This document shows positions 1 to 56,007 of a stretch of DNA of 56,007 bases, in pieces. Below the pieces are notes generated by a model, which searched no databases, was not told the origin of the DNA, and saw only the letters and a list, made by a program, of their open reading frames with translations. The position numbers and the translations under genes were made by a program. Location: positions 1 through 56,007 of the IMG/VR virus record IMGVR_UViG_3300042389_001858; one strand, given 5' to 3'. Origin of the DNA: a virus. Lineage: Duplodnaviria > Caudoviricetes. Each line of letters begins with the position of its first letter. Positions within the stretch are counted from its first letter, which is position 1.

Positions 1-108
1 AGAAGGTAGTCTTTCGACTCCGCTTCGAGTTGGGACAGTGAAGGTGGCTTGGAATTCCTTTCCAACCCCAAATTGATCCTGTATGAATTGGAGATCCCGC
101 CTCCGCGA
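1..108 (+). repeat. Exact 108-bp copy of 1041..1148
   Basis: agaaggtagt...ctccgcga is identical at 1-108 and 1041-1148; the sequences diverge after it. Confidence 0.95.
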
Positions 109-114
109 TAGCGT

Positions 115-1116
115 ATGAGTGAGTTTGAAGTTTATTATTTAGCGGTGGGGCCTTTGTTTTTTTTACGATCAAAGGCTCTTCTTGATGCCTTCTTAAAATC
201 GGGAATTTGCTTGTCAAGGTGGAACCAGATTCTCCGAGCTTTTAGCGCAACATCGGCATCTGCGATAACTGCCGCCGTCAATAAATGGTGGTCATCGCCT
301 GCGGGCCAGTCTGCATACCGAGCTGCTCAATCAACAATAAATGTTGAAATAGAGCGAGGTGGCAACTTCGGCATCGGGTTCGGGTCCGGGGTTTTGTGGC
401 GCGTAAGCAATGTGACTTATACCGTCGGTGGGCAAATCGTTAATTTAGGCCGTGTTGGGGACCAATGGGGATATAATACCCGAGAGGCCGCTGTTTTGGT
501 TGGGCGTAATGCGGCAAACTCCGGGATTCAATCGGCTCTCAAGGCTGCGCAAAAAGCTATAGAAGAGGCGGCTGCATGGCAAAAATTTCAAAGCATCACT
601 CCTGCATCCATTCTGGGATTTTTTCCGAGTCGAAGCAATGGGAAGACTTCAACTTCTGGCTCCCAAGTGAATGTCCATGTCGAAATGAGCCTTGAATTCA
701 AGGCAAAAAAGACTTGCAGGGGTTGCAGCGGTGCTGCTCGAGCGGTTGGTCTCAGTAATATATTGGATCCTGTGCAGGCTGCAGCTGCGGCCAGTTCCGC
801 AAGGTGCAGTTGGGTCAAAGACGGAAAGCCAAAAATCACTTATCAACTCAAAGTAGATGAGGATCCTGCAATTTGCAGTCAGCTTATGGCATCGATTCGA
901 TCCTTTGTTCAAGGGCTGGATCCTGCAGCTATCGCAAGAAGGCTTACTGTCAGTCCGCCGCCGGAGCAAATTGCGGACAACAAGTTTAATGATTTTATTA
1001 TAGGCTTGAATGCACCTACCTGCAATGGCCCGAGCAGCGCAGAAGGTAGTCTTTCGACTCCGCTTCGAGTTGGGACAGTGAAGGTGGCTTGGAATTCCTT
1101 TCCAACCCCAAATTGA
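115..1116 (+). CDS. Hypothetical protein
   Basis: 333-aa ORF starting in a GCGTATG context like the portal gene. No recognisable family. Confidence 0.7.
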   Translation: MSEFEVYYLAVGPLFFLRSKALLDAFLKSGICLSRWNQILRAFSATSASAITAAVNKWWSSPAGQSAYRAAQSTINVEIERGGNFGIGFGSGVLWRVSNVTYTVGGQIVNLGRVGDQWGYNTREAAVLVGRNAANSGIQSALKAAQKAIEEAAAWQKFQSITPASILGFFPSRSNGKTSTSGSQVNVHVEMSLEFKAKKTCRGCSGAARAVGLSNILDPVQAAAAASSARCSWVKDGKPKITYQLKVDEDPAICSQLMASIRSFVQGLDPAAIARRLTVSPPPEQIADNKFNDFIIGLNAPTCNGPSSAEGSLSTPLRVGTVKVAWNSFPTPN

Positions 1117-1122
1117 TCCTGT

Positions 1123-1827
1123 ATGAATTGGAGATCCCGCCTCCGCGAATTGGCCGTCCGTAGTGGGAGGGCGGTGGAGTTCTCCGTAGCTTGGGCGCGG
1201 CGGCTCAATGGGTTGTCGCCCGAGGCACGGCGGCGGTTGGGGGCGTTGAGGTCGCAGACGCGGCAGACGGGTGGGAAGTTGGGGCAGGGCGCGGATTTTC
1301 GTGTGTATGAATCCTTCACTCCGGGGCGCGGACGCACGGTGACAAAGACGCTGATCCCCGAGGCGCTCCCTGAGCGGGATCAAGTGATGGCGGCGGTGAA
1401 GAAGTCTTGGGGCGAGGCGGAGGCGTCCCCGGCTGGAAAATTCGCCGCCCTTCCGGCCGGTTGGCACAAGGCCGGTTATGTGCAGGATCGCATGCTCGAT
1501 CCGCAATACAAAAGCACTTTTAGAAAAGGGTATATCCATCCCGAGAGAAAAGAAAGGGTGGTCGGCTCTCGGTTTGCCGAAAAAATCTCAAGCGGGTTCG
1601 ATCGAGGTCGCGGTGCGGCCTACAATATGCCAATGGGAGCGAATGATTCCAGTTTGACCATAAGGAGCAGAGGCACCTACGAACGCCTGCGCCGCAAAGT
1701 CCAGATCGACGCCCACAACATCATGCTCGACCCCCGTAAACGGCGCTTGGTTTTGACCGATCCGCTGGGTTGGCAATCGTCGTCCACTCAGATCGGGGCG
1801 CTCACGCCCGGACCGGCGGTGCGTTGA
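1123..1827 (+). CDS. Protein-kinase-like protein with N-terminal LRELAVRS..VEFS tag (putative head cargo)
   Basis: KLGQGADFRVY resembles a Gly-rich loop, a Lys follows in VTKTL, and DAHNIMLD...LVLTDP resembles the catalytic and Mg-binding loops. The N-terminal tag is shared with other head-region ORFs. Confidence 0.6.
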   Translation: MNWRSRLRELAVRSGRAVEFSVAWARRLNGLSPEARRRLGALRSQTRQTGGKLGQGADFRVYESFTPGRGRTVTKTLIPEALPERDQVMAAVKKSWGEAEASPAGKFAALPAGWHKAGYVQDRMLDPQYKSTFRKGYIHPERKERVVGSRFAEKISSGFDRGRGAAYNMPMGANDSSLTIRSRGTYERLRRKVQIDAHNIMLDPRKRRLVLTDPLGWQSSSTQIGALTPGPAVR

Positions 1828-1848
1828 CCAATCCCCGGTAAGCGTATG
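1823..1848 (+). promoter_or_regulatory. GTTGAC-N15-18-start motif (first copy; putative late promoter)
   Basis: TTGAC at 1824 lies 17 nt before the portal ATG. The same motif occurs with TTGAC at 4836, 5081, 5290, 11396, 11926, 15501, 18944, 26380, 34401, 40983, 41489, 42098, 50018 and 50897, and at 16735 with a 22-nt gap. Confidence 0.75.
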
Positions 1849-3570
1849 AATTTTCTCGATCGGGCGGTTTCGTTTTTCAATCCCCAGGCAGGCGTCCAGC
1901 GGGCGTTTGCGCGGGAGAAGCTCAAGGCGTTTGGATACGATGCGGCGCATCCGGGCACGGCGCGGGGCGGGAGCGGGGGGCGGAACAAAAATGCGTCCTC
2001 GGAAACTTGGCGCTCCCAGCGGGATCGGGTGCTTCTCATGTGGGATGCGCGGGATGTGGTGAGGAATTTCGCGCTCCTGCGCGGCATCGTGGCCCGCATC
2101 GTGCAGTATGTGGCCGATACCGTGCAGTATGTGTCGCAGACGGGGGATGAGGAGATCGATTCGCTCTACCAGGATTATTTCCATGCGTGGTGCGAGCGGG
2201 CGGACATCACGGGGCGTCACCGCCTCGGCGATCTGGTGTGGATGCTGGTGTGGGCGATCATCGTGGATGGCGACCACGGGTGGCATATCGTTTCCGTGGA
2301 TGAGAATGGCAAGCAAGTGCCAAAAATCCAACCCATCGAGGCCGACCGCATCGGGGATCCGAACAGCCCGATCAACCCCGGCGAGGACAACAATATCGGC
2401 GGGATTTTTGTGGATGAGATGGGGCGTCCGCTGAGCTACAAAATCTTCAAGCGCGAACGCCGCACGGCGCAGTATTCTTTTGACCGCGAGGTTCCTGCGG
2501 ATCAATTCATCCACATTTTCGATCCGCAACGGGTGGATCAATATCGGGGCGTCTCGGCCTTGGCCACGGCGATCGCGCCCGCCCGCGATCTTTACGAGAT
2601 TTACCAGTTCGAGAAAACGGCGGCGAAGTGGCAGGCGGGCTACGCAGGGTTTGTGAAAACGCCCGATCCCACGCGCGGCGATGGGGGCGTTTCCGCTTGG
2701 AATGGCACGACTACCGGCAAGCCGGGTGCCTCGCCCATGGGCCTCATGGAAGTGGCCCCAGGAAAAATCCAACGCCTCGCGGCGGGCGAGGATATCCAAT
2801 TCGCCCCCGGCACGAGCCGTCCGGGCGGGGCGTTCATGGCGCTGGTGCAGGTGATGGTGCGCGAGATTTCCAGCGGGCTGAATATGCCGTATGGGTTCCT
2901 TTATGACATGACGGCGTTCTCGGGCCACACGGGGCGCATCGAGATCGCGCAGGCGATGCGCGGCATTCGCCGGATGCAAAAACTCGTCGGCGAGAGAGCA
3001 TTGAATCCCGTGCGGGATGCGGTGATCGGCTACGGCATCGGCATGGGCGAGTTGCCGCCGCATCCGCAATGGCGTAATGGCCGGTGGGGCTTCGGGCGTT
3101 CCCTCACGGGGGACTACGGGCACGATACCACGGCAAATCTCCAGATGCTTCAGAACGGCCTTGTCACGGCCAGCGATTTGATTTCCGAGACGGGGCAGAG
3201 TTTCGAGGAAGTGGTGAGGCGCAGCGCGAGCGAAGTGGCGTATATGCAACGGGTCGCCACCGAGACGGGAGTTCCGATCGAACTCTTCAACCAGCGGATT
3301 CCGAATCCCACGCAAGCCCTCGCCGCGATGGCCGAGCCGCCGCAACCCCCGCCGCCGGGCCTCGTCCCGCAAGGTATGGATGTGAAGCCGCTCTTGGAGT
3401 TGCTGAAAAATGTGGGCGAGGGGATCATTGATCGGGAGAGCGCGATCATCAACTTGATGAATCTCTACGGCGTGGAACGAATGGCGGCGGAAAAAATGGT
3501 GCCGGACGGGCCGGGGGAGAAGAAGGGTTTGACCGCGGAGGACGCGGAGAACGCGGAGCGTGGGAAATGA
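1846..3570 (+). CDS. Phage portal protein, lambda family
   Basis: ARDVVRN, IEADRI, HIFDPQRVDQYRGVS and RLAAGEDIQF are typical of lambda gpB-type portals. Position is upstream of the head genes. Confidence 0.92.
   Translation: MNFLDRAVSFFNPQAGVQRAFAREKLKAFGYDAAHPGTARGGSGGRNKNASSETWRSQRDRVLLMWDARDVVRNFALLRGIVARIVQYVADTVQYVSQTGDEEIDSLYQDYFHAWCERADITGRHRLGDLVWMLVWAIIVDGDHGWHIVSVDENGKQVPKIQPIEADRIGDPNSPINPGEDNNIGGIFVDEMGRPLSYKIFKRERRTAQYSFDREVPADQFIHIFDPQRVDQYRGVSALATAIAPARDLYEIYQFEKTAAKWQAGYAGFVKTPDPTRGDGGVSAWNGTTTGKPGASPMGLMEVAPGKIQRLAAGEDIQFAPGTSRPGGAFMALVQVMVREISSGLNMPYGFLYDMTAFSGHTGRIEIAQAMRGIRRMQKLVGERALNPVRDAVIGYGIGMGELPPHPQWRNGRWGFGRSLTGDYGHDTTANLQMLQNGLVTASDLISETGQSFEEVVRRSASEVAYMQRVATETGVPIELFNQRIPNPTQALAAMAEPPQPPPPGLVPQGMDVKPLLELLKNVGEGIIDRESAIINLMNLYGVERMAAEKMVPDGPGEKKGLTAEDAENAERGK
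3532..3558 (+). repeat. 3x 9-bp tandem repeat (NNCGCGGAG) encoding TAEDAENAE at the portal C-terminus
   Basis: accgcggag-gacgcggag-aacgcggag. Confidence 0.7.
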
Positions 3571-4544
3571 AACTTTCGGATACGGAAAAAGCGGTTTTCC
3601 GTCATTATTATCGCAAGCTCAAGAAGCTGACGCGCAAGGGCGGGCTTCGTGACGGAAAGGCTGAATCGCTTGGGATTGGCGGCGTTATGCCTGATATGGC
3701 GTGGAAGGATAAGGCAGCCGGGTTATTATGGCGGGGGGCAGGGCGGCAGGAAATTGAGAAACTGGCTGGGGATGGAAGATTTGTAAGCCAATGGTCGCAC
3801 GCGCTTGGAAAGTCCAGAACCTATACAGCAAGTCTTCCTCGCCGTGCTGCTGGGTATGCCGAGAGCAAATCCGACCCGCGAGTTTATGCTATTTCTCCAA
3901 CGGCATTCAAAAGATCCGATGAACGGGTTCGCCAAGTAAACCACTCTCCAAGCACCACGGCCCCGATACGCGGCGGCATTTTCCGGCATGAGGTTCGTGG
4001 CATTCTCAAGGGATCCGATGGCGGCGCGGACGAGTATGGTCGGAAAAAAGTGCGCTGGCGGCCAGCCTCTTTGGGCGATGTTCAGAATCGGAATTTCTCC
4101 GCCAAGCTCCGCATCAGGGCTCTATGTGCCAAGCTCCGCTTGGTCGAGTTTGGCTACACGAAGCCGGGGTTGCGGGCGCGGATCAAGGCGCGGATCATGG
4201 CGAGTTCCAAGGGCGGGCGTCCAGGCCAATGGAGTGCGCGGAAGGCTCAGCTTGTGGCGCAAGAGTATCGGGCCGAGGGCGGTGGCTACAAGGGCGGCAA
4301 GACGGAATCCCAGAAATCCCTCCGCAAGTGGACGCGGGAAAAGTGGCGCACGCGATCCGGCAAGCCCAGCACACAGGGAAGCGAGGCTACGGGCGAGCGA
4401 TACCTGCCCGACAAGGCGCACAAGAGCCTTTCGCCACAAGAGTATGGGGCCACGACTCGCGCCAAGCGGGAAGGATCGCGGCGCGGCGAGCAATTCGTGA
4501 GGCAGCCCGAGCGCATCGCCAAAAAAACGGCACGGCACCGATGA
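3567..4544 (+). CDS. Two-module basic protein with a DUF5872-like C-terminal domain after an internal tag (putative head cargo)
   Basis: The linker FSAKLRIRALCAKLRLVEFG (4095-4154) is followed by YTKPGLR..SSKGGRPGQWSARKAQL..GGGYKG..ERYLP, which I recognise as the DUF5872-type family. Confidence 0.7.
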   Translation: MKLSDTEKAVFRHYYRKLKKLTRKGGLRDGKAESLGIGGVMPDMAWKDKAAGLLWRGAGRQEIEKLAGDGRFVSQWSHALGKSRTYTASLPRRAAGYAESKSDPRVYAISPTAFKRSDERVRQVNHSPSTTAPIRGGIFRHEVRGILKGSDGGADEYGRKKVRWRPASLGDVQNRNFSAKLRIRALCAKLRLVEFGYTKPGLRARIKARIMASSKGGRPGQWSARKAQLVAQEYRAEGGGYKGGKTESQKSLRKWTREKWRTRSGKPSTQGSEATGERYLPDKAHKSLSPQEYGATTRAKREGSRRGEQFVRQPERIAKKTARHR

Positions 4545-4744
4545 GCGACCACGCCGACGAGTTGTATTTTTTGTTGAATGATGCGATCTCGTATCTGCAC
4601 CACCATGGGCACGGGGAAAAGGCCCGACAGATACAAAAGGATCGGGACAAGATTATGGAGAGCATTGAGTGGTTTCCAGCGCGCGGCAGCGAGGGCGGCT
4701 CGCCACTAAGTCGTGGCTCGGGGCGGGCGAGTAGGCGTTCGTAA
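4541..4744 (+). CDS. Small hypothetical protein
   Basis: ATGA overlap with the upstream stop. The 3' third overlaps the predicted RNA structure. Confidence 0.45.
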   Translation: MSDHADELYFLLNDAISYLHHHGHGEKARQIQKDRDKIMESIEWFPARGSEGGSPLSRGSGRASRRS

Positions 4745-4835
4745 GGACGGTCCGAGGCCCTTACTCGACGCGGTGCAAGCCGCGCTTTATCGAGGAAGCG
4801 CATCGAGCGGCCGAGCGACCTGGCCCGCGCGCTGG
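4676..4835 (+). ncRNA. Candidate structured RNA (multibranch, GNRA tetraloops)
   Basis: Perfect 11-bp closing stem 4676-4686/4825-4835. Inner 8-bp stem 4728-4735/4760-4767. Hairpins cgttc-GTAA-ggacg, cgcggt-GCAA-gccgcg and gcgag/ctcgc. Confidence 0.5.
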
Positions 4836-4856
4836 TTGACTTTCGGGATATTCATC

Positions 4857-5084
4857 GTGAAAACACAATCCCTCTCAGCCAATCAATCGAAAAAGTTCAG
4901 CAAGACAATTCGCCTCCCCGAGGGGTGGGTGGGGCCGCGCGAGCGGCGGTGGTTTGTGGAGTTGAAGGCCGATATGGCGCGCGCCGAGCAATACTTTTGG
5001 CGACAAACTCCAGAGCGGCGGAAAGTCCAGAGGGAATACTTGAGGGGCAAGACTTGGGGGAATAACAACTTTTGCTTCAGTTGA
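4857..5084 (+). CDS. Small basic hypothetical protein (GTG start)
   Basis: GTG lies 16 nt after GTTGAC. The stop TGA falls inside the next GTTGAC. Confidence 0.6.
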   Translation: MKTQSLSANQSKKFSKTIRLPEGWVGPRERRWFVELKADMARAEQYFWRQTPERRKVQREYLRGKTWGNNNFCFS

Positions 5085-5100
5085 CTGGAGTGTTGGCGGT

Positions 5101-8100
5101 ATGTCGCTGCCGCTGATTGAAAAAGCCTACGATTTATACAAGACAAAAAAGAAACGGCCCTGGGCGTTTAAGAAGGCCGCGGATTCTGCGAAACTGCTAA
5201 GCCCTGCGCAGAGTGCCCAGCTGTTCAAGTTGGCAAAAGGCATGAGGAAATCGGCAAATCCCGAGCTTTATCCCGAGCAGATGCGGTTGTTGACGGTGGG
5301 GCGCTCGGGTATGAAGTTGCGCGAATTTCGTTATTACCCCTACCCTGGCAATCCTTACGATAAGGATTTTGCCCAAGAGCGTGAAAAGGAACGGCGGCAC
5401 GGGCTGATCAAGGCCGGGTTGGTGGGGGCGGGCTTGCTGGGTGGCGGCGCGCTGGTGGGGCGCGGGTTATTTAGGGCGGGCGTAAGTGCTGCTGCGCGTC
5501 GTGCCGATGACTTGGCGCGGGAGGTTGATTTTCTGAAAACTGCGAAAAAGGCCGAGAAATTGGATGAGGTCGCCCCTGCCGCAAAGTCCCGCAAGCCGAT
5601 CAAAGTCGCCGCCACGCCTCCGCCCGCTCCGAAAACGACGCTGCCGCCGCCTCCGCCGCCAGCGCCTCCCGCCGCGGTGGATAAAAGCATCCAGGCTGAG
5701 GGGCGCAAGCGCGCGCCCGTGCAGACGAAGGCCATCGAGCAGTTGAAGGACAGCGGCCAGATCAGTCAGTCCGATGCTACCGCCGAAATCCAAGAGATCG
5801 TAGCCGGAGCAAAGCCTACGCGTAAACTCACTCCAAGGCAACAGGTTTTGGCAAAGCGGCAAGCGAAGGTCGCTAAATTCGCGTCTGCCCAATCGTCGGC
5901 TGCTCCTGCGCCCGCCGTTCCGAAGGCGCCCGCGCCTCCCAAGGCGAAGCCAAAAGCGGCGCCCGCGCCTGTTCCCGCCGCGCGCGCGAGTGATGAGTTT
6001 TGGGAGAAGGAGGGTCTTGGCAAGGTTCCGCTTACAGGCACGCCCGAGCAGAACGCCGCCCTGCGCAAAAAGTTGGAAGAGACTTATGCCGCCGGGGGAT
6101 TCAAGGGAAGGGTCAAGGGCGATGTGATCGATGATGTTCGTGCATCCCTGGCAAAAGCGGGTGAGTCAGCTGGAAAATCCGATTTTCCGCCGGGACTCAG
6201 CGAGGCGCTTCGGCAGGAGGCGAAGAAAAGCAACCCGCCCAAGGCTGCCAAAAAATCCAAGAAATCAAAAGCTGAGGATGATGATTTGGATGATCCGGGC
6301 GCCTCTCCTGAAGAGGCGGAATGGGAGGAGGCTCTTAATAAAAACCAAAAACCAGAGCCGAAATCCAAGTCAAAGGCGTCCAAGGCCCCCGCTAAAGGCG
6401 AGAAGCTTTCCTACGCAGAAAAAATCGCCGCCCGCGTCAAGGCGAAGCGCCAAAAGAAAAAAAATCTCGCCGACCGCCTACGCGGCATCCGGTATTTCAA
6501 TTTTCAGACCGACGAAGGCGGCATTCCTTTCACCGGCAAGGTGGCGAAAGACCGCTTCATTAAGCAAATTCGCGATCAGGACTTGCGCCGCCGCGATTCC
6601 AATCTGCTTCGTGCCGGTGCGGCGGGGGCTTTGGCCGGGGTGCTTTTCCGCGGCAGGCTTTCCATGGGCAGGCGCGCGCTGATTGGGGCGGGTTTGGGTG
6701 CCGGAGGAGTGATTGGCACGAGGGCGATCACTGATCGCACCCGCGATGTTTACGGCGAACGCAGCCACGAGGCCATGCGCGCCGAAGCCCTCCCGGCCAT
6801 TGCCGGACTCGGCACCGCCGGATGGCTCGCCACCCGCCGCATCCGCGGCCTGGCCGCAAAGTTTCGCGGGGTGAAGGAGTTTTCGATTCTCAATAAAATC
6901 TCCAACCTCACCGGCATGGCGCAAATCAAGGCCGGGCGCGAGGCTTTGGAGAAGGCGAAATCGAATAGGCAATTGAGAGATATTTATCGCGCCGATGCCA
7001 TCAAGCAGAATAAGTTCCCTTACAGAGATTCTGACCTTCAGTATGAGATCGAAAGTGGCATGAGGCATAGGGCTATTGCCAGAGGCACTTATGCTAAGTA
7101 TGATGTCCGGCGAGCCAGAAACCTCATCAACGAAGGCATCCGCCGCCGCAACATTTCCATCGGAGTCGGTGCGGGAGTTGCAGGTTTAGGCGCGGGGGCG
7201 GGGTATCTCGCCACGCGCAAGGAATCCAACCTCGCCGCGAAGCTGCGCGGCTTGAAAGAATTCGAGGACTACAAGCTCTACTACTTCAAGGGGCGCAACA
7301 CCGGCATCGCGGCCCGCAGTGCCGATGAGGCCCGGAAGAAGAAAAAGCGTGGCGGCGACGAGCTTGTGGCCGTGCGCACTCCGAACAAGACGGAACGCAG
7401 TCAGATGGCGCGAGGCATTTGGGTTCGCACCCGCCGCGATGGCAAAAGCCCCGGTCAATCCCGCTACGGCAAGGGGAGGGGACAAGGGCCAGCCCGCAAG
7501 AAAGAAATGTCCGCCAAATTTTTCGAGAAACGCGATAAGGAAAAAGGCGGGCTGAATCCCTATGTGGGCGCGGCGTTGTCGGGCTTCGGCAGCGGAGCGG
7601 CCTTGGGATCGCTGGCCCTGCTTCGGCGGGGTGCCACATTCCGCAGCGCGGCCAAGACGGCTGGAAAGCTCGGTCTGGCCTCGGCGGGAATCGTCGGCGG
7701 CGGAGCGTTGCTCGGCAGCAAGATCATCGGAAATCCCAGGGATGACGAAAGCGCGCCATTTACCAAGCGGGCCGCCATCGGCGGAGCCTTGGTGGGATCG
7801 GGCGCTGGATTGGCCGGTGCGCTCCTGCTTCGTCGGACCAAAGGCGGCGCGAGGGCGCTGGTCGGAGCATCCAAAAAAACCGAACCTTTTTCTCGCCCCG
7901 CCATGTGGCTTCGTAAAACGCCTCTCGCAGGCGCGGCGGGCATCGGCGCTCTCGGTGGTGCGCTCTACGGCGGGGCCATGGGCGCGGACGAAGGCCAGCA
8001 AGTCGATTCCATTCGCAATCTGCGAAAGGATTTGAAGAAGGAAATGTCCGCCCGTCTCCTTCGCGCGCGTCTGCGGCTGTTTGGTCGGGGGGATCAGGCG

Positions 8101-8976
8101 CGGTGGGATGCGCAGGGAACGAATGAAGATGCCCGATTTGCTAATACCGCCTGGGGGTGGGCTGTGGATCGCCCGATGTATATCCCGAGGCGCGACAAGC
8201 AGGGGCGTGTCGTCAAGGATCCGATCACAGGCGAAGCCATGCGCCAGCGTTGGGAGGCGAATACTCCGCAACTTTGGAATTCCGTAGCCCGCGAGGCGGG
8301 GCGCCAGCGCGTGAATGTGCAGCGCGGAGGCAGACTCTCGCGCGATGTTTTTGATGAAATGCGGGGCGCGCCCCGCCAGCGCGATGCCAGCGGGCGCATC
8401 AAAAAGCGCGAGTGGGAGAAAAGCTGGTTCCAGAATAAAGCCACGGAGATCGGGCTCACGGTAGCTGGATTGGGAGGGTTGGGGGCCATCCGCTACGCGA
8501 ACAACAATCCCGACACCAAGGCGGGCCGCGCCTGGCGCAATACCCAATCGAGTCTGCGCACCACCAAGGACAATCTCGCCGAGATCGGCTCGGCCATCAT
8601 GCGTGGAGCCACGAGCATCACCGCCAGGCGGCGGTTCTCCGCGAAATTGAGGAAACTTCGCGAGCTGGATGCTTTTGCCGAATACCAGGGATGGGATGTC
8701 CGCGATCCGCGAGGCCGCTCCGCCCGCGTCTTCGCGCCCGGCAGCCGCCGCCGCGAGCGCCGCCCCAAGGAGTGGCATGAAAAAACGGAAAACGAGCGCA
8801 AGCTCTGGAAAGCCGGATTGGTCGCCAGCGCGTTGGGTGGCGCGGGAGCAATGCTGGTTGGGCAACGCCTCGTCTCCGGGAAGTCGCTTGTGCCTTCGCG
8901 GTTTCTGCCGAAGAAGCCCGTGATCGATCCCGAAAAGGTGGTGACGGGCGTGAATTTCAAAAAAGGAGCCGCATGA
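5101..8976 (+). CDS. Large modular polyprotein of tag-separated basic and glycine-zipper modules (putative internal head/ejection protein); second start at 5311
   Basis: Tags at 5311, 6466, 6850, 7231, 7504, 8041 and 8635. Several GxxxG hydrophobic segments and a Pro/Ala/Lys-rich disordered region. Confidence 0.75.
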   Translation: MSLPLIEKAYDLYKTKKKRPWAFKKAADSAKLLSPAQSAQLFKLAKGMRKSANPELYPEQMRLLTVGRSGMKLREFRYYPYPGNPYDKDFAQEREKERRHGLIKAGLVGAGLLGGGALVGRGLFRAGVSAAARRADDLAREVDFLKTAKKAEKLDEVAPAAKSRKPIKVAATPPPAPKTTLPPPPPPAPPAAVDKSIQAEGRKRAPVQTKAIEQLKDSGQISQSDATAEIQEIVAGAKPTRKLTPRQQVLAKRQAKVAKFASAQSSAAPAPAVPKAPAPPKAKPKAAPAPVPAARASDEFWEKEGLGKVPLTGTPEQNAALRKKLEETYAAGGFKGRVKGDVIDDVRASLAKAGESAGKSDFPPGLSEALRQEAKKSNPPKAAKKSKKSKAEDDDLDDPGASPEEAEWEEALNKNQKPEPKSKSKASKAPAKGEKLSYAEKIAARVKAKRQKKKNLADRLRGIRYFNFQTDEGGIPFTGKVAKDRFIKQIRDQDLRRRDSNLLRAGAAGALAGVLFRGRLSMGRRALIGAGLGAGGVIGTRAITDRTRDVYGERSHEAMRAEALPAIAGLGTAGWLATRRIRGLAAKFRGVKEFSILNKISNLTGMAQIKAGREALEKAKSNRQLRDIYRADAIKQNKFPYRDSDLQYEIESGMRHRAIARGTYAKYDVRRARNLINEGIRRRNISIGVGAGVAGLGAGAGYLATRKESNLAAKLRGLKEFEDYKLYYFKGRNTGIAARSADEARKKKKRGGDELVAVRTPNKTERSQMARGIWVRTRRDGKSPGQSRYGKGRGQGPARKKEMSAKFFEKRDKEKGGLNPYVGAALSGFGSGAALGSLALLRRGATFRSAAKTAGKLGLASAGIVGGGALLGSKIIGNPRDDESAPFTKRAAIGGALVGSGAGLAGALLLRRTKGGARALVGASKKTEPFSRPAMWLRKTPLAGAAGIGALGGALYGGAMGADEGQQVDSIRNLRKDLKKEMSARLLRARLRLFGRGDQARWDAQGTNEDARFANTAWGWAVDRPMYIPRRDKQGRVVKDPITGEAMRQRWEANTPQLWNSVAREAGRQRVNVQRGGRLSRDVFDEMRGAPRQRDASGRIKKREWEKSWFQNKATEIGLTVAGLGGLGAIRYANNNPDTKAGRAWRNTQSSLRTTKDNLAEIGSAIMRGATSITARRRFSAKLRKLRELDAFAEYQGWDVRDPRGRSARVFAPGSRRRERRPKEWHEKTENERKLWKAGLVASALGGAGAMLVGQRLVSGKSLVPSRFLPKKPVIDPEKVVTGVNFKKGAA

Positions 8977-9623
8977 CCGATCCCCGTCCCCGCAACAACC
9001 AGGGTCAATTCGCCCCGCAGGGCATGGACGGCATCGATGCCAACACCACATCCACGGCCTACAATCCGCAACTCATCGAGCAACGCAAACTCTCGCTGAT
9101 CGAAAAAATCCGCCGAATGCGCGGCGTGCGCAATGGCGTGGAGGAATCCGTGCCGCAGCAATTCTCCATGAAAACAAAACTCCGCCTGCGTGAACTGGCT
9201 CGCCAGACCTTTGATCCCTACGCTCCGCAACCCGCCCAACCTGGGCAGGGATCGCAGGATTTCCGCAATGCGGCGATCGGTATTGGCGCTTTGGGGGTGG
9301 GTGGCGGCGTGGCCTATGCCGGATGGCGCGGAGCGCAGGCCGCCAAGAGCGCGCAAGTGCTCACGGATGATGCGTTGAAAACCTCTGCCGAGGCTCGCAA
9401 AGCGGCTCGATCCGCCCGAGTCGCCGCCGCCCGCATGGGTCGCGCAGGCAAAGCAATCAAGACCCAACTCACCACTTTCCCGACATTCCGCAAAGCCGGT
9501 GGCGCAATCCGAAAGGCGCTCCGCTTCGAGGCTGACCTGGGGAGGTTGAGGGAACTCGCGGCCAGAAGCGAGCTGGCAAATGAAATGCGACGCCAGCGAA
9601 ACGCGGAGGCGAAGAAGAAATGA
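8973..9623 (+). CDS. Tagged basic protein with a glycine zipper (putative head cargo)
   Basis: PRNNQGQF motif, tags FSMKTKLRLRELA (9162) and FEADLGRLRELAARSELA (9525), and a GIGALGVGGG segment. Confidence 0.7.
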   Translation: MTDPRPRNNQGQFAPQGMDGIDANTTSTAYNPQLIEQRKLSLIEKIRRMRGVRNGVEESVPQQFSMKTKLRLRELARQTFDPYAPQPAQPGQGSQDFRNAAIGIGALGVGGGVAYAGWRGAQAAKSAQVLTDDALKTSAEARKAARSARVAAARMGRAGKAIKTQLTTFPTFRKAGGAIRKALRFEADLGRLRELAARSELANEMRRQRNAEAKKK

Positions 9624-10633
9624 AAAAACAAACCTGGGCCTCGATCGCCCGCGATAGCGCGGAGAAGGCGCACAAGACCGAAGTGGATTCGCTCAAGGCG
9701 AAGCTCGCGCAATACGCGCAAACGGTTTCCGATCTGGAAAAGCAACTCGGCATCGCTCTCACGCTCGGCAAGGCGAAGGTGAAGTCGCGCGCCATGGAGG
9801 TTTCCATGCAGGACAAGGCCGAAGCCGTGGCCGTGGCCCTGCTCTCGGATGTCCACGCCGAGGAGGAAGTGACCAGCGCCTCCGTGAATGGCTTGAACGA
9901 ATACAGCCTCGCCATCGCCGAGGAGCGCATGGCGAAATTTTTCCGCACCACCGCCCGTCTCACCGAGATCGAGCGCGGCGGGGCTAAGATCGACACGCTC
10001 GTGCTCTGGCTTGGGGGCGATTTGTTCTCGGGAATGATCCATGAGGAACTCATGGAAACCTCCAAAAAAACGCCCACACAGATGATCCTCTGGCTGCAAG
10101 AGCGGCTCATGGAGGGCATCGCCACGCTGAAGCCGCATTTCGAGAGAATTTTGGTTCCCACCTCGTATGGCAACCACGGGCGCACGACCAAGAAGCCCCG
10201 TCACGCCACGGGGGCCGCGCACTCCTACGAGTGGCTCATGTATAAGATCCTCGAAGGCCGCTACGCCTCGGACAGCCAGGTGGAGTGGCAGGTGGCGGAT
10301 TCGTATTTCAACTATGTGAATCTTTACGGCAGGACGCTGCGGTTCCACCACGGGGACAATCTGAAATACAACGGGGGCATCGGCGATATTTCGATCAGCG
10401 TGAACAAGGCGATCGCTTCCTGGAACAAGGGCGCGAACCGTGCCGACCTCGATATTTTTGGGCACTGGCACCGGTATATGCAGCACTCGAACTGGCTCTG
10501 CAACGGATCCGTGATCGGATACAACGCCTTTGCCTTGAGTATCAAGGCTCCCGCAGATGAAGCGCCCTGTCAGACTTTCTTCCTCTACGATAAAAAGCGC
10601 GGGCGCACCGTCACCTCCCCGATTCTTCTGTGA
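9620..10633 (+). CDS. Calcineurin-like metallophosphoesterase
   Basis: All five motifs are present: SDVH, GGD, GNHGR, FHHGD, FGHWH. N-terminal coiled coil. Confidence 0.88.
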   Translation: MKKQTWASIARDSAEKAHKTEVDSLKAKLAQYAQTVSDLEKQLGIALTLGKAKVKSRAMEVSMQDKAEAVAVALLSDVHAEEEVTSASVNGLNEYSLAIAEERMAKFFRTTARLTEIERGGAKIDTLVLWLGGDLFSGMIHEELMETSKKTPTQMILWLQERLMEGIATLKPHFERILVPTSYGNHGRTTKKPRHATGAAHSYEWLMYKILEGRYASDSQVEWQVADSYFNYVNLYGRTLRFHHGDNLKYNGGIGDISISVNKAIASWNKGANRADLDIFGHWHRYMQHSNWLCNGSVIGYNAFALSIKAPADEAPCQTFFLYDKKRGRTVTSPILL

Positions 10634-10645
10634 ACCCACACGCCT

Positions 10646-11113
10646 ATGCCAGACTGGAAAAAACTCCTCGCCGATCAACAGCGCCGCAAATACTCAAACG
10701 ATCCCAACCGCCAATGGAGCACCTATTCCAGGCAGGGCTGGGAAAAGGCCGAGCGCATCGCCGAGGAGTTGGATTGCAATCCCAACCAAGTCGGTGTGCT
10801 TTTGAAGGACAGCATTCAAGCCAAGCTCATCGAGCGCGAGGAATTCATGATTTGGAACCGAGAGGCCGATCGTCTTGAGAAGGTGGTGGCCTTCCGGAAG
10901 GTTCGCCCCGGGCAGCAGGCTGCGGGCGCAAAGGCCAAGCCTGTAAAAATGCCAAAGCCGGCGGCAGGAATGCGGGTGCGCAGCCGGCGGGGCCACTTCG
11001 GGAAAATCAAGTCCATCTCGGGGTCGAAGTGTGAAATTGTTTGGGATTCGGGAACAATTACCAATCCGGGGCTGAAGGCCTTTAAAAAAAGAGACATCCT
11101 TGTGGAGCCATGA
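10646..11113 (+). CDS. Hypothetical protein (possible HTH plus SH3-like C-terminus)
   Basis: 155-aa ORF in the operon. IAEELDCNPNQV resembles an HTH; GMRVRSRRGHFGKI..EIVWDSG resembles an SH3/KOW fold. Confidence 0.6.
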   Translation: MPDWKKLLADQQRRKYSNDPNRQWSTYSRQGWEKAERIAEELDCNPNQVGVLLKDSIQAKLIEREEFMIWNREADRLEKVVAFRKVRPGQQAAGAKAKPVKMPKPAAGMRVRSRRGHFGKIKSISGSKCEIVWDSGTITNPGLKAFKKRDILVEP

Positions 11114-11116
11114 GCC

Positions 11117-11386
11117 ATGAAAAAAAAGCAGGCGAGCGGCGGCAAAAAAGAAAAGGGACCGTGCGAGAATCGGCGGGAAATCCTCGAGGCAATCAAGAGC
11201 CAGCTTGCTGAGCATTTTGATGCCGGGGTGGGCATCGTGTGCTATGAGCAGTCTGCGGAAACGCATTTCTTCACCTTCCAGTTTGGAAACTCGTTTGCCG
11301 TGGAGGCGATGGGCAACAAGCTGCAAGAAACCATCTCCGAGTCTTCTGCGGATGATGATGGCGACGAGGAGGAGGAAGAGGATTAG
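11117..11386 (+). CDS. Hypothetical protein with an acidic tail
   Basis: 89-aa ORF filling the gap before the protease gene. Confidence 0.6.
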   Translation: MKKKQASGGKKEKGPCENRREILEAIKSQLAEHFDAGVGIVCYEQSAETHFFTFQFGNSFAVEAMGNKLQETISESSADDDGDEEEEED

Positions 11387-11417
11387 CCGTTTTCGTTGAC
11401 GCGCCCCGGTATGGGGC

Positions 11418-12731
11418 ATGGCAGACCTTAAAGAATTTTTTGCTCCGTTCGTTACGCAGAAGGTCGATCCGTCCAACGGAATCATCTATGGCGTTTCGGT
11501 GATCACCAGCGGGATCAAGGCTCGCGGGCACGATCTCGAAGTCGATGCCACGACCCTCTCGCAAATCAAAGAATGCGCCGAAAAGCTCGGCACCGTTCCC
11601 GTAAAGTGGAACCACCGCACCGGCGCGGATGCCGTGGCCGGGTATCTCGAAAATTTCCGCATCGAGGGGGGGAAGCTCCTTGGTGATTGGCACCTTCTTA
11701 AGACCCACGCGCAATACGGCCAGGCTATTGAAATGGCGCAGCGCATGCCGCGCAATGTGGGCCTCTCCGCCGCGTTTATGGGCGAGGATGAAGTGAGCGG
11801 CGGTTCCAAAAAGGCCCGCTGTTCCGAACTGATTTCCGTGGATCTCGTGGCGCAACCCGCCGCGAACCCGAACGGGCTCTTCGAGGCGAAGCTCCCCTCC
11901 GATCCTACGGAACTTGCCTCACAAGTTGACACCTCCACTTCTAACCGTATGGATCAAAACACCAACACCAACACCAACGCAGCGGCGGCCGAAGAGCCTT
12001 CTATGAAGGATGTCCTGGCGGCCCTGAACAAGCTCACTGAGCAGGTTACTGCACAGCAAGAGTCCATCGCCGCACTGCAAGGTGCGGGCAATCAAGATGC
12101 CGAGGAGATTTCCCTCGAAGAGATCATGAATCTCTCCGACGAGGACATCGCCCAGCTTCTCCAGGCCGGTGAAATCACCGAAGAGGACGCCGCCGGGATC
12201 AAGGCTTATCAAGCCGAAGTCATCGCCGCCGTCGAAGCCGAAGAGGCTGGCGAAGGTCAAGAGGACAAGGGCGAACTCGCCACTGCTGGAGCCGCCGCCG
12301 ATGGCAGCGATAGCTCCTCCACCGGCTCATCTGCCGAACTTTCCGCACTTCAAAAGCAGGTCAAGGAACTCAGCGCCCGTTTCGAGCGCGAAGATGCCGC
12401 CGCCGAGAACGCCGAAATCGAGCACTACTTTTCCACCATCGAGGGCAACCTCACCGCGCTGGCCGAAGAGAAGGCCAAGCTCACCGAGTTGAGCGAAAAG
12501 CTCCAGGCCGAGAACGAGGCCCTGCGCCACGCGGTCAAGACCGGCACCCGTCCGCTGGCGTTCAGCGCTGAGGGTCGCGCCACCACTGGCAGCCAGGGCG
12601 AACTTCACGAGTTTGATGCGCGCGTGAAGGCCCACACCGACTCGGGCAAAACCCACGCCCAAGCGGTCATGCTGGCTCACAAAGAAAATCCCGAAGCCCA
12701 CCAAGACTGGATTCGGAACCAAAACAAGTAA
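11418..12731 (+). CDS. Prohead maturation protease fused to scaffolding domain
   Basis: The N-domain has KWNH, GLSAAF and SVDLVAQPAANPNGLF (HK97/assemblin-type His/Ser pattern). The C-half is an acidic coiled coil. It lies just upstream of the capsid genes. Confidence 0.85.
   Translation: MADLKEFFAPFVTQKVDPSNGIIYGVSVITSGIKARGHDLEVDATTLSQIKECAEKLGTVPVKWNHRTGADAVAGYLENFRIEGGKLLGDWHLLKTHAQYGQAIEMAQRMPRNVGLSAAFMGEDEVSGGSKKARCSELISVDLVAQPAANPNGLFEAKLPSDPTELASQVDTSTSNRMDQNTNTNTNAAAAEEPSMKDVLAALNKLTEQVTAQQESIAALQGAGNQDAEEISLEEIMNLSDEDIAQLLQAGEITEEDAAGIKAYQAEVIAAVEAEEAGEGQEDKGELATAGAAADGSDSSSTGSSAELSALQKQVKELSARFEREDAAAENAEIEHYFSTIEGNLTALAEEKAKLTELSEKLQAENEALRHAVKTGTRPLAFSAEGRATTGSQGELHEFDARVKAHTDSGKTHAQAVMLAHKENPEAHQDWIRNQNK
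11949..12731 (+). CDS. Nested in-frame scaffolding protein (own start)
   Basis: An in-frame ATG lies 18 nt after an internal GTTGAC, at the protease/scaffold boundary. Analogous to lambda C/Nu3. Confidence 0.7.
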   Translation: MDQNTNTNTNAAAAEEPSMKDVLAALNKLTEQVTAQQESIAALQGAGNQDAEEISLEEIMNLSDEDIAQLLQAGEITEEDAAGIKAYQAEVIAAVEAEEAGEGQEDKGELATAGAAADGSDSSSTGSSAELSALQKQVKELSARFEREDAAAENAEIEHYFSTIEGNLTALAEEKAKLTELSEKLQAENEALRHAVKTGTRPLAFSAEGRATTGSQGELHEFDARVKAHTDSGKTHAQAVMLAHKENPEAHQDWIRNQNK

Positions 12732-12749
12732 CCAAGGAGAAAAAATACC

Positions 12750-13106
12750 ATGAATTTCAACAATGTTGTTTCGCTCCCCGCCGCCGCTGATTTGCGTGGC
12801 AAGGAGCACACCGCCGTCAGGCTCACCGCAACCGGCGTCAATATCGCCGGAGCCTCCGATCGGGTCATCGGCACCGTCATTCGCGGAGCCAATACCGGCG
12901 ATGCGGCGGATGTGTTTTTGAAGGCCGAGGGCCTTCGCTATGTCCGCGTCGGCAATGCCACTGCAATCGCGATTGCAGACGAACTCGAGCAGGCCGCCAA
13001 TGGCGAATATGTCAAGAAGACCACAGGGGCGACCGCCGCTCTCGCGCTCGAGGCGGCTCCTGCCAACAGCAACGGCGGCGGAATGATCCGCGCCATCCTG
13101 CTGTAA
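12750..13106 (+). CDS. Head decoration / capsid cement protein
   Basis: 118 aa, Ala/Gly-rich, located between scaffold and major capsid genes. Confidence 0.7.
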   Translation: MNFNNVVSLPAAADLRGKEHTAVRLTATGVNIAGASDRVIGTVIRGANTGDAADVFLKAEGLRYVRVGNATAIAIADELEQAANGEYVKKTTGATAALALEAAPANSNGGGMIRAILL

Positions 13107-13136
13107 CGATCACCACAACATCAAGGACCAACAACC

Positions 13137-14096
13137 ATGCCTTACAATACCACAGATTCCGTTCCTCGGCAGGATATCAGCACTCTCCTCATGGAGGCTG
13201 TCCACCAGGAGAAACACTACATCGCCCCCATGCTTCTGCCCATCTACGGCAGCGAGCGCGAGGTCGGTCGCTATCCGAAATTCACGATCGGCAAGTGCGA
13301 GCTTCTCAAGCGCGAGAGCCAGAAGCGCGGAGCCACCGGCACTTACAACGAGAGCGAAGAACTCTTCGAATGGGACAGCTACCAGACCGCTGAATACGGC
13401 CACGAGAAACGCATCGATGATGTCGTGCGCAAGCAAATGCGCGACTTCTTCGACGCGGAAATGGTCACGGCCAAGTTCTGCTCGAACAAGCTGATGCTGG
13501 ATTACGAAGTGGAGGCGGCTACCGCCCTCTACAATCCCTCAACCTTCACCGCCACCTCGGCGGGCACCGCCTACACCGAGGCGAACCTCGACACCATGGA
13601 TGTCCCTGCGGATATCAATGCGCTCATCGAGTCGCTCACCCTCGTCGGCGAAGAACCGAACACGATGGTCCTGAGTCTCCCGCTCTTCAACCGCATCAAG
13701 CGCTCGAAGAAGCTCCAGACCTACCTCTACGGCCACCTGAACACCACGCAGGGCGGCTCGAACATCACCAGCCAGATCATTGCCGACGCCTTTGGCATCG
13801 CCAATGTCATCGTCGCCAAGAAGAGCCACGACAACGCCATCAAAGGCAAAACCAATGTCGTGCCCGTCTGGTCGAACAACTACATCTGGATCGGCGATGT
13901 GCAGGGCGGCGACTTCATGAACGGCGGCGCTGGCCGCACGATCATCTGGGATGCCGACTCCGAAGGCGGTCTCTTCACCTCGGATCAATACCGCGACGAA
14001 GCCCGCCGCGGCGACAAGATCCGCGTGCGCAGCAACCGCGTGATCAAGATCATCAACCCGAATTCGGCCCGTCTCATCACGACGAACTGGGCCTAA
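13137..14096 (+). CDS. Major capsid protein
   Basis: 319 aa with EPNTMVLS and strongly C-ending codons. Position follows scaffold and decoration genes. Confidence 0.85.
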   Translation: MPYNTTDSVPRQDISTLLMEAVHQEKHYIAPMLLPIYGSEREVGRYPKFTIGKCELLKRESQKRGATGTYNESEELFEWDSYQTAEYGHEKRIDDVVRKQMRDFFDAEMVTAKFCSNKLMLDYEVEAATALYNPSTFTATSAGTAYTEANLDTMDVPADINALIESLTLVGEEPNTMVLSLPLFNRIKRSKKLQTYLYGHLNTTQGGSNITSQIIADAFGIANVIVAKKSHDNAIKGKTNVVPVWSNNYIWIGDVQGGDFMNGGAGRTIIWDADSEGGLFTSDQYRDEARRGDKIRVRSNRVIKIINPNSARLITTNWA

Positions 14097-14102
14097 CCGG
14101 AT

Positions 14103-14140
14103 GGAGGGGGCCGCTTAGCCGGGCTGCGGCGGCTCCCTCC
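14103..14140 (+). other. GC-rich hairpin after the capsid gene (mRNA stabiliser or processing site)
   Basis: ggagggggccgc pairs with gcggctccctcc. No long U tract follows. Confidence 0.55.
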
Positions 14141-14152
14141 CCACTCTTTCAC

Positions 14153-14226
14153 CGCAGGATAGAGAAATGGTATCTCACAAGGCCCATAACCTTGGGTTTC
14201 GGGTTCAACTCCCGATCCTGCTACCA
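14153..14226 (+). tRNA. tRNA-Met(CAT), initiator-like
   Basis: Cloverleaf cgcagga-ta-gaga/tctc-caagg-CCCATAA-ccttg-tcggg-TTCAACT-cccga-tcctgct-A-CCA. The C1:U72 pair is unpaired and CCA is encoded. Confidence 0.88.
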
Positions 14227-14245
14227 CCTTCCACACCACAACCGC

Positions 14246-14280
14246 TGGCAGACCGGTCCCGCAAGTCTGCCATTTTTTTT
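14246..14280 (+). terminator. Intrinsic terminator
   Basis: tggcagac/gtctgcca 8-bp stem followed by T8. Confidence 0.8.
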
Positions 14281-14799
14281 ATGAAGAAACTCGACCTTAA
14301 GACCAACCTCCGCGAACTCGCGGCACGCTCCGAAAAACTCAAGGAATTCGCCATGGTGCGAGCCGCCGATGGCCGCTTCATCGAAGTGGACGAGGAGGAT
14401 GCGGGCATGAGTGCAGGCACGGCGATCAAAGCCGGAGCCGGAGCTGCCGCCTTGGGTGGCGCAGGCTACGGAGCCTACCGTGGCCATCAGGCAATCATGG
14501 GCAAATACGGCACTCGCGGCTTGCTCGAAAACATCGATCCCAAGCTCCCTGCCGCCTACGCCAAGACTTCCGCCGCAGGCACCGCCGCCGCTTCGCCGAT
14601 GCAGGCCTACCGCTCCGCCGCCACGGATCTCGGCAACACCATTTCCAGCCGCGCCAGCCAAGGCTTGGCCGCCGGCAAAACGGCTTATGCCCGCCTCGGC
14701 GACCGCGCCACAGCGGCAGCCAAATACCCTGGCTTCACGCTCGGCCGCATCGGCCGCGCCATCCGCAAGGGCCTCGGCGCAGCGCTCAAGCTCCGCTGA
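14281..14799 (+). CDS. Tagged glycine-zipper protein (putative head cargo)
   Basis: Starts MKKLDLKTNLRELAARSEKLKEFA. Contains RAADGRF and GAGAAALGGAGYG. The ORF-track start at 14167 lies inside the tRNA and is rejected. Confidence 0.75.
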   Translation: MKKLDLKTNLRELAARSEKLKEFAMVRAADGRFIEVDEEDAGMSAGTAIKAGAGAAALGGAGYGAYRGHQAIMGKYGTRGLLENIDPKLPAAYAKTSAAGTAAASPMQAYRSAATDLGNTISSRASQGLAAGKTAYARLGDRATAAAKYPGFTLGRIGRAIRKGLGAALKLR

Positions 14800-14802
14800 T
14801 CC

Positions 14803-15012
14803 ATGAACCTTAAACTCCAACTCCGCGAACTCGCCGCCCGCTCCGAGCGGGTGGTGGAGCTGGGTGCTGGCGCAAATATTGCGAATCTTATGCCCACCAA
14901 TGCAGACAGGGCGGCTGCCCTGCCTAAGGCTGCGGCTGCTGATAAAAAATTGGCCGATATTAAAAAGGGGCTTCTCGAGCGAATCGCGCAGAATCAGACG
15001 CAAAAGAAATAA
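14803..15012 (+). CDS. Small tagged protein (putative head cargo)
   Basis: Starts MNLKLQLRELAARSERVVELG. Confidence 0.75.
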   Translation: MNLKLQLRELAARSERVVELGAGANIANLMPTNADRAAALPKAAAADKKLADIKKGLLERIAQNQTQKK

Positions 15013-15019
15013 TTTGCCC

Positions 15020-15337
15020 ATGAACCTCAAAACTCAACTCCGCGAACTCGCCGCCCGCTCGCAGCGGGTGGTGGAACTGGCGCGTGGGGATTTTGCGATC
15101 CCGGCCATGAAGAAGCTTCTCAAAAAAGGCATCGGCAACGGGGGCGACCCTGTTTCGATCGCGGAGATCGGCTCGTCTGGAACCACGGTTCCTTCCTTGC
15201 GCGGCAATGCAGCCAATGTCCGCCGCGCCTTGAATAAATTCTGGGAAAGCCCGCATTCCATGGCCGAGGCCGAGGGATTGATGCGCGGAAACCGCAAATG
15301 GGCCGCGCAGACGATCCGCCAGGCGCGCAGGCGTTAA
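15020..15337 (+). CDS. Small tagged protein (putative head cargo)
   Basis: Starts MNLKTQLRELAARSQRVVELA. The first ~60 nt are nearly identical to the 14803 gene. Confidence 0.75.
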   Translation: MNLKTQLRELAARSQRVVELARGDFAIPAMKKLLKKGIGNGGDPVSIAEIGSSGTTVPSLRGNAANVRRALNKFWESPHSMAEAEGLMRGNRKWAAQTIRQARRR

Positions 15338-15421
15338 AAATTTCCAGCGTGGAGAAGGGCAAGCCGTGAGTGCCCCGGGGGTGGGTGTCTTTGTCGTTTT
15401 CAGCGCCTCTAACTGCCGCAA

Positions 15422-15462
15422 GCCGCCAGCGGCTCCTCCGAACCACGGAGGCGGCGTTTTTT
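15422..15462 (+). terminator. Probable intrinsic terminator
   Basis: cctccg/cggagg stem, extendable by gccgc/gcggc, followed by T6. Confidence 0.6.
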
Positions 15463-15520
15463 GATTTCGGATTTCAAATTTGAATTCAAATTCCCCGGCG
15501 TTGACCCGCGGCGCGCGGGC

Positions 15521-15961
15521 ATGGCGAATGTAAACAAGGTGATTCTCATCGGGAATCTCACGCGGGATGTGGAGTTGAAGTCCACGCCGAAGGGAACGGC
15601 GGTGGCTTCCGGCTCCCTGGCGATCAACCGTAGCTACAAGACCGACCAGGGCGAGAAGCGCGAGGAGACGACCTATGTGGATGTCGAATTCTGGGGCCGC
15701 GTGGCGGAGATCGTGGCCGAGTATGTGAAAAAGGGGAATCCGCTCTATGTCGAGGGACGGCTCAGGCAGGAAAGCTGGGAGGACAAGGAGACGGGCAAAA
15801 AGCGCGCCCGCTTGAAAGTGGTCGCGGAAAACATCCAACTCCTCGGCTCCCGCAACAAACCCGCCGCCAAGCCAGCGGAATCCGAATCCGATGGCGCGCC
15901 CGAAGAATCCGGCCCGATGTCCCGCCAGGTGGGGCCGCTGGATGAGGACTGCCCGTTTTGA
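15521..15961 (+). CDS. ssb: Single-stranded DNA-binding protein
   Basis: MANVNKVILIGNLTRDVE, YVKKGNPLYVEGRL and an acidic DEDCPF tail. Confidence 0.95.
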   Translation: MANVNKVILIGNLTRDVELKSTPKGTAVASGSLAINRSYKTDQGEKREETTYVDVEFWGRVAEIVAEYVKKGNPLYVEGRLRQESWEDKETGKKRARLKVVAENIQLLGSRNKPAAKPAESESDGAPEESGPMSRQVGPLDEDCPF

Positions 15962-15963
15962 GT

Positions 15964-16290
15964 ATGAGCTTCGAGGCATCCATGGCATTGGCTGACGGGG
16001 CGGCATTCGAGGAGATGGGCGCGCCGATTACAGTGGGCACGGCCACGATCCAGGCGATCCGTCAGCCCACGGAGGACACCAGCCGCGCGGCGGATGGGGG
16101 GTTTGCGAAGCAGCAGACGGCCCGCTTCGAGATTTCAATGGGGGATTTTGTCTCCAAGGCTGTGAAGCTCGGCCAGAAGGTCTCCCAGGGCGCGGAGCAA
16201 TGGCGCATCGCGGCGCTTCGGCATAAGGGCGGCACGATGGAACTCGTCTGCGAGGCCACCAGCGGCCAAGGCGGACGCGCGGATTTTTGA
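15964..16290 (+). CDS. Putative head-tail joining (head closure) protein
   Basis: Size, position and beta-rich pattern resemble lambda FII. Confidence 0.55.
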   Translation: MSFEASMALADGAAFEEMGAPITVGTATIQAIRQPTEDTSRAADGGFAKQQTARFEISMGDFVSKAVKLGQKVSQGAEQWRIAALRHKGGTMELVCEATSGQGGRADF

Positions 16291-16294
16291 TTTT

Positions 16295-16738
16295 ATGGAC
16301 GAGGTAACTGGACTTTTGGAAACGGAACTGGCGAGTTTGTTTGTTTTGCATGCCGTGGTGGATTGCCCGGTGCTGCCAGGCGCGGCCACGGGGGAGCGGC
16401 CCGACGAGTATGTGAGCATCGTGTCTGTGGAGAGCGAATACCGCGCGGGGCGCGCCTACATCGTGGAGATGGAGTTTCGCTCTGTAGTGCCGCTGGATGA
16501 TGTGGGGGCGCTGGCGAGTGCGAAGCGGCGGCTGCGGCAGGTCACGGATTATCTGGCAGGGGATACGCTCCGGCAGATCGGGCTCATCGGCATAGGGCCG
16601 GTGACTTTGGGGCTGTCTGGATTCGTGATGAGATCCCTTTCCAGCGAAACCGGCGAGCGGAGTCGCGCTGAGGTCGCGCGGGTGCGGTTCGGGGTGAATG
16701 TGGAGCGGGTGAATCCTATCTCGGTGGTGGTGAGTTGA
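16295..16738 (+). CDS. Putative tail completion/terminator protein
   Basis: 147 aa between head closure and tube-like genes. Confidence 0.5.
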   Translation: MDEVTGLLETELASLFVLHAVVDCPVLPGAATGERPDEYVSIVSVESEYRAGRAYIVEMEFRSVVPLDDVGALASAKRRLRQVTDYLAGDTLRQIGLIGIGPVTLGLSGFVMRSLSSETGERSRAEVARVRFGVNVERVNPISVVVS

Positions 16739-16761
16739 CAGACGCTCTGGAATAAAAACCT

Positions 16762-17094
16762 ATGGCACTAATTAGAACTGGAACTGGATATGTATTCGGC
16801 CCAAAGGGCGCGGGGGCAGGGGCGCCGGGGGCAGGTGTAATTTCTACTTCAACCAATAGGCGCTACGGATCCGAGAATGAGGTGGTTGGCGGTGATGGGG
16901 AAATTCTGGATATTATATACTCTGGCGCAGAGGAGGGTATTACAGAAGTTTCAACTGGAGCCGCAGCAACGTTGAATACAGGTGACATTGGAACAGGATC
17001 TGCTACGGCCGGGGTTGTTATTCGCAGGAAAATCGACTTGTCCAATGAGGACATGGCTCGAGAGGAAGTGGAAAAAATTAAATTTACTCTATAA
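16762..17094 (+). CDS. Putative tail tube-like protein 1
   Basis: Small Gly/Thr/Ala-rich protein in the tube position. Its C-terminus LSNEDMAR parallels ATAEDFTR in the next gene. Confidence 0.45.
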   Translation: MALIRTGTGYVFGPKGAGAGAPGAGVISTSTNRRYGSENEVVGGDGEILDIIYSGAEEGITEVSTGAAATLNTGDIGTGSATAGVVIRRKIDLSNEDMAREEVEKIKFTL

Positions 17095-17095
17095 T

Positions 17096-17434
17096 ATGGC
17101 GATCATGACTTTAACGGGCTCGGCGAATGTAGGCACGGGGGGCGCGACCTGCGATGGAATCACTGAAATTACGAATGCTTCCGCAGAGGCTGCTGCGGGC
17201 ACGGTTGTGAGGGCTAAAAACAGCGCCGGGGATGTCAAGGCATTGCTGGTCGGCAAGAAATTGGTCACGCTTGCGGCATCCGGGTATGCCACCTCAATCA
17301 CCGGCCCCGCATTAGGTGGGGCCATCACGGTGGCCGGAAAAACAGGAAAAATCACATCGGCAACAATAGAGGCTACTGCAGAAGATTTTACAAGATTTTC
17401 TGCAGAAGGCAAGGCGGCCGGCCCTGGAATATAA
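17096..17434 (+). CDS. Putative tail tube-like protein 2
   Basis: ATG 2 nt after the previous stop. 112 aa, Thr/Ala/Gly-rich. Confidence 0.5.
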   Translation: MAIMTLTGSANVGTGGATCDGITEITNASAEAAAGTVVRAKNSAGDVKALLVGKKLVTLAASGYATSITGPALGGAITVAGKTGKITSATIEATAEDFTRFSAEGKAAGPGI

Positions 17435-17449
17435 GGAAAAACTAAAATT

Positions 17450-17872
17450 ATGTTTACTGCGAATGTAGTGGTTAATGTCTCTGGCCAAGTCGGGGGGTCA
17501 TACAACTCGGTTAATGAGATTCAAGCGGGCCTCAGGAATTCTGTGTTCGAGGCGATCCCGGCCTCGTCCACGACGGCGCTTTCTTTTGCCCTCGATGTCT
17601 CTGAAACCAAGCTTCTGGCCATGCGCTCTGATGTCCCTTTGATTGTAAAAACAAACTCGGCAACAAGTCCTGCCAATACATTTGAGCTTGACGCAGACGC
17701 CAGTTTTGTTTGGCCGATGGGTGAGGGAGCCTTGAAGGATACCTCTGGCGCCTCCGTGACGACCGACATTACCTCTTTGCATGTTGTAAACGCCGGGGAT
17801 GCCGGAACTCTCCGGATCGACGCATTTACAGATCCCACGCCGACTCCCTCGACTCCGCCGCCGACGCCGTAA
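17450..17872 (+). CDS. Hypothetical virion protein
   Basis: 140-aa beta-rich ORF in the tail operon. Confidence 0.65.
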   Translation: MFTANVVVNVSGQVGGSYNSVNEIQAGLRNSVFEAIPASSTTALSFALDVSETKLLAMRSDVPLIVKTNSATSPANTFELDADASFVWPMGEGALKDTSGASVTTDITSLHVVNAGDAGTLRIDAFTDPTPTPSTPPPTP

Positions 17873-18141
17873 TGGCAATGGAATTTGGGCATTATCGCTG
17901 GGCGCGCCTTGATTTTGTTATTCAGCTTCTGCGGCCTGGCGCAAAATTTTCTGCATCTCAGACGGTCAGGGAGGATGGCAGCAGTGATTGGAGTTTTTCA
18001 GAGTGGGAGGATGCGCGCCCGGTCCCGAGCCGTGAAGAAATTTTGGACGCGATCGGCAAGGTTAGGGCTCTTGAAGATTCTGTGAAAACTATTTATACAG
18101 ACGAACAGAAGGAAAATTTAGACGCCTACGGGGTGATTTAA
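17872..18141 (+). CDS. Small XkdW-like phage protein
   Basis: LRPGAKF...EWEDARPVPSREEI pattern. Confidence 0.5.
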   Translation: MAMEFGHYRWARLDFVIQLLRPGAKFSASQTVREDGSSDWSFSEWEDARPVPSREEILDAIGKVRALEDSVKTIYTDEQKENLDAYGVI

Positions 18142-18947
18142 TGGAGGCGCGGTTTGTTTTCGACCCCAGGTTTGAAGAGGGGTTCTTTCATGCCCCGCCG
18201 CGCAAGATTTGGGGAATGCGTCTGAGGCCGTTTTGTTATTGGCATAAAATTCAGCTTGAGAGGTTCCAAAGCAAATTTTTATTAGGCGGGGCGATCGGCT
18301 GCTGGGATATTTGGGTCGCGCTGCGGATTTGCAGCAGTCAATATCCGCGGCTCGCAGCCATTCCATCAGAGCCCGCCTCGCTCTGGTATTTGTATTGGAA
18401 GGTTGCTTATGGTTGGCGGGAAAAAACAAAGACCGCACAATCTGTAGTGGATTACATTAGTGATTATGCCTCGCCGCCAAAGTTTTGGGCTGGCAAGGGA
18501 AGCTCGAGGATGCGTCTCGCGGAGGCATATGCCCATCTGGCGAAAGTCAGCGGGATCGCTTCTTATATGGAGAGGGCGGCGGAGGCTGAAGCGGAGGCAA
18601 GCGCGAGTTCAAAGCCGAGGGAGATCGATGACTCGATCGAGCAGGTGGCGCTATTTATGCAAAAGTCGGGGAGCGGTCCTGCGGAGGCTTGGAATATGCC
18701 GCTGGGGGAGATTGTTTGGTATAATGTTTGCTTTTTAAGGCAAGACGGCGCGGATCTGCCGATATGGACTCCGCGCGATGAGGAGGCATTCGAGTTGAAC
18801 AAGATTGAGCGATACAAAAGAATCGCAGCGAAGGCGAATGAGATCAGGGGCGAATATCCGGGGGCAAGCGAGTCTTTGATCTTGGCTCATGCCGCGGCGA
18901 GATACTGGGAAGATGTTGTTGCCGTTCAGCGAAAATACGATGGTTGA
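18141..18947 (+). CDS. Putative tail assembly chaperone
   Basis: Immediately upstream of the tape measure gene; EAWNMPLGE motif. Confidence 0.55.
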   Translation: MEARFVFDPRFEEGFFHAPPRKIWGMRLRPFCYWHKIQLERFQSKFLLGGAIGCWDIWVALRICSSQYPRLAAIPSEPASLWYLYWKVAYGWREKTKTAQSVVDYISDYASPPKFWAGKGSSRMRLAEAYAHLAKVSGIASYMERAAEAEAEASASSKPREIDDSIEQVALFMQKSGSGPAEAWNMPLGEIVWYNVCFLRQDGADLPIWTPRDEEAFELNKIERYKRIAAKANEIRGEYPGASESLILAHAAARYWEDVVAVQRKYDG

Positions 18948-18964
18948 CCGGGCGGTCGAGGGGG

Positions 18965-21900
18965 ATGCAGAGCTTGCCAAAGCCGCCCGCCGGGGCGTGG
19001 AAAATTGTTAAAGACATAATTGCCGACACTGTGGGGCCGATGGCCTTGTTGGGCGTGGCGGCGTCAAAATTTGTTAGCGCTTCGGCTGGGGCTGCGCTGA
19101 ATGCTCAAAAGATGCAGCAGGCTCTTCAAGCAGTTGATGGGGTAGAGCGGCTAAAAATTCAATTTGAAAAACTATTGGGCAGCAGCACGGCGGCGACCAA
19201 TCAAATCAAGGTGTTGGCAAGCGTTGCGTCCCAAGGGGCGTTCTCCATGCCAGCGCTCGCAGAGGCGGCCAAGAACCTCCAGGTTTTAACCAATGGGGCT
19301 CTCAATACAGAGTCTTCATTGCGGCGCGTGCAGGATGCGGCGGCCGCCTCCGGGGCGCCGGTTGATTCCATGGCGACCGCGATTGGTGAGTTGTATTCTT
19401 CTTTGCAGCGCGCAGACGGCAGTGCGTCGTCCGCGGCCGCGACCCTCGCTCAAATCGGGGGAATCAGCAAGACGACCGCCTCACAGGTGGAATCGATGGT
19501 CGGCGCCGGAGTGGGGCTGAGTGCTACCTGGAGGCTGGTCGAACAGGACTTGGCAAGAACCAGCGGGGCCGCAAGCGTCCTTGGGGGAACAATATCTGGA
19601 CTGACGCAGCAGCTTGAGGAAGTTCAAAGGGCGGGAAATACAAGGATCGGTGAAATATTTGAATCGGGTGAAAAGGCAGGGCTTGAGGCGGCTATAGCAT
19701 TCGAGCAATTTAAAAACAAGGTGGCCGAGGCCAATGCTGCGCCGTGGGCGGCCTTAACTGGGCAAATCAATGGTGTCAAAAAATCATTCGCCGATTTTCT
19801 GAATTCACTAAAATCCAGCGACATTCAGAATATTTTCCAAACGCTTTCCGTAGTGGCTATTGGAGTTTTGACCGGGCTCGTTGCGGGCTTTGTGGCGCTG
19901 GCGGGTGCGGCAGCCCGCGCCGCCTTGCAGATCAGGGTTGTTCAGGTTGCATTGGCTGGTGTTGCGAAATATTCAAAGTTGTGGGCGGGAATGACTGCGG
20001 GGGTCGCTGTGGTTGCTGCCGGTTTTGCATATTTGACTACGAAAATCTTGGAGGCGACAGGCAGGCTTCAGGAGCTAATTGCAGAGAGGGAAAAACTAAA
20101 AAAGTCTGGCGCGCAGGAATTTGGTGAATTGTATAGCCGCGCGCAAACAACACAAACCCCAGAGCAAAAAAAACAGCTTGAGTCTGATATTGATGCAAGG
20201 ATCGCTGAGTCTCGTCAGCGCAGGGATGAATTTTCCAGCAAGAGAAATGAGGCCGAGCAAAGAATGCAAAGCCTGAATCCTTACGAGCGTTTTGGGTTCA
20301 ACAAGCAGGCAAAGTATCAGGCGGAGCAGGGCATGCGCGATGAGGAATTAAAGCAGCAGCGGTTGGAGGCGCTTAAATCGGTGCTCAATGAGCAGGAGGG
20401 CATGGGCGTCGATCAGAAGATGCTGGATGTTTCAAGGGAGCGACTCGAGATAGAAAAGCAAATCCTTAAAGCGGCGAGAGAGCGTCTTCAAGAAAATATG
20501 ACGCCTGGCAATGCTGCCGCCGCGGCCGGAGAAAGCGTGGAGGAGCTTGGTTCAAAATTGGAAAATGCAGAAAAGACCCAGGCGACCAATTTTGAGGAGC
20601 AGAAAAAATTGGAAAAGACAAGTGCGGCAGTGGCCGAGGCGGGGGCGAAGCGCGCGGATATTGTGGGATTGGCTGCCGAGAACGCGGCTATGGAAAAAAA
20701 TCTCGGAGGCAAGCCTACTCAAAATACAGGCGAGGGGTGGAACTGGAGGACAGGCTTTCGCCCGAGGCAACGCGGATCGAACGATCAGATTGCAAGATAC
20801 GAAGAAAATCAGGCCAAGATCGCGCAGGCGGGTGGGGAAGGGGTTGATTTTAGTGGATATGACGATTTGAGGGATTCGGCACAGACCGATCTCGGAAAGC
20901 TTCAGGCAGAGCGGGCCAAGCGGCAAGCGATGTTGAATGAAAAGGGGCGGGCGGCGGGGGATTATGCGACCCTTGTGGCCCAGGGGGCGCCGGAAGATGC
21001 TATCTCTGCCGCCAAGTCTCGAATGGACTCCATCAATCAACAGCTTGGGGATCTTGCTGACTTGAAGACGGGCCAGCGGCTCGGGTTCGATCAAGATGGG
21101 AATGCGATTGGCGTGCGTGGGGATACCCTGCAGGGGATGGACACCGAGATTAAATCGGCCACAGACAACGCTGATGCCAATCGGATTCGACAAGAGCTTG
21201 AGGCGGCAAAAATCAGAAAACAAGGAGCCGACGAAGCCTTGGCCCAAGAGAAGGCCATGATTGAGGCGGGGCAGCGAAGATTGGAAGCAGAAGAGCAAAT
21301 CAGCGCTTTGAAGATGGCCGGGGCGGATGGGGCAGCCGCCCAGGCCGAGTTCAATGAATCGAATGCGGGGTTGCAAAAGAGACTCAAGGCGGTCAAGGAC
21401 CTGGAGGCTGCGGAGGCGAAGTTTAGGGCGTCTAAAAAGGAGTCAACGGACGTTGATGAGTTGAATGCCGCGCGCGTCAGGGCGATGGAGCAGGGGTATC
21501 AGCAGGGAGACAGTTCGCAATCGGTTCAGTTGGAAGTAGCCCAGGCCAAGCAAATTTTAGAGATAAAAAAGCAAATCGCTGAAACCGAGCGTGCGGCGGC
21601 CGAATTTAGGCGCAATGAAATAATGCAGGAGCTTCGCATGCAGCAGCAGCTTATGCAGCTCAGGATCAACGAGGCAAGGGGATTAAAGGGCGAGGAGGCG
21701 GGGCCTTCAGAGAGGGAAATTATGAGGGGCGAGAGGGCAAGGAAGTCGCAAAATCTTCAAAAGGCACTTCCTCTGTTGGATCAGCGGGAATCTCTTGTTA
21801 AGAAGGCTGAGTCGGGCGGGGAATTAAGTTCATCCGAAGCCAAAAAACTTGCAGACCTGAACAAGCAGCTTGCCGAACTGGGGGTTGGGGCAGGGCAAAA

Positions 21901-22405
21901 TCGTAGGGACATCGAAATCCAAATTAAAGCGATCGGCATGGAGGAGGCGGAGCAGCTGATAAGAGATGTAGAAGGAAGGAAACGGGCGGCTTCCGATATG
22001 CAGATTGATATGCAGAGGACGATCGAGCAATATGGGTTTGGGGATCAGGCGTTCAATGCGAGGCAGTCGAGGCTTAATCTGCAGCAACAGGCGACGACAG
22101 ATCAGAAATATCAGGAATTTAAGGATGCTGGATTTGAGCCGGAGGACGCCAAGGGGCTTGCGGAGATTGAGGCGATGCGCGAGCGGTTGGCTGACGAAAT
22201 TGCATATGAGGGCAAGCCGCGTGTGGACAGTCTTACGGCAGTTGGCGGCGGGGCTGGATTTGTGGGCCTCGTTCCTGGGCAGGACAAAATGGATCGTTTG
22301 GCGCAATTGGCCGAGCAGCAAAAGGCTATCTTGGAAAAGATTGCGCAACAAAATGATGCGGCACTCCAGACCGCTCAAAATGAAATCAACAAAAACAACT
22401 TCTAG
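18965..22405 (+). CDS. Tape measure protein
   Basis: About 1146 aa, helical and Ala/Glu/Gln-rich. FEKLLGS..FSMPALAEAAKNL..RVQDAAA tape-measure N-domain and a hydrophobic segment. Confidence 0.88.
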   Translation: MQSLPKPPAGAWKIVKDIIADTVGPMALLGVAASKFVSASAGAALNAQKMQQALQAVDGVERLKIQFEKLLGSSTAATNQIKVLASVASQGAFSMPALAEAAKNLQVLTNGALNTESSLRRVQDAAAASGAPVDSMATAIGELYSSLQRADGSASSAAATLAQIGGISKTTASQVESMVGAGVGLSATWRLVEQDLARTSGAASVLGGTISGLTQQLEEVQRAGNTRIGEIFESGEKAGLEAAIAFEQFKNKVAEANAAPWAALTGQINGVKKSFADFLNSLKSSDIQNIFQTLSVVAIGVLTGLVAGFVALAGAAARAALQIRVVQVALAGVAKYSKLWAGMTAGVAVVAAGFAYLTTKILEATGRLQELIAEREKLKKSGAQEFGELYSRAQTTQTPEQKKQLESDIDARIAESRQRRDEFSSKRNEAEQRMQSLNPYERFGFNKQAKYQAEQGMRDEELKQQRLEALKSVLNEQEGMGVDQKMLDVSRERLEIEKQILKAARERLQENMTPGNAAAAAGESVEELGSKLENAEKTQATNFEEQKKLEKTSAAVAEAGAKRADIVGLAAENAAMEKNLGGKPTQNTGEGWNWRTGFRPRQRGSNDQIARYEENQAKIAQAGGEGVDFSGYDDLRDSAQTDLGKLQAERAKRQAMLNEKGRAAGDYATLVAQGAPEDAISAAKSRMDSINQQLGDLADLKTGQRLGFDQDGNAIGVRGDTLQGMDTEIKSATDNADANRIRQELEAAKIRKQGADEALAQEKAMIEAGQRRLEAEEQISALKMAGADGAAAQAEFNESNAGLQKRLKAVKDLEAAEAKFRASKKESTDVDELNAARVRAMEQGYQQGDSSQSVQLEVAQAKQILEIKKQIAETERAAAEFRRNEIMQELRMQQQLMQLRINEARGLKGEEAGPSEREIMRGERARKSQNLQKALPLLDQRESLVKKAESGGELSSSEAKKLADLNKQLAELGVGAGQNRRDIEIQIKAIGMEEAEQLIRDVEGRKRAASDMQIDMQRTIEQYGFGDQAFNARQSRLNLQQQATTDQKYQEFKDAGFEPEDAKGLAEIEAMRERLADEIAYEGKPRVDSLTAVGGGAGFVGLVPGQDKMDRLAQLAEQQKAILEKIAQQNDAALQTAQNEINKNNF

Positions 22406-22407
22406 CT

Positions 22408-23112
22408 ATGGGTAGAAATGTCTTGAGCATGCAGTTAAATAACTTGAGAGAAACGCCTTTCATATTGGTTTCGGATGAGTGGGACAGGAAGCGCGGGAGG
22501 CGGCGGGTTTGGAAGAAGATTTATGTGGGCCTCAGCGAGAATAAGATTCCATCGTTAAACCCTCCCAATCCTGGAATTAGGGCGGGCCTCACATCGATTG
22601 ATGTAAATAATGAAGACGGCCTGACTACTGTTGTATGGACATTTGAAGGGGAGCCTGAAACTAGGGATGGATACCTTGAATTGGAGGGCAGCACATCCAC
22701 TGAGCCGATTACAATGCACCCCGACATCGAGCGGATAGCAAAAAAATATGCCAGAGGAATGAAGGACGGGGAGGTGGATTGGAAGTTGAAGGCCCCCGGG
22801 GGTGGATCAACTGGATTAAGTGTAGACTCAAGCGGAAGGGCGATAAATCCATTTTACGGAGTAACGGACTTTTTGCGCGCCACTGCGACGGCGACATGGA
22901 CGCAGTGGTATTCCAGTCGGGGCGCTATTCCGGGTAGTGTCGCCAATGGTGTTGCAAAGATTTCGCAGCCTGAGGGCCTTTCTGGCGCCGAAAGCGGGCA
23001 GTGGCTTTGTATCGGGGCGCGCATCCAGCAGGTGGGGTCTGCGTTTAGGGTATCGAGAAGCTGGATGGCTGCTGCTGGAAGGGGAAAATGGAATAGTCGT
23101 CTTTACTCATGA
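22408..23112 (+). CDS. Putative distal tail/baseplate protein (paralog A)
   Basis: Follows the tape measure gene. EPITMHPDIE and NPFYGVTDF are shared with the next gene. Confidence 0.6.
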   Translation: MGRNVLSMQLNNLRETPFILVSDEWDRKRGRRRVWKKIYVGLSENKIPSLNPPNPGIRAGLTSIDVNNEDGLTTVVWTFEGEPETRDGYLELEGSTSTEPITMHPDIERIAKKYARGMKDGEVDWKLKAPGGGSTGLSVDSSGRAINPFYGVTDFLRATATATWTQWYSSRGAIPGSVANGVAKISQPEGLSGAESGQWLCIGARIQQVGSAFRVSRSWMAAAGRGKWNSRLYS

Positions 23113-23834
23113 AAACAACAGGGCAAAGTCCGGTTAGGCTGGAAAGTTTTCGTTGGGAAAAACCAGGGATTGCCACCATCGTGTATGTTCAGTTGGTTGC
23201 ACATGGCGGGGCGCCTGCGGGGATACCTAGCCCAGAGAGCCCAGTCGCGGTCAAGTATCAAGGGTATTCGATGCGGAATGTCGGGTCGCATATGGAGTTC
23301 AGGTGGTTTTTTAGGGGTGCTGAAGACATGCCTAGATCGGCCACGGACACATCTCCTGGCGGATTGCACTCGGAGCAGTGGAGTATGGATATTTCGTTGC
23401 TTCAGGTTCCAATCACAAGCCACCCGGACATAGACGATATAATGCAAGACTATGGCGGAGTCTTGCGTGCCGGAGAAGTTGAGTTTCCTCCTTATGTTAA
23501 GGGTGGAACAAATCCCTTTTACGGGGTTCGTGATTTTTTTGCGCCTGGACTGATTTTAAGAGTTCAAAGGGTCAAGCCTCAAAAATCCGGCAGCAATACC
23601 GGCAGCGTCTCGCAGCTTGACGGGCTTGGTTATATTGAGGCTCCCACTGGGAGCGCTTTCGGGTTTGTTACGGGCTCGACCGGGGGAAATAGATCACCTT
23701 GGCTGAAGACCGAATATAGTTTTAGGGCAGAGGGTGATCAGATTGTTGAGACGGAGGGGTGGAGATATGGCGGAATTGGGGGTCGGGGCGGGTGGTTGCG
23801 GGAGATTTATCGGCCGCGCGATTCCAGATTTTAA
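23109..23834 (+). CDS. Putative distal tail/baseplate protein (paralog B)
   Basis: VPITSHPDID and NPFYGVRDF. Confidence 0.6.
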   Translation: MKTTGQSPVRLESFRWEKPGIATIVYVQLVAHGGAPAGIPSPESPVAVKYQGYSMRNVGSHMEFRWFFRGAEDMPRSATDTSPGGLHSEQWSMDISLLQVPITSHPDIDDIMQDYGGVLRAGEVEFPPYVKGGTNPFYGVRDFFAPGLILRVQRVKPQKSGSNTGSVSQLDGLGYIEAPTGSAFGFVTGSTGGNRSPWLKTEYSFRAEGDQIVETEGWRYGGIGGRGGWLREIYRPRDSRF

Positions 23835-24478
23835 TGATATTGATAAAAAAAATAAAGTCGACCGTCATTGATTATAATGTCGGCCCCGGCCTCTCAATAA
23901 GGAAATCGGGGGCTTCCGCCGTCGTGCACGACACGACAAGAAAGAAGCAGTTTCGCGGAGCTTTCTGTGTAGATGGCAATTTCAAGAGTGAGGAAGTTTT
24001 TGAATGCACTGTTGGAATTGGATTTGTAAATATGATCGAGCCGGAAATTCGAGGTCTTAAGATCAGCGGGGTCGACGAGGACGGGTGGCCGCTTCCTGGT
24101 GGAAAGCCCATGCTTTCTGGGGCAGAGTATGGCCCTCAGGGCATTTGTTACATATGTTTGGATATTACGATTGACGATGATGGCAACATTGAGTCACCCA
24201 TTGAGGTTATTATGAGTCCTCGGTGTGGTCAGCAAGAAAGGAATTTACTGCACCCTATAGCGGCATTCGGCAAGGATGGTGAAATTTTCCAAATGGCTTA
24301 TTTTGACTATACGCACAGCGCTGTAAGAATGAGGCAGATTCCAAATACCGTTCTTGATGACCCGAAGGCATGGATTCACTATATGGTCCCGAACTTGGGA
24401 GATAACTTTTTTAGCAACAACCAAAGGCCGGCGCCTGCCATTCCGCCTGTGAATTCCGCTCTTGTGCGGTGGTTATGA
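23834..24478 (+). CDS. Putative tail tip protein
   Basis: TAATG coupling. GFVN..P motif shared with the next two genes. Confidence 0.6.
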   Translation: MILIKKIKSTVIDYNVGPGLSIRKSGASAVVHDTTRKKQFRGAFCVDGNFKSEEVFECTVGIGFVNMIEPEIRGLKISGVDEDGWPLPGGKPMLSGAEYGPQGICYICLDITIDDDGNIESPIEVIMSPRCGQQERNLLHPIAAFGKDGEIFQMAYFDYTHSAVRMRQIPNTVLDDPKAWIHYMVPNLGDNFFSNNQRPAPAIPPVNSALVRWL

Positions 24479-24987
24479 AATCAGCGGAGCAAACCGGAAA
24501 ACTTGGCGGGTTTGGTTATGCTCGCCCGTCCTTTAGTAGGGCGTGGTATATTGATGGCGGGGTTAGTAACGGGCGTATTGATGTGTCGATCACGCCTGGA
24601 TTTGTTAATGGATACCAGCCAACAATAAGTGGAGTGCCGATCGGGGGAGGTGGGAGGTTGCCGCCAAGATTGAGGGGGGCGGCTCAATTTGATACTTACG
24701 GGCGCTGTTATATTTCCGTCTGCGTAACGGTTGATGTGACAAGTGGACTCATGAAGGTCCCGCCTGGTCAGGATGATATTACTATGGCGATAACCAATAT
24801 CCGCAACGGGGGCGAGAATATTCAGCCCACATGGCTTGGCAAATGGTATCATCCGGTTGCGGTTGTGCATCACAAGGGATTTATAGAGAGGGTCTGCTAT
24901 TTTGATCTATTGCATTGGACTTCGTTTGCCGGTGGCGCGCAAGTCGGGGCCAAGAAGTATCCAGACCATTTTTTTTCCATCGTATGA
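24475..24987 (+). CDS. Putative tail tip protein
   Basis: PGFVNGYQP, GRCYI, HPVA and CYFD; a paralog of the 23834 gene. Confidence 0.6.
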   Translation: MKSAEQTGKLGGFGYARPSFSRAWYIDGGVSNGRIDVSITPGFVNGYQPTISGVPIGGGGRLPPRLRGAAQFDTYGRCYISVCVTVDVTSGLMKVPPGQDDITMAITNIRNGGENIQPTWLGKWYHPVAVVHHKGFIERVCYFDLLHWTSFAGGAQVGAKKYPDHFFSIV

Positions 24988-26177
24988 TTTTTGTTAGGCA
25001 AAGGAATAAAAGCCGAATCGATTCGGGGCCGGGGATCCAGGGGGTTCATTTGGCGCCGCCGAGCGAGTCAAGGCGACTGGGTGAATCTTTTTCTTTTTCT
25101 GGAAAGAATGGGACATTTAGAGTTAGGGAGATTGATCAGGGCGGGCGCAAGTCGGTCCTGCTGGAAAGGCGGCGCGGCAGGGATTGGCCGCATCCATGGT
25201 TCACAGAGCTTCTTTGGTCCGAAAAATACAAGGATTGGGCTGCGCAGGTTAAGCCGGGATTCGTGAACGGAATCGACCCTGTTTGTCCTGCCGCTGATGA
25301 TATTCCCCCATTTACGGAACCGGCCATTTCCTTTTCAGGAAAAGCTCAGCTTTCGTCTCCGGGGCTGATGGATGGTCCTCTGATTCCGTTGAGCGGGCCT
25401 GCTGTATGGAAGACCCCAGGATCAATTCCTTATGCGGTTAAGAAATTTTTTGACACAGTGAGTATTGAGCCCAGGGTCTCCTTAAGTGGGTCAATAAGAG
25501 ATATTGATAATGCTCGAATTTTAATCGATGAAACCCGGGTCCGGGCAGCGCAGGCTGCGGGGGAGTCTCAGGGGTCCGAGCGCGAAGTTTATTCCACTGA
25601 TATAGTTGTGATTGTCGCAAGGCCGTCCTACCAGCAGGACAATCAGATTAGGAGTGATGGGTTTGGCGGTATTTGGACCGATGTAAATGTCGGGTTCAGC
25701 GTTCTTTCTGTTATGAACTTTCCAAGGCCCAGACTTCAAATCATGCAAATGCCTAAGTCTTCAAATAATTCATTTCCCGGAACATTTGATCCTCTAAAGG
25801 CGAGTCAAGGTGACGAGGGGCTTGATTATTTGAAGATTGGCACAATTTATGCCGCATCCCCAATCAAGCCGCCGAGCGGCGATATTGATATGAGCTCTAT
25901 TTTAGGTTCCGCCGATCGGGGGAGATTCGGAATTCCCGAGGATTGGGAGATGCTTGTTCAGTATAATGTGTTTTGGAATTTAGAGCACCGAGCGCGGAAC
26001 TTGCGGCCAATCAACTTGAGGCAAGGTCCCGTTGTTGATGCGGCCACCTCAATGTTTGTTGGCAGATACGCGCCAGGGGCGGTGGGGACGACCAATATGA
26101 TTGCCAACTTGGGAAACTCGATTTTTTCCAACGTGCTAAATTCAAGGACCAATGAGGGCACATTCTGGAATACATGA
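24984..26177 (+). CDS. Putative tail tip protein
   Basis: ATGA coupling; PGFVNGIDP. Confidence 0.6.
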   Translation: MIFVRQRNKSRIDSGPGIQGVHLAPPSESRRLGESFSFSGKNGTFRVREIDQGGRKSVLLERRRGRDWPHPWFTELLWSEKYKDWAAQVKPGFVNGIDPVCPAADDIPPFTEPAISFSGKAQLSSPGLMDGPLIPLSGPAVWKTPGSIPYAVKKFFDTVSIEPRVSLSGSIRDIDNARILIDETRVRAAQAAGESQGSEREVYSTDIVVIVARPSYQQDNQIRSDGFGGIWTDVNVGFSVLSVMNFPRPRLQIMQMPKSSNNSFPGTFDPLKASQGDEGLDYLKIGTIYAASPIKPPSGDIDMSSILGSADRGRFGIPEDWEMLVQYNVFWNLEHRARNLRPINLRQGPVVDAATSMFVGRYAPGAVGTTNMIANLGNSIFSNVLNSRTNEGTFWNT

Positions 26178-26377
26178 AAGAAAAGCCAGTTTCCCTTAAC
26201 AAGCTTCTTCAGCTAACGACTCCGCGCGAACAGTGGGAGGACCCCGATGCTGCGGAGTATCTGCTTAACCCTCCTTTTCCATACTCGATAAAGGCATTTG
26301 ACGCGAGGTTTCTCGGAGCAATAAGGTCCGACTCCAGGCATTCGGCAAAAAATCCCGTTTCCGCGAGCGAGTCCTGA
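26174..26377 (+). CDS. Small hypothetical protein
   Basis: ATGA coupling; ends just before a GTTGAC motif. Confidence 0.55.
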   Translation: MKEKPVSLNKLLQLTTPREQWEDPDAAEYLLNPPFPYSIKAFDARFLGAIRSDSRHSAKNPVSASES

Positions 26378-26402
26378 TGTTGACGCTGGGGCGGATGTCG
26401 GT

Positions 26403-29400
26403 ATGTCTGATTATTTATTTGTCGATCTGGGCTCTCGTCGTATTTTGACATCCAGAACGGGCGGGCCAAAAATTTTTGATCCTATTGCTGCGGGGCAGGT
26501 GGTTTCTTGGAAGGTGCAGCTTTTAGAGCCTACTGCTGACGGGACATTGGCGGACTCGGATTTGCCAATTTTGAGCCTTCGCGCCGGGCTGGGTGAAATC
26601 TCAAGGCCTCCGGAGGGTGGGAGTTATAGGATTCAGATTGGAGAGGGCATGTCCAGTTCTTCAAATACCAGTCCTGAGATTTCGTTTGATGCCTCTGCGG
26701 TTGAGGTTGAGCTCGCGATTAATCAAATTTTGTCCAAGCCTGCAAGCTTGGTTTGCGACGAAGATGGTGGGGCTATTGTCGTCAGGAGGACAGATGGCGG
26801 GCCTTTGTCGATTAGGATTATTGCAGACAGGCTTTCTCCGGTGTGTGTGGGGGATGTTTTTGTTTTGCAGGACGCTCAGGGCAGCAGATATTACATAAGG
26901 GCGATTCAGGCTCCCTTGGCATTTTCGGATTCCTCCACGCGAATCCTTCCTCCTCCTCCTCGAATGAAAACTCTGGTCGATGGATTTTATCAAGAAGGGG
27001 CGTTCGGAGCCAGGTTTGCCAATGAGATACAGGAATTGTTTATTCCGGAGGACTTTAGAGGCGTGTATCAGTTTAGAAAGCCGGATACATTTAAGCGCAG
27101 CAGGCTGTTGGACAGGTTGGCGGGCACGAATGAAATAAAAGAGGCTCTTGACGAAATGCTCAAGGATGAGGGTGGGGTCGTTAAGGTTACGAATCCACAA
27201 AACAATTATGCCCACATCGAGTTTCAGAGTCTTTTTGGAACTCCTGGATCGGGCTTGGGGCTTGGTGCGACTAACGTTGCGCAGCTTGAAATAGATGTTT
27301 TTTCTGCCCCGGAAGGTTTTTTTGGATTCAGTTTCAATCTAAACTCTTCCGCCCTGAGGCAGCGGCTGGCTTCGGAGGGCGAGATAACGCTTCCATTTGA
27401 GGGGGAGGCTCTCGTCTATGTTGATAGAAGCAATCCTCTTCTAGGGCTTAAAAGTATCAAGCTCTGGTCGAGTCAACTTACTATAACAAGAGGGCTCTTG
27501 GGAGAAGGGTTGGCCACTGAGGCTCCGCCTAGGTGGCAGCAGCGGATTGTTCCCAAGACCTATGTGCCGTTCAGCACTAATCAAGTCATAATTGGTCAGC
27601 AGCAGGCGTTCGTTACTGCTCTGCACAGGGAAACTCCGGGGTCTTCGGATTTTCATGACAGCGATTTGGTGTTTAGTGTTGATCATAATTTATCATTAGC
27701 TCCAATCGCCCCCTCGCAGGACAAGGCGATATCGAGTGCTGCTCTTGGTGGAATTGGTAGCAGTGTTGCCACATATGTGGTCTCCGGCCACGGATATACT
27801 TCAGGAGACCTTATTAATATTCGCGGTGCCACGGGGCCTGAGGCAGTGATTTTTAACGGAGACTTTCAAATCTTCGATGTTCAGCAAAATTCCTTCAGCG
27901 TCACGCTGCCTCAGGCCCCCGCGGGGCTTCCTGTGGGCTCGTTGGTTGCCAATAAGCGGTTTGAGATAGATCAAGAAAATCGGGAGGCCCCTGTTGTTGC
28001 GTTTACGATCTCCGAGGCCTATGGCAGAATCTTGTCGCCCACGGAATACAGGGCTCATCACATTTCGCCGAACACACTTGAGATTGTAATTCCAGAATCA
28101 TCTTTTTCGACCACGCATACATCTGATGGCGTTCAGAAAGAGTTCGAGCTTCGCCATTCTATTTGCGTTTCTGGATTAACATTTCCGGCATGCGACTGCG
28201 TGAGGCCCCTACCCGCCGGGGCGATCGTTTACATTGATGGGCAGAGATTGGAGCCCGATCCATCGTCTTGGGGCATCTTCCGGAGCGCCGACGGGATCTA
28301 TAAACTTGTTTTTGAAGACGCGCCGCCTCCGGGTCGTGAAATTCGGATTGGTAGAGGGCTTGTTGCGGCCCCTTCCCTGCCGGAAATTCCTGAAACCTGG
28401 ATCGGACATGCGCAGTCGGGCGCGCTTATAATTAGCGTTATAGGATATGGCCCGCCGAGCGCTTTTCAGGCTCACGAGCATCCGATTGCGCAGATATCTG
28501 GTCTTGGGGCGCTCTTAGATGGCATACAGGCCCGCCTAACCAAAATAGAGAGCCTATTGCCTAAGGGCAGTCTGGTTATAATGCCTCCGAAGGGCGTTGG
28601 TGCAGAGAAATCCACTTCAATTCCGTCTTTTGGGGAGATTCTTCCAGACTTAGCCACGCTGGATGCCGAAGATGGCATTTCAATTGCTTCTCAAATTTCC
28701 AGTCAAACAGATCTTACCAAGGTTGGATTGATCAAAGGAACGGATTTAGAAGAGCGCCTCAAGGCTGCCGAGCAAGAACTTAAAAAGGCAGAAGAGCTTA
28801 AAAAGGCAGAAAAGGAGGCCTTTGAGGCGCAAGTTAGGAAGGCTGCGGAAGAGCTTGTAAATGCTAATAAGCAAAAGGAGGTTGCCACCACAAAAAGGAT
28901 TGCCGTTCCGGGTGTTTCAGTCGTGTTTCCTCCATTGCGCGGCAGCAAGTTCAATCCCATTCTGGCGGCAATGCACGGAAATGTTGCGGGGACTTCTTCC
29001 TTGCCTTCTTCGGTTGGAATATTTTCAAATGCCTCGCAAGTGGACCTTGTGTTGCCCGGGGGAGGGGGTCGCAAGGCGCAATTCGCGCGACCGGGAGGAG
29101 TTTTTGCATTTAACGGCAGGGCTTATTACTTGGTGTCTCGCGCGGGGGCTTCTTCGACATATCACCCCACTGAGTATGAGGTTGATCTTTTCAGGGTATT
29201 GATTGGGCCTGAATTTTTAACGGCAGGCTCAAGGCTCAGTTTGCCTCTATTGCTAAAAACGGGCTTGGTGGCGGGAAGTATCGGCGCGGGGGTTCAGTGC
29301 TTTTTAAATATTTACGCATCTCCTGTAGGTTCGGCTTCGTCTCCAGCAGGGGGCGACCTGGGATCGCTCGGGGCGGATGCGCTTGTGTCTTCTGTAAAAG

Positions 29401-29654
29401 TTTATTTTTCAAGAAATTTAAGCGAGTCGAGGGAATTCCTGTTGAAAGTCGAGCGTATAGCTTCAGGGGGCGGGACCGTTACCAGTGGGTCACTGACGAG
29501 TTATAACTTGAATATCGCAACCCCCTCCCTTCCTGATTCCTTGTTTCTATTGAAGGGTCGCCTTGAGGGCTGGGATACAGATGATTCTGTTCCGGCTAGC
29601 GGTCAGTTGACTGTTCAAACGCAGCAAACGGAGATTTTAGTTAAAGATATATGA
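26403..29654 (+). CDS. Large tail/baseplate protein
   Basis: 1083 aa after a GTTGAC motif. Contains GHGYTSGDLINIRGA..FNGDFQI, HEHPIAQISGL and an internal charged coiled coil. Confidence 0.75.
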   Translation: MSDYLFVDLGSRRILTSRTGGPKIFDPIAAGQVVSWKVQLLEPTADGTLADSDLPILSLRAGLGEISRPPEGGSYRIQIGEGMSSSSNTSPEISFDASAVEVELAINQILSKPASLVCDEDGGAIVVRRTDGGPLSIRIIADRLSPVCVGDVFVLQDAQGSRYYIRAIQAPLAFSDSSTRILPPPPRMKTLVDGFYQEGAFGARFANEIQELFIPEDFRGVYQFRKPDTFKRSRLLDRLAGTNEIKEALDEMLKDEGGVVKVTNPQNNYAHIEFQSLFGTPGSGLGLGATNVAQLEIDVFSAPEGFFGFSFNLNSSALRQRLASEGEITLPFEGEALVYVDRSNPLLGLKSIKLWSSQLTITRGLLGEGLATEAPPRWQQRIVPKTYVPFSTNQVIIGQQQAFVTALHRETPGSSDFHDSDLVFSVDHNLSLAPIAPSQDKAISSAALGGIGSSVATYVVSGHGYTSGDLINIRGATGPEAVIFNGDFQIFDVQQNSFSVTLPQAPAGLPVGSLVANKRFEIDQENREAPVVAFTISEAYGRILSPTEYRAHHISPNTLEIVIPESSFSTTHTSDGVQKEFELRHSICVSGLTFPACDCVRPLPAGAIVYIDGQRLEPDPSSWGIFRSADGIYKLVFEDAPPPGREIRIGRGLVAAPSLPEIPETWIGHAQSGALIISVIGYGPPSAFQAHEHPIAQISGLGALLDGIQARLTKIESLLPKGSLVIMPPKGVGAEKSTSIPSFGEILPDLATLDAEDGISIASQISSQTDLTKVGLIKGTDLEERLKAAEQELKKAEELKKAEKEAFEAQVRKAAEELVNANKQKEVATTKRIAVPGVSVVFPPLRGSKFNPILAAMHGNVAGTSSLPSSVGIFSNASQVDLVLPGGGGRKAQFARPGGVFAFNGRAYYLVSRAGASSTYHPTEYEVDLFRVLIGPEFLTAGSRLSLPLLLKTGLVAGSIGAGVQCFLNIYASPVGSASSPAGGDLGSLGADALVSSVKVYFSRNLSESREFLLKVERIASGGGTVTSGSLTSYNLNIATPSLPDSLFLLKGRLEGWDTDDSVPASGQLTVQTQQTEILVKDI

Positions 29655-30688
29655 CCATTGCCAGCTTAGAATCCTCTTCGGCTAACCCAATCTCGCTCCC
29701 GAGCCCCTCGTTGGGGTTTTTAAGGGCTATCCACGACGCTGAGATTGAGCCGGTGGCTTCAGGTGCAGCGCTTCCCGCCGCCTCAAGTGCTGCGGATCGT
29801 GTTTTTGTAAATTCGGGATCGGAGGCGATTGTTTTGCCCGCTTGGGGCAGGTGGCCGGCATATTCCGTTGCTCCGCTTGAGCATTTCGGCTCTGATGGCC
29901 GTGGATTTTATCCGTTGATTCAGAAGGCCTCCACTACAAGCTTTTATCCAAAATTTTTCAACCGAAATATTTACACTTTTTCATTTTCTGGCAGCAGTCT
30001 TCGTGCTCAGGCTTCTGGGGGTGCGGCTACGTTCAGTGTAGTGCGAGATGTTTCAATGCGCCTGTTTTCCAATAATACCACTGCGACATGGTCTGTGATT
30101 TTCGAAATCGGCATTCGCGAGGATGACGCCGGGCCTGAAGTGGAGATTGAAATGCAGTGCTCTACGCAAATTGGTAGCAAATCCATCACAACAACAAGCT
30201 CGCAGATAAATAATATTGTAAAATACATGACCGTATCTGGCCCTGGTGTTGTTGTTGCCGGAGGGGATATTTCACTGGGCACGGTCGTCACGGGCGTTAA
30301 TGTCCAGGCGGGAATTATTACAATCAACCAGACGGCCACGCAGACTGGATCTGCATTATTAAAATTCAAAATTCCCATTGGGCCAAACATTCGCCAAATT
30401 CAGTGGCTGCCACCGCTGATGGAGCAGCAAATTCATGTGACGGATCTTCTTTCTAAGAACAGGGTCGGGGTCATTTTGTATAAACAGCCCTTCCCAACAG
30501 CCACTACAAACGAATTTGGATACGCTTGCGATGCTGTGCAATATAATTCATTGTCAAGAAGTCCGTTTGAGTCGCTTCCTACCGGAGATAACTTTGTTTT
30601 GAGGATGCGGATTGGTCAGTTTGATACTGAGAATGGATTTAGTCCAAGGGGCTTTGCGGGCTATACTGTAATGGCTCCGCCTCCTTAA
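29651..30688 (+). CDS. Tail protein, paralog of the C-terminal domain of the 26403 protein
   Basis: Shares the VLP..G.....P...F..[ND]GR.[YF]Y and [FW]DT patterns. Confidence 0.65.
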   Translation: MTIASLESSSANPISLPSPSLGFLRAIHDAEIEPVASGAALPAASSAADRVFVNSGSEAIVLPAWGRWPAYSVAPLEHFGSDGRGFYPLIQKASTTSFYPKFFNRNIYTFSFSGSSLRAQASGGAATFSVVRDVSMRLFSNNTTATWSVIFEIGIREDDAGPEVEIEMQCSTQIGSKSITTTSSQINNIVKYMTVSGPGVVVAGGDISLGTVVTGVNVQAGIITINQTATQTGSALLKFKIPIGPNIRQIQWLPPLMEQQIHVTDLLSKNRVGVILYKQPFPTATTNEFGYACDAVQYNSLSRSPFESLPTGDNFVLRMRIGQFDTENGFSPRGFAGYTVMAPPP

Positions 30689-30692
30689 AATT

Positions 30693-31631
30693 ATGGCAAT
30701 TCCAATCATCAGCGGCAATCAGAGCGTTCTGGCCTACGGGCTGGGGCAGGATTTTGTGTTTCAACTCACGGCGTCGGAATCTCCGACGCTGTGGGAGATT
30801 GCGGCGACCGACACGCTTCCTGCGGGGGTGCTCTTCGACACGCTGCGCGGCACTTTCGCCGGGGCGGGATACACGATCGGCGTGTGGAATTTGACCGTGC
30901 GGGCGAAGAACTCCGATGGATGGAGCCTGCCGGTGATGGTGACGCTGGGGATTTTCGATGTGGCGGCGAAGGAGGTTTATCGGGATGTCAAAATCCTTCT
31001 GGATAGCTTTGAGGTGCTGCCGAATCCTTTCGATTCGGAGAAGGAGGTCGAGGATAAAAACAAGGACGGGATCGATGTCTCGATGCCGCCCGCGATGGCC
31101 ACGGCGCGCATCGGGGATGATCTGGTGTGGAAGATCAGCTTTGCCAAGCCTGACTCGGTAAAAACGACTACTCCGCCTCAGACGGTGCTCGGCCCAGAGG
31201 GTGGGACGATTCCCGGATCAGATAGGACGGTTTCTGTTACTCAGGCTAACGATGTTTTTACTGCCAAGATTGGCACCTCTGAATCAACCTTCAGGGTTGT
31301 AAACGCCCCGCTGGTGATGGCCCGCTTCGCTATGCGCGGTGGAGTTTCGGATCCGCCGTTCCTGCAAACCGACAAGCTGGCGTTTAAGAAAACCACGGAA
31401 ATCGTGGGCGCGGATTTTGTGACCTCTTATTTCATTTACGCGAGCTTGGCAGATAATCCCGCGCTGGAATCCTGGCTTTCCGAGAAGGAAACGGATTTGG
31501 AGATGGCGAATTCGGTGACTTGTGAGTTCGAGTTGGAATTCACCACGCCGAGCCGCGCGCCGGGGCCGAACACCCAGATCGTCACCACGAAGCCGTTCCA
31601 GATGCGGATTCGCAGCGATATTGCCCGATAA
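30693..31631 (+). CDS. Ig-like (He_PIG-type) domain tail protein
   Basis: TLPAGVLFDTLRGTFAG..TVRAKNSDGWS. Confidence 0.7.
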   Translation: MAIPIISGNQSVLAYGLGQDFVFQLTASESPTLWEIAATDTLPAGVLFDTLRGTFAGAGYTIGVWNLTVRAKNSDGWSLPVMVTLGIFDVAAKEVYRDVKILLDSFEVLPNPFDSEKEVEDKNKDGIDVSMPPAMATARIGDDLVWKISFAKPDSVKTTTPPQTVLGPEGGTIPGSDRTVSVTQANDVFTAKIGTSESTFRVVNAPLVMARFAMRGGVSDPPFLQTDKLAFKKTTEIVGADFVTSYFIYASLADNPALESWLSEKETDLEMANSVTCEFELEFTTPSRAPGPNTQIVTTKPFQMRIRSDIAR

Positions 31632-31633
31632 AT

Positions 31634-34396
31634 ATGCCCGCGCAATCGCAAATCTCCTCGGGCGGGGCCACGGTGTCGCCAGAGCTTTATTCCGGGCGGG
31701 TGGAGGTGATCAAGGCGAAAATCCTGGTGGACGAAGACAGCTTGCCGATCGCCACCAAGTTCGAGGTGAACAAGCGTTTCAACGGGCAGTATTTCGTGAA
31801 CGCGCGGTTCCGCAAGGCGGGGGCGCTGCCAAATGGGATTTCCTGGACCTCTGATGCCCAAGGGATTCGGTTTTTTGGCGTGCCGCAGCAGACTGGCACT
31901 TTCGAGGCGCTTTTCGAGGGGCCGTATCCGAATAATTTTAAGGGCGTGACGACAGAGGGAAATTATACTGTCGATCAATGCCATCCGCAGAGCCAGCCGG
32001 TGAGTCCTGGGGTGCAGACGGCATTGGTTTTTGGATGGATCGTGCGCTTTGTGGTGACGACCAAGAGCGCGAACAGCGTGAACTTCGGGACGGCTTGGAG
32101 GAATGTGTTGGCGAAGAGAAATCCCGCCTTGACGGCTTATCGGGAGGAGTGGGGTGGCGGTGGGGGCGGAAATTCTTCCGTGCCCTCGGCTCCGCAGAAT
32201 TTGGCAGCGGTTCCGCAGGATGGTGCGGCATTGATCACTTTCAATCTGCCGATCAGTGATGGCGGGTCGCCGATCACGGGCTATCAATATCAGGCCAGTC
32301 TCTCGGATGCACTTGGGCAGTGGACGGCTGGAACATTTGTGCCGCCTTCTGGGGCGACTCAGCCATTGGGAGGGCAGATTCCCGGATTGACCAATGGGCA
32401 ATCTTACACGATTCGTGTGCGCGCGGTGAACGCCGTGGGACCTGGACAGGCTTCGTCCGCGGTGACGGTGGTTCCCTCCGCATCGGTTTTTGCCACGATG
32501 CGGGTGGTAGGTAACGAGCCGTCGCTGGGGGCGTGGTCTATTCAAAATTCGGCGCAAATGGCGCGCCAGGGCGCGCCGGCGGGCTATAACTGGACGGCCG
32601 AGTTGGCGATTGCGGACCCGAACACGGCCAAATTCAAATTCGTGGTGGGCACAAACAATCTTTGGGACGATCCGAATACGCCGTTGGTGGAAAATTGGGG
32701 CGATAACGATCTCCCTGGCGCTAATGGCTACTATATCGGTGATCCGGGTGGTGCGGATATCAATTTCTCTGTGGCGGTCCCGGGCGCGATTGCTGGGCAG
32801 TATCGATTTTCCTTCAACGAGACCACCTATGCATGGACGGTCACGGCGGTGGGAGGTGGTGGGGGCGGTGGGGGCGGATCGAATATCGCGCCGCAAATTC
32901 AAGCGCCGAATCCGTGGTCGGTAAATGTCACCCCGCTGCAGCCATTTTCTTTGACTGTGACCGCGTCAGGCAGCCCTACGCCAACATTCACAGCCACTGG
33001 GCTGCCGACGGGTCTCTCGATTTCTTCGACAGGTGTGATTTCTGGCGCAGTCACCGGCACAAGCGGCACGGCCACGATCACCGCCACCAACTCCGCTGGA
33101 TCGGATTCGCGGGTGATTTCATTTGTTGTCACGGCCGGAATTCCGGCTATTGAAATCAGCTTGGGGGATTTCCCGGGCGGGCAACGAGGATTCCTAAAAA
33201 ATCCTTCCCCTGTGTCTGCGATTTTTGGGCAAGGTGGTATTAATGGGCGGTTCGATATTTGGCATGCCCGCACCTATCCAGGCTATATAGGACCAAGCAA
33301 GGCCTATTGGGAGCATGCGATTGCAATTCCAATTAATTACGCCTTATCGGGCGGAGCGCAGGTCGGGCAAGGCTTGGAGTTTAAGACCGATGCTTTGGGG
33401 AATTCGCCCTGGCGCCAATACGCTCTGCCTGTCGATGTGTTGTCGACTGGAGATTACAGCAGTCCGCTGGCTATTACGGCGCGATCAGGCGATGGGATTC
33501 CATTGGGACTGCTTCCATCCGATCCTGCGACGCCCAATCGCCTAAACGCGGCTTTGAATCCTCGTGGTGATTCTAGATTTAATTGGTGGACGGATGGGTT
33601 TGTCACTTCTGGCAATGCTTTTTGGACGACTGAAATTGATGCCTCGCGCGGCGAGGTGGCGGTCGCTGGCCGGATCGGCAGCAACCAAAGATCGACCGTT
33701 CAGACAGCGCTTACCGGGCCGGGAACGCTGACTTTTTGGTGGAAAATCTCTTCCCAGCCAAACATTGAGCGGATGCGTTTGTTACTCAATGGTGTAGAGA
33801 AATCAACAATCTCTGGTTCGACTAATTGGGCGCAGGGTTCGATCGATATCCCATTCGGGACCAATACAGTGAGATGGGACTACATCAAATCCTTCAGCGG
33901 CGGCACGGGATCCGATTCCGCTTGGTTGGACGATGTTGTCTTCACGCCGACTGGCACCGCCCCGCCCTCCGCGGTCGATGTTGTCGATGCGGAGTTCGTC
34001 ACGCTAAGGAGCGGATCTGTGATTTCGAATCAAATGGTGGTGGATTTGCGTTCTCAAATCACAAGGCCATATATTGTTAGTGTTCTTGATGGCGGTGCGT
34101 CCCCAAATCGGACGCTTGTGATTAATTTCACTCAAGACCCCGTCTTGGATGGATTTGGGAATTCCGCTATTAGATATTATGAGTATTCCACGGATGATGG
34201 TGTCACTTGGCGGGCCGCGTCGAATTATCCGAACGTCTCTCCATTTACCATCGATGAAATTTCCGCGAGGAATGGAGGGCCGCTTGTCGCTGGAGTGCAA
34301 TACCCGATAAAAATACGGACCGCCTTCAGTGCGCCGGTCGCTTCGGCTGTGGTTGTAAGTCGAGCGAGTAACGCTGTCCTTCCGACTTGGGCATGA
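31634..34396 (+). CDS. Multidomain adsorption protein (FN3, carbohydrate-binding-like, Ig-like)
   Basis: FN3 (PSAPQNL..SDGGSPITGY..GLTNGQSYTIRVRAVNAVG), a KFKFV..ENWGD..YRFSFNETT module, and He_PIG (ATGLPTGLSISSTGVISG). Confidence 0.8.
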   Translation: MPAQSQISSGGATVSPELYSGRVEVIKAKILVDEDSLPIATKFEVNKRFNGQYFVNARFRKAGALPNGISWTSDAQGIRFFGVPQQTGTFEALFEGPYPNNFKGVTTEGNYTVDQCHPQSQPVSPGVQTALVFGWIVRFVVTTKSANSVNFGTAWRNVLAKRNPALTAYREEWGGGGGGNSSVPSAPQNLAAVPQDGAALITFNLPISDGGSPITGYQYQASLSDALGQWTAGTFVPPSGATQPLGGQIPGLTNGQSYTIRVRAVNAVGPGQASSAVTVVPSASVFATMRVVGNEPSLGAWSIQNSAQMARQGAPAGYNWTAELAIADPNTAKFKFVVGTNNLWDDPNTPLVENWGDNDLPGANGYYIGDPGGADINFSVAVPGAIAGQYRFSFNETTYAWTVTAVGGGGGGGGGSNIAPQIQAPNPWSVNVTPLQPFSLTVTASGSPTPTFTATGLPTGLSISSTGVISGAVTGTSGTATITATNSAGSDSRVISFVVTAGIPAIEISLGDFPGGQRGFLKNPSPVSAIFGQGGINGRFDIWHARTYPGYIGPSKAYWEHAIAIPINYALSGGAQVGQGLEFKTDALGNSPWRQYALPVDVLSTGDYSSPLAITARSGDGIPLGLLPSDPATPNRLNAALNPRGDSRFNWWTDGFVTSGNAFWTTEIDASRGEVAVAGRIGSNQRSTVQTALTGPGTLTFWWKISSQPNIERMRLLLNGVEKSTISGSTNWAQGSIDIPFGTNTVRWDYIKSFSGGTGSDSAWLDDVVFTPTGTAPPSAVDVVDAEFVTLRSGSVISNQMVVDLRSQITRPYIVSVLDGGASPNRTLVINFTQDPVLDGFGNSAIRYYEYSTDDGVTWRAASNYPNVSPFTIDEISARNGGPLVAGVQYPIKIRTAFSAPVASAVVVSRASNAVLPTWA

Positions 34397-34421
34397 GGCG
34401 TTGACCGCATCGCTGTATCCG

Positions 34422-36112
34422 ATGGCTAGCCGCATTCTCACATTCCGGGTCTACGCGAGAAATGTCGCGGGATTTTCTGCGGAGCGGGATTCGGTGTATG
34501 TGCGGGGGGATTGGGATGGGTATGCGCCGGTTCAGTTATTTGATGCCACGGGCACGGGGATTTACTCGGGCAATGTGGTCGTTCCGGGGGACGCGGGGGC
34601 TGAGGTGCGGTTCAAATATTTTGCGCTGGTAGGGGGGGAGAATCGTTGGGAGCCGGATTTTGATCCCGACGGGGATCGAGTCTACAGGCTCGGGCCAAGT
34701 GATGTGCCGACTTTTGCATCGCAGCAGCCTCACATTTTCGGCACGCTCGATCCGATCGCGCCGTAGGGGGGGAGAATCGTTGGGAGCCGGATTTTGATCC
34801 CGACGGGGATCGAGTCTACAGGCTCGGGCCAAGTGATGTGCCGACTTTTGCATCGCAGCAGCCTCACATTTTCGGCACGCTCGATCCGATCGCGCCGCAG
34901 GGGGTGCGCACGGGGGAGAAGGCGGTGTTTTTGCCGATTTCGCGGTCCACTGGTGCCGCCGCGCCGTGCCATGGGTGGTTTTTCCAGAATTTTGTGGCCT
35001 GGGACGGCAATGGCGGCATCGATGAGGCAGGGGTGGTGTATTCGCGATCGCCTATATCTGACGATGGGATTTCCGTTTCGGGAACCCAAGATATTATCTG
35101 GCATTCCCAGCCGCCTCTGGCCGATCAAATTAAAGATGTTCACGGAATCTATTACCCTTATGGAGAATTTAATGGAAAGCCTAGATATAAAAGCGCAAAT
35201 GGTTGCATAATCGTTTTTATAATAACTCAAAACGATATCAACCTCGGCTTCCCGGGAGCTTGGCAAATATTGGCTAATGAGACAGGCGTTTTTGACGATG
35301 ACCCCAATGGCGCGGCCGATACTCATAATTCAATTTATTCTGAATTTCCAAATCATAGCAATGCGCCCACGCCTGATTTAGTAACGAATTGGCTTCCAAA
35401 TTCAGCGAATCTGCTGGGAAGCACTATTCCCTCTGCCATATCCGTTACAATTTCTGGGGGCAATGTTCTTCTCGTTGGACTGAATACTAATCTTTCGCGT
35501 GCCCGCTCCCTTCAAATTGGGGTTGGTGAATTCGCCGCCGCGAATCCCTCGCCGGGGGCTGGGTATGTGTTTGGCGGAGTGGCGGCGGGCGGACTCTTTC
35601 AGCCGGGCGTGATTTATTATCGGGCGTATGCTGAAAACGAGGCGGGCATTTCGTATGGGGAACAGCGCCAGACGATCGTTCCGGCGGACGCGCTGCGCGA
35701 GTGGCGGAGTGTTTATGCGGAAGCGGATTTTTTCGCGGCAGAGGATTCCACAGCTATGCAAAAGGGGGTGGCCCTGGCCTGGCAGGAGGCTCAAGGCGCG
35801 ACGGGAGAGTGGGAGTGGGAGATTCATCGCTTCGAGTCCTCGCAAGTGGATCAAAATCCCGCGCAGGGGCATCGGATTCTCGCGTCTTTTCCAGATTCTG
35901 GGGCGGTGAGGAACGGAACTCAGCGCTCGTATTTGGATCGCTCAGTGTTCCCTGGGTGGTCGTATTTGTATCTGATTGGGATTCGCGATTCCCAAGGCTT
36001 GCAGGCCTGCCGAGCGGCTTGGGTAAACATTAGTTACTGGGCGCAGCCGGGCGTGCCGGCATTCACGGCGCAATCGCAGACGCCTTATAGCGTGACAATC
36101 CAACTCGCATGA
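34422..36112 (+). pseudogene. CBM20-like adsorption protein split by a 134-bp tandem duplication (ORFs 34422..34766 and 34838..36112)
   Basis: VYVRGDWDG..YSGNV..RFKYF..RWE resembles CBM20. Removing one repeat copy restores a single ORF. Confidence 0.7.
34630..34897 (+). repeat. Exact 2x134-bp tandem duplication
   Basis: 34630-34763 equals 34764-34897; the junction creates an in-frame TAG. Confidence 0.92.
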
Positions 36113-39100
36113 TTACTCCTGGGCAGATATTGACGGGGAAGGTGGGTGAGAGTTTTTCGGCGACGCCTGCCCACACAGGGACGATTAATTCTTGGGCCTT
36201 GGCAAGCGGGAGCACTTTGCCCGCTGGGTTGTCGCTGAACAGAACGAGCGGATTGATTTCCGGAACCCCGACCCAAATCAGCAGCGGATACTCTGTGGGA
36301 ATTGAATATCCGCAGAAATTTATTAAATTTGCAGCGGGACAGAGACACTCGCTCGGGCTGAAAAGCGACGGCACTGTTGTTGCTTGGGGCGCGAGCGGGG
36401 AAGCAGTGCTTCAGGTTCCTGCAGGGCTTTCGGGAGTGACTGCCATCGCGTCCACCTGGGTTAACGCGCTCGCGCTAAAGAGTGACGGCACTGTTGTTTC
36501 TTGGGGGGGGATGGGTTCGGCTAATGAACTGGCGGTTCCCGCCAATCTTTCGGGGGTGATTGCTATTTCGTCGGGATATTCACATTCGCTCGCGCTGAAA
36601 AACAACGGCACCGTTGTTGCTTGGGGCAATAATAATCAAGGTCAAACAGCGGTTCCTTCCGGGCTTTCGGGAGTGGCGGCTATTGCGGCGGGGGAAAGTT
36701 TTTCGCTCGCGCTGAAAAGCAACGGCACCGTTGTTGCCTGGGGTCGTAATCTCGAAGGCCAAACGGCGGTTCCTTCCGGGCTTTCGGGGGTGACGGCTAT
36801 TGCGGCTGGAGTGTATCACTCGCTTGCACTGAAGAGCAATGGCACGGTTGTTTCCTGGGGTATGTCATCGGGGACTGTCCTTGAGAGTTCTCCCGCAGTC
36901 CCTGTCGGGCTTTCCGGGGTGGTTGCTATTGCGGCAGGGCAAAAATACTCGCTCGCGCTGAAAAATGACGGCACCGTTGTTCATTGGGGGATGCCCCCGG
37001 AATGGCTGCCTTCCTCCGATCTTTCGGGTGTCACTGCTCTTTTTGGGGGGCCGCAACATATATTCGCGCTAAAAAATGACGAAACAGCTATTGTGTGGGG
37101 GATGCCATATTGGGGCGGCGGCCTCTTCTTGCCGCCATGGCTGTCAATCGCCCGGGCCGTTACCAGCGTGAATTTCACCATTAACCCAGGCGCGCCGATC
37201 ATCACGGCCAATCAATCCTTTTCCGGAAAAGTGGGAACGGCTTTCTCCGCCACGCCAACCCTCGCAGACCCCACGAACCGCCCGGCTACGGGCTGGGCCG
37301 CCACAGGATTGCCTGCGGGGCTCTCGATCAATGCCTCCACGGGGGCGATCACGGGAACTCCTCAGGATAGCGGAACTTCCACCATTACGCTCACGGCCAC
37401 GGGATCCGGTGGGGCGGATACCGAGACAATTACGATTGCCATCGCGGTAGGGCCTCCAAAAATTCTTTGGCCAACGCCTCCCCGGTTCACGGCAAAAGTT
37501 GGCGAACAATTTTCGGCAACAATTTTGCTGGATGACCCGCTAAATCGACCAGCTACATCTTTTGTGTGGTGGCCCAGAGGGTTGGAATATTTAGGTTTTT
37601 CTTTGAGCAATTCGGGTCAAATTAGTGGAACGCCGACATCGCGAGGTTCGTTTACTACATCATTTCGCGCTATTGGTCCTGGAGGCAGCAGTGGCGCGCT
37701 TGATCCTGATGAAACTCCTAGATCTTGGTCCAATGGATATGATGGATCGCATGATAACTTTGTTTGGGTGACTTTCACGATCGCCGCAGGCGTGCCGATC
37801 ATCACGGCGAATCAATCCGCGCAGGGCGTTGTGAATTTTGCATTTGCAAAAACCTTTAGCCTCGTCGATGCAGCCAATCGTCCGGCATCGAGTTGGGCCG
37901 TCACGGGATTGCCGCCGGGGCTTTCGATCAGTGCATCCACGGGTGCGATCACCGGCACGCCTGGCGCTGCGGGATCTTACCAAATCTTTCTCACCGCGAC
38001 AGGCGAGGGGGGCGTTTCGGCCACCACGGCTGCCACGATCACGATCTCCGCGGGCGCGCCGATCATCGATCCAGGGCAATCCTTCGCGGGCAAGGTGGGG
38101 GTGGCGTTTCCTGCCGTGCGCCCGACGATTCAAGATGCTACGAACCGAGCGCCTTCCGCGTGGGCTATCGGCGCCGGTTCTTCTTTGCCCGCGGGCCTTC
38201 AGATCAATTCGGATTCCGGAGTGATCAGCGGCACGCCTTTGGCGGTGGGGACATTCAGTGTGAATGTCCGCGCCTCGAATTCGAATGGGTTCAGCGAGGT
38301 GGCAGTGGGATTCACAATTACTCCCGGCGCGCCGATTTTGCTGGGTGAAACGATCAATGCCACTGCGGGATCGCAAATTTCAAGATTTGTCGGGCGGGCG
38401 GATGTGGTGAATCGCCCGATTACTTCATTCAGTGCCTCGGGGTTGCCTGCATGGCTTTCACTAGATGCGGCGTCTGGTCGGTTGTCCGGAGTTGCTGGGG
38501 GTAGTGGGGTTTCTCTTTTCACGGTTACGGCCACGGGGCCTGGCGGCACCAACACGGCTACTATCACGATCAATGTGGGGGTGGGGGTGGGGTATTACGA
38601 GGTGCGCAATGCCGAAACGGGGGTGATCTACCTGCGCACCGCGCAAAGCGACTTCGTGATCTCGAATCTCGAGCCTGCCACCACCTATAACCTCGAAATC
38701 CGTGCCTACAACGGCGGGGGGCCATCCGCGCCGCAGGTCCTGCAAGTCACGACTCTGCCGCTTGCCGGCAGGCCGGCATCCTCGGATCGCATTCGCCTGT
38801 TGCCCGTGTCGGAAAAATTCACCTCCAGTAGCGATTCGAAGTCTCTGCCGCCTTCTGTCTCTTCCGCAGATGCCTTCATGAAGAATCTCTGGGTGAAGAA
38901 AACCGCTCAGGCCACGGCGCAGTTCAACACCAACGCAGCTGCCTTCAATGGACAATTTGTTCGCGGCGAGGATATCGTGGATATGGATTGGGTGCTGGAT
39001 GGGTTGCCTGCCGCTCAATACGATCGGTCCCAAGAAAAAGTCCTGCTCACCGAAGGCGTGACAGCCTCGATTTTGCGATACGATAGTGCGAATTTCGCCG

Positions 39101-39507
39101 CGGCCTACGGCGGCGAATATATCGACGGGCAGATTCGGCAGACGATCCTCCATGCACGCATTAACACTACCGATGCCCGCCCGGGCGAGTGGATCACCGA
39201 AGCCTTCTTGCTTCCGGGGGCGGCTTTTAGGTTGCGGGTCTTATTCTACACAAACATGTTCAATACCATCCTCCGCCTCGGGGGGCCGACTCTCCACTAT
39301 GCCACCTACAAGGTGCCGCATACCTTCGAGGCTCAGGAGGCCCGAAGCGGGCGGGGGCTGACGCAGCTCGTGAACGGTGACGGGGCGCAGACCTTTGTGC
39401 GCACTTTAATTGACTGTGGCGAGGAGGAGCATGTGGTTTTCGCCATTAAAAACCCAGGGGGGATGCAGGAGACGCAGACCTCTCTAATCGTAGTCGCTGA
39501 GCGATGA
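36109..39507 (+). CDS. RCC1-repeat beta-propeller plus Ig-like (He_PIG) and FN3 tail protein
   Basis: About 7 repeats of AIAAG..HSLALKSNGTVVAWG, several GLPAGLSINASTGAITGTP units, and NLEPATTYNLEIRAYN. Confidence 0.88.
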   Translation: MITPGQILTGKVGESFSATPAHTGTINSWALASGSTLPAGLSLNRTSGLISGTPTQISSGYSVGIEYPQKFIKFAAGQRHSLGLKSDGTVVAWGASGEAVLQVPAGLSGVTAIASTWVNALALKSDGTVVSWGGMGSANELAVPANLSGVIAISSGYSHSLALKNNGTVVAWGNNNQGQTAVPSGLSGVAAIAAGESFSLALKSNGTVVAWGRNLEGQTAVPSGLSGVTAIAAGVYHSLALKSNGTVVSWGMSSGTVLESSPAVPVGLSGVVAIAAGQKYSLALKNDGTVVHWGMPPEWLPSSDLSGVTALFGGPQHIFALKNDETAIVWGMPYWGGGLFLPPWLSIARAVTSVNFTINPGAPIITANQSFSGKVGTAFSATPTLADPTNRPATGWAATGLPAGLSINASTGAITGTPQDSGTSTITLTATGSGGADTETITIAIAVGPPKILWPTPPRFTAKVGEQFSATILLDDPLNRPATSFVWWPRGLEYLGFSLSNSGQISGTPTSRGSFTTSFRAIGPGGSSGALDPDETPRSWSNGYDGSHDNFVWVTFTIAAGVPIITANQSAQGVVNFAFAKTFSLVDAANRPASSWAVTGLPPGLSISASTGAITGTPGAAGSYQIFLTATGEGGVSATTAATITISAGAPIIDPGQSFAGKVGVAFPAVRPTIQDATNRAPSAWAIGAGSSLPAGLQINSDSGVISGTPLAVGTFSVNVRASNSNGFSEVAVGFTITPGAPILLGETINATAGSQISRFVGRADVVNRPITSFSASGLPAWLSLDAASGRLSGVAGGSGVSLFTVTATGPGGTNTATITINVGVGVGYYEVRNAETGVIYLRTAQSDFVISNLEPATTYNLEIRAYNGGGPSAPQVLQVTTLPLAGRPASSDRIRLLPVSEKFTSSSDSKSLPPSVSSADAFMKNLWVKKTAQATAQFNTNAAAFNGQFVRGEDIVDMDWVLDGLPAAQYDRSQEKVLLTEGVTASILRYDSANFAAAYGGEYIDGQIRQTILHARINTTDARPGEWITEAFLLPGAAFRLRVLFYTNMFNTILRLGGPTLHYATYKVPHTFEAQEARSGRGLTQLVNGDGAQTFVRTLIDCGEEEHVVFAIKNPGGMQETQTSLIVVAER

Positions 39508-40718
39508 GTGCCTGTTGTCACATCCAGAGACTTGAGACGAATTGCCCGCAGATTCCTACGCAGGACCCCGGTGGCGGCACGGTGACGCCGGTGCCGCCCA
39601 CGGTGGATCAGGGACTGTGGTTCGAGTGCGCGCTGTCTTCCTGCCATCCGGGCGTCGGGTTTGTGCGGCTCTATAATTCCGGAGGAACGCTTCTCTATTC
39701 AGGCTGCCCGAGCGGCAGGCCGCGCACCTATGTGGCGTTCAATGCGGGCCTGCTGGATTATGGTTCGTATGTCCATGTGGATTATGCTAGATCGGGAGGG
39801 GGGCTGCAGTCGCCTTGCTACGGGGGTCATCAATGCGACGGGGCGCAATTTAAAGTAGGCCTTGGGAAATCCCAGATTGGCGTTGCGGATTTGAACAATG
39901 GAGCGAGCGGTGGCGAGCGTTTCAACCGCCTCTCGATCCCGAACGGGATTATCGATGCCTATCTTGCAGGCCTCAACCCCGGCACCGGCCCGGCCCCGGT
40001 CTCGCCCACGGGGCTTACCGCCACATACATGACCCAGCAGAAGATCGTCCTCATCTGGAACGATCTCTCCACGAACGAAACCGGTTATCAAGTCCAGCGT
40101 CTTGTCGAGGGGGGGCAATGGCAAACCCTCGCCACCACGCCTGCCAACACCAGCATCTACAAAGACGAGGCGCCTCCCAATACCATCGCCTTCGGCTACG
40201 GCAAGAAATACTCCTACCGTGTCCGCGCCGCTCAGGGCACCACCTTTTCCGACTTCACCACCATCGCCGAAGTCACCACCCCGCTCCCGCCCGACCCCTC
40301 TCGCCGCCAGGTCTGCTTCGTGGAGGTCGATACCTGCAATCTCTGGACCGAAGTAATTCCAAATGCCGTAGCCGCCGTGAACTATGTCCCTGTGGGCTTC
40401 AAGATCGCTACCCTCCCCGCGGGGAAATCTTTCCGCATCGCTCTCATCAACTACGCCTCCCGAGGCAGCGCCTCCGTCTCCGCCGGATCCATCCTCGAAG
40501 TTCGTCGCGCCGGGGCCATCCTCGCCAGCTACCCTCTCTCCATCGTCTCCACTAGCAGCGACCTCTCGCCGTTTCCCTTTGATAGCCGCTCCATTGATGG
40601 AAACCCCTTCGTTATCCAAAACTCCTGGGGCACCGATGTTGATATCGTCGCTGCCGGGGGCGCTCCCGGCTTCCCTGGCATCTACTTCGATGACAGCGCT
40701 GCCTACCAGATTGTATGA
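39504..40718 (+). CDS. FN3-domain protein with a Cys-rich N-terminus
   Basis: PTGLTAT..LIWNDLSTNETGYQVQR..YSYRVRA. Confidence 0.75.
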   Translation: MSACCHIQRLETNCPQIPTQDPGGGTVTPVPPTVDQGLWFECALSSCHPGVGFVRLYNSGGTLLYSGCPSGRPRTYVAFNAGLLDYGSYVHVDYARSGGGLQSPCYGGHQCDGAQFKVGLGKSQIGVADLNNGASGGERFNRLSIPNGIIDAYLAGLNPGTGPAPVSPTGLTATYMTQQKIVLIWNDLSTNETGYQVQRLVEGGQWQTLATTPANTSIYKDEAPPNTIAFGYGKKYSYRVRAAQGTTFSDFTTIAEVTTPLPPDPSRRQVCFVEVDTCNLWTEVIPNAVAAVNYVPVGFKIATLPAGKSFRIALINYASRGSASVSAGSILEVRRAGAILASYPLSIVSTSSDLSPFPFDSRSIDGNPFVIQNSWGTDVDIVAAGGAPGFPGIYFDDSAAYQIV

Positions 40719-40978
40719 GAAGTCTCCTCGCCAAAGCCTACTCCGCCAGCCAGGAAGTCGGCACTTGGGCCGCCCATGGCTTCCCGCTTGCGGAAAGGGA
40801 ATCCCGCCTCGCCATCTGCCGCGCCTGCGAGCAATTTGAGGCGGATCACTGCAAGCTCTGCGGTTGTTATATGCCCGCCAAAGCCGCCCTTGCGACCGCC
40901 TGCTGCCCCGCGGGCAAATGGCACGGCATCCCCATGCAGCAAAACGCCCCTGCCGCCCGCTCCTGCGGCTGCCGCTGA
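40715..40978 (+). CDS. Small Cys-rich protein (DUF6171-like)
   Basis: RLAICRACE..CKLCGCYM.AK......CPAGKW. Confidence 0.7.
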   Translation: MRSLLAKAYSASQEVGTWAAHGFPLAERESRLAICRACEQFEADHCKLCGCYMPAKAALATACCPAGKWHGIPMQQNAPAARSCGCR

Positions 40979-41004
40979 AGGGTTGACGCCTCCCGCTCGT
41001 GGGT

Positions 41005-41478
41005 ATGCGCCTCTTCGTGGATCTCGACACTCTGGTTGTTTCCGACTACCAGAACGCCGCTCTTTCCGCGATCACCGCTCGCCGCTCCGATCGCTTTCCC
41101 GTTCATGTCCGTTTTCAGAGAGGTGGCGTTGTGCAGGAGCTTCCATATGGGGCTACTGGCAAAATTGTGCTTAAAAAAATCTCCGACTTCTCCGGGTATC
41201 CCGTGGCCTGGTCCCCGGGGTGGCGCAAGCTCGGTTACGGCACCGGGTCTTATTACGCCTTCCAGCTCGATCTCTTCACCCGCCAGGTCGTGGATCAATT
41301 CCTTTCCCTTCAGGGCGAACTTCCCTCCATCGCCCTCGCTATGGAGATTCAGTGGGGATACCGCGGAACCCGCCGCGCCAGTCGGGCCGTCCCTTTCACC
41401 ATCGAGAACGATTATGTGCGCCTCGAGGATGCGGAGGAGCCTCCCGAGCCGATCGAGGTGCCTCCTCCCGCTCCCTGA
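41005..41478 (+). CDS. Putative fibre-attachment/baseplate upper protein (paralog A)
   Basis: GTTGAC-17-ATG. RRSDRFPVHVRF, LPYGATG, LAMEIQW and ENDYVR. Confidence 0.6.
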   Translation: MRLFVDLDTLVVSDYQNAALSAITARRSDRFPVHVRFQRGGVVQELPYGATGKIVLKKISDFSGYPVAWSPGWRKLGYGTGSYYAFQLDLFTRQVVDQFLSLQGELPSIALAMEIQWGYRGTRRASRAVPFTIENDYVRLEDAEEPPEPIEVPPPAP

Positions 41479-41510
41479 AAAGGAAAAGTTGACGCCTGCC
41501 CTTGGAGGCG

Positions 41511-42101
41511 ATGCGGATCGCGATTCAAAAAGATACCAGGCAGGTTGTCTCCTGGGCCAACGAGGCCATCGCCAGCCTCTCCTTCACCCGGCGCGATAAA
41601 TTTCCCGTCGAGGTCCGCTTTATCGAAGGTGCTGGTTACGCCACCCTTCCCGCCGGGGCCACCGGCCGCCTCGCCCTCAAGCTTCCCGGAGACTACGCCG
41701 GCGCGGCCCGTGTCGTCTCCCCGGCCTGGGTCATCTCTGGAACCGGGCGCAACACCACTTACACCTTCCTGGTCGATCTCAATACCCAAGAGGTTGCCAC
41801 TCTCTTTTCGCAAGAGCCCGCCTCCATCTCCCTCGCCCTCGAAATCGAATGGGTTTACAGCCAGGGCGGGCTTACCGGCGTCCGCCAGACATCCGTTCCC
41901 GTCCCTGTTATCGTCGCGAATGACTATATTCGCGATACCGATGGAACGCCCGCCGCCGCCATCGACCTGAAGGCGACTCAGGCTGAAGCCGAGGCGGGAA
42001 TCTCCAACGAAAAGTGGATGACGCCGCTTCGCACAAGGCAGGCAATCGACTCTCAGGCGACCCCGCGATCGATTGCCATGACGCTGGCGCTGGGGAGTTG
42101 A
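41511..42101 (+). CDS. Putative fibre-attachment/baseplate upper protein (paralog B)
   Basis: GTTGAC-17-ATG. RRDKFPVEVRF, LPAGATG, LALEIEW, ANDYIR, and the fibre motif ATQAEAEAG..WMTPLR. Confidence 0.65.
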   Translation: MRIAIQKDTRQVVSWANEAIASLSFTRRDKFPVEVRFIEGAGYATLPAGATGRLALKLPGDYAGAARVVSPAWVISGTGRNTTYTFLVDLNTQEVATLFSQEPASISLALEIEWVYSQGGLTGVRQTSVPVPVIVANDYIRDTDGTPAAAIDLKATQAEAEAGISNEKWMTPLRTRQAIDSQATPRSIAMTLALGS

Positions 42102-42119
42102 CGGCTCGGGATTTTTGTT

Positions 42120-42764
42120 ATGAAGCAAATCGCCAACAACTACACTTTCGACGCCAGTGACAAGAAGGTCACTCTGACCGGCATTTTGGTCCCCTTGCAG
42201 CGCGTCTTGCTGATTGTAAATGCGACTCGCAATCAAGTTATTTTCAATTTTGCAGAGGCCGGGCGTGGGGCGGTGAATGTTGAGTCTGTTTCGGGCAATA
42301 CGGTCATCACGCTGCAATATGATACGACCGCATTTGCGGACACCGACTCGCTGACGATTTACTACGACGATGGGCTGAGTCGGGAAGAATCCCTCACGCT
42401 GACCGACCTGGACAAAATCGCCGGGGCCAATCCCGCCGAATGGCTTAATGCGCCTGGGCAGGGGCAGGTCGCGGCCAGGGTGCCTGTCAATGGTGTAAGA
42501 ACACTTGCGTTTGCCGAAATCCCGGGAACGGCTCCCGAGGATCCTACGGACATTTTGCCCGCCAACGCGGGTAGAAGCTATCTGCTGTTCCAAAACTTGT
42601 CCGAACAGCCGATCCACCTTTCCTTCAGCGGTCCTGCCACCACTTCGTCCCTGCGCGTAGACGGCGGCGGCGGGCTTGTTTTTGAAAGTGGGATCGTGCC
42701 CTCCAACGCCGTTTCCATCCTGCGGACAGCAGAGAACCAAAAATACTACCTCGCGCACGCCTAA
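42120..42764 (+). CDS. Tail/fibre-associated protein
   Basis: GTTGAC-17-ATG; YTFDAS..LLIVNATRNQVIFNFA. Confidence 0.65.
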   Translation: MKQIANNYTFDASDKKVTLTGILVPLQRVLLIVNATRNQVIFNFAEAGRGAVNVESVSGNTVITLQYDTTAFADTDSLTIYYDDGLSREESLTLTDLDKIAGANPAEWLNAPGQGQVAARVPVNGVRTLAFAEIPGTAPEDPTDILPANAGRSYLLFQNLSEQPIHLSFSGPATTSSLRVDGGGGLVFESGIVPSNAVSILRTAENQKYYLAHA

Positions 42765-42766
42765 CT

Positions 42767-43903
42767 ATGGGACTCTTCTCAACACTACCCCACAGGAATA
42801 CGCACAAAACCGGAGGTCGGGATGCCCTGACGCCCGCAGACATTGGGGCGGCTAGTTTGGTTGGCGGTAAAGTCCCCGCCGAACAGTTGCCCAGCGGGCT
42901 TGGGGGCGGCGCGTTGTTTTCCACTGATCTCCCCGACTCTACCATGAGTCAAGCGGTTGGGGGTGCTCCCGCTCAAACAGCATCCACTTGGGAGACAAAA
43001 TCGGTCAACCAAATCTTGGGGGACATTCTTTTCCCAACTGTTCTACCTACATACACGGTTCCCACGGCGGCGCTTTCGTTCAACCCAGCGTTGCCCAGTA
43101 TTTTCGAGGTTGGGCAGAATTATAGCGGGGTTGTCACCGCGACTTTCATTAAAAACGACGCTGGCGCGTTTAGTGGGGCCTATTCTGTATCCCGAAGCGG
43201 GGTATCTGGAATTCTCGGGGATACTGGACCAGCCACCGAAGGATCGGCTACGGATGTCCCCGATCAGTTCTACCCCAACCCCAACAGCCCAAACAGGTCC
43301 TATGCCAGAACTTTGAGTGAAAACTTTACGCTGGCTCTTGGAACCACCTCTTGGGTGGGCAATTCTTTTCAAGGATACTTAGCGGGTTTGGCGAAAAAAG
43401 ATAATAAAGGGCTCAATGATACTCGAACTCCATCAGTCCGTTCTGCCAACGCCCCCCAAGCCGCTTCTTCACCTTTTAGTTCGGCGACAGTGAACGCTAA
43501 CGCGATTTACCCTTGGTTCTGGGGCAAGTCTTCGTCGCTGCCGACTAAAGCCAGTATTGCTACCGCTATCGCGAGCGGGGCGACAAACAGAAATTTAGCA
43601 ACCGCCAACGGAACGCTAGGGATCACATTTGCGGCTACCAACGAATTTATCTGGTTCGCACTTCCGCAGTTCAGTGGCCCGAGTTCTTCCACTCCCGCTA
43701 AAACCAAGTGGTATGTGAATGAAACCAACCAAGGCAATATCGAATCGACGGGGCTGTTCGCGCCCGCAGGCGCTACACAGGCCGTAGATGCACCTTTAGT
43801 TAGCCCAGAAACAACCCGCCGTTGGACCGGGGTGCAATACCAGATTTATATCAGCAATTTCGCCACGACTACATCGGGAGTGATGCAGATTAGAGAAAAC
43901 TAA
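42767..43903 (+). CDS. Tail fibre-associated protein
   Basis: HKTGGRDALTPADIGA and GKVPAEQLP fibre motifs. Confidence 0.7.
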   Translation: MGLFSTLPHRNTHKTGGRDALTPADIGAASLVGGKVPAEQLPSGLGGGALFSTDLPDSTMSQAVGGAPAQTASTWETKSVNQILGDILFPTVLPTYTVPTAALSFNPALPSIFEVGQNYSGVVTATFIKNDAGAFSGAYSVSRSGVSGILGDTGPATEGSATDVPDQFYPNPNSPNRSYARTLSENFTLALGTTSWVGNSFQGYLAGLAKKDNKGLNDTRTPSVRSANAPQAASSPFSSATVNANAIYPWFWGKSSSLPTKASIATAIASGATNRNLATANGTLGITFAATNEFIWFALPQFSGPSSSTPAKTKWYVNETNQGNIESTGLFAPAGATQAVDAPLVSPETTRRWTGVQYQIYISNFATTTSGVMQIREN

Positions 43904-43905
43904 GT

Positions 43906-46176
43906 ATGGCTATTTCAATCAACGACAATCTTGGAGTTCAGGCAAACAAGCCGCTGGATGATCGCTACGGCCCTTACACTGAAGCGGACGAGGCGGCGGC
44001 GATTCTTGCCGCAAACAACGCCGTTCCTTCTGCTCGCCGCTTCCGAGGGCTGGTCGTAGGACTGAACATCAACGGCGTGATTTCGGAATACTGGTATAAA
44101 GATGGAGTTGCCAACGAAAATCTTGTGTCCAAGCAGACCCCCATCTCCGATGTGAGCGGTCTTCAAACCGCCCTCGACGGCAAACAGCCCGCAGGCTCCT
44201 ACGCCACGCTGACCGGCGGAAAACTGACTTCCTCGCAACTCCCCGATCTAGCGATTTCCGACTACCTTGGCAGTGCCGCTAATCAGACCGAAATGCTTGC
44301 CTTGACGGGCCAGAAAGGCGATTGGGTAACGCGAACAGATGACGGCAAGGTCTATGTCATCACGGGCGATACGCCAAGCGAAGCCTCATCTTGGACGGCG
44401 CTCTCCTACCCCACTTCGCCAGTCACTTCTGTAAACGGCGAAACGGGCACGGTCACGCTTGACGCGGCAGATGTTAAAGCCCTTCCGGACCACTACACTG
44501 TAGAGGGAGCAGGGGACAGCGCTGCAAATGGTTTATACAAAAGTGATCACGCCGCTACGGCTACTTTTTCGCAATACCGTTATCTCAAGTCCGATGGGAG
44601 TGGGTGGAGAATAGATACTGCATCTGGCGGGAATCCTTCCCGTAGTTGGTGGAGAATTAGAAGGCCGGATTTGACTGTAGCTTATGTTTCGCAAACAATT
44701 TTCCCTGGGAACGATACATCTATTGATGGGGTTGATTTTGCGCTTGATAATGGAACTGTTGTAGGAAACGGTGTATCGCCTTCGCCAAAAGTTTTTTTAA
44801 CGCACACCCACAGAAGTTTTACAGGGGCTACTTCTACCGCTGTCGGCAAGAGCGGGTTTGTCCCCCGGCCCAGCTGGGGCGACCAAGACAAATACCTTAA
44901 GGGTGACGGAACTTGGGGGACTGTTGTCTCTGGAGTCACTTCCGTAAACGGCGAAACAGGCGCGGTTGCTCTGACGGCTGCGGATGTCGGCGCACTCGGC
45001 CTTTCCGCTTCCAGCTATATCATCGCAAAGCCAGGGGACGATCTTGCGGCGAAATACACCGAGGCTAAGGCGCTGACTCCGAACGGGGCTGCGAAGTCCG
45101 CAACCAACCGCGCGAGCCTTATTATTATCCCCGGAACTTACTCGGCGTCCGCCAAGTGGGTTATTGATGGCGAATTTGTGGATGTGATCGGGCTGGGGTC
45201 TTCGCCGCACAACCCTGCCGTCATCTTCAACTACACGGGGGCGGCTGTCAGTGGATACGATGGGGTCGTTCGTATAACCGCAGACGATGTTCGGGTGGTC
45301 GGCATTTCGACTCCCAATCAGCGAATATTTCTGTCTTCCGGCAGGCCGAAGCAGGTTGTTGAAAATTGTGCGGGTGGGGATAGTTGTTTTATAACTGGCC
45401 AGTATCAGTTCCACACGGGAACGATTATTGGTTGCAAGGGCGGCGCTGAATCGTTTGCCTTTGCTGGAAATACCGCCGGAACTTATATCAATTGCGTGGG
45501 AGGCGATGCGTCCTTCAACGCCTACGGAATCGGATACGGAAAATACACAGACTGCACTGGGGGCAGCAACAGTTTTGGATTTGGCGGGGTGGCTGTTGGG
45601 ACATATCTTCGCTGCACTGCAGGCTGGGGTAGCTTTGGAATCTATAATAATACGATTATCAACAACGGCTTTTTCCTAAATTGTGTAGCTAAGGGCAATA
45701 GCTTTGGCAGTCAGTCGTTGGCTGGGTTTCATGGGGTGGCGGTGAACTGCTTCGATCCGGATGGAGCCAGTGGCCCGTCGTTCGGAGAGACATTCGAGCG
45801 ATTGGGGACGGCTTCGGCGGATACAGATACAATAACAATGCTCAATCACGGGCTTGTGCAGGGGCAATTTCATCGCTTTCGAAGGCTGTATGGCGGGAGC
45901 GGCTTGGATTACAACATCAATTATTGCATAAGAAATGCCACCCCTGACACATTCCAAGTCAGCCTGTCTTCGTCCGGGCCGATTGTCGATATTACGGCAG
46001 ACTATACACTCATCTCCCGCGAGCTTGGGTTTTGCGCCCCCGGTAAGGCGGCTGCAAGGGGGCTTAATTATGCGGGGGGAACATCCGCCACTTCGGCCAA
46101 TACATTCGGGCACGCCCTTTTGCTGAACTGCTCTAATGCGCGCGGCGAGATCATTAATGGAAAGGATTCGGCATGA
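43906..46176 (+). CDS. Tail fibre/spike protein with a beta-helix-like C-terminus
   Basis: VTSVNGETG and YLKGDGTW modules; repeated G.Y..C.GG..SF units. Confidence 0.8.
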   Translation: MAISINDNLGVQANKPLDDRYGPYTEADEAAAILAANNAVPSARRFRGLVVGLNINGVISEYWYKDGVANENLVSKQTPISDVSGLQTALDGKQPAGSYATLTGGKLTSSQLPDLAISDYLGSAANQTEMLALTGQKGDWVTRTDDGKVYVITGDTPSEASSWTALSYPTSPVTSVNGETGTVTLDAADVKALPDHYTVEGAGDSAANGLYKSDHAATATFSQYRYLKSDGSGWRIDTASGGNPSRSWWRIRRPDLTVAYVSQTIFPGNDTSIDGVDFALDNGTVVGNGVSPSPKVFLTHTHRSFTGATSTAVGKSGFVPRPSWGDQDKYLKGDGTWGTVVSGVTSVNGETGAVALTAADVGALGLSASSYIIAKPGDDLAAKYTEAKALTPNGAAKSATNRASLIIIPGTYSASAKWVIDGEFVDVIGLGSSPHNPAVIFNYTGAAVSGYDGVVRITADDVRVVGISTPNQRIFLSSGRPKQVVENCAGGDSCFITGQYQFHTGTIIGCKGGAESFAFAGNTAGTYINCVGGDASFNAYGIGYGKYTDCTGGSNSFGFGGVAVGTYLRCTAGWGSFGIYNNTIINNGFFLNCVAKGNSFGSQSLAGFHGVAVNCFDPDGASGPSFGETFERLGTASADTDTITMLNHGLVQGQFHRFRRLYGGSGLDYNINYCIRNATPDTFQVSLSSSGPIVDITADYTLISRELGFCAPGKAAARGLNYAGGTSATSANTFGHALLLNCSNARGEIINGKDSA

Positions 46177-46478
46177 CAAGAGACTACACCCTGCAAAACA
46201 ATGAGTGGCAAGCTATACAAGAGATCGAGCTTTCCGCCGAAGAGCAGCAAGCATTCTCCTCGGAACCATCGGCAGACACCGCGCGCGTTATTGAAGAGGC
46301 GCGTCAAAGGGCGTGGTCGGCGGCGCCGGTCGAAGATTCGGAAGCCTGTTGGCAGATTTTCAATAGCCATAAGTTAGACGACTCTCATGCCCTTATTGCT
46401 GCGCACATTTCACTCCCGCAGGGGTCTGGGATTTTGAATTACCGCAAAGACTCGGAACATATTCAAGTAAGGTTTTAA
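46173..46478 (+). CDS. Small protein, possible fibre chaperone
   Basis: ATGA-coupled to the fibre gene; acidic, 101 aa. Confidence 0.55.
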   Translation: MTRDYTLQNNEWQAIQEIELSAEEQQAFSSEPSADTARVIEEARQRAWSAAPVEDSEACWQIFNSHKLDDSHALIAAHISLPQGSGILNYRKDSEHIQVRF

Positions 46479-46481
46479 GCA

Positions 46482-49400
46482 ATGATTACGAAATACCATG
46501 ACGGGGTCTCTTTGAAGACAATCGAATCCGCTGGCGTCCGCACCGTCGAGGGCGGCGGAACCGGCGCGAACTCGGCGGGGCAGGCCAGGGCCATCCTTGG
46601 GGCCGCCGCAGACGCTGTTTTTGCTGGCGCGACCCAGTCTGCGGCGGGAACCGCAGGACTCGTCCCCGCACCAATAGCAGGCGACCAAGACAAATACCTA
46701 AAAGCTGACGGGACTTGGGCAACGGTTTCGGGAGGAGGCGGCGGTGCTGTCACCTCCGTCAACGGAGAAACAGGCGCAGTTACGCTCGACGCGGCAGATG
46801 TCGGCGCTGAACCCGCCATCACGACTCTCCCGATTTCCAAGGGCGGCACTGGCGCGACTACGATTGAGGCAGCGAGAGCGAATCTTGGTATAACAGGTAT
46901 AGGACTTTTGCCTTACCAGTTTTCCGCAATGGATCACTTCAACGGATCATCCTCACCTTTGCAATTAACTGCTGCCGCAATGGGAGGGGGTGCGGCAAAT
47001 TACATAAATCCAGCAGGATATGGTGGTTTTGGAATTTTTAGAATTGAGACTGCAAATAACACCAACGTAAACACAGGTGCTCGAATTAACCAAACGGGCA
47101 ACACAATCTCATTCAATCCTAAAGGAACTGGTGAATTGAGATTTGTGTCGCGGGTCATGCTGGCCTCCGCCGCAATGTTTAATTCAACAATTCAAGGTTT
47201 TTTCCGAACTGGCATTGGGGATGTTTTTAACGGACAACCGAACAACGGAATTTATTTTCAAACGATTAGTAGCAATTCGGTGAGTTTTGTAACACGGAAC
47301 GCAGGCGTAGAAACACTTACAAATACAGGAATCTCCATTGAGCAAAATCAATGGAGCCTCTTTGAATTCATATTAGCATCTGATGGGTTAAGCGTCACGG
47401 CAAAAATAAATAATAATACTGTCGCTACTCACACAACAGACATCACAAACGCCTATACAGGAGTTTTTACCAACCTATTAAAGCAGAGTTCCGTTGCTGG
47501 TTATGTTCAATTCGATGTTGATCTCATTTCTTTGAGTTTCACTCCTAACGGATACGCCGACGGGACTTGGGGGGCAGTTTCGGGAGTCACTTCCGTAAAC
47601 GGGCAAGCAGGCGAGGTTGTCCTCACCCCCGAGTCCATCGGGGCCGCTTCAATTGATGAAGATGGCAATCTCCCCATGTGGGGAGGAGTCATTAAAAATC
47701 TCGGCGAGCCCATAGACGACGACGATGCTGTTCGTAAAATTGATTTGAATCCGTTTCTTGCTGTAGGGGAAAAGGGTGCTCCCAATGGTATTGCAACATT
47801 GGATTCGGGTGGCATGCTCTCGCCGGATCAGATGCCAAGAGGGCTTGATGGGAGGGCTCCTCTTTCGCCTGAGATATCCGTTTCGAGTCCAGATCCGAAA
47901 GCCGATGGAAGATATTATTTTTCAGGCTACGAAAATGATCGTCCTTCATATTTCCACTCACAAAATGCTGGCGTAGGATTAAATTTTTCAAGTGTCGAGA
48001 ACCGTTGGGAAATCTTTGAGTCCTCATCGAGCGAAGAGGGGACCGAAATCATTTCTTTGTATTGGAATTATGGAGATGCGCAGGATCCCTCGTCTTTAAT
48101 TGATGGATGGCTGAGTGCCAATGGGCAGGCCGCTTTGATTTTTATATCGCGAGCCTACGGCATTCAAGGCGATTCCTTCCAAATTCGAGCAGCGGATGGC
48201 GCTGAAGGCGTCGAGGTTTCGTCTTCCGGATTGGTAAAAAGGAACTTCGCTTCAGCCGTTGCTTACGGCGCGCTTGATTTTGATTCTCGCCGGTTGAGTT
48301 CTTTCAGTGAGGGCGGTTTCGAGATTTCTGGCGCGGGGACTTCTGGAGTTAACGGCGTTTATTCATTGGGCGAATTTGTAAACAACACCTCGGCTTGGTA
48401 TTACCAAGGCGAGGGTGGCTATGTTTATCGGATTGCGAAGCTGTTGCCTGGCGGATGGAGCTTGCAGAGAATCCTCCAAGGCGACGGGGCTTCTTGGGAA
48501 AATGTTTATTTTGCTTACTCGGATAATTTGATCTCTCCTCCCGAAAGCAACTGGCAAGGCGGCGGAACCTTGATTGGCCAGGCGCCAAATCCAGTATTGT
48601 CGCCTCTTAATGGGGGAGAGGTTCCGGTTTTGGATTGGTCTCAAGACAGCCAATTGGATGTCGTGGGCCGCGTCATAAAAAATCTCGGCGCGCCCGTTGA
48701 TGCCAACGACGCTCTTCGGAAAGCCGATCTCGCAGATTTCACAGGCGCGACATCATCTGCGGCTGGGGTCGCGGGACTCGTCCCCACGCCCATAGTAGGC
48801 GACCAAAACAAATACCTTAAAGGCGACGGGACTTGGGCAACAGTCGCGGCGGGAACGCAAGTGCAGACAGACTGGAATGCGACCACAGGGCTGGCCTCGA
48901 TTGCCAACAAGCCGACAATTCCTGCCGCGCAAGTGCAGACAGACTGGAATGCGACCACAGGGCTGGCCTCGATTGCCAACAAGCCGACAATTCCTGCCGC
49001 ACAAGTGCAGACAGACTGGGATGCGACGACAGGGCTGGCCTCAATTGCCAACAAGCCGACAATTCCCGCCGCTCAGATTCAAAGCGACTGGAGTCAAGCG
49101 AACAATAACTCGCTCGACTTCATCAGGAACAAGCCAACACTCCCGAGCAAATGGACTATTCCAATTACCCCGAATATGCCGTATTTCTTGAATGCTACGG
49201 GCACGGGGTATGCTGATGTTGCCTCTGTTTCCATTCCAACCAGCCTACTTACGGACAGCGGATTTAGCATTCCGATAAGGTTGAGTCTGTCCGTCTCGCA
49301 AGAATACGGAGGGCCGACAAACTACAAGTTCTACATCGCTGCAAACAACGGAAATAACACGAGCGATTATCCAGCAGACAGTAGCAGCCTCACATCTACA

Positions 49401-49580
49401 CACACTCCTTTGCCCGGAATCGTCGGCCCCGGAGTCAGCGGGAATAATGCTGGGTTGGTCACTACTTCGGACATTTTTTTCACTACAACTGGATCGCACA
49501 TAAGCATTGGCGTGAAAGCTCAAAGGGGGACCGGGCAGACCAAAATACTCTCGATGCTGCTCCACATAGCGAAAGGATAA
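46482..49580 (+). CDS. Long mosaic tail fibre protein
   Basis: Repeated GLVPAP..GDQ.KYLK.DGTW, VTSVNG, IKNLG.P and QTDWN..NKPTIP modules. Confidence 0.85.
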   Translation: MITKYHDGVSLKTIESAGVRTVEGGGTGANSAGQARAILGAAADAVFAGATQSAAGTAGLVPAPIAGDQDKYLKADGTWATVSGGGGGAVTSVNGETGAVTLDAADVGAEPAITTLPISKGGTGATTIEAARANLGITGIGLLPYQFSAMDHFNGSSSPLQLTAAAMGGGAANYINPAGYGGFGIFRIETANNTNVNTGARINQTGNTISFNPKGTGELRFVSRVMLASAAMFNSTIQGFFRTGIGDVFNGQPNNGIYFQTISSNSVSFVTRNAGVETLTNTGISIEQNQWSLFEFILASDGLSVTAKINNNTVATHTTDITNAYTGVFTNLLKQSSVAGYVQFDVDLISLSFTPNGYADGTWGAVSGVTSVNGQAGEVVLTPESIGAASIDEDGNLPMWGGVIKNLGEPIDDDDAVRKIDLNPFLAVGEKGAPNGIATLDSGGMLSPDQMPRGLDGRAPLSPEISVSSPDPKADGRYYFSGYENDRPSYFHSQNAGVGLNFSSVENRWEIFESSSSEEGTEIISLYWNYGDAQDPSSLIDGWLSANGQAALIFISRAYGIQGDSFQIRAADGAEGVEVSSSGLVKRNFASAVAYGALDFDSRRLSSFSEGGFEISGAGTSGVNGVYSLGEFVNNTSAWYYQGEGGYVYRIAKLLPGGWSLQRILQGDGASWENVYFAYSDNLISPPESNWQGGGTLIGQAPNPVLSPLNGGEVPVLDWSQDSQLDVVGRVIKNLGAPVDANDALRKADLADFTGATSSAAGVAGLVPTPIVGDQNKYLKGDGTWATVAAGTQVQTDWNATTGLASIANKPTIPAAQVQTDWNATTGLASIANKPTIPAAQVQTDWDATTGLASIANKPTIPAAQIQSDWSQANNNSLDFIRNKPTLPSKWTIPITPNMPYFLNATGTGYADVASVSIPTSLLTDSGFSIPIRLSLSVSQEYGGPTNYKFYIAANNGNNTSDYPADSSSLTSTHTPLPGIVGPGVSGNNAGLVTTSDIFFTTTGSHISIGVKAQRGTGQTKILSMLLHIAKG
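48858..49073 (+). repeat. 3x72-bp in-frame tandem repeat (QVQTDWNATTGLASIANKPTIPAA)
   Basis: Units start at 48858, 48930 and 49002, followed by a degenerate fourth. Confidence 0.9.
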
Positions 49581-49581
49581 C

Positions 49582-49776
49582 ATGGACACAGAATTATCAA
49601 ACGCATTCGGCTGGCTTGCATCTAACTACGAGCGGTGGGAACAAAATGAATCTGCTGCCGCCGTGGCTTTGCGGTCATTTTTTACAAGACCAGACCCGCA
49701 ACCAGACCAGCAAAGCGCGTGGGCGCGGGACAATCGAGAGGAACTGCTGGCTCTTTACGCCGAATCAAATGTATGA
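49582..49776 (+). CDS. Small hypothetical protein
   Basis: Coupled to genes on both sides. Confidence 0.55.
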   Translation: MDTELSNAFGWLASNYERWEQNESAAAVALRSFFTRPDPQPDQQSAWARDNREELLALYAESNV

Positions 49777-50021
49777 GCAGCCACGAGGCTCTAAGATATT
49801 GGGATGTAGGGCTAAAAGTCGTAACGACTTTTGCCCTCCTGGCTGTTGCATTGCTTGGAACAAAATTTGTCACGAAAGATGAGTTTATTGCTGCTAATCA
49901 GCGCATTGAAAAAATCGAGGCCGTTTTAATCAGGATGGAACAAAACGCCGAAGTCGATAAGCGTCATGACTTTATTCTCTCAGACCACGAACAGCGAATC
50001 CGCACGCTGGAGCGGCGTTGA
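49773..50021 (+). CDS. Single-TM coiled-coil protein (lysis cassette)
   Basis: One hydrophobic segment followed by a DHEQRIRTLE coiled coil. Confidence 0.6.
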   Translation: MSSHEALRYWDVGLKVVTTFALLAVALLGTKFVTKDEFIAANQRIEKIEAVLIRMEQNAEVDKRHDFILSDHEQRIRTLERR

Positions 50022-50038
50022 CATTTGGCGCTTTTTTG

Positions 50039-50332
50039 ATGAAACGATTTTTTGTCGCTGCCCTGGCGCGGCTTTTGGGGTTCAGTCGCGAGTTCGCAAA
50101 ATTTGTTCTGCCTATACTCCAGGACTCCGCGGGCAGGCTTCTGGCCCAGCTTGCGCCTATCGCCTTGGAGGTCGTGAAGAGCTTGGCGGACAGTCCGCAT
50201 AGCGGCGCCCAAAAGAGAGAGGCGGCGATAAGGCAAATCCAATCGCTGGCAAGCGCCGAGGGGATTCGCGCCGGAGGTTCTGTTGTGAACCTGGCCGTCG
50301 AAATTGCCGTGCAAAACCTCAAAGGCAAATGA
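50039..50332 (+). CDS. Putative holin-like protein
   Basis: GTTGAC-16-ATG; SGAQKREAA..NLAVEIAV pattern. Confidence 0.55.
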   Translation: MKRFFVAALARLLGFSREFAKFVLPILQDSAGRLLAQLAPIALEVVKSLADSPHSGAQKREAAIRQIQSLASAEGIRAGGSVVNLAVEIAVQNLKGK

Positions 50333-50817
50333 ATGAAGAGTCCAAGCCGTGGTGGAGGTCGCGCACCATCATCGGGGTCTTGGTGTTGGTTCTCGCTCAA
50401 GTTTTGAGGCTGGCCAAAGTAGATATTGTCAATGAGGAACTGACTCAGATCGTTACGCTTGTCATGGATACCTTCGGGGCTGCGTTGGCGATATATGGTA
50501 GGGTTAAGGCCCGCAAGGCCATCAAGCGAACCAAGCCGGGCGGCCCCTATAACCCGAAGGCTGAGGTCCGCCGAGCGAAGCGCGCTTCCGCGTCTCTTCC
50601 GGTCGTGGTTGCCGTCGCGGGAGCATACCTGGCCGGCGGTGTTGCATTCCTGTCCTGGGATTGGGATGTGCCTGTTCAGGACAGGTGGGTGCGGCAAACG
50701 CCAGAAGTTATTTATTATGTCCCGCAGCGCGATGAGCGGCCATTCTGGGCAAGGTTGCTTCTGTCTCTGCGCTATAATCCAATCAAGGGCGAGGTCACTG
50801 GAGGAGCTGAGTTTTAA
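50329..50817 (+). CDS. Putative holin / membrane lysis protein
   Basis: SKPWWRSRTIIG followed by TM segments and AIYGRVKA. Confidence 0.65.
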   Translation: MNEESKPWWRSRTIIGVLVLVLAQVLRLAKVDIVNEELTQIVTLVMDTFGAALAIYGRVKARKAIKRTKPGGPYNPKAEVRRAKRASASLPVVVAVAGAYLAGGVAFLSWDWDVPVQDRWVRQTPEVIYYVPQRDERPFWARLLLSLRYNPIKGEVTGGAEF

Positions 50818-50916
50818 TGGATCCGAATGCGGCATTCACCGCCATGATCATTCTGGCGTCCGCCTGTCTGTGGTTGGCATTTTTTCTCTCCAGGGGTTGA
50901 CCTGGAAAGGCGGAGC

Positions 50917-51501
50917 ATGGGGGAACTTCGAAAAAGCACCGAGGAGCAGCGGCTCGCCATGGCCGGATTTATTGTGGATGTCGAGGCGCGGCGGGACAAG
51001 CTTGGCCGCCTCGCGGTTTACGATCTTCCCGCCGGGGACGGCGGAGGTTCTTTCGAGGTGGCGGGGATAAATGATCGCTACCATCCGGTGGCGGCGACCA
51101 AGCTGGCGCAATTAATTCGTGCGGGGAGGCAGGCGCGGGCGGAGCGATTCGTGCGCGAATACCTCCGGGAATACACCGATGTGGTCAAGGCCTGGTGCGA
51201 GTTTCCGGCTATCGAGGCATTCCTGCGCGACTGCGCCTTCAATAGGGGGCCGAAGGGCGCGCTGCGCATCCTTCAGATTGCCCTCAAGGTGGCCGATGAT
51301 GGCAAGTGGGGGCCAAAGACCCGGGCGGCGCTCGCCAAGGCACTCAAGGCGCCCGCCACCCTGTTGCGCGACCTGCGCGTGGCTCGCGAGAGCTACGAAA
51401 TCCGAGTGGCTCCTCCCGTGGGAGCCAGGGCGAAATTCTGGAAAGGGCTTGTGAACCGCTGGGACAGGGCGCTGGCGTTTTCCGAAACGCTCCTGGCGTG
51501 A
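50917..51501 (+). CDS. Endolysin (GH108-like lysozyme with peptidoglycan-binding segment)
   Basis: DGGG.FEVAGIN, DCAFNRG, LQIAL.VADDGKWGPKT and FWKGLVNR. Confidence 0.85.
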   Translation: MGELRKSTEEQRLAMAGFIVDVEARRDKLGRLAVYDLPAGDGGGSFEVAGINDRYHPVAATKLAQLIRAGRQARAERFVREYLREYTDVVKAWCEFPAIEAFLRDCAFNRGPKGALRILQIALKVADDGKWGPKTRAALAKALKAPATLLRDLRVARESYEIRVAPPVGARAKFWKGLVNRWDRALAFSETLLA

Positions 51502-51734
51502 TGAATTTCAATGATGCCTCCGTGTGCCACTGTTGTGGCAAGGCGCTAACGCCCCGCGACGGTGATCCAGTCCTGCGGGAGCGGAGTCTCTATTACGCGG
51601 CCCTTCGGGCCGCCATGGAATACGCGACCCTACCCGCGCGCAACGCCTCGCACGAGGAGGGCTTCTTCGCCTACATCGAGGGGTTGCGGGAGTTTGTCAA
51701 GAGGCCCGAGGCCTGTCCGGAGAGCAAGTCCTGA
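51501..51734 (+). CDS. Small hypothetical protein (CxCC motif)
   Basis: TGATG coupling to the endolysin gene. Confidence 0.5.
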   Translation: MNFNDASVCHCCGKALTPRDGDPVLRERSLYYAALRAAMEYATLPARNASHEEGFFAYIEGLREFVKRPEACPESKS

Positions 51735-51929
51735 TCAACTCCTGGAGTCCTCGCGTTGAGTCAAGGCCTTTTTTTCCGCCTCCCACTTCTCCAGATCCGT
51801 CACGATGAGGTGTGTGACATATTTTGAAAATGACCGGTGCTGAGCTGCCGCGCGCAGCTTGGCCAACCGAAGTGAGCGGTCGTCCAATCGGAATCCCGTG
51901 AAGCGCGTTTTTTCGCGGTGTGTTTTCAT
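51735..51929 (-). CDS. Ribbon-helix-helix regulator (candidate repressor)
   Basis: TRFTGFRLD strand; HRSFSKYVTHLI helix. Confidence 0.7.
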   Translation of the reverse strand: MKTHREKTRFTGFRLDDRSLRLAKLRAAAQHRSFSKYVTHLIVTDLEKWEAEKKALTQREDSRS

Positions 51930-52113
51930 AATGCAAACATACCGCGGGCGAAAAAATACTCAAAAATTTTTTTCTTAAAAATGTCTTGACTTGCCTCTAC
52001 ATCCAGAGCCAGAGCGGCTGGAGCAGGAGGTAGTCGGCGCCCAAAAATGTTAAACAAATGCAAACAGCATATTTTTTGTTTGCGCTTTTGCATCGCTTCG
52101 CAAACATATTGCC
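51930..52113. promoter_or_regulatory. Divergent AT-rich control region with GCAAACA operator-like repeats
   Basis: GCAAACA at 51933, 52060 and 52100; inverted TGTTTGC at 52077. Confidence 0.6.
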
Positions 52114-52281
52114 ATGCCCGCCGCAATGAGCAATTCACCCACCCCCTTTGTAGGAGTCAGAATCCCGGCGCCGCTTAGAAAAGCCGTGCGCCGCCGCGTC
52201 AAGGGCGGGGGGTATCGCACGATTTCGGAATACATTCGGGACTTGATTCGCCGCGACATCGCAAGGAGGGCCAAGCAATGA
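52114..52281 (+). CDS. Ribbon-helix-helix regulator (not in the ORF track)
   Basis: MPAAMSNSPTPFVGVRIPAPLRKAVRRRVKGGGYRTISEYIRDLIRRDIARRAKQ, a typical RHH pattern. ATGA-coupled to the next gene. Confidence 0.75.
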   Translation: MPAAMSNSPTPFVGVRIPAPLRKAVRRRVKGGGYRTISEYIRDLIRRDIARRAKQ

Positions 52282-52532
52282 GATACTCGGTCCTCATGGC
52301 GGAGCGGCGCGGGGCGGCAACCATCGAGGAAGCCGAAAAAATCGTTGGCGGTTGCGGGATCCTCGGCCTGCTTCGCAAGGCGGGTTGGCTTGCGCCGAAG
52401 GTGCAGGGCAACCGGCTTACCCTTTTTGACTATGACGACTGCCTCGCCGCGTGGAAGCGCCTGTGCGCGGAGGGCATCGAATCCCTGCGGCGGGCGGCGC
52501 AGCAAAGGCCCGCTCGATCTCTCCGTCGTTAG
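52278..52532 (+). CDS. Putative excisionase / winged-helix protein
   Basis: Small and basic with a TIEEAEK..AGWL.P..LTLFD pattern; converges on the integrase. Confidence 0.5.
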   Translation: MRYSVLMAERRGAATIEEAEKIVGGCGILGLLRKAGWLAPKVQGNRLTLFDYDDCLAAWKRLCAEGIESLRRAAQQRPARSLRR

Positions 52533-53559
52533 GCAGCAACTTGGCATAATGGCGTTCAACCACCCTCACCCCGTCCCCCATCCAATGCGCGATCTTGTAG
52601 ATAGAGACACCGGCACTCGCCAACAGCGAGGCAAAGGTATGCCGCATGGTGTGGGGGGTGATCCAAGCGCATCCCTGCGCGGCCATGTAGTTGCTGAACG
52701 AGGTGCCGAAGTCATATCTGTAAATGTTTTTCCTGCGGGCGGGGATGTGGGGCGCGAGCATATAGTCCGCAGGCGGCGGCATTCCGAATCCGTTCTGGTC
52801 GTCACGCAAGAAGTCCCGGAAGGCGGCGGTCAGGGGGATGGACCTCTCCTGTCGGTCCTTGAATTGGATGCCTTCGTGTTTGCGCAGGTGGAGGTGCCCC
52901 GCCGCGAGGTCGAACCATCCCGCGCGGCTTTCCACAATTTCATTGAAGCGCAGTCCCGCGTGGAAGCCGCAGTAGAGAATGTATTTCATCTCGCGGCTCG
53001 GCGCGTTGGCGATCAGGTGGTCGCGCTGGGCAGGGGCCGCGAAAAACTTCCGCGCCGCCGGAGCGGGGGCGCGAATCCTTCCGGGGGCGCGCTTGGCGGT
53101 GAGCGGCAGGACGGGATTCGAGGGGCACAGCCGCTCCACGGATTTCGCCCATCCGAAAAACCCTTGGATTGTCATCAAGTTTCCATAGGCGGTGCTTTCG
53201 CTCACCTCCTGCAGGCGCTTCGCGTGCCAGGCGCGAAGGTGTTCGGTGCGAACCTCGCGCGGGCGAACGCGCCCCATCTCCCTTGCCCAGCGGGTGAGGA
53301 AGTATCCCTTGGAACGCTCGGTGCTGAGCGTCCAGTCGCCCGTTTCCACGCAATACTTCACATAGCGCGCGGCCACATGGGCGATCAGCTCGCCGCTTTC
53401 GAAAGAGGGGCTGTCGCGCAACTCGGCGGCCCGCTCCATCGCCACGGAGAGGTTCTCCGTTTCGAGCGACACGCAGTTCCTCTTGCCGGAAATCATTTGG
53501 CTGAACCAATACAAATTCCCGTTGCGGTAGATTCCCTTCATTTCGGGGGGGCGGGCCAT
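52417..53559 (-). CDS. int: Tyrosine integrase
   Basis: AGLRFNE, HTMRHTFAS, HWMG and RHY catalytic motifs. Confidence 0.95.
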   Translation of the reverse strand: MARPPEMKGIYRNGNLYWFSQMISGKRNCVSLETENLSVAMERAAELRDSPSFESGELIAHVAARYVKYCVETGDWTLSTERSKGYFLTRWAREMGRVRPREVRTEHLRAWHAKRLQEVSESTAYGNLMTIQGFFGWAKSVERLCPSNPVLPLTAKRAPGRIRAPAPAARKFFAAPAQRDHLIANAPSREMKYILYCGFHAGLRFNEIVESRAGWFDLAAGHLHLRKHEGIQFKDRQERSIPLTAAFRDFLRDDQNGFGMPPPADYMLAPHIPARRKNIYRYDFGTSFSNYMAAQGCAWITPHTMRHTFASLLASAGVSIYKIAHWMGDGVRVVERHYAKLLPNDGEIERAFAAPPAAGIRCPPRTGASTRRGSRHSQKG

Positions 53560-53566
53560 GGGTCAT

Positions 53567-53838
53567 TTTATAGCAAAATTTTTATAGCAAATCCAATTTT
53601 TACTTGGGGCGACATGAACCGACATGGACAAGACCCGGAGTGCGAAACCGGACATTTTTCGCACGCGCGCCGCACCTATCGCGGCGAACCAATGCCCCGC
53701 AGAGCCACTATTCATGCGGTTCCGCGGGCGACACGCCCGCTCCGAAAAGGAGCGGAGCCTACGGGGCTCGAACCCGCAACCTCTGCCGTGACAGTTCATG
53801 GCTTGTGTAGGCTTTATAGCAAAAAAAATATAGCAAAA
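53567..53838. promoter_or_regulatory. attP arm-type repeats (4x TATAGCAAA)
   Basis: Direct-repeat pairs at 53567-53591 and 53813-53838 flank the tRNA-like core. Confidence 0.75.
53752..53794 (-). other. attP core: 3' half of tRNA-Asp(GTC)
   Basis: The minus strand reads ctGTCacggcagaggttgcgggTTCGAGCcccgtaggctccgc. No D-arm or 5' acceptor strand is upstream. Confidence 0.88.
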
Positions 53839-53852
53839 TCGGAGGTGCGGGC

Positions 53853-54527
53853 GTGAGCACCTACGAAGATCATGTGGCCCGCCAGCGCACGGGATACTTA
53901 GTGGCTTATGAGGAGTGGGAGGCCTCATTGAAGCCCGAGGAGCGCGCCCTTTTGGGGCGGGCTGCCGCCCCTGAATTGGAGGATCACAAGGCGCATTCAA
54001 CCAAGAGGGTGGTGCTGGGGGTTGTAGGCGACGCGGCGGAGCGGAGCGCGGCGAGCTACATCCCGGATTTTTCAGAAATGCTCGACAGCGATCCTGCGCT
54101 GCTTGCTGAGCGCGCGGGCGTGTCGCTGAAGCAGGCGGAGGCGATTTTTGTTTTCATGCAGGAGAGGATCGAGCGGGAAAGCGCGGCGCGGGAGTCGCGG
54201 GCGATTGTCTCGATCGCGGCGGCGTTTTTAAAGGGGGCGAATTCGAAGTTGCTGGCGGCGGGATTGGCCTATGCCTCGGACCTCGCGCTAACCAACGGGC
54301 TGGGGACGATGCAGGATTGGGCGCGGGAGAATGGGGTAAGCCGCGCGGCAGTATCGAAAGTAGCAAAATTTTGGCAGCGCCAACTGGGGCTGCCTGCGGG
54401 GAGTCACATGAGGGACGCAGAAAAATGTCGGGCTTACAGCGAGGCCCAACAAAAGAAACACTGGAGAAAACAAAAGGTCGGAGTCTGCGCTGAGGCTGCG
54501 GCTGGTGAGGAAGAAACAAATCTATGA
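53853..54527 (+). CDS. Hypothetical protein with a C-terminal HTH-like motif
   Basis: GGAGG SD and GTG start; WARENGVSRAAVSK. Confidence 0.7.
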   Translation: MSTYEDHVARQRTGYLVAYEEWEASLKPEERALLGRAAAPELEDHKAHSTKRVVLGVVGDAAERSAASYIPDFSEMLDSDPALLAERAGVSLKQAEAIFVFMQERIERESAARESRAIVSIAAAFLKGANSKLLAAGLAYASDLALTNGLGTMQDWARENGVSRAAVSKVAKFWQRQLGLPAGSHMRDAEKCRAYSEAQQKKHWRKQKVGVCAEAAAGEEETNL

Positions 54528-54709
54528 GAAAAACGCTTGCCTTTTTGGCAATCTTAACAGGGGTTTTCGCCGCCCTGAAATTGGCGAACTGGATTTCGTG
54601 GAGCTGGTGGTGGGTAGCGGCTCCGGTGTGGGGGCCTTTCGCCTTTGCGGCGGGATTCGTCATGTTCGTGCTGCTGATGACTTCAGTAAGGGGCGGAGGT
54701 GCGAAATGA
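54524..54709 (+). CDS. Small membrane protein
   Basis: LKLANWISWSWWWVAAPVW, a common phage small membrane family. Confidence 0.7.
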   Translation: MRKTLAFLAILTGVFAALKLANWISWSWWWVAAPVWGPFAFAAGFVMFVLLMTSVRGGGAK

Positions 54710-55398
54710 GCAAGGCGCAAGACGCAGCTTACGAACTGTGGGAACTAACGCTCTCGATTTCGGCCAACGGCGAAAACGAGGACGCCGCGAAGGCGCGCTG
54801 GACGCCTACAGGGCTGGATTTGCCAGAGACGACTACGCTGGAAAATGTGAAGGAAATCCTTCGGGCCTTCAAAGCGTGGGAGACGACGGGAACTGTGGCG
54901 CTGGCGGACCTCTTGGATTATGTCAAGCGCCAAGGCTGGGAGAAGGAAGTGGAGCAATACCTGGCTCAATTGGAATTCGACCTTTCGCAGGTGCGGCGGG
55001 CGCAAGTGGTGGGCGAGGTGCCGAGGGCGCTGCGGCATCCGGCGCTGAGCGCGGAGCATTACTGGGTCGTTTCCTCGCTGGACAGAGAAGGGCAGACGAA
55101 GTGGCTTGCATCCGCCGTCAAGCACAAGCTTACCGGCTTTGAATTGAAGCGCTCCATCGAGGCAGGGAAGGTGCTTCGCAAGGAGCAGATCGAAATGCTC
55201 TCGGGCCAGAACTCGGGGATTCTCACCTACCAAGGGATCCTCACGGATTGGAAGCGCTGGACGGCGAAGGTGGGCGGGGATGATGGAATTCTCGCATGGC
55301 CACCGCAGGCGCAGGATCGCTGGCTGGAGGATACGAGGCCGATCGTGGAGCTTCGAGAGCGCGTGCTGGAACGGCGCGGAGAGGAGGTGGCGAAATGA
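54706..55398 (+). CDS. Hypothetical protein, weakly LmbU-like
   Basis: GGAGG SD; TGLDLP..LADLLDY..R.PALS.EH..V pattern. Confidence 0.6.
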   Translation: MSKAQDAAYELWELTLSISANGENEDAAKARWTPTGLDLPETTTLENVKEILRAFKAWETTGTVALADLLDYVKRQGWEKEVEQYLAQLEFDLSQVRRAQVVGEVPRALRHPALSAEHYWVVSSLDREGQTKWLASAVKHKLTGFELKRSIEAGKVLRKEQIEMLSGQNSGILTYQGILTDWKRWTAKVGGDDGILAWPPQAQDRWLEDTRPIVELRERVLERRGEEVAK

Positions 55399-55862
55399 TT
55401 CCGCTCATCGATCGCGAGGAGGAAATTGTGCTGGGGCACATTGAGCTTGCGGAGTCTGGGCTATCCTCGCGCCTGCCGAACGACCATGAAAAGTTAGAGG
55501 CCGCGTTGGATTTTGAGTCTACGGGGCGGCGCCAAACGGCAGCAAAGGCGCTCGGGCTGATGGCGCGAGGTTCTCATGTGAGCGGGTTCGTGCTGCGCCC
55601 CGACGACGGGCTCTCCGATGTGGCAATAGTGGCAAACGGGGCGGTGCGGTTTTTGCCTCCCGCCGAGATGGAGTGGCTGATGCACGGTCCGCGCGTATCG
55701 ATCATGGTGGGAGATGAGGAGCGCCTAACGCGATTGGAAAAAGTCGCGGAGGCAGCAAGGGCCGTTGTCGAGCGTTGGGATTTGCCTTCGTGGAAGGACT
55801 CCGAGCCGACGGCGGCGGTTATTTACAGGCTGCGAGACGCTTTGGATATGGAGGTGAAATGA
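55395..55862 (+). CDS. Hypothetical protein
   Basis: GGAGG SD and ATGA coupling. Confidence 0.65.
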   Translation: MIPLIDREEEIVLGHIELAESGLSSRLPNDHEKLEAALDFESTGRRQTAAKALGLMARGSHVSGFVLRPDDGLSDVAIVANGAVRFLPPAEMEWLMHGPRVSIMVGDEERLTRLEKVAEAARAVVERWDLPSWKDSEPTAAVIYRLRDALDMEVK

Positions 55863-56007
55863 GAACGAATACGGAAACTCTGGCGCAGGCGTTGGACATT
55901 CTGGCCCGCGATATTGAAAGCCCGGATGGAGTGGCAAACGCCGCCATTCGCGAGGCTGCGGAGCGGTTGCGGGAAATGAGATACGAGGAATTGGAACAGG
56001 CGGTCGT
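55859..56007 (+). CDS. Hypothetical protein (truncated by window end)
   Basis: GGAGG SD and ATGA coupling; MRTNTETLAQALDILARDIESPDGVANAAIREAAERL. Confidence 0.6.
   Translation, partial: MRTNTETLAQALDILARDIESPDGVANAAIREAAERLREMRYEELEQAV

Follow-up and report, generated by a model that had tools for sequence, protein, structure and literature searches.

Prohead proteases of the gp21/herpesvirus fold make up MEROPS families S77, S78 and S80. Encapsulins are loaded by cargo peptides that are mostly C-terminal, stay uncut and bind the shell directly. In phage T4, as described in PMC9958956 and PMC5694885, internal head proteins carry an N-terminal targeting peptide of roughly 10 residues that is cut off, and the protease gp21 reportedly trims from itself nine N-terminal residues that obstruct its active site. 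The propeptides of phiKZ and SPN3US proteins hold several motif copies according to PMC5694885 and PMC10052503. Strings of recognisable effector domains define the polyvalent proteins, which often have a metallopeptidase of their own. Iyer et al. 2017 (PMC5512222) consider these proteins to be packaged, processed and then delivered along with the DNA.

The locus described here lies in 56,007 nucleotides of phage DNA, the whole of which was analysed and is called the window. The phage is temperate and infects uncultured Verrucomicrobiota; its family occurs in Verrucomicrobiota MAGs, in which relatives' loci were found. To our knowledge, this phylum has almost no cultured phages. A first-pass annotation had proposed that the phage has a lambda-type portal, is temperate and packages unrelated head proteins marked by one repeated peptide. 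The portal was recognized by its Pfam family and the lifestyle by an integrase gene. The features on which the analysis rests are as follows.

1123-1182, plus strand: N-terminal long tag of the 234-residue protein 1123-1827 (tag HMM, 16.5 bits)
1846-3570, plus strand: portal protein, lambda family (PF05136, E 1e-51; phrog_21)
4095-4151, plus strand: internal joint in protein 3567-4544, ahead of a DUF5872-like C-terminal module (HMM, 5.8 bits)
5101-8976, plus strand: 1291-residue head polyprotein with 7 joints and 8 modules (joints kept before the same modules in relatives)
8635-8667, plus strand: top-scoring joint, ahead of the most widespread module, which has 32 distinct contexts in relatives (28.8 bits)
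8973-9623, plus strand: 216-residue protein with two tags, at 9162-9197 and, near the C-terminus, at 9525-9575 (13.8 and 14.7 bits)
11418-12731, plus strand: predicted prohead protease (residues about 14-146), acidic linker and coiled-coil scaffold (AF2 model)
12750-13106, plus strand: small head protein, decoration- or scaffold-like (phrog_673, E 1e-8)
13137-14096, plus strand: major capsid protein without delta domain (phrog_1005, E 9e-30)
14153-14226, plus strand: tRNA-Met (CAT), amid the tagged genes and kept in relatives
14281-14349, plus strand: N-terminal long tag of protein 14281-14799, with a Gly-zipper-like payload (24.6 bits)
14803-14862, plus strand: N-terminal long tag of the 69-residue protein 14803-15012 (26.7 bits)
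15020-15079, plus strand: N-terminal long tag of protein 15020-15337 (17.3 bits)
52417-53559, minus strand: tyrosine integrase, the context for a temperate lifestyle (PF00589, 45.3 bits, E 2.5e-13)

A repeated peptide in the head module

All 14 copies of the peptide first reported were found in place, in frame with long plus-strand ORFs. The position of the tRNA gene confirmed 14281 as a gene start. The copy at 5311, thought to be N-terminal, is internal (residues 70-76 of the 1291-residue ORF), and the joints of that polyprotein start at 5308, 6466, 6850, 7231, 7507, 8044 and 8635. Beyond the 14, copies were seen at the N-terminus of the protease itself (11427), as a conserved tag-like stretch in its scaffold part (near residues 308-323, about 12339-12386) and as a truncated duplicate at 83-118. 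The general form of the peptide is h-S-A-[KR]-L-R-x-h-[KR]-E-[FL], a helix-like pattern matching a short amphipathic helix; for the window's clade it reads h-S-A-K-L-R-x-h-[KR]-E-[FL], and the long form adds A-A-R-S plus a second h-x-E-[FL]. A wider description retains the start, h-S-A-[KR], and ends with a hydrophobic residue, two more residues and then Phe or Leu.

The motif is more frequent than the Arg/Ala/Leu-rich composition of these ORFs would give, and three kinds of shuffle test agreed. The pentapeptide LRELA occurs six times in the six-frame translation (1141, 9186, 9546, 14308, 14821 and 15038), each time in a plus-strand coding frame; with five copies it was the top non-low-complexity 5-mer of a 60-ORF set, a count reached in 0 of 300 residue shuffles. 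An HMM of 34 tags, all taken from related phages with the window rows removed, gave seven matches in the window (8626, 14812, 14308, 15023, 1138, 9531 and 9174), all in plus-strand coding frames and scoring 13.8-28.8 bits, versus a best score of 9.9 bits in 20 shuffles of the six-frame set. In the tagged proteins and the protease together, the loose end motif [LIVM]-x-E-[FL] was counted 18 times versus 3.4 +/- 1.7 expected (0 of 1000 shuffles); it was not enriched in the other head-region ORFs (3 versus 2.8 expected) or in the rest of the window (18 versus 16.7 expected). Enrichment of h-x-E-[FL] is thus fivefold in the window's clade, whereas the joints of distant clades end without Glu.

Seven of the 14 copies (4095, 5311, 6466, 6850, 7231, 7504 and 8041) are degenerate, with tag-HMM scores not above chance; they were accepted because relatives keep the same joint before the same downstream module. 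An example is relative L021, in which a joint matching 4095-4151 precedes the same DUF5872-like module. The proposed absence of the tag from tail and early genes held insofar as no HMM match above 2.9 bits was found in the window outside 1138-15023, although for early genes this is a weak test because the window holds few of them. The 37 copies of LRELA in the window plus nine non-duplicate loci are written in 29 different 15-nt versions, which argues for selection on the peptide; judged from these codons, the tag is selected as protein and not as DNA.

Tags at the borders of shuffled modules

Tags are conserved in 12 + 39 related loci. In the family of the 234-residue protein the N-terminal tag is present in 16 of 16 members (the window protein and 15 homologs) and is invariant, while the residues ahead of it and its flanks vary. 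N-terminally tagged genes that are separate in the window are tag-joined internal modules of polyproteins in relatives, and the payload of protein 15020-15337 is such a module. This mix of separate tagged genes here and tag-joined fusions elsewhere is what cleavage of the fused products would lead one to expect. Relatives of the 216-residue protein carry additional modules inserted at its first tag.

For modules m2, m3 and m4 of the giant protein (20, 3 and 5 relative contexts detected) and the 15020 payload (6 contexts), homology starts directly after the terminal Phe/Leu in 22 of 23 detected contexts. For module m7 it does so in 21 of 32 contexts, and lies within two residues in 27 of 32. 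By these alignments the tag is a joint marking a module boundary. One payload can follow differing tag dialects, an example being a basic joint here versus His/Gly-rich joints in three relatives (L005, L007 and L008). Payloads are swappable, as had been suggested, having been exchanged among positions and genomes at tags.

Distant clades keep the architecture with a joint dialect of their own (nine joints in L038, six in L042, five in L039 and four in L035), and several distant relatives have few or no joints. In the distant clades no Glu stands ahead of the final Phe/Leu of the joint, which speaks against cutting after Glu, as in T4, being a general rule. Some tags stand at a C-terminus or close to it and are followed by few residues or none, both here (9525-9575) and at ORF ends in L008 and L042, which a pure leader model does not explain. 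The idea of an N-terminal leader fits four copies in the window, but in relatives the tags are mostly internal polyprotein joints and some are C-terminal.

The payloads are otherwise unrelated, with one weak match among all pairs of window modules. The 1291-residue polyprotein matched no Pfam or PHROG family, no Pfam family was found in 120 tagged proteins, and the polyproteins of eight relatives gave no Pfam family and one sub-threshold match. Many payloads are basic, Gly/Ala-rich, membrane-like modules: of the 19 modules in the window, 7 contain an uncharged Gly/Ala-rich stretch at least 15 residues long, and all are basic. Likeness of the 1123-1827 payload to a kinase is only a lead. With no Pfam family in any payload, the effector set is putative. 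Of the earlier proposal, the analysis supports the tag as a real signal common to otherwise unrelated proteins; the tag is limited to the head module and is kept throughout the phage family.

The protease-scaffold protein

At the thresholds applied, the protein encoded at 11418-12731 had neither a Pfam nor a PHROG match, 0 of its 120 listed homologs had a Pfam domain, and a sequence search of the PDB returned only coiled coils. As sequence models and the PDB sequence search gave no protease, the assignment rests on the predicted fold. The AF2 model (mean pLDDT 69) aligned with T4 gp21 (5jbl_B) at Z 11.0 and rmsd 3.6 over 130 of 164 residues; the next entry after 5jbl scored Z 6.8, and herpesvirus proteases scored Z 5-6.8. 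Foldseek also placed gp21 and herpesvirus proteases at the top with probability 1.00. The model thus supports the earlier call of a prohead protease, with a predicted T4 gp21/herpesvirus fold and a fused coiled-coil scaffold. The candidate catalytic residues His66, Ser117 and Asp142 do not vary among 24 homologs. Residues 4-7 of the protein read h-K-E-F, the same as the end motif of the tag, and the protease gene is conserved beside tagged genes.

By eye, the N-terminus of the protease looks like the joint dialect of its own clade. A crude test did not bear this likeness out: in 0 of 16 loci were the own-locus matches outdone by no more than 10 of 200 shuffles, and L039 came closest (18 of 200).

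Readings of the tag and known systems

We give an even chance to the reading that the tag is a head-assembly and maturation signal read by the gp21-like protease. Tagged proteins and polyproteins would be built into the procapsid along with the protease-scaffold protein, the protease at first being blocked by the end-motif copy at its own N-terminus, by analogy with T4 gp21. The protease would then cut at or beside the joints, removing leaders and parting polyprotein modules, and would also degrade the scaffold at the scaffold's own tag-like site. The freed basic, partly membrane-like modules may, more speculatively, remain with the DNA and exit with it at infection. As the joints of distant clades lack Glu, such processing would need a specificity unlike that of the known Glu-specific gp21-type proteases. 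It is possible, and we suggest it tentatively, that in this family of temperate Verrucomicrobiota phages the helix of about 12 residues is both address label and cut mark, such that any module behind it, whether encoded as its own gene or inserted in a polyprotein, would be loaded into the procapsid and then freed. In that plug-in arrangement, the gp21-fold protease would be Phe/Leu-directed rather than Glu-directed, its specificity drifting with the label in each clade, an idea we likewise put forward with reserve.

The tag could instead be an uncut docking peptide, a helix that binds the capsid interior, the scaffold or the portal and loads the attached cargo, in the manner of an encapsulin peptide, while the polyproteins stay whole. 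Such a peptide could be N-terminal, internal or C-terminal and present in multiple copies per protein, as the tags are; the terminal Phe/Leu and hydrophobic spacing are better conserved than any putative P1 Glu, and the similar stretch in the scaffold may reflect mimicry that serves co-assembly. However, docking has no need for a tag precisely at module borders, or for one that replaces gene borders where genes are fused or split, and the conserved neighbouring protease gene starts with the end motif. No binding partner was identified, and we consider docking quite unlikely. It is unlikely, too, that the tag is a structural linker only, an amphipathic helix forming the interface where membrane-like Gly/Ala-rich segments meet in ejection or membrane proteins, which has no signal function and was inherited by duplication and retained as a convenient recombination joint. 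The Gly/Ala-rich runs and basic charge of the window modules, the shuffling at joints and the lack of any known payload family all suit a linker, but the tag also heads the 1123, 14803 and 15020 proteins, which are without Gly/Ala-rich segments, and its motif heads the protease. Moreover, the 1123 family keeps the tag invariant amid varying flanks, and the freely varying codons give poor DNA homology for recombination at tags.

In staphylococcal phage 80alpha, the capsid and scaffold proteins begin with an imitation of the leader of ribosomal protein L27, which the host protease Prp removes, and the tag bears a superficial likeness to that leader (a short leader with an aromatic end, then Ala). 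A host-protease site is nevertheless very improbable here: none of the 5 Verrucomicrobiota MAGs with relatives, which are possibly incomplete, yielded Peptidase_Prp (PF04327), nor did the phage record (control positive in 3 of 14 reference genomes), and the phage encodes its own head protease. Chance composition or a translated DNA repeat is a negligible prospect. Arg, Ala and Leu are indeed abundant in the ORFs, and the copies at 14801-14863 and 15018-15080 are 89% identical as DNA, but both explanations are refuted by the shuffles, by the lack of the motif in the other five frames of the window, by the variety of codon versions and by the conservation in related loci.

We read the system as a variant of the T4 capsid-targeting and propeptide principle; no report of such a joint peptide was found in the open-access full-text literature. 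If the reading is true, this would be a second, independent and much more modular case of that principle, and its bearer would be a small temperate phage whose head is of lambda type. Tailed phages could then encode internal head or ejection proteins as polyproteins with a defined joint. The short portable peptide could be tested for loading foreign proteins into HK97-fold capsids, and the payloads would give insight into what Verrucomicrobiota phages carry into their hosts.

As with the capsid-targeting sequence of T4 and its gp21-processed internal proteins IPI-III and Alt, a short N-terminal peptide is common to unrelated proteins proposed to be head-internal, and a prohead protease of the same predicted fold adjoins. 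In T4 also, as described in PMC9958956 and PMC5694885, the protease has a short N-terminal peptide and the scaffold has cut-like sites. Unlike in T4, the peptide here is longer (11-23 residues), is mostly an internal joint in polyproteins of up to about 1700 residues, and occurs in up to nine copies per protein, C-terminal copies included. The family as a whole does not keep Glu at the presumed P1 position, and the phage, a temperate one, combines a portal of the lambda family with a capsid protein that has no delta domain. phiKZ (gp175) and SPN3US (gp245) are similar in that, as described for them, a gp21-like protease processes many of the head and ejection proteins at a short motif. Their motifs are described as three residues long (A/S/G-x-E) and serve to remove long N-terminal propeptides, whereas here conserved 12-residue joints lie between swappable modules in a genome about a quarter of the size. 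Polyvalent proteins, as PMC5512222 presents them, share large multi-module proteins among late or head genes and extensive module shuffling, but here the modules are without Pfam families and are separated by one conserved joint peptide; a Pfam search of the tagged proteins found no polypeptide with at least two recognisable effector domains.

The tags also resemble encapsulin peptides in being short with alternating hydrophobic residues and, if cargo loading is as proposed, in bringing unrelated cargo into an HK97-fold shell. If the plug-in arrangement is true, phages would have their own equivalent of encapsulin cargo loading, and a tailed phage would be seen to use polyproteins as a natural strategy.

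A repeated peptide in the head genes

The first-pass annotation listed at least 14 copies of a basic peptide usually ending in E-[F/L] in proteins around the head genes. All 14 peptides that it quoted were located where it had placed them, and the copy at 5311, which it called N-terminal, is internal. We use tag for this short helix-like peptide and joint for a copy lying between two modules of a polyprotein. The window is a linear IMG/VR virus record of 56,007 bases, an estimated 58% complete. The + strand carries almost every gene, with the head module in the left 15 kb, and the remainder of the window is made up for the most part of tail and fibre-like genes.

Genes of the head module and the integrase, by start or span
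115-1116, first ORF of the head module, without assigned role
1123, 234-aa tagged protein
1846, portal, lambda family (PF05136, E 1e-51)
3567, 325-aa protein
5101, 1291-aa protein
8973, 216-aa protein
9620-10633, metallophosphoesterase/exonuclease-like gene (phrog_284)
Between the 9620 and 11418 genes, two small ORFs
11418, 437-aa protein, the putative protease-scaffold
12750, small head protein
13137, major capsid protein (phrog_1005)
14153-14226, tRNA-Met (CAT)
14281, 14803 and 15020, three small tagged genes
After the three small tagged genes, head-tail connector genes, together with SSB (15461-15961, PF00436)
52417-53559, - strand, tyrosine integrase (PF00589)

The PF05136 match bears out the earlier assignment of the portal to the lambda family. 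The tRNA gene lies just 3' of the capsid gene among tagged genes, and is in the same place in all five relatives checked (L001, L004, L006, L007 and L008). Tags are not present on the metallophosphoesterase/exonuclease-like and SSB genes embedded in the head module. ORF 115-1116 is flanked by a 108-nt direct repeat (1-108 and 1041-1148, 100% identical), the left copy of which holds the final 76 nt of the frame of an upstream paralog plus an incomplete copy of the beginning of the 1123 tag, which runs into a stop at 116-118. The repeat may have come from duplication of a cassette, or from two variants having been joined in the assembly. Outside the head module, 36109-39507 encodes a 1132-aa protein having five RCC1 repeats and five He_PIG Ig-like domains, which is probably a fibre or adhesin.

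No other non-trivial 5-mer was as common in the ORF set as LRELA, whose count was reached in none of 300 shuffles, and its six copies in a six-frame translation are all in + coding frames (1141 to 15038). An HMM was trained on 34 tags taken from relatives alone, a first seed HMM made from the window copies having been dropped as overfitted. Within the window it scored seven copies at 13.8-28.8 bits; outside 1138-15023 no score exceeded 2.9 bits, in agreement with the earlier remark that copies lie around the head genes, and the top score on shuffled sequence was 9.9 bits (20 shuffles). The motif [LIVM]-x-E-[FL] occurred 18 times in the 11418 protein and the tagged proteins together versus 3.4 expected, a fivefold excess found in 0 of 1000 shuffles, and was at expectation elsewhere in the window. 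The remaining seven of the quoted copies have degenerate sequences and fell below the pass level of the relatives-only HMM; these were accepted because relatives show the same joint ahead of the same downstream module. Chance is excluded as the origin of the repeated peptide.

The short form of the tag is h-S-A-[KR]-L-R-x-h-[KR]-E-[FL] (11-13 residues; h is a hydrophobic residue and x any residue). The long form, [SA]-N-L-K-x-x-L-R-E-L-A-A-R-S-x-x-h-x-E-[FL], is seen at N-termini and at some joints. Among 17 copies, which precede at least five unrelated payloads, its residues L, R, E, L, A, R and final E do not vary. In N-terminal tags the first hydrophobic residue is replaced by the initiator Met. 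Some relatives have a His/Gly-rich insert in place of the basic middle with the tag ends unchanged. This stretch, in which H and G alternate together with E or R, stands in front of the basic part or in its place in joints of loci L005, L007 and L008 and at the N-termini of proteins P0243 and P0247-P0249, and might bind metal.

The sequence kept is the peptide, not the DNA. The 37 LRELA copies of the window and nine non-duplicate related loci (L002 and L012, duplicates of L001, were left out) use 29 different 15-nt strings; codon choice is free, and close DNA similarity (89%) is limited to the pair at 14803 and 15020. Internal start codons were rejected as an explanation, as many joints start with Phe and are unable to initiate translation. 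A Tat or Sec signal was also rejected by inspection, the twin-Arg and hydrophobic core being absent after the peptide.

Modules, payloads and joint dialects

Seven joints divide the 1291-aa protein into eight modules. All 19 modules of the tagged proteins of the window are basic (K+R 13-40%), 7 of the 19 contain 15 or more consecutive residues that are uncharged and Gly/Ala-rich, and one pair only showed similarity at E <= 0.01. Related loci were gathered by capsid protein (twelve, 72-91% identity) and by protease profile (39). The separate N-terminally tagged payloads of the window are internal polyprotein modules in relatives, that of the 15020 gene being internal in five of six distinct contexts. 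The module that ends the giant protein has an internal position in each of its 32 contexts. The module behind the 6850 joint is part of the giant protein in the window and sits within the following gene in L005, L007 and L008, where it comes after a different joint dialect (a clade's own version of the joint sequence). Extra modules in relatives are inserted precisely where the 8973 protein has its first tag. In the most widespread module, Phe or Leu directly precedes the conserved block in 21 of 32 contexts and lies within two residues of it in 27. Joints are module borders.

The 78 distinct payload starts behind long tags fall into 12 clusters, two of them dominant. An unconfirmed lead is that the 1123 payload may be kinase-like: its Atlas structure neighbours are in protein-kinase clusters at TM 0.50-0.56, below the level at which the Atlas assigns a name (pLDDT of its model 0.55), and a single feature match was to a Kinase-PolyVal cluster. 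The AF2 model of this payload was poor (pLDDT 49) and gave no match in Foldseek, and Pfam at E <= 1 on 16 members of the 1123 family found nothing relevant. One module between two joints of L008:3956-5731 has an H-E-x-x-H motif as in zinc metallopeptidases; no Pfam family was found for it.

The dialect of the window is narrow: a search of 1.84 billion cluster representatives gave 70 at E <= 0.001, and about nine of these have an N-terminal tag. A word-indexed search for the tag gave 195 proteins at E <= 10, and none of the 120 matches listed has a Pfam domain. Capsid-protein relatives in cultured phages are only 22-24% identical, and a tagged protein had no match in cultured phages. Clades having a protease just 35-55% identical show the same architecture with their own joint dialects, all of which begin h-S-[AS]-[RK] and finish h-x-x-[FL], and in several distant clades the joint middle is acidic and no Glu precedes the last residue. 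Joints number nine in L038, six in L042, five each in L039 and L051 and four in L035, with few or none in some distant relatives. By eye, the terminase-like ORF L040:1088-4057 seems to contain an intein-like insert, and in L042 a GIY-YIG-like ORF (9014-9931) stands between the gene for the polyprotein and that for the protease.

The 11418 protein and its relatives

The 11418 protein had no Pfam or PHROG match, none of its 120 homologs listed has a Pfam domain, and a protease-profile sequence search of the PDB returned coiled-coil matches only. Its AF2 model (24-row alignment, mean pLDDT 69) consists of a beta-rich N-terminal domain followed by a disordered acidic linker and a 72-residue helix. 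T4 gp21 was the top Foldseek match, followed by herpesvirus proteases, and VIA-align with 5jbl_B gave Z 11.0 (rmsd 3.6, 130 residues) with the next entry at Z 6.8. This predicted gp21-like fold supports the earlier designation of 11418 as a prohead protease, and on the modelled structure we regard the protein as a probable head protease. His66, Ser117 and Asp142 are invariant in homologs and would form the catalytic triad.

In close homologs an h-K-E-F end motif is the start of the protease, and distant homologs have x-E/H-F at the same place behind an N-terminal extension of variable length. The scaffold part also contains a conserved tag-like stretch. By eye, distant clades have a protease N-terminus similar to the last part of the joints of the same clade; crude BLOSUM 7-mer matching found significant co-variation of this N-terminus with joint dialect in 0 of 16 loci. 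Complex prediction of the protein with a 40-residue long tag scored 0.00 in two runs whose controls did not fold, and counts neither for nor against an interaction.

The protease profile matched 16 GTDB contigs, 15 of which we take from their taxon names to be Verrucomicrobiota MAGs. The closest match was a Spartobacteria bin (82% identity), and one match sits within a 1.95-Mb contig. The capsid profile had no match in GTDB genomes. A temperate lifestyle is plausible given these contig matches and the integrase. A 503-aa + strand ORF overlapping the integrase (52345-53856) is probably not a gene.

Possible roles of the tag

We give about an even chance to the tag being both an address label and a cut signal, recognised by the predicted head protease. 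This address-and-cut reading is favored because joints replace gene borders, because the protease gene is conserved alongside the joints and itself bears the motif, and because N-terminal leaders are retained even when there is nothing upstream to separate. Docking without cutting would accommodate both the C-terminal tag copies and the dialects that lack the Glu, and we consider it quite improbable. That the tag is purely a linker or recombination joint is improbable, since the protease and small proteins that lack membrane-like segments bear it too, and its codon use is free. Cutting by a host Prp-type protease is unlikely, as Prp was found in none of five host-lineage MAGs.

The address-and-cut reading can be set beside known head proteases. 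In the relevant part of a T4 review, internal proteins are described as steered into the core by an N-terminal targeting sequence of about 10 residues that is then cut off, and gp21 as having nine N-terminal residues that block the active site and are removed by self-cleavage (PMC9958956). The proteases of T4, phiKZ, 201phi2-1 and SPN3US all cleave after Glu, according to the portion of a second paper that deals with them (PMC5694885).

Follow-up and report, generated by a model that had tools for sequence, protein, structure and literature searches.

The region downstream of the portal gene in an uncultivated tailed phage raises the question of whether a short stretch between head genes encodes a structured RNA and, if it does, what that RNA would do. 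The stretch occupies positions 4676–4835 of the DNA analysed here, which comprises 56,007 nucleotides of IMG/VR record IMGVR_UViG_3300042389_001858 and is referred to as the window. An initial annotation, made from the letters of the window, had described a compact multibranch RNA at this site, and the sequence and coordinates that it reported match the window. The perfect 11-bp outer stem is present and is formed by CCAGCGCGCGG and CCGCGCGCTGG, which are 138 nt apart. The window contains six perfect inverted repeats of at least 11 bp within 200 nt, relative to 3.7 ± 2.1 in block-wise dinucleotide shuffles, 17 of 100 of which contain six or more. The minimum free energy (MFE) calculated with RNAfold for the + strand of the element is −85.3 kcal/mol versus −76.8 ± 4.6 kcal/mol for shuffled sequences (z −1.85, with 12 of 200 shuffles folding equally well), and the opposite strand gives a z of −2.06. 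The outer stem and the folding energy of the window copy are both within chance for GC-rich DNA. No tandem repeats were found within the element, and a promoter/terminator scanner reported just a weak 5-pair hairpin there (4820–4835, tail TTGACTTTCG). A 160-nt multibranch fold, as opposed to a short GC hairpin followed by a U-run, rules out that the element is an intrinsic terminator.

Homologues of the element were found in metagenomes and in IMG/VR. An independent 578-nt metagenome contig spans the whole element with three differences. When contigs of four lake or subsurface metagenomes were aligned to positions 3800–5800, the summed contig depth across 4671–4871 was 3–10 times that of the flanks. 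This excess was contributed by short contigs that share only parts of the element and run on into unrelated sequence. In the short lake contigs, the U-G pair closing the GCAA loop is missing as a whole, T4774 and G4779 having been deleted together. One X5 contig (depth 2.7, with 27 nt only on one side) skips 4715–4799, which was read as cross-mapping of a shorter family member in place of a deletion. Among the sequencing runs listed for the element region, 24 are DNA runs and none is an RNA run. A degenerate pattern over the P6a-type hairpin (helices are named in Table 1) matched 8 IMG/VR contigs and a 24-nt pattern over P2–P3 matched 37; the latter exact pattern had 0 matches in 185,579 prokaryotic species, each represented by one genome. 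A gapped pattern yielded three more true IMG/VR members and one chance match (L054), which was discarded. Of a set of 38 sequences that includes the window, 31 are distinct.

From this set, 29 sequences including the window were aligned with MAFFT (alignment A4), leaving out three 3'-truncated copies that share a single sequence (L028, L038 and L047) and L041, a near-duplicate of L025. Covariance model R1 was built from these 29 sequences and run over 50 sources, where it identified 38 full-length members scoring 140–184 bits. The window copy, itself one of the building sequences, scores 150.2 bits and aligns over 4674–4837 with all mapped pairs canonical, and the element is the sole R1 match in the 56-kb window. 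The three truncated copies score 64.9 bits, and a weak match elsewhere in L015 (13.9 bits, E 0.49) was taken as noise. Divergent copies (four full and one cut by a contig end) were found by R1 upstream of a protease-like gene, and a 137-nt form is present in the whole records of four of four of the window's own relatives. In total, 49 other IMG/VR viral contigs carry a homologue (37 + 3 found by pattern and 5 + 4 by R1). In the window's relatives, the 8-kb loci surrounding gene C contain no R1 match; an exact 22-mer taken from the element's 3' half had 0 matches; and blastn searches of 50,697 GenBank phage records, with the element region and with a type-A copy as queries, returned nothing. 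Scans for more loci based on gene C gave one metagenome contig, which was already known, and 0 genome contigs. The protease-like neighbour gene likewise has no match in GenBank phages, and the portal is only about 26% identical to portals of cultured phages.

These homologues reveal strong covariation. RNAalifold assigns 40 pairs to A4, 20 of which show compensatory double changes; 98.3% of the cells are paired, none of 500 shuffles reaches any of five measures, and slid controls give at most 8 double-change pairs. In alignment A7, which consists of 35 distinct copies (A4, three divergent copies and three pattern-found additions), 94.4% of the cells are paired and 23 of 46 pairs show double changes, a result as high as this being seen in 0 of 500 shuffles. 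The initial annotation had suggested a covariation analysis of homologues, and had regarded the RNA as refuted if the folding energy were ordinary, covariation absent and a discrete transcript lacking. The folding energy is indeed ordinary, but covariation is far from absent. Judged by these substitutions, the consensus fold consists of a long closing helix P1, a three-way junction of P1, P2 and P3, an asymmetric internal loop, and a three-way junction of P4, P5 and P6, the two junctions being joined through P3/P4. Across the aligned sequences, the predicted core, P3 (GUCGU/GCGAC) and the block CCGAGCGACCUGG, is invariant, and the arms P5 and P6a, which end in GNRA or UUCG loops, vary freely. 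The P5 arm differs between members in both length and sequence, and in place of P6a other members have a short loop or a hairpin with a UUCG or GAAA cap. Some of the invariance seen in the sequences stems from the search itself, in which members were found by exact patterns.

Table 1 Features of the window that are discussed in the text.
Feature	Position	Strand	Observation or basis
Portal gene	1846–3570	+	Pfam and PHROG scans
Gene A, 325 aa, next after the portal gene and upstream of the element	3567–4544	+	Pfam and PHROG scans
ORF B, orphan, 67 aa, start overlaps the gene A stop (ATGA)	4541–4744	+	Translation; codon log-odds
Whole structured RNA element, 160 nt	4676–4835	+	Full-length family member; R1 150.2 bits, E 2.5e-33, model positions 1–161
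P1	4676–4686 / 4825–4835	+	10/15 P1 pairs (including extension) with double compensatory changes, 35 sequences
P1 extension	4689–4690 / 4823–4824 and 4692–4693 / 4820–4821	+	
P2 hairpin, GGCG-NNN-CGCC, variable 3-nt loop	4694–4697 / 4701–4704	+	All cells (100%) paired; a single change, G-C to G-U, in 4 sequences; invariance partly due to the search pattern used
J2/3 (ACUAA)	4705–4709	+	
P3, GUCGU / GCGAC	4710–4714 / 4815–4819	+	Invariant in 35/35, including divergent copies found without that pattern
P4	4716–4721 / 4803–4808	+	4/6 pairs with double changes (GCUCGG/UCGAGC, GCUUGG/UCAAGC, GCUCUA/UAGAGC)
P5 arm: base GGGC/GCCC, internal loop, GUAA-capped hairpin (4736–4740 / 4745–4749)	4725–4760	+	Hairpin covaries at 5/5 pairs
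P6	4761–4762 / 4796–4797 and 4764–4768 / 4790–4794	+	3/7 pairs covary
P6a hairpin inside P6, loop UGCAAG	4769–4773 / 4780–4784	+	
P3 3' strand, P1 extension and P1 3' strand	4815–4835	+	Inside invariant block CCGAGCGACCUGG
TTGAC motif directly 3' of the RNA, 16 nt before GTG 4857	4836–4840	+	TTGAC counts upstream of window gene starts
Gene C, 75 aa from likely start GTG 4857, stop 5084, conserved from about 4872	4857–5084	+	Comparison with relatives
1291-aa gene, downstream of gene C	start 5101		
Relatives' RNA site, just upstream of SSB gene; empty in the window	15338–15460	+	No R1 match

The family alignment revises the structure drawn from the window alone. Three of the seven helices in the initial annotation are borne out by covariation: the outer stem, CGTTC-GTAA-GGACG (4736–4749) and CGCGG..CCGCG (4769–4784). 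The remaining four are not. GCTCGG (4716–4721) had been paired with CCGAGC at 4811–4816, and its partner is instead TCGAGC at 4803–4808; a helix involving CGAGTAGG is replaced by pairing of CTTAC-TCGA (4760–4768) with TCGAG-GAAG (4790–4798); and GCGAG/CTCGC and CGCTTT/GAAGCG are specific to the window, with no homologue support. The single-sequence fold and these four helices differ from the family fold because the latter lies above the MFE, at −69 to −75 kcal/mol on the window sequence versus −85 kcal/mol. The earlier argument that GNRA loops and G-U pairs favour the + strand holds at the level of the family. Of the 1602 paired cells in A7, about 156 are G-U and would be A-C mismatches if read on the other strand, and the arm loops read as GNRA or UUCG on the + strand only; the RNA is therefore on the + strand. 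Member lengths range from 137 to 164 nt across the family and from 144 to 164 nt among the 29 A4 sequences, with mixed values modulo 3 (16, 7 and 6 of 29 sequences). These mixed lengths exclude a protein-coding element, as does the absent frame signal: GC content within the element is flat at 69–77% at all three codon positions, whereas the flanks have 49–54%. The element has thus been selected as a folded RNA on the + strand, and almost certainly represents a genuine conserved structured RNA family. Single-sequence folding statistics, with z about −2, would miss a genuine RNA such as this one.

In the window, the element had been placed in a non-coding gap. This description is inaccurate in that ORF B reads 69 nt into the element, and accurate in that the coding signal of ORF B stops exactly at 4675. 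With a codon model trained on seven neighbouring genes, the log-odds of ORF B are +0.38 per codon at 4541–4675 versus −0.56 at 4676–4741, inside the element. Its first 45 codons look coding and its last 22 are the 5' part of the RNA. A database search with ORF B returned a self-match only, and its residues 1–44 have no match in the other RNA-bearing loci. In the closest relatives of the window, as judged by gene A and gene C (L002/L012, the identical L010 and L014, L011 and L013), gene C has 87–105 aa and is ATGA-coupled straight to the upstream gene, with neither ORF B nor RNA in between. Approximately 315 nt (4541–4856) are therefore specific to the lineage of the window.

This arrangement could be read as an interrupted gene, in which the element is removed as an intron or skipped by translational bypass so that ORF B is joined to gene C. 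Deletion of the element, whose 160 nt equal 1 modulo 3, would bring the frame of ORF B into that of gene C; the coding signal runs in frame 2 to 4675 and in frame 0 from about 4836, and a TGGTT repeat flanks the element (4670–4674 and 4833–4837). However, the frames would match for one random insert in three, the gene C homologues need no part of ORF B, and all other family members sit after a stop codon or between a −10-like box (identified by eye) and a terminator. With no take-off stop codon and no intron core at the site, an interrupted gene is barely credible. The GTTGAC previously pointed out at the 3' end of the element is present (4835–4840). TTGAC occurs 14–20 nt upstream of 5 of the 28 gene starts in the window, relative to 0.3 expected. 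Type-A loci and the window's relatives also have the motif 3' of the RNA.

Comparison with known RNAs gave no assignment. A search of positions 4000–5600 with Rfam 15 (4227 models, E up to 10), one of the checks initially proposed, returned no match, and neither did the same search of the element in 11 homologous loci. The Rfam gathering scan of the whole window identified only a tRNA at 14153–14223. ARAGORN found no tRNA or tmRNA on the element, either in the window, where its only prediction is tRNA-Met at 14153–14226, or in 40 loci. That the initial annotation could match the element to no tRNA, hammerhead or known riboswitch agrees with these results, and its designation as an undescribed phage ncRNA or cis-regulator is supported by them together with the R1 score of 150 bits and the covariation. 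As far as sequence comparison can define it, this is a phage-specific structured RNA family absent from Rfam. Literature searches found no description of this RNA. Fremin et al. 2023 reported 10,006 RNA candidates from IMG/VR and RNA viruses (PMC10690425), and the element may be among the unnamed IMG/VR candidates of that set. Orphan phage and metagenome motifs (GOLLD, ROOL, the Weinberg/Breaker sets and the Fremin candidates) are likewise covariation-found, phage-borne and without assigned function. As with those motifs, one locus of the present family adjoins a tRNA gene: in L034, a tRNA-Cys gene lies 53 nt downstream of the RNA. GOLLD and ROOL are far larger than 160 nt, and the element is much smaller than either.

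A likeness to the phi29 packaging RNA (pRNA) was also considered. The phi29 pRNA has paired ends, a three-way junction and mutually complementary loops that can form a ring. Both RNAs are phage-encoded, multi-helix and of similar size, with 5' and 3' ends paired in a closing helix and a three-way junction, and the present family is located among packaging and head genes. In contrast to pRNA, the arm loops here are GNRA, UUCG or GNAN and by inspection are not complementary to each other, the phages use a lambda GpA-type terminase, and there is no Rfam match. A phi29-type pRNA is ruled out by the non-complementary loops and the GpA-type terminase. Moreover, many close relatives lack the RNA, which excludes an essential role for it in the motor. 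Small ribozymes are abundant in phage genomes, and a self-cleaving or otherwise catalytic RNA could process the polycistronic head transcript at its borders. Such an activity would suit the complex two-junction fold, the many invariant junction nucleotides and the intergenic position of the elements, which start 3–16 nt past stop codons. No Rfam 15 ribozyme model matches, though, no cleavage-site feature was found, and copies with their own strong terminator, some with a −10-like box in addition, would not need self-cleavage. A ribozyme is thus an improbable explanation.

The genomic contexts of the family bear on whether the RNA acts on its neighbours. All members lie on the gene-coding strand and are co-oriented with their neighbours. 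At least six contexts in the head/packaging region, with differing flanking genes, were observed. In most loci, the RNA lies between a ~160-aa gene and the protease-like gene. In others, terminase/Zn-ribbon genes precede it and a 92-aa gene plus portal follow, or it lies ahead of scaffold-like genes, of the SSB gene (relatives of the window) or of gene C (the window itself). In L027, it closes a unit that runs convergently towards a 615-aa gene and therefore has no downstream gene to regulate. From their near-identical flanks, L048 and L035 probably have the same convergent end. Signals for transcription of the RNA differ among these loci. In L021, L029 and L052, a −10-like TGnTATAAT or TGnTATACT box was identified by eye 7 nt before P1. 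The RNA of L021 is immediately followed by a hairpin (−21.5 kcal/mol, z −5.5) and UUUUU, and the same hairpin and UUUUU are found in L023, L025, L029 and L052. The promoter/terminator scanner found neither a promoter nor a terminator on L021 because of its loop-size and −35 rules. About 17 type-A loci have a U-rich run after the RNA, and in eight loci the element is followed, about 10 nt further 3' and on the same strand, by a hairpin that reaches or exceeds the gathering score of abiF (Rfam RF03085). For the window copy, the scanner found 0 promoter-like sites upstream, and the sequence downstream has no terminator-like fold (−5.7 kcal/mol, z +0.7).

These positions would suit a cis-acting element of the late/head operon, either a put- or EAR-like antiterminator or a leader, attenuator or riboswitch for the downstream head genes. 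The RNA is always on the coding strand of the flanking genes, it is followed by a strong terminator (five loci), an abiF-matching hairpin with a U-run (eight loci) or a U-rich run (about 17 type-A loci), and same-strand head genes mostly come next. The Bacillus EAR element, like put RNA, is an RNA-only processive antiterminator. The HK022 put RNA is described as a sense-strand structured RNA upstream of intrinsic terminators that requires no dedicated protein gene, and the strongly conserved core seen here would be expected of a surface that binds a conserved machine, as for that RNA (PMC9378689). Like put and EAR, the element lies in the operon sense strand and, in many loci, upstream of intrinsic terminators; unlike them, it is twice the size and has another architecture, and the L027 copy ends its unit with nothing downstream. 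The position typical of put and EAR is found in many loci but neither in L027 nor in the window, where no terminator follows. The downstream gene differs across the contexts, the RNA is missing from relatives that share the protease-like gene and the TTGACA-N13-ATG signal, and inspection revealed no alternative pairing between P1 and the terminator. Overall, a cis-acting element is rather unlikely. A riboswitch or other gene-specific cis-regulator is disfavoured in particular, in that six or more different downstream genes follow and one context has none. A type III toxin-antitoxin RNA is rejected on the grounds that tandem repeats are lacking and the downstream partner gene is not constant.

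The distribution of the family suggests that the RNA is accessory. Its carriers are uncultivated freshwater tailed phages that have in common a lambda-type portal, a GpA-type terminase and a phrog_1005 capsid protein. Each of five near-complete genomes (36–53 kb) carries one copy. Among 48 loci with the protease-like gene searched with R1, 20 have a full copy, one a copy cut by the contig end, one a 94-nt miniature, and 26 no match. Most of these 26 loci are an empty site (a stop codon, 20–40 nt and TTGACA-N13-ATG). In L101 and L103, just the first 10 nt of P1 are kept, and seven loci (L096–L100, L102 and L104) hold a different insert of about 150 nt. None of five near-complete genomes of the no-match kind has a copy anywhere. 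A comparison of gene content between seven genomes with the RNA and five without revealed no co-occurring partner protein, the best cluster being present in 4/7 versus 0/5, although the blastp clustering used was too insensitive to unite even the portals.

Identity among copies points to exchange. Between the window copy and that of L022, a different, unrelated phage type, identity is 85%, and relative to the copies of L015, L039 and L021 it is 78–80%. With the copy of its own relatives, the window copy shares just 67% identity, and the relatives' copies are 98% alike among themselves. The relatives' copy sits about 14 kb from the site used in the window, at the position listed in Table 1. A remnant of the RNA at that position in the window was rejected, given that its 53% identity to the relatives' RNA compares with 51 ± 2.5% for shuffles. 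With a foreign-like copy at a new site and the relatives' site empty, it follows that one copy has been kept while its identity and position changed.

Presence and absence at one site could also reflect MITE-like selfish DNA, with the two strands of the outer stem serving as 11-bp terminal inverted repeats and no function for the RNA. The sharp-bordered GC-rich island, the three truncated copies and the short, high-depth lake metagenome contigs from other contexts would fit such an element. Against this, each genome has one copy, the terminal repeats covary for pairing rather than sequence and do so with systematic G-U pairs, and the internal helices covary and carry RNA-type tetraloops. No clear target-site duplication was seen, and a terminal-arm pattern found the same pair of arms in only two other viral contigs of IMG/VR, both unrelated in between. 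A selfish DNA element is highly improbable.

On balance, the element is probably a discrete, accessory and exchanged phage small RNA that acts in trans and belongs to an uncatalogued family. This reading is favoured because of the single copy per genome, the many contexts, the terminator (and −10-like box) that some copies have of their own, the convergent end in L027, and the xenologous copy in the window. Following this proposal, the invariant core would bind a protein or RNA partner, and no particular neighbouring gene would be regulated. In some phages, the RNA would end at its own intrinsic terminator, and in one subgroup the −10-like box seen by eye suggests that it has its own promoter. 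In other phages, including that of the window, the RNA is probably co-transcribed with the head genes and would then need to be cut out. As an accessory cassette, it would be gained, lost and exchanged between phages, and the window copy would be a foreign subtype that was inserted between gene A and gene C, the site used by the relatives being empty. Against this reading, the window copy lacks both a promoter-like site and a terminator-like fold, translation of ORF B would run through the 5' half of the RNA, and the gene-content comparison yielded no protein partner. In addition, most copies lie inside operons directly upstream of a gene, many with a terminator or U-run after them, which fits a cis leader too. 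For the role of the RNA, we lean towards host takeover or counter-defence.

New RNA folds of this size (~150 nt) rarely come with good support, dozens of members, two junctions and an invariant core, and past folds of this kind have proved to be riboswitches, ribozymes or ribonucleoprotein cores. One copy per genome, a shifting position and a foreign subtype combined with an empty site of the relatives argue for a function selected in trans. As a tentative and, at present, not very probable extension, the family may be a new class of complex-folded phage RNA that is machine-like or defence-related: a decoy or antitoxin mimic directed against RNA-guided or RNA-regulated host defence, a new ribozyme, or an RNA polymerase- or ribosome-binding regulator. 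The decoy or antitoxin-mimic version is suggested by the recurrent fusion to abiF-type hairpins and by the behaviour as an exchangeable cassette. RNAs of the abiF type are described as neutralising the AbiF toxin by direct binding (bioRxiv 10.1101/2025.04.15.648962). Here, the abiF-type hairpin is a neighbour in eight loci and not a homologue; the 160-nt element itself has no match to RF03085, and the gathering scan found no abiF hairpin in the window. These antitoxin-type RNA hairpin neighbours point to a possible hot spot for RNA-based counter-defence. If the family does prove to be a decoy or antitoxin mimic, a new ribozyme or a regulator, it would be the first such RNA tied to the head/packaging region of lambda-like phages.

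In eight of the compared IMG/VR viral contigs (L numbers in the table), a 37-nt hairpin lies ~10 nt 3' of the structured RNA and is followed by a U-run. This hairpin matches the Rfam family of the abiF RNA, an antitoxin motif of AbiF toxins, with scores of 43-49 bits versus a gathering score of 37. The abiF-type hairpin may act as a phage decoy antitoxin, or else may simply be a terminator.

Positions of the hairpins, the miniature RNA, the tRNA gene and the gene-start motif
Feature	Contig	Position	Strand	Match or score
abiF-type hairpin	L018	11177-11213	same as structured RNA	Rfam RF03085
abiF-type hairpin	L024	5576-5612	same as structured RNA	Rfam RF03085
abiF-type hairpin	L027	6613-6649	same as structured RNA	Rfam RF03085
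abiF-type hairpin	L034	3218-3254	same as structured RNA	Rfam RF03085
abiF-type hairpin	L035	3713-3749	same as structured RNA	Rfam RF03085
abiF-type hairpin	L037	5026-5062	same as structured RNA	Rfam RF03085
abiF-type hairpin	L048	2969-3005	same as structured RNA	Rfam RF03085
abiF-type hairpin	L064	1439-1475	same as structured RNA	Rfam RF03085
94-nt miniature of structured RNA	L095	1385-1478		42.8 bits (covariance model R1)
tRNA-Met (CAT) gene	window	14153-14226	+	
TTGAC(A/C/T)	window	upstream of starts at 1846, 4857, 5101, 11418, 26403		

In L021, L023, L025 and L029, GGTTGATTTCGGTTG-type direct repeats are observed ~50-110 nt after the structured RNA, between the terminator and the scaffold-like gene. 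The corresponding place in L040 and the type-B loci holds CCTCTGTGT repeats. Both kinds of repeat may be iterons to which a protein binds.

The structured RNA is also found in reduced form. The L095 miniature keeps the outer closing helix P1 and the GAGCGACCTGG block, together with one hairpin and a portion of the 5' core. In L101 and L103, only the initial 10 nt of P1 survive, immediately 5' of the protease-like gene. These copies look like stages in the reduction or loss of the RNA. In L028, L038 and L047, unrelated sequence takes the place of the copy's 3' half beyond GGAAGCGC, and a 101-aa gene of PHROG 419 (function unknown) lies downstream. In seven loci (L096-L100, L102 and L104), the exact site that the structured RNA occupies in type-A phages, upstream of the protease-like gene, is filled by another, unrelated insert of ~150 nt that is also non-coding; no Rfam match was found for the L096 copy, the one scanned. 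This position would appear to be a hot spot for inserts of non-coding DNA.

Elsewhere in the window, the major head protein gene (13137-14096) is followed directly by the tRNA-Met gene, which runs into the beginning of ORF 14167-14799; a tRNA-Met is likewise present in the head region of type-B contigs. Gene A, which follows the portal gene, contains three imperfect repeats of the GCGGATCAAGGC type with 12-nt spacing (4166-4212), and its homologues in relatives also have long internal peptide repeats. At 4202-4268 and 5609-5675, the summed contig depth in four lake metagenomes (likeness of at least 80%) is 3-30 times that of the surroundings; these stretches probably encode conserved protein motifs common to many phages.

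Finally, TTGAC(A/C/T) is present 14-20 nt before the start codons of 5 of the 28 window genes, versus 0.3 expected. The motif also precedes starts in L022, L044 and the RNA-less loci L080-L107, which share the protease-like gene. Together with the absence of a Shine-Dalgarno sequence for most genes, this placement suggests an unusual gene-start signal in the window's phage group or its host.

What the first reader, a model, noticed from the sequence alone, without database searches (positions are those of the whole stretch)
5101..8976. 1291-aa polyprotein that looks like about 8 small cargo genes fused through tag linkers
Seen: tags at 5311, 6466, 6850, 7231, 7504, 8041 and 8635 divide the ORF into modules of roughly 70-385 aa. 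Most modules carry a GxxxG/AxxxG hydrophobic segment flanked by Arg/Lys (GLVGAGLLGGGALVG, IGAGLGAGGVIG, GVGAGVAGLGAGAGY, AIGGALVGSGAGLAG). The stand-alone genes at 8973 and 14281 have the same tag-plus-glycine-zipper layout. Internal linkers often have a candidate site at both ends ([FLM][SA]A...E[FL]), as if excised whole. Inference: a polyprotein releasing membrane-inserting peptides, such as an ejection channel or membrane effectors.
Basis: partly seen in the sequence, partly recalled or inferred. Interest (0 to 1): 0.8.

Follow-up and report, generated by a model that had tools for sequence, protein, structure and literature searches.

The report
Tag-jointed modular phage head protein
An uncultured phage encodes a giant, very basic head-region protein built from exchangeable modules joined by one conserved short helical tag, which probably marks where the capsid protease cuts it into small internal proteins, though no cut has been measured.

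Summary
ORF 5101-8976 (1291 aa, net charge +133, no Cys, no Pfam or PHROG match) lies between the portal and the protease-scaffold/capsid genes of an uncultured, roughly 96-kb long-tailed phage.

- **The tag is real.** Seven ends of the form hydrophobic-x-(E/x)-F/L divide the ORF into eight modules. Four are strong copies of a 17-residue amphipathic tag and three are degenerate but conserved. On 16 related sequences the tag occurs 67 times on the coding strand and 0 times on the other. In 13 of those 67 it is the N-terminal leader of a small head-module gene.
- **The short end of the tag also occurs elsewhere.** It sits at the protease's own N-terminus and near the scaffold's C-terminus.
- **Homologues differ at the tags.** Modules are present or absent, M4 sits in the neighbouring gene, M6 and M3 are swapped in a few, and M5 exists elsewhere as a free 72-92-aa gene with the same boundaries.
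- **There is a fixed backbone.** The glycine-zipper modules M3 and M6 are never free-standing, and M3-M6-M7-M8 keep a mostly fixed order.

Best reading (0.55): a protease-processed internal head protein. It is a new variant of the T4 and giant-phage propeptide theme and of "polyvalent proteins". Cleavage, packaging and any membrane role are untested.

The parts
5101..8976 (+). Giant modular ORF (P0001, 1291 aa): net charge +133, 264 K+R, 0 Cys
   Evidence: no Pfam or PHROG family; 183 homologues of 710-2260 aa, all unnamed
5101..5328 (+). M1 (aa 1-76), ending in the short tag MKLREF (nt 5311-5328)
   Evidence: E75 and F76 kept in all 19 aligned homologues; M1 recognisable in 4 of 120 homologues
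5329..6498 (+). M2 (aa 77-466): a glycine zipper (aa 101-125), then a Pro/Ala/Lys-rich stretch, ending in a strong tag (nt 6451-6498). Possible extra joints at F260 and E299-F300.
6499..6882 (+). M3 (aa 467-594): three Gly/Ala-rich uncharged stretches, ending in the tag RRIRGLAAKFRGVKEF (nt 6835-6882)
   Evidence: present in 89 of 120 homologues; never a separate gene
6883..7263 (+). M4 (aa 595-721): helical hairpin plus one glycine zipper, ending in the tag RKESNLAAKLRGLKEF (nt 7216-7263)
   Evidence: inside the giant ORF in only 6 of 120 homologues; in the neighbouring 8973-like gene in 8 mapped proteins, a ninth (P0258) by listing only
7264..7524 (+). M5 (aa 722-808): small basic domain (LYYFxGRNT...YGKGRGxGP), ending in the degenerate tag EMSAKFF (nt 7504-7524)
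   Evidence: free-standing 72-92-aa homologues align with it end to end; F808 kept in at least 90% of 40 sequences
7525..8082 (+). M6 (aa 809-994): four Gly/Ala-rich uncharged stretches, ending in the degenerate tag EMSARLLRARLRLF (nt 8041-8082)
   Evidence: F994 kept in at least 90%, G995 invariant; never a separate gene
8083..8667 (+). M7 (aa 995-1189): a better-folded N-terminal part, the conserved KKREWEKSWF motif with a glycine zipper, ending in the tag TARRRFSAKLRKLREL (nt 8620-8667)
8668..8973 (+). M8 (aa 1190-1291): family-wide C-terminal anchor GWDVRDPRGRSARVFAPGS...EWHEK followed by a glycine zipper
   Evidence: present in 118 of 120 homologues; phmmer with aa 1071-1291 found 280 representative proteins at E<=1e-3, nearly always matching at their C-terminal end
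1123..1827 (+). Small gene with a 20-aa N-terminal leader tag (nt 1123-1182)
   Evidence: its body lies inside 239-608-aa ORFs (441-608 in three of four loci) in relatives
3567..4544 (+). Post-portal gene with an internal double tag (aa 177-195, nt 4095-4151) between an N-terminal domain and a DUF5872 domain
   Evidence: the N-terminal domain is fused to the giant ORF in L007, L008 and L012
8973..9623 (+). Second tagged gene: a tag-like stretch at nt 9162-9212, then a glycine zipper, then a leader-like tag at nt 9537-9587 just before the stop
   Evidence: homologues are 335-972 aa and carry more modules
11418..12731 (+). Prohead protease (aa 1 to about 165) fused to the scaffold. Carries MADLKEF at its N-terminus (nt 11418-11438), GELHEF near its C-terminus (nt 12597-12614) and a leader-like segment at nt 12348-12392.
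   Evidence: H38, S117, E398 and F399 invariant in 9 sequences; the best fold matches are herpesvirus proteases and T4 gp21, weakly
14281..14799 (+). Small gene with a 23-aa leader tag followed by a glycine zipper
14803..15012 (+). 69-aa gene with a 20-aa leader tag
15020..15337 (+). 105-aa gene with a 20-aa leader tag
1846..3570 (+). Portal protein (context)
   Evidence: PF05136, E 1.1e-51
13137..14096 (+). Major capsid protein (context)
   Evidence: phrog_1005, E 8.9e-30

Best explanation
P0001 is an internal head protein of a long-tailed phage, built as a chain of modules joined by one conserved amphipathic tag of about 17 residues. The tag has hydrophobic residues at -13, -10, -6, -3 and 0, and ends hydrophobic-x-(E/x)-F/L.

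The proposed mechanism has four steps.

1. The tag brings the protein, and the small tagged proteins encoded nearby, into the procapsid, possibly by pairing with the scaffold.
2. The phage's own herpesvirus/T4-type prohead serine protease cuts at the end of each tag. It would also cut at the same short motif on its own N-terminus and near the scaffold's C-terminus.
3. The cuts release strongly basic pieces of 76-390 aa. Most carry glycine-zipper hairpins; one (M5) looks like a nucleic-acid-binding mini-domain.
4. The pieces stay with the DNA and leave with it at infection.

Shown here: the tag, its distribution, the joints, the module exchange, and the shared short motif on the protease and scaffold.

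Inferred: loading, cutting, residence in the capsid, ejection, and any action on membranes or DNA.
For: **Tag statistics.** 67 hits on the coding strand against 0 on the other, over 16 sources. 128 hits against 0 in reversed homologues. In the window all 8 strong copies lie in the head region, nt 1135-15082.

**Tag logo**, from 56 distinct copies:
- position 0: F 43, L 13
- position -1: E 37
- position -3: L, V or I in 53
- position -10: L 43, F 13

**Leaders.** 13 of 67 tags are N-terminal leaders, with a Met 18-28 aa before the final F/L.

**Selection acts on the peptide.** Tags 584 and 711 share 10 of 17 residues, but 6 of those 10 use different codons.

**Joints coincide with tags.** (59 of 227 block starts against 6.1% expected).

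**Distant relatives.** They keep only x-(K/R)-x-x-F at every module start. One lineage uses LSAREELxxIIEF four times.

**Protease and scaffold.** LKEF at the N-terminus and E398-F399 near the C-terminus are conserved in 9 sequences. The protease domain has invariant H38 and S117, and its best fold matches are herpesvirus proteases and T4 gp21.

**Fusion form.** In P0156 the protease domain is fused through AREF and KHEF motifs to an M6-like module.

**Structure model.** In the AlphaFold model all five tags in aa 467-1291 fall in stretches with pLDDT below 50, between better-predicted modules.

**M5.** It is a free gene elsewhere with the same boundaries, often in head modules.

**Distant homologues.** Some carry the InPase domain that Iyer et al. 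2017 assign to virion-packaged polyvalent proteins.
Against: - No proteomic or biochemical data exist; cleavage and packaging are unmeasured.
- The protease assignment is weak: model pLDDT 60, best Foldseek E 4.7e-3, no Pfam or PDB sequence match.
- Glu at -1 is replaced in 19 of 56 tags. A strictly Glu-specific T4-type cut does not fit, and the scissile bond is unknown.
- M3 and M6 never occur as separate genes, and module order is mostly fixed. An uncleaved multidomain protein would show the same pattern.
- Free-standing M5 genes have no leader.
- This head region also holds an exonuclease-like gene and an SSB gene, so position alone does not prove a virion role.
- Low pLDDT is also seen outside the tags.
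Confidence: 0.55

Rival explanations
1. An uncleaved giant internal or portal-associated virion protein, that is a polyvalent-type protein. The tags would be repeated docking helices that bind the scaffold, capsid or DNA, and are not cut.
For: - The backbone M3-M6-M7-M8 is collinear in 116 of 120 homologues, and M3 and M6 are never separate genes.
- Iyer et al. 2017 note that some polyvalent proteins, such as N4 vRNAP, are packaged unprocessed (passages).
- The tag is an amphipathic helix, and its best in-frame non-tag match in the window lies in the scaffold.
Against: - The same tag is an N-terminal leader directly after Met in 13 genes.
- The only part of the tag kept in distant relatives is its last few residues, ending in F. 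That suits a cut site better than a docking helix.
- The same short motif sits at the protease N-terminus and near the scaffold C-terminus.
- The M5 boundaries equal those of a free gene.
Confidence: 0.17
2. An assembly-only core protein, comparable to the T4 core proteins. It would help build the procapsid, be chopped at the tags by the protease and be expelled before or during DNA packaging, so it is not delivered cargo.
For: - The tags resemble a scaffold segment, and the scaffold carries the same short motif.
- The SPN3US passages state that propeptides generally leave the head and are cut at several sites.
Against: - Module content is highly variable (20 architectures), and enzymatic or DNA-binding-like inserts occur in homologues (InPase, DUF6321, M5). 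Neither is expected of an essential assembly core.
- A net charge of +133 suits residence with DNA.
Confidence: 0.13
3. Non-virion membrane proteins made in the infected cell, for example for superinfection exclusion, lysis timing or membrane remodelling. The tags would be juxtamembrane amphipathic helices.
For: - There are 11 Gly/Ala-rich uncharged stretches flanked by Arg/Lys.
- Sub-threshold Pfam glycine-zipper hits occur in one homologue.
- Non-structural genes also sit in this head region.
Against: - Only two stretches reach a 19-residue hydrophobicity of 1.6.
- The position between portal and protease is conserved across relatives.
- The motif is shared with the protease and scaffold, and a protease-cargo fusion exists.
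- The lysis genes lie elsewhere, at about nt 50000-51500.
Confidence: 0.08
4. The tags are only recombination scars or linkers left by cassette exchange, with no function as peptides.
For: Module exchange happens at the tags. A 108-nt exact repeat ends inside the leader-coding sequence of gene 1123.
Against: Tag copies are conserved as peptides while differing in codons. The hydrophobic periodicity and the terminal F/L are kept in 56 distinct copies. The DNA repeat search found only the four leader copies as a family, at 62-89% identity.
Confidence: 0.02

Closest known systems
Phage T4 internal proteins (IPI-III, Alt) with the N-terminal capsid targeting sequence, removed by the prohead protease gp21
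   Same: A short conserved leader on otherwise unrelated head-internal proteins, ending at the protease's cut motif. The proteins are basic and leave with the DNA. The protease has the herpesvirus-protease fold; T4 gp21 (5jbl) is among the fold matches. The T4 facts are recalled, supported by the titles listed and by the passage on T4 propeptides in PMC10052503.
   Different: Here the tag is also repeated inside one ORF, so up to eight or more modules hang on one chain. The tag is longer (about 17 aa), helical, and ends in F/L rather than strictly in Glu. The cargo is mostly glycine-zipper hairpins. The phage is a roughly 96-kb long-tailed phage with a lambda-family portal.
Prohead proteases of the giant phages SPN3US (gp245) and phiKZ (gp175) and their processed ejection proteins
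   Same: Motif-directed cutting (A-X-E) of many head proteins, short (20-24 aa) or long N-terminal propeptides, several cuts within one protein, and self-cleavage of the protease (PMC10052503, passages).
   Different: A different motif; no evidence there of one tag joining exchangeable modules; a much smaller genome here; no cut has been measured here.
Polyvalent proteins of phages and conjugative elements (Iyer, Burroughs, Anand, de Souza, Aravind 2017, PMC5512222)
   Same: Very long multi-module proteins encoded beside portal and head genes and predicted to be packaged and injected. That paper itself draws the analogy to viral polyproteins. Distant homologues of P0001 carry its InPase domain.
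   Different: P0001 has no recognised effector or peptidase domain. In the paper, release is proposed through embedded peptidases. Its main text contains no occurrence of 'transmembrane', 'glycine' or 'linker'. Its supplementary files on an FTP site were not seen and might list members of this family.
Pfam glycine-zipper families (Gly-zipper_YMGG PF13441, glycine zipper 2TM PF05433)
   Same: Short Gly/Ala-rich hydrophobic hairpins with GxxxG spacing.
   Different: No window module reaches any Pfam threshold. Only one homologue, P0110, gives sub-threshold hits: 22.0 and 20.9 bits against cut-offs of 28.9 and 24.2.

Membership tests
Protease-processed internal head proteins with a targeting leader (T4 CTS type) | The phage encodes a prohead protease of the herpesvirus-protease/gp21 fold | tested here: inconclusive
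   The N-terminal domain of 11418-12731 has invariant H38 and S117 in 9 sequences. The model has pLDDT 60.4. The top Foldseek rows are herpesvirus proteases (best E 4.7e-3, probability 0.96) and T4 gp21 5jbl (E 4.6e-2); none reaches E<=0.001. No Pfam or PDB sequence match.
Protease-processed internal head proteins with a targeting leader (T4 CTS type) | One short conserved leader at the N-terminus of several otherwise unrelated head-module proteins | tested here: met
   Four window genes (1123, 14281, 14803, 15020) and 13 of 67 tags on 16 sources have a Met 18-28 aa before the terminal F/L.
Protease-processed internal head proteins with a targeting leader (T4 CTS type) | The leader ends in a motif shared with the protease's and scaffold's own processing sites | tested here: met
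   LKEF at the protease N-terminus and E398-F399 near the scaffold C-terminus are conserved in 9 sequences. This is agreement of motifs only.
Protease-processed internal head proteins with a targeting leader (T4 CTS type) | The proteins are cut at the motif, reside in the capsid and are ejected | not testable with these tools
   Needs virion proteomics or biochemistry.
Polyvalent proteins (Iyer et al. 2017) | Many (2-15) distinct domains in one polypeptide of a phage or plasmid | tested here: met
   Eight tag-delimited modules; 20 architectures among 120 homologues.
Polyvalent proteins (Iyer et al. 2017) | Encoded among portal and head genes | tested here: met
   Lies between the portal (1846-3570) and the protease-scaffold (11418-12731) in the window and in relatives.
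Polyvalent proteins (Iyer et al. 2017) | Contains recognised effector or enzymatic domains of that collection | tested here: not met
   P0001 and its separate modules match 0 Pfam families. InPase PF18823 is found only in distant homologues: 5 of 8 scanned, plus P0168.
Polyvalent proteins (Iyer et al. 2017) | An embedded peptidase domain for self-processing | tested here: not met
   No peptidase family in P0001. An HEAGH string in homologue P0148 has no Pfam support.
Pfam glycine-zipper families | Profile match above the gathering score | tested here: not met
   No hit for M3, M6, M8, the N-terminal part of M2 or the 8973 body at E<=10.

The most novel reading that the evidence does not exclude
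A general cargo-loading system of tailed phages that has not been described. One amphipathic tag, resembling a scaffold segment, both docks any protein to the assembling core and is the protease's cut site. Cargo modules can then be swapped, fused or split at the tag. The glycine-zipper pieces released would assemble in the host membrane at infection, as a pore, a DNA conduit or a depolarising agent. Unchecked earlier notes of this scan describe similar tagged glycine-zipper head polyproteins with other cut codes in at least seven other genomes, which would make this a widespread theme.
Probability: 0.3. Interest if true: 0.8.

Novelty: new variant of a known kind. Interest (0 to 1): 0.62.

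Why it matters
If the tag is both a loading signal and a cut site, it is a portable address for putting chosen proteins into a phage capsid. It would also be a key for reading which genes of uncultured phages encode injected proteins. It would extend the T4 and giant-phage rule of a leader plus a protease motif to mid-sized long-tailed phages that probably infect Verrucomicrobiota. It would further show a polyprotein strategy in a DNA phage that depends on the capsid protease rather than on embedded peptidases. The glycine-zipper products would be a new class of candidate membrane-active injected peptides.

Tried and rejected
**Searches that gave nothing useful**
- tblastn of P0001 against 50,697 phage records: no match. 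The capsid protein found only 5 records at 24% identity or less.
- PDB sequence search with the protease-scaffold profile: no meaningful hit, best E 0.35.
- ESM Atlas with aa 1071-1291: only unnamed viral clusters, scores 0.79-0.83, below the useful range.
- Fold search of the 825-aa model: only generic helical hairpins for M4 (EsxA, Z 9.3, below the level that means anything for helices). The other parts were barely tested.

**A weak lead**
- A scaffold segment (VKELSARFER) ranks 8th of 87,317 ten-residue windows against the long-form leader matrix, but two chance hits score as high or higher. I keep it only as a lead.

**Not run**
It was never accepted because the queue was full, so there is no result.

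- The first ORF-length script for the M3/M6 loci had a frame error and was redone.
- Searches failed on out-of-frame coordinates. One search was corrected. One search was not repeated.

**Ideas considered and dropped**
- Sec or Tat signal peptide: the leader is amphipathic and basic, with no hydrophobic core and no twin-arginine pattern.
- Tape measure protein: a separate tape-measure-like gene exists at 18944-22405.

**Literature**
- Searches (listings and abstracts only) showed no description of tag-jointed glycine-zipper head polyproteins. In one search none of the 15 listed papers contained 'glycine zipper'.

Full report
**Setting.** The window is a whole 56,007-base viral record, linear, with an estimated completeness of 58%. 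Related contigs reach 95-98 kb. All long ORFs lie on the + strand. The first 16 kb form a head region:
- portal, 1846-3570 (PF05136, E 1.1e-51)
- a 437-aa protease-scaffold, 11418-12731
- a small head protein, 12750-13106 (phrog_673)
- major capsid protein, 13137-14096 (phrog_1005, E 8.9e-30)
- a head-closure-like gene, 15958-16290

An exonuclease-like gene (9620-10633) and an SSB gene (15461-15961) are interspersed. Downstream lie a tape-measure-like protein with hydrophobic and coiled-coil stretches (18944-22405), tail proteins, a holin and an endolysin. The phage has no close relative among 50,697 deposited phage records. Capsid-protein relatives lie on contigs binned with Verrucomicrobiaceae, Verrucomicrobiia and Chthoniobacter genomes. 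This suggests the host phylum but does not prove it.

**The observation.** ORF 5101-8976 encodes 1291 aa and matches no Pfam or PHROG family. It has 264 Lys+Arg, a net charge of +133, no Cys and 11 uncharged Gly/Ala-rich stretches of 12-21 aa. GxxxG occurs 26 times against 14.6 +/- 3.3 in shuffles.

I built a 17-residue matrix from regex seeds and iterated it on the window plus 15 related loci. It finds 67 copies on the coding strand and none on the other. An HMM of the copies finds 128 in 120 homologues and none in their reversed sequences.

In the window the strong copies are at nt 1135, 6451, 6835, 7216, 8620, 14302, 14815 and 15032, and nowhere in the other 40 kb. They coincide with breaks between BLAST blocks.

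From 56 distinct copies the logo is: F/L at position 0 in all, E at -1 in 37, L/V/I at -3 in 53, L/F at -10 in all. Hydrophobic residues at -13, -10, -6, -3 and 0 make it an amphipathic helix. Copies agree as peptides while using different codons.

**Where else the tag occurs.** It is the N-terminal leader, with a Met 18-28 aa before the final F/L, in 13 of the 67 copies. These include window genes 1123, 14281, 14803 and 15020. It also occurs:
- inside gene 3567-4544, between its N-terminal domain and a DUF5872 domain
- twice in gene 8973-9623

The short end of the motif is also found at the N-terminus of the protease (MADLKEF) and near the C-terminus of the scaffold (GELHEF). E398 and F399 are invariant in nine sequences down to 39% identity.

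The N-terminal 165 aa of that protein have invariant His38 and Ser117. A moderate model (pLDDT 60.4) matches herpesvirus proteases and T4 gp21 best, but only weakly: best E 4.7e-3, none at or below 0.001.

**Comparison with relatives.** Every related contig has a giant ORF after the portal (1019-1870 aa), usually followed by a second multi-module ORF of 335-972 aa where the window has 216 aa. A protein search found 183 homologues of 710-2260 aa, none with a name beyond 'hypothetical protein'. The C-terminal core alone finds 280 representatives among 1.84 billion proteins, nearly always matching at their C-terminal end.

Mapped onto the window's modules, the 120 listed homologues show 20 architectures. 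Module counts out of 120:

| Module | M8 | M3 | M7 | M6 | M5 | M2 | M4 | M1 |
|---|---|---|---|---|---|---|---|---|
| Homologues carrying it | 118 | 89 | 88 | 69 | 34 | 21 | 6 | 4 |

Internal BLAST block starts fall within 5 aa of a tag end in 59 of 227 cases and block ends in 32 of 211, against 6.1% expected. The homologues are not independent of one another.

- **M4.** It lies in the neighbouring 8973-like gene, inserted at that gene's own tag. This is seen in loci L006, L009 and L010 and in 8 mapped proteins; a ninth, P0258, appears in a listing but was not mapped.
- **Post-portal domain.** The N-terminal domain of gene 3567 is fused to the giant ORF in L007, L008 and L012.
- **Order of M6 and M3.** M6 precedes M3 in 4 of 120 homologues and in a 686-aa minimal form.
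- **M5.** It exists as a free gene of 72-92 aa in about 40 clusters. These align with the module from three to six residues before LYYF to the final GPxRK, exactly the span between the two tags. The free genes often sit in head regions of unrelated phages, for example between a Mu-type portal and a Mu-type protease, or directly after another giant ORF. They carry no leader.
- **M3 and M6.** Against free shuffling, these were never found as separate genes: M6 lay in 24 complete ORFs of 686-1591 aa and M3 in 20 complete ORFs of 686-1870 aa.

Distant relatives keep only a short x-(K/R)-x-x-F at each module start. One lineage uses LSAREELxxIIEF four times. One protein fuses the protease domain through AREF and KHEF motifs to an M6-like module.

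**Structure.** An AlphaFold model of aa 467-1291, made with 40 sequences, is weak overall (mean pLDDT 53.6) and mostly helical. The five tags in this part all lie in stretches below pLDDT 50, between better-predicted modules, but low confidence is not limited to the tags. M4 is a helical hairpin with only generic matches. No module reaches a Pfam threshold, including the glycine-zipper families.

**Interpretation.** The most economical reading joins four facts:
- one peptide tag acts as a leader on small head-region genes
- the same tag sits at every joint of the giant ORF
- its conserved end is shared with the protease and scaffold
- modules are exchanged exactly at it

This is the logic of the T4 capsid-targeting sequence and of giant-phage propeptides. 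In those systems a protease motif ends a leader, proteins can be cut several times, and the protease cuts itself (PMC10052503, passages; T4 details recalled). Here the logic would be applied repeatedly within one chain. The strong positive charge suggests that the pieces stay with the DNA. The glycine-zipper hairpins suggest membrane activity after ejection. Both are inferences.

Which bond is cut is open. A T4-like cut after Glu at -1 fits 37 of 56 copies. A cut next to the invariant F/L fits all 56.

**Relation to polyvalent proteins.** The protein also fits the concept of 'polyvalent proteins' encoded beside portals (PMC5512222, passages). Distant homologues carry that paper's InPase domain. 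P0001 itself has no recognised effector or peptidase domain, and that paper's main text does not mention tags, linkers or glycine-rich membrane segments. Its supplementary files were not seen.

**Rivals.**
- An uncleaved docking-repeat protein.
- An assembly core that is chopped and expelled.
- Non-virion membrane proteins.
- Mere recombination scars.

The report sections weigh each. None explains the leaders, the shared protease/scaffold motif and the M5 boundaries together as well as the best reading does.

**Earlier notes of this scan.** Unchecked AI notes describe comparable tagged glycine-zipper head polyproteins with other cut codes in other genomes. I use them only as a hint that the theme may be widespread.

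**Verdict.** The polyprotein reading is plausible but unproven. The free-cassette picture needs amending to a fixed backbone with exchangeable inserts.

Noticed in passing
window 1-108 and 1041-1148: An exact 108-nt direct repeat. Its right edge falls inside the leader-coding start of gene 1123. Copy 1 therefore gives a truncated leader ORF (ATG at nt 83) just before ORF 115-1116, which lies in a lower-GC stretch. It may be a cassette insertion or exchange at the tag, or an assembly effect at the contig end.
   Followed up: partly
window 9620-10633 and 15461-15961: An exonuclease/metallophosphoesterase-like gene (phrog_284) and an SSB gene sit inside the head region, between tagged genes. Neither carries a tag.
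   Followed up: no
window 9537-9623: Gene 8973-9623 ends 12 residues after a leader-like tag (LGRLRELAARSELANEM). Homologues continue with more modules (335-972 aa), so the window's copy looks like a shortened form.
   Followed up: partly
window 7264-7524; proteins P0263-P0303; loci L033-L063: M5 belongs to a widespread, unnamed family of small, very basic phage proteins (72-92 aa; LYYFxGRNT...KKKRGG...WVRTRRDGKS...YGKGRGxGP), with no Pfam match. It is often encoded next to portal, protease or capsid genes of unrelated phages.
   Followed up: partly
window 12348-12392: The scaffold segment LQKQVKELSARFERE resembles the long-form leader (LKLQLRELAARSERV). It is the best in-frame non-tag match in the window, but not clearly above chance.
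   Followed up: partly
protein P0156 (523 aa): A relative in which the prohead-protease domain is fused directly, through AREF and KHEF motifs, to an M6-like glycine-zipper module, with no scaffold part.
   Followed up: partly
protein P0148 (677 aa): A protein that starts with M5, uses a different tag version (LSAREELxxIIEF) four times and ends in one. It contains an HEAGH string without Pfam support.
   Followed up: partly
window 18944-22405: A 1153-aa protein with hydrophobic segments and long coiled-coil-like stretches, probably the tape measure protein. No PHROG or Pfam hit.
   Followed up: no
loci L029-L031: The closest genome-collection relatives, which have the same portal-to-giant-ORF layout, are on 51-104-kb contigs binned with Verrucomicrobiota genomes. 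A more distant capsid relative in a Desulforapulum contig (L032) lacks the giant ORF.
   Followed up: partly
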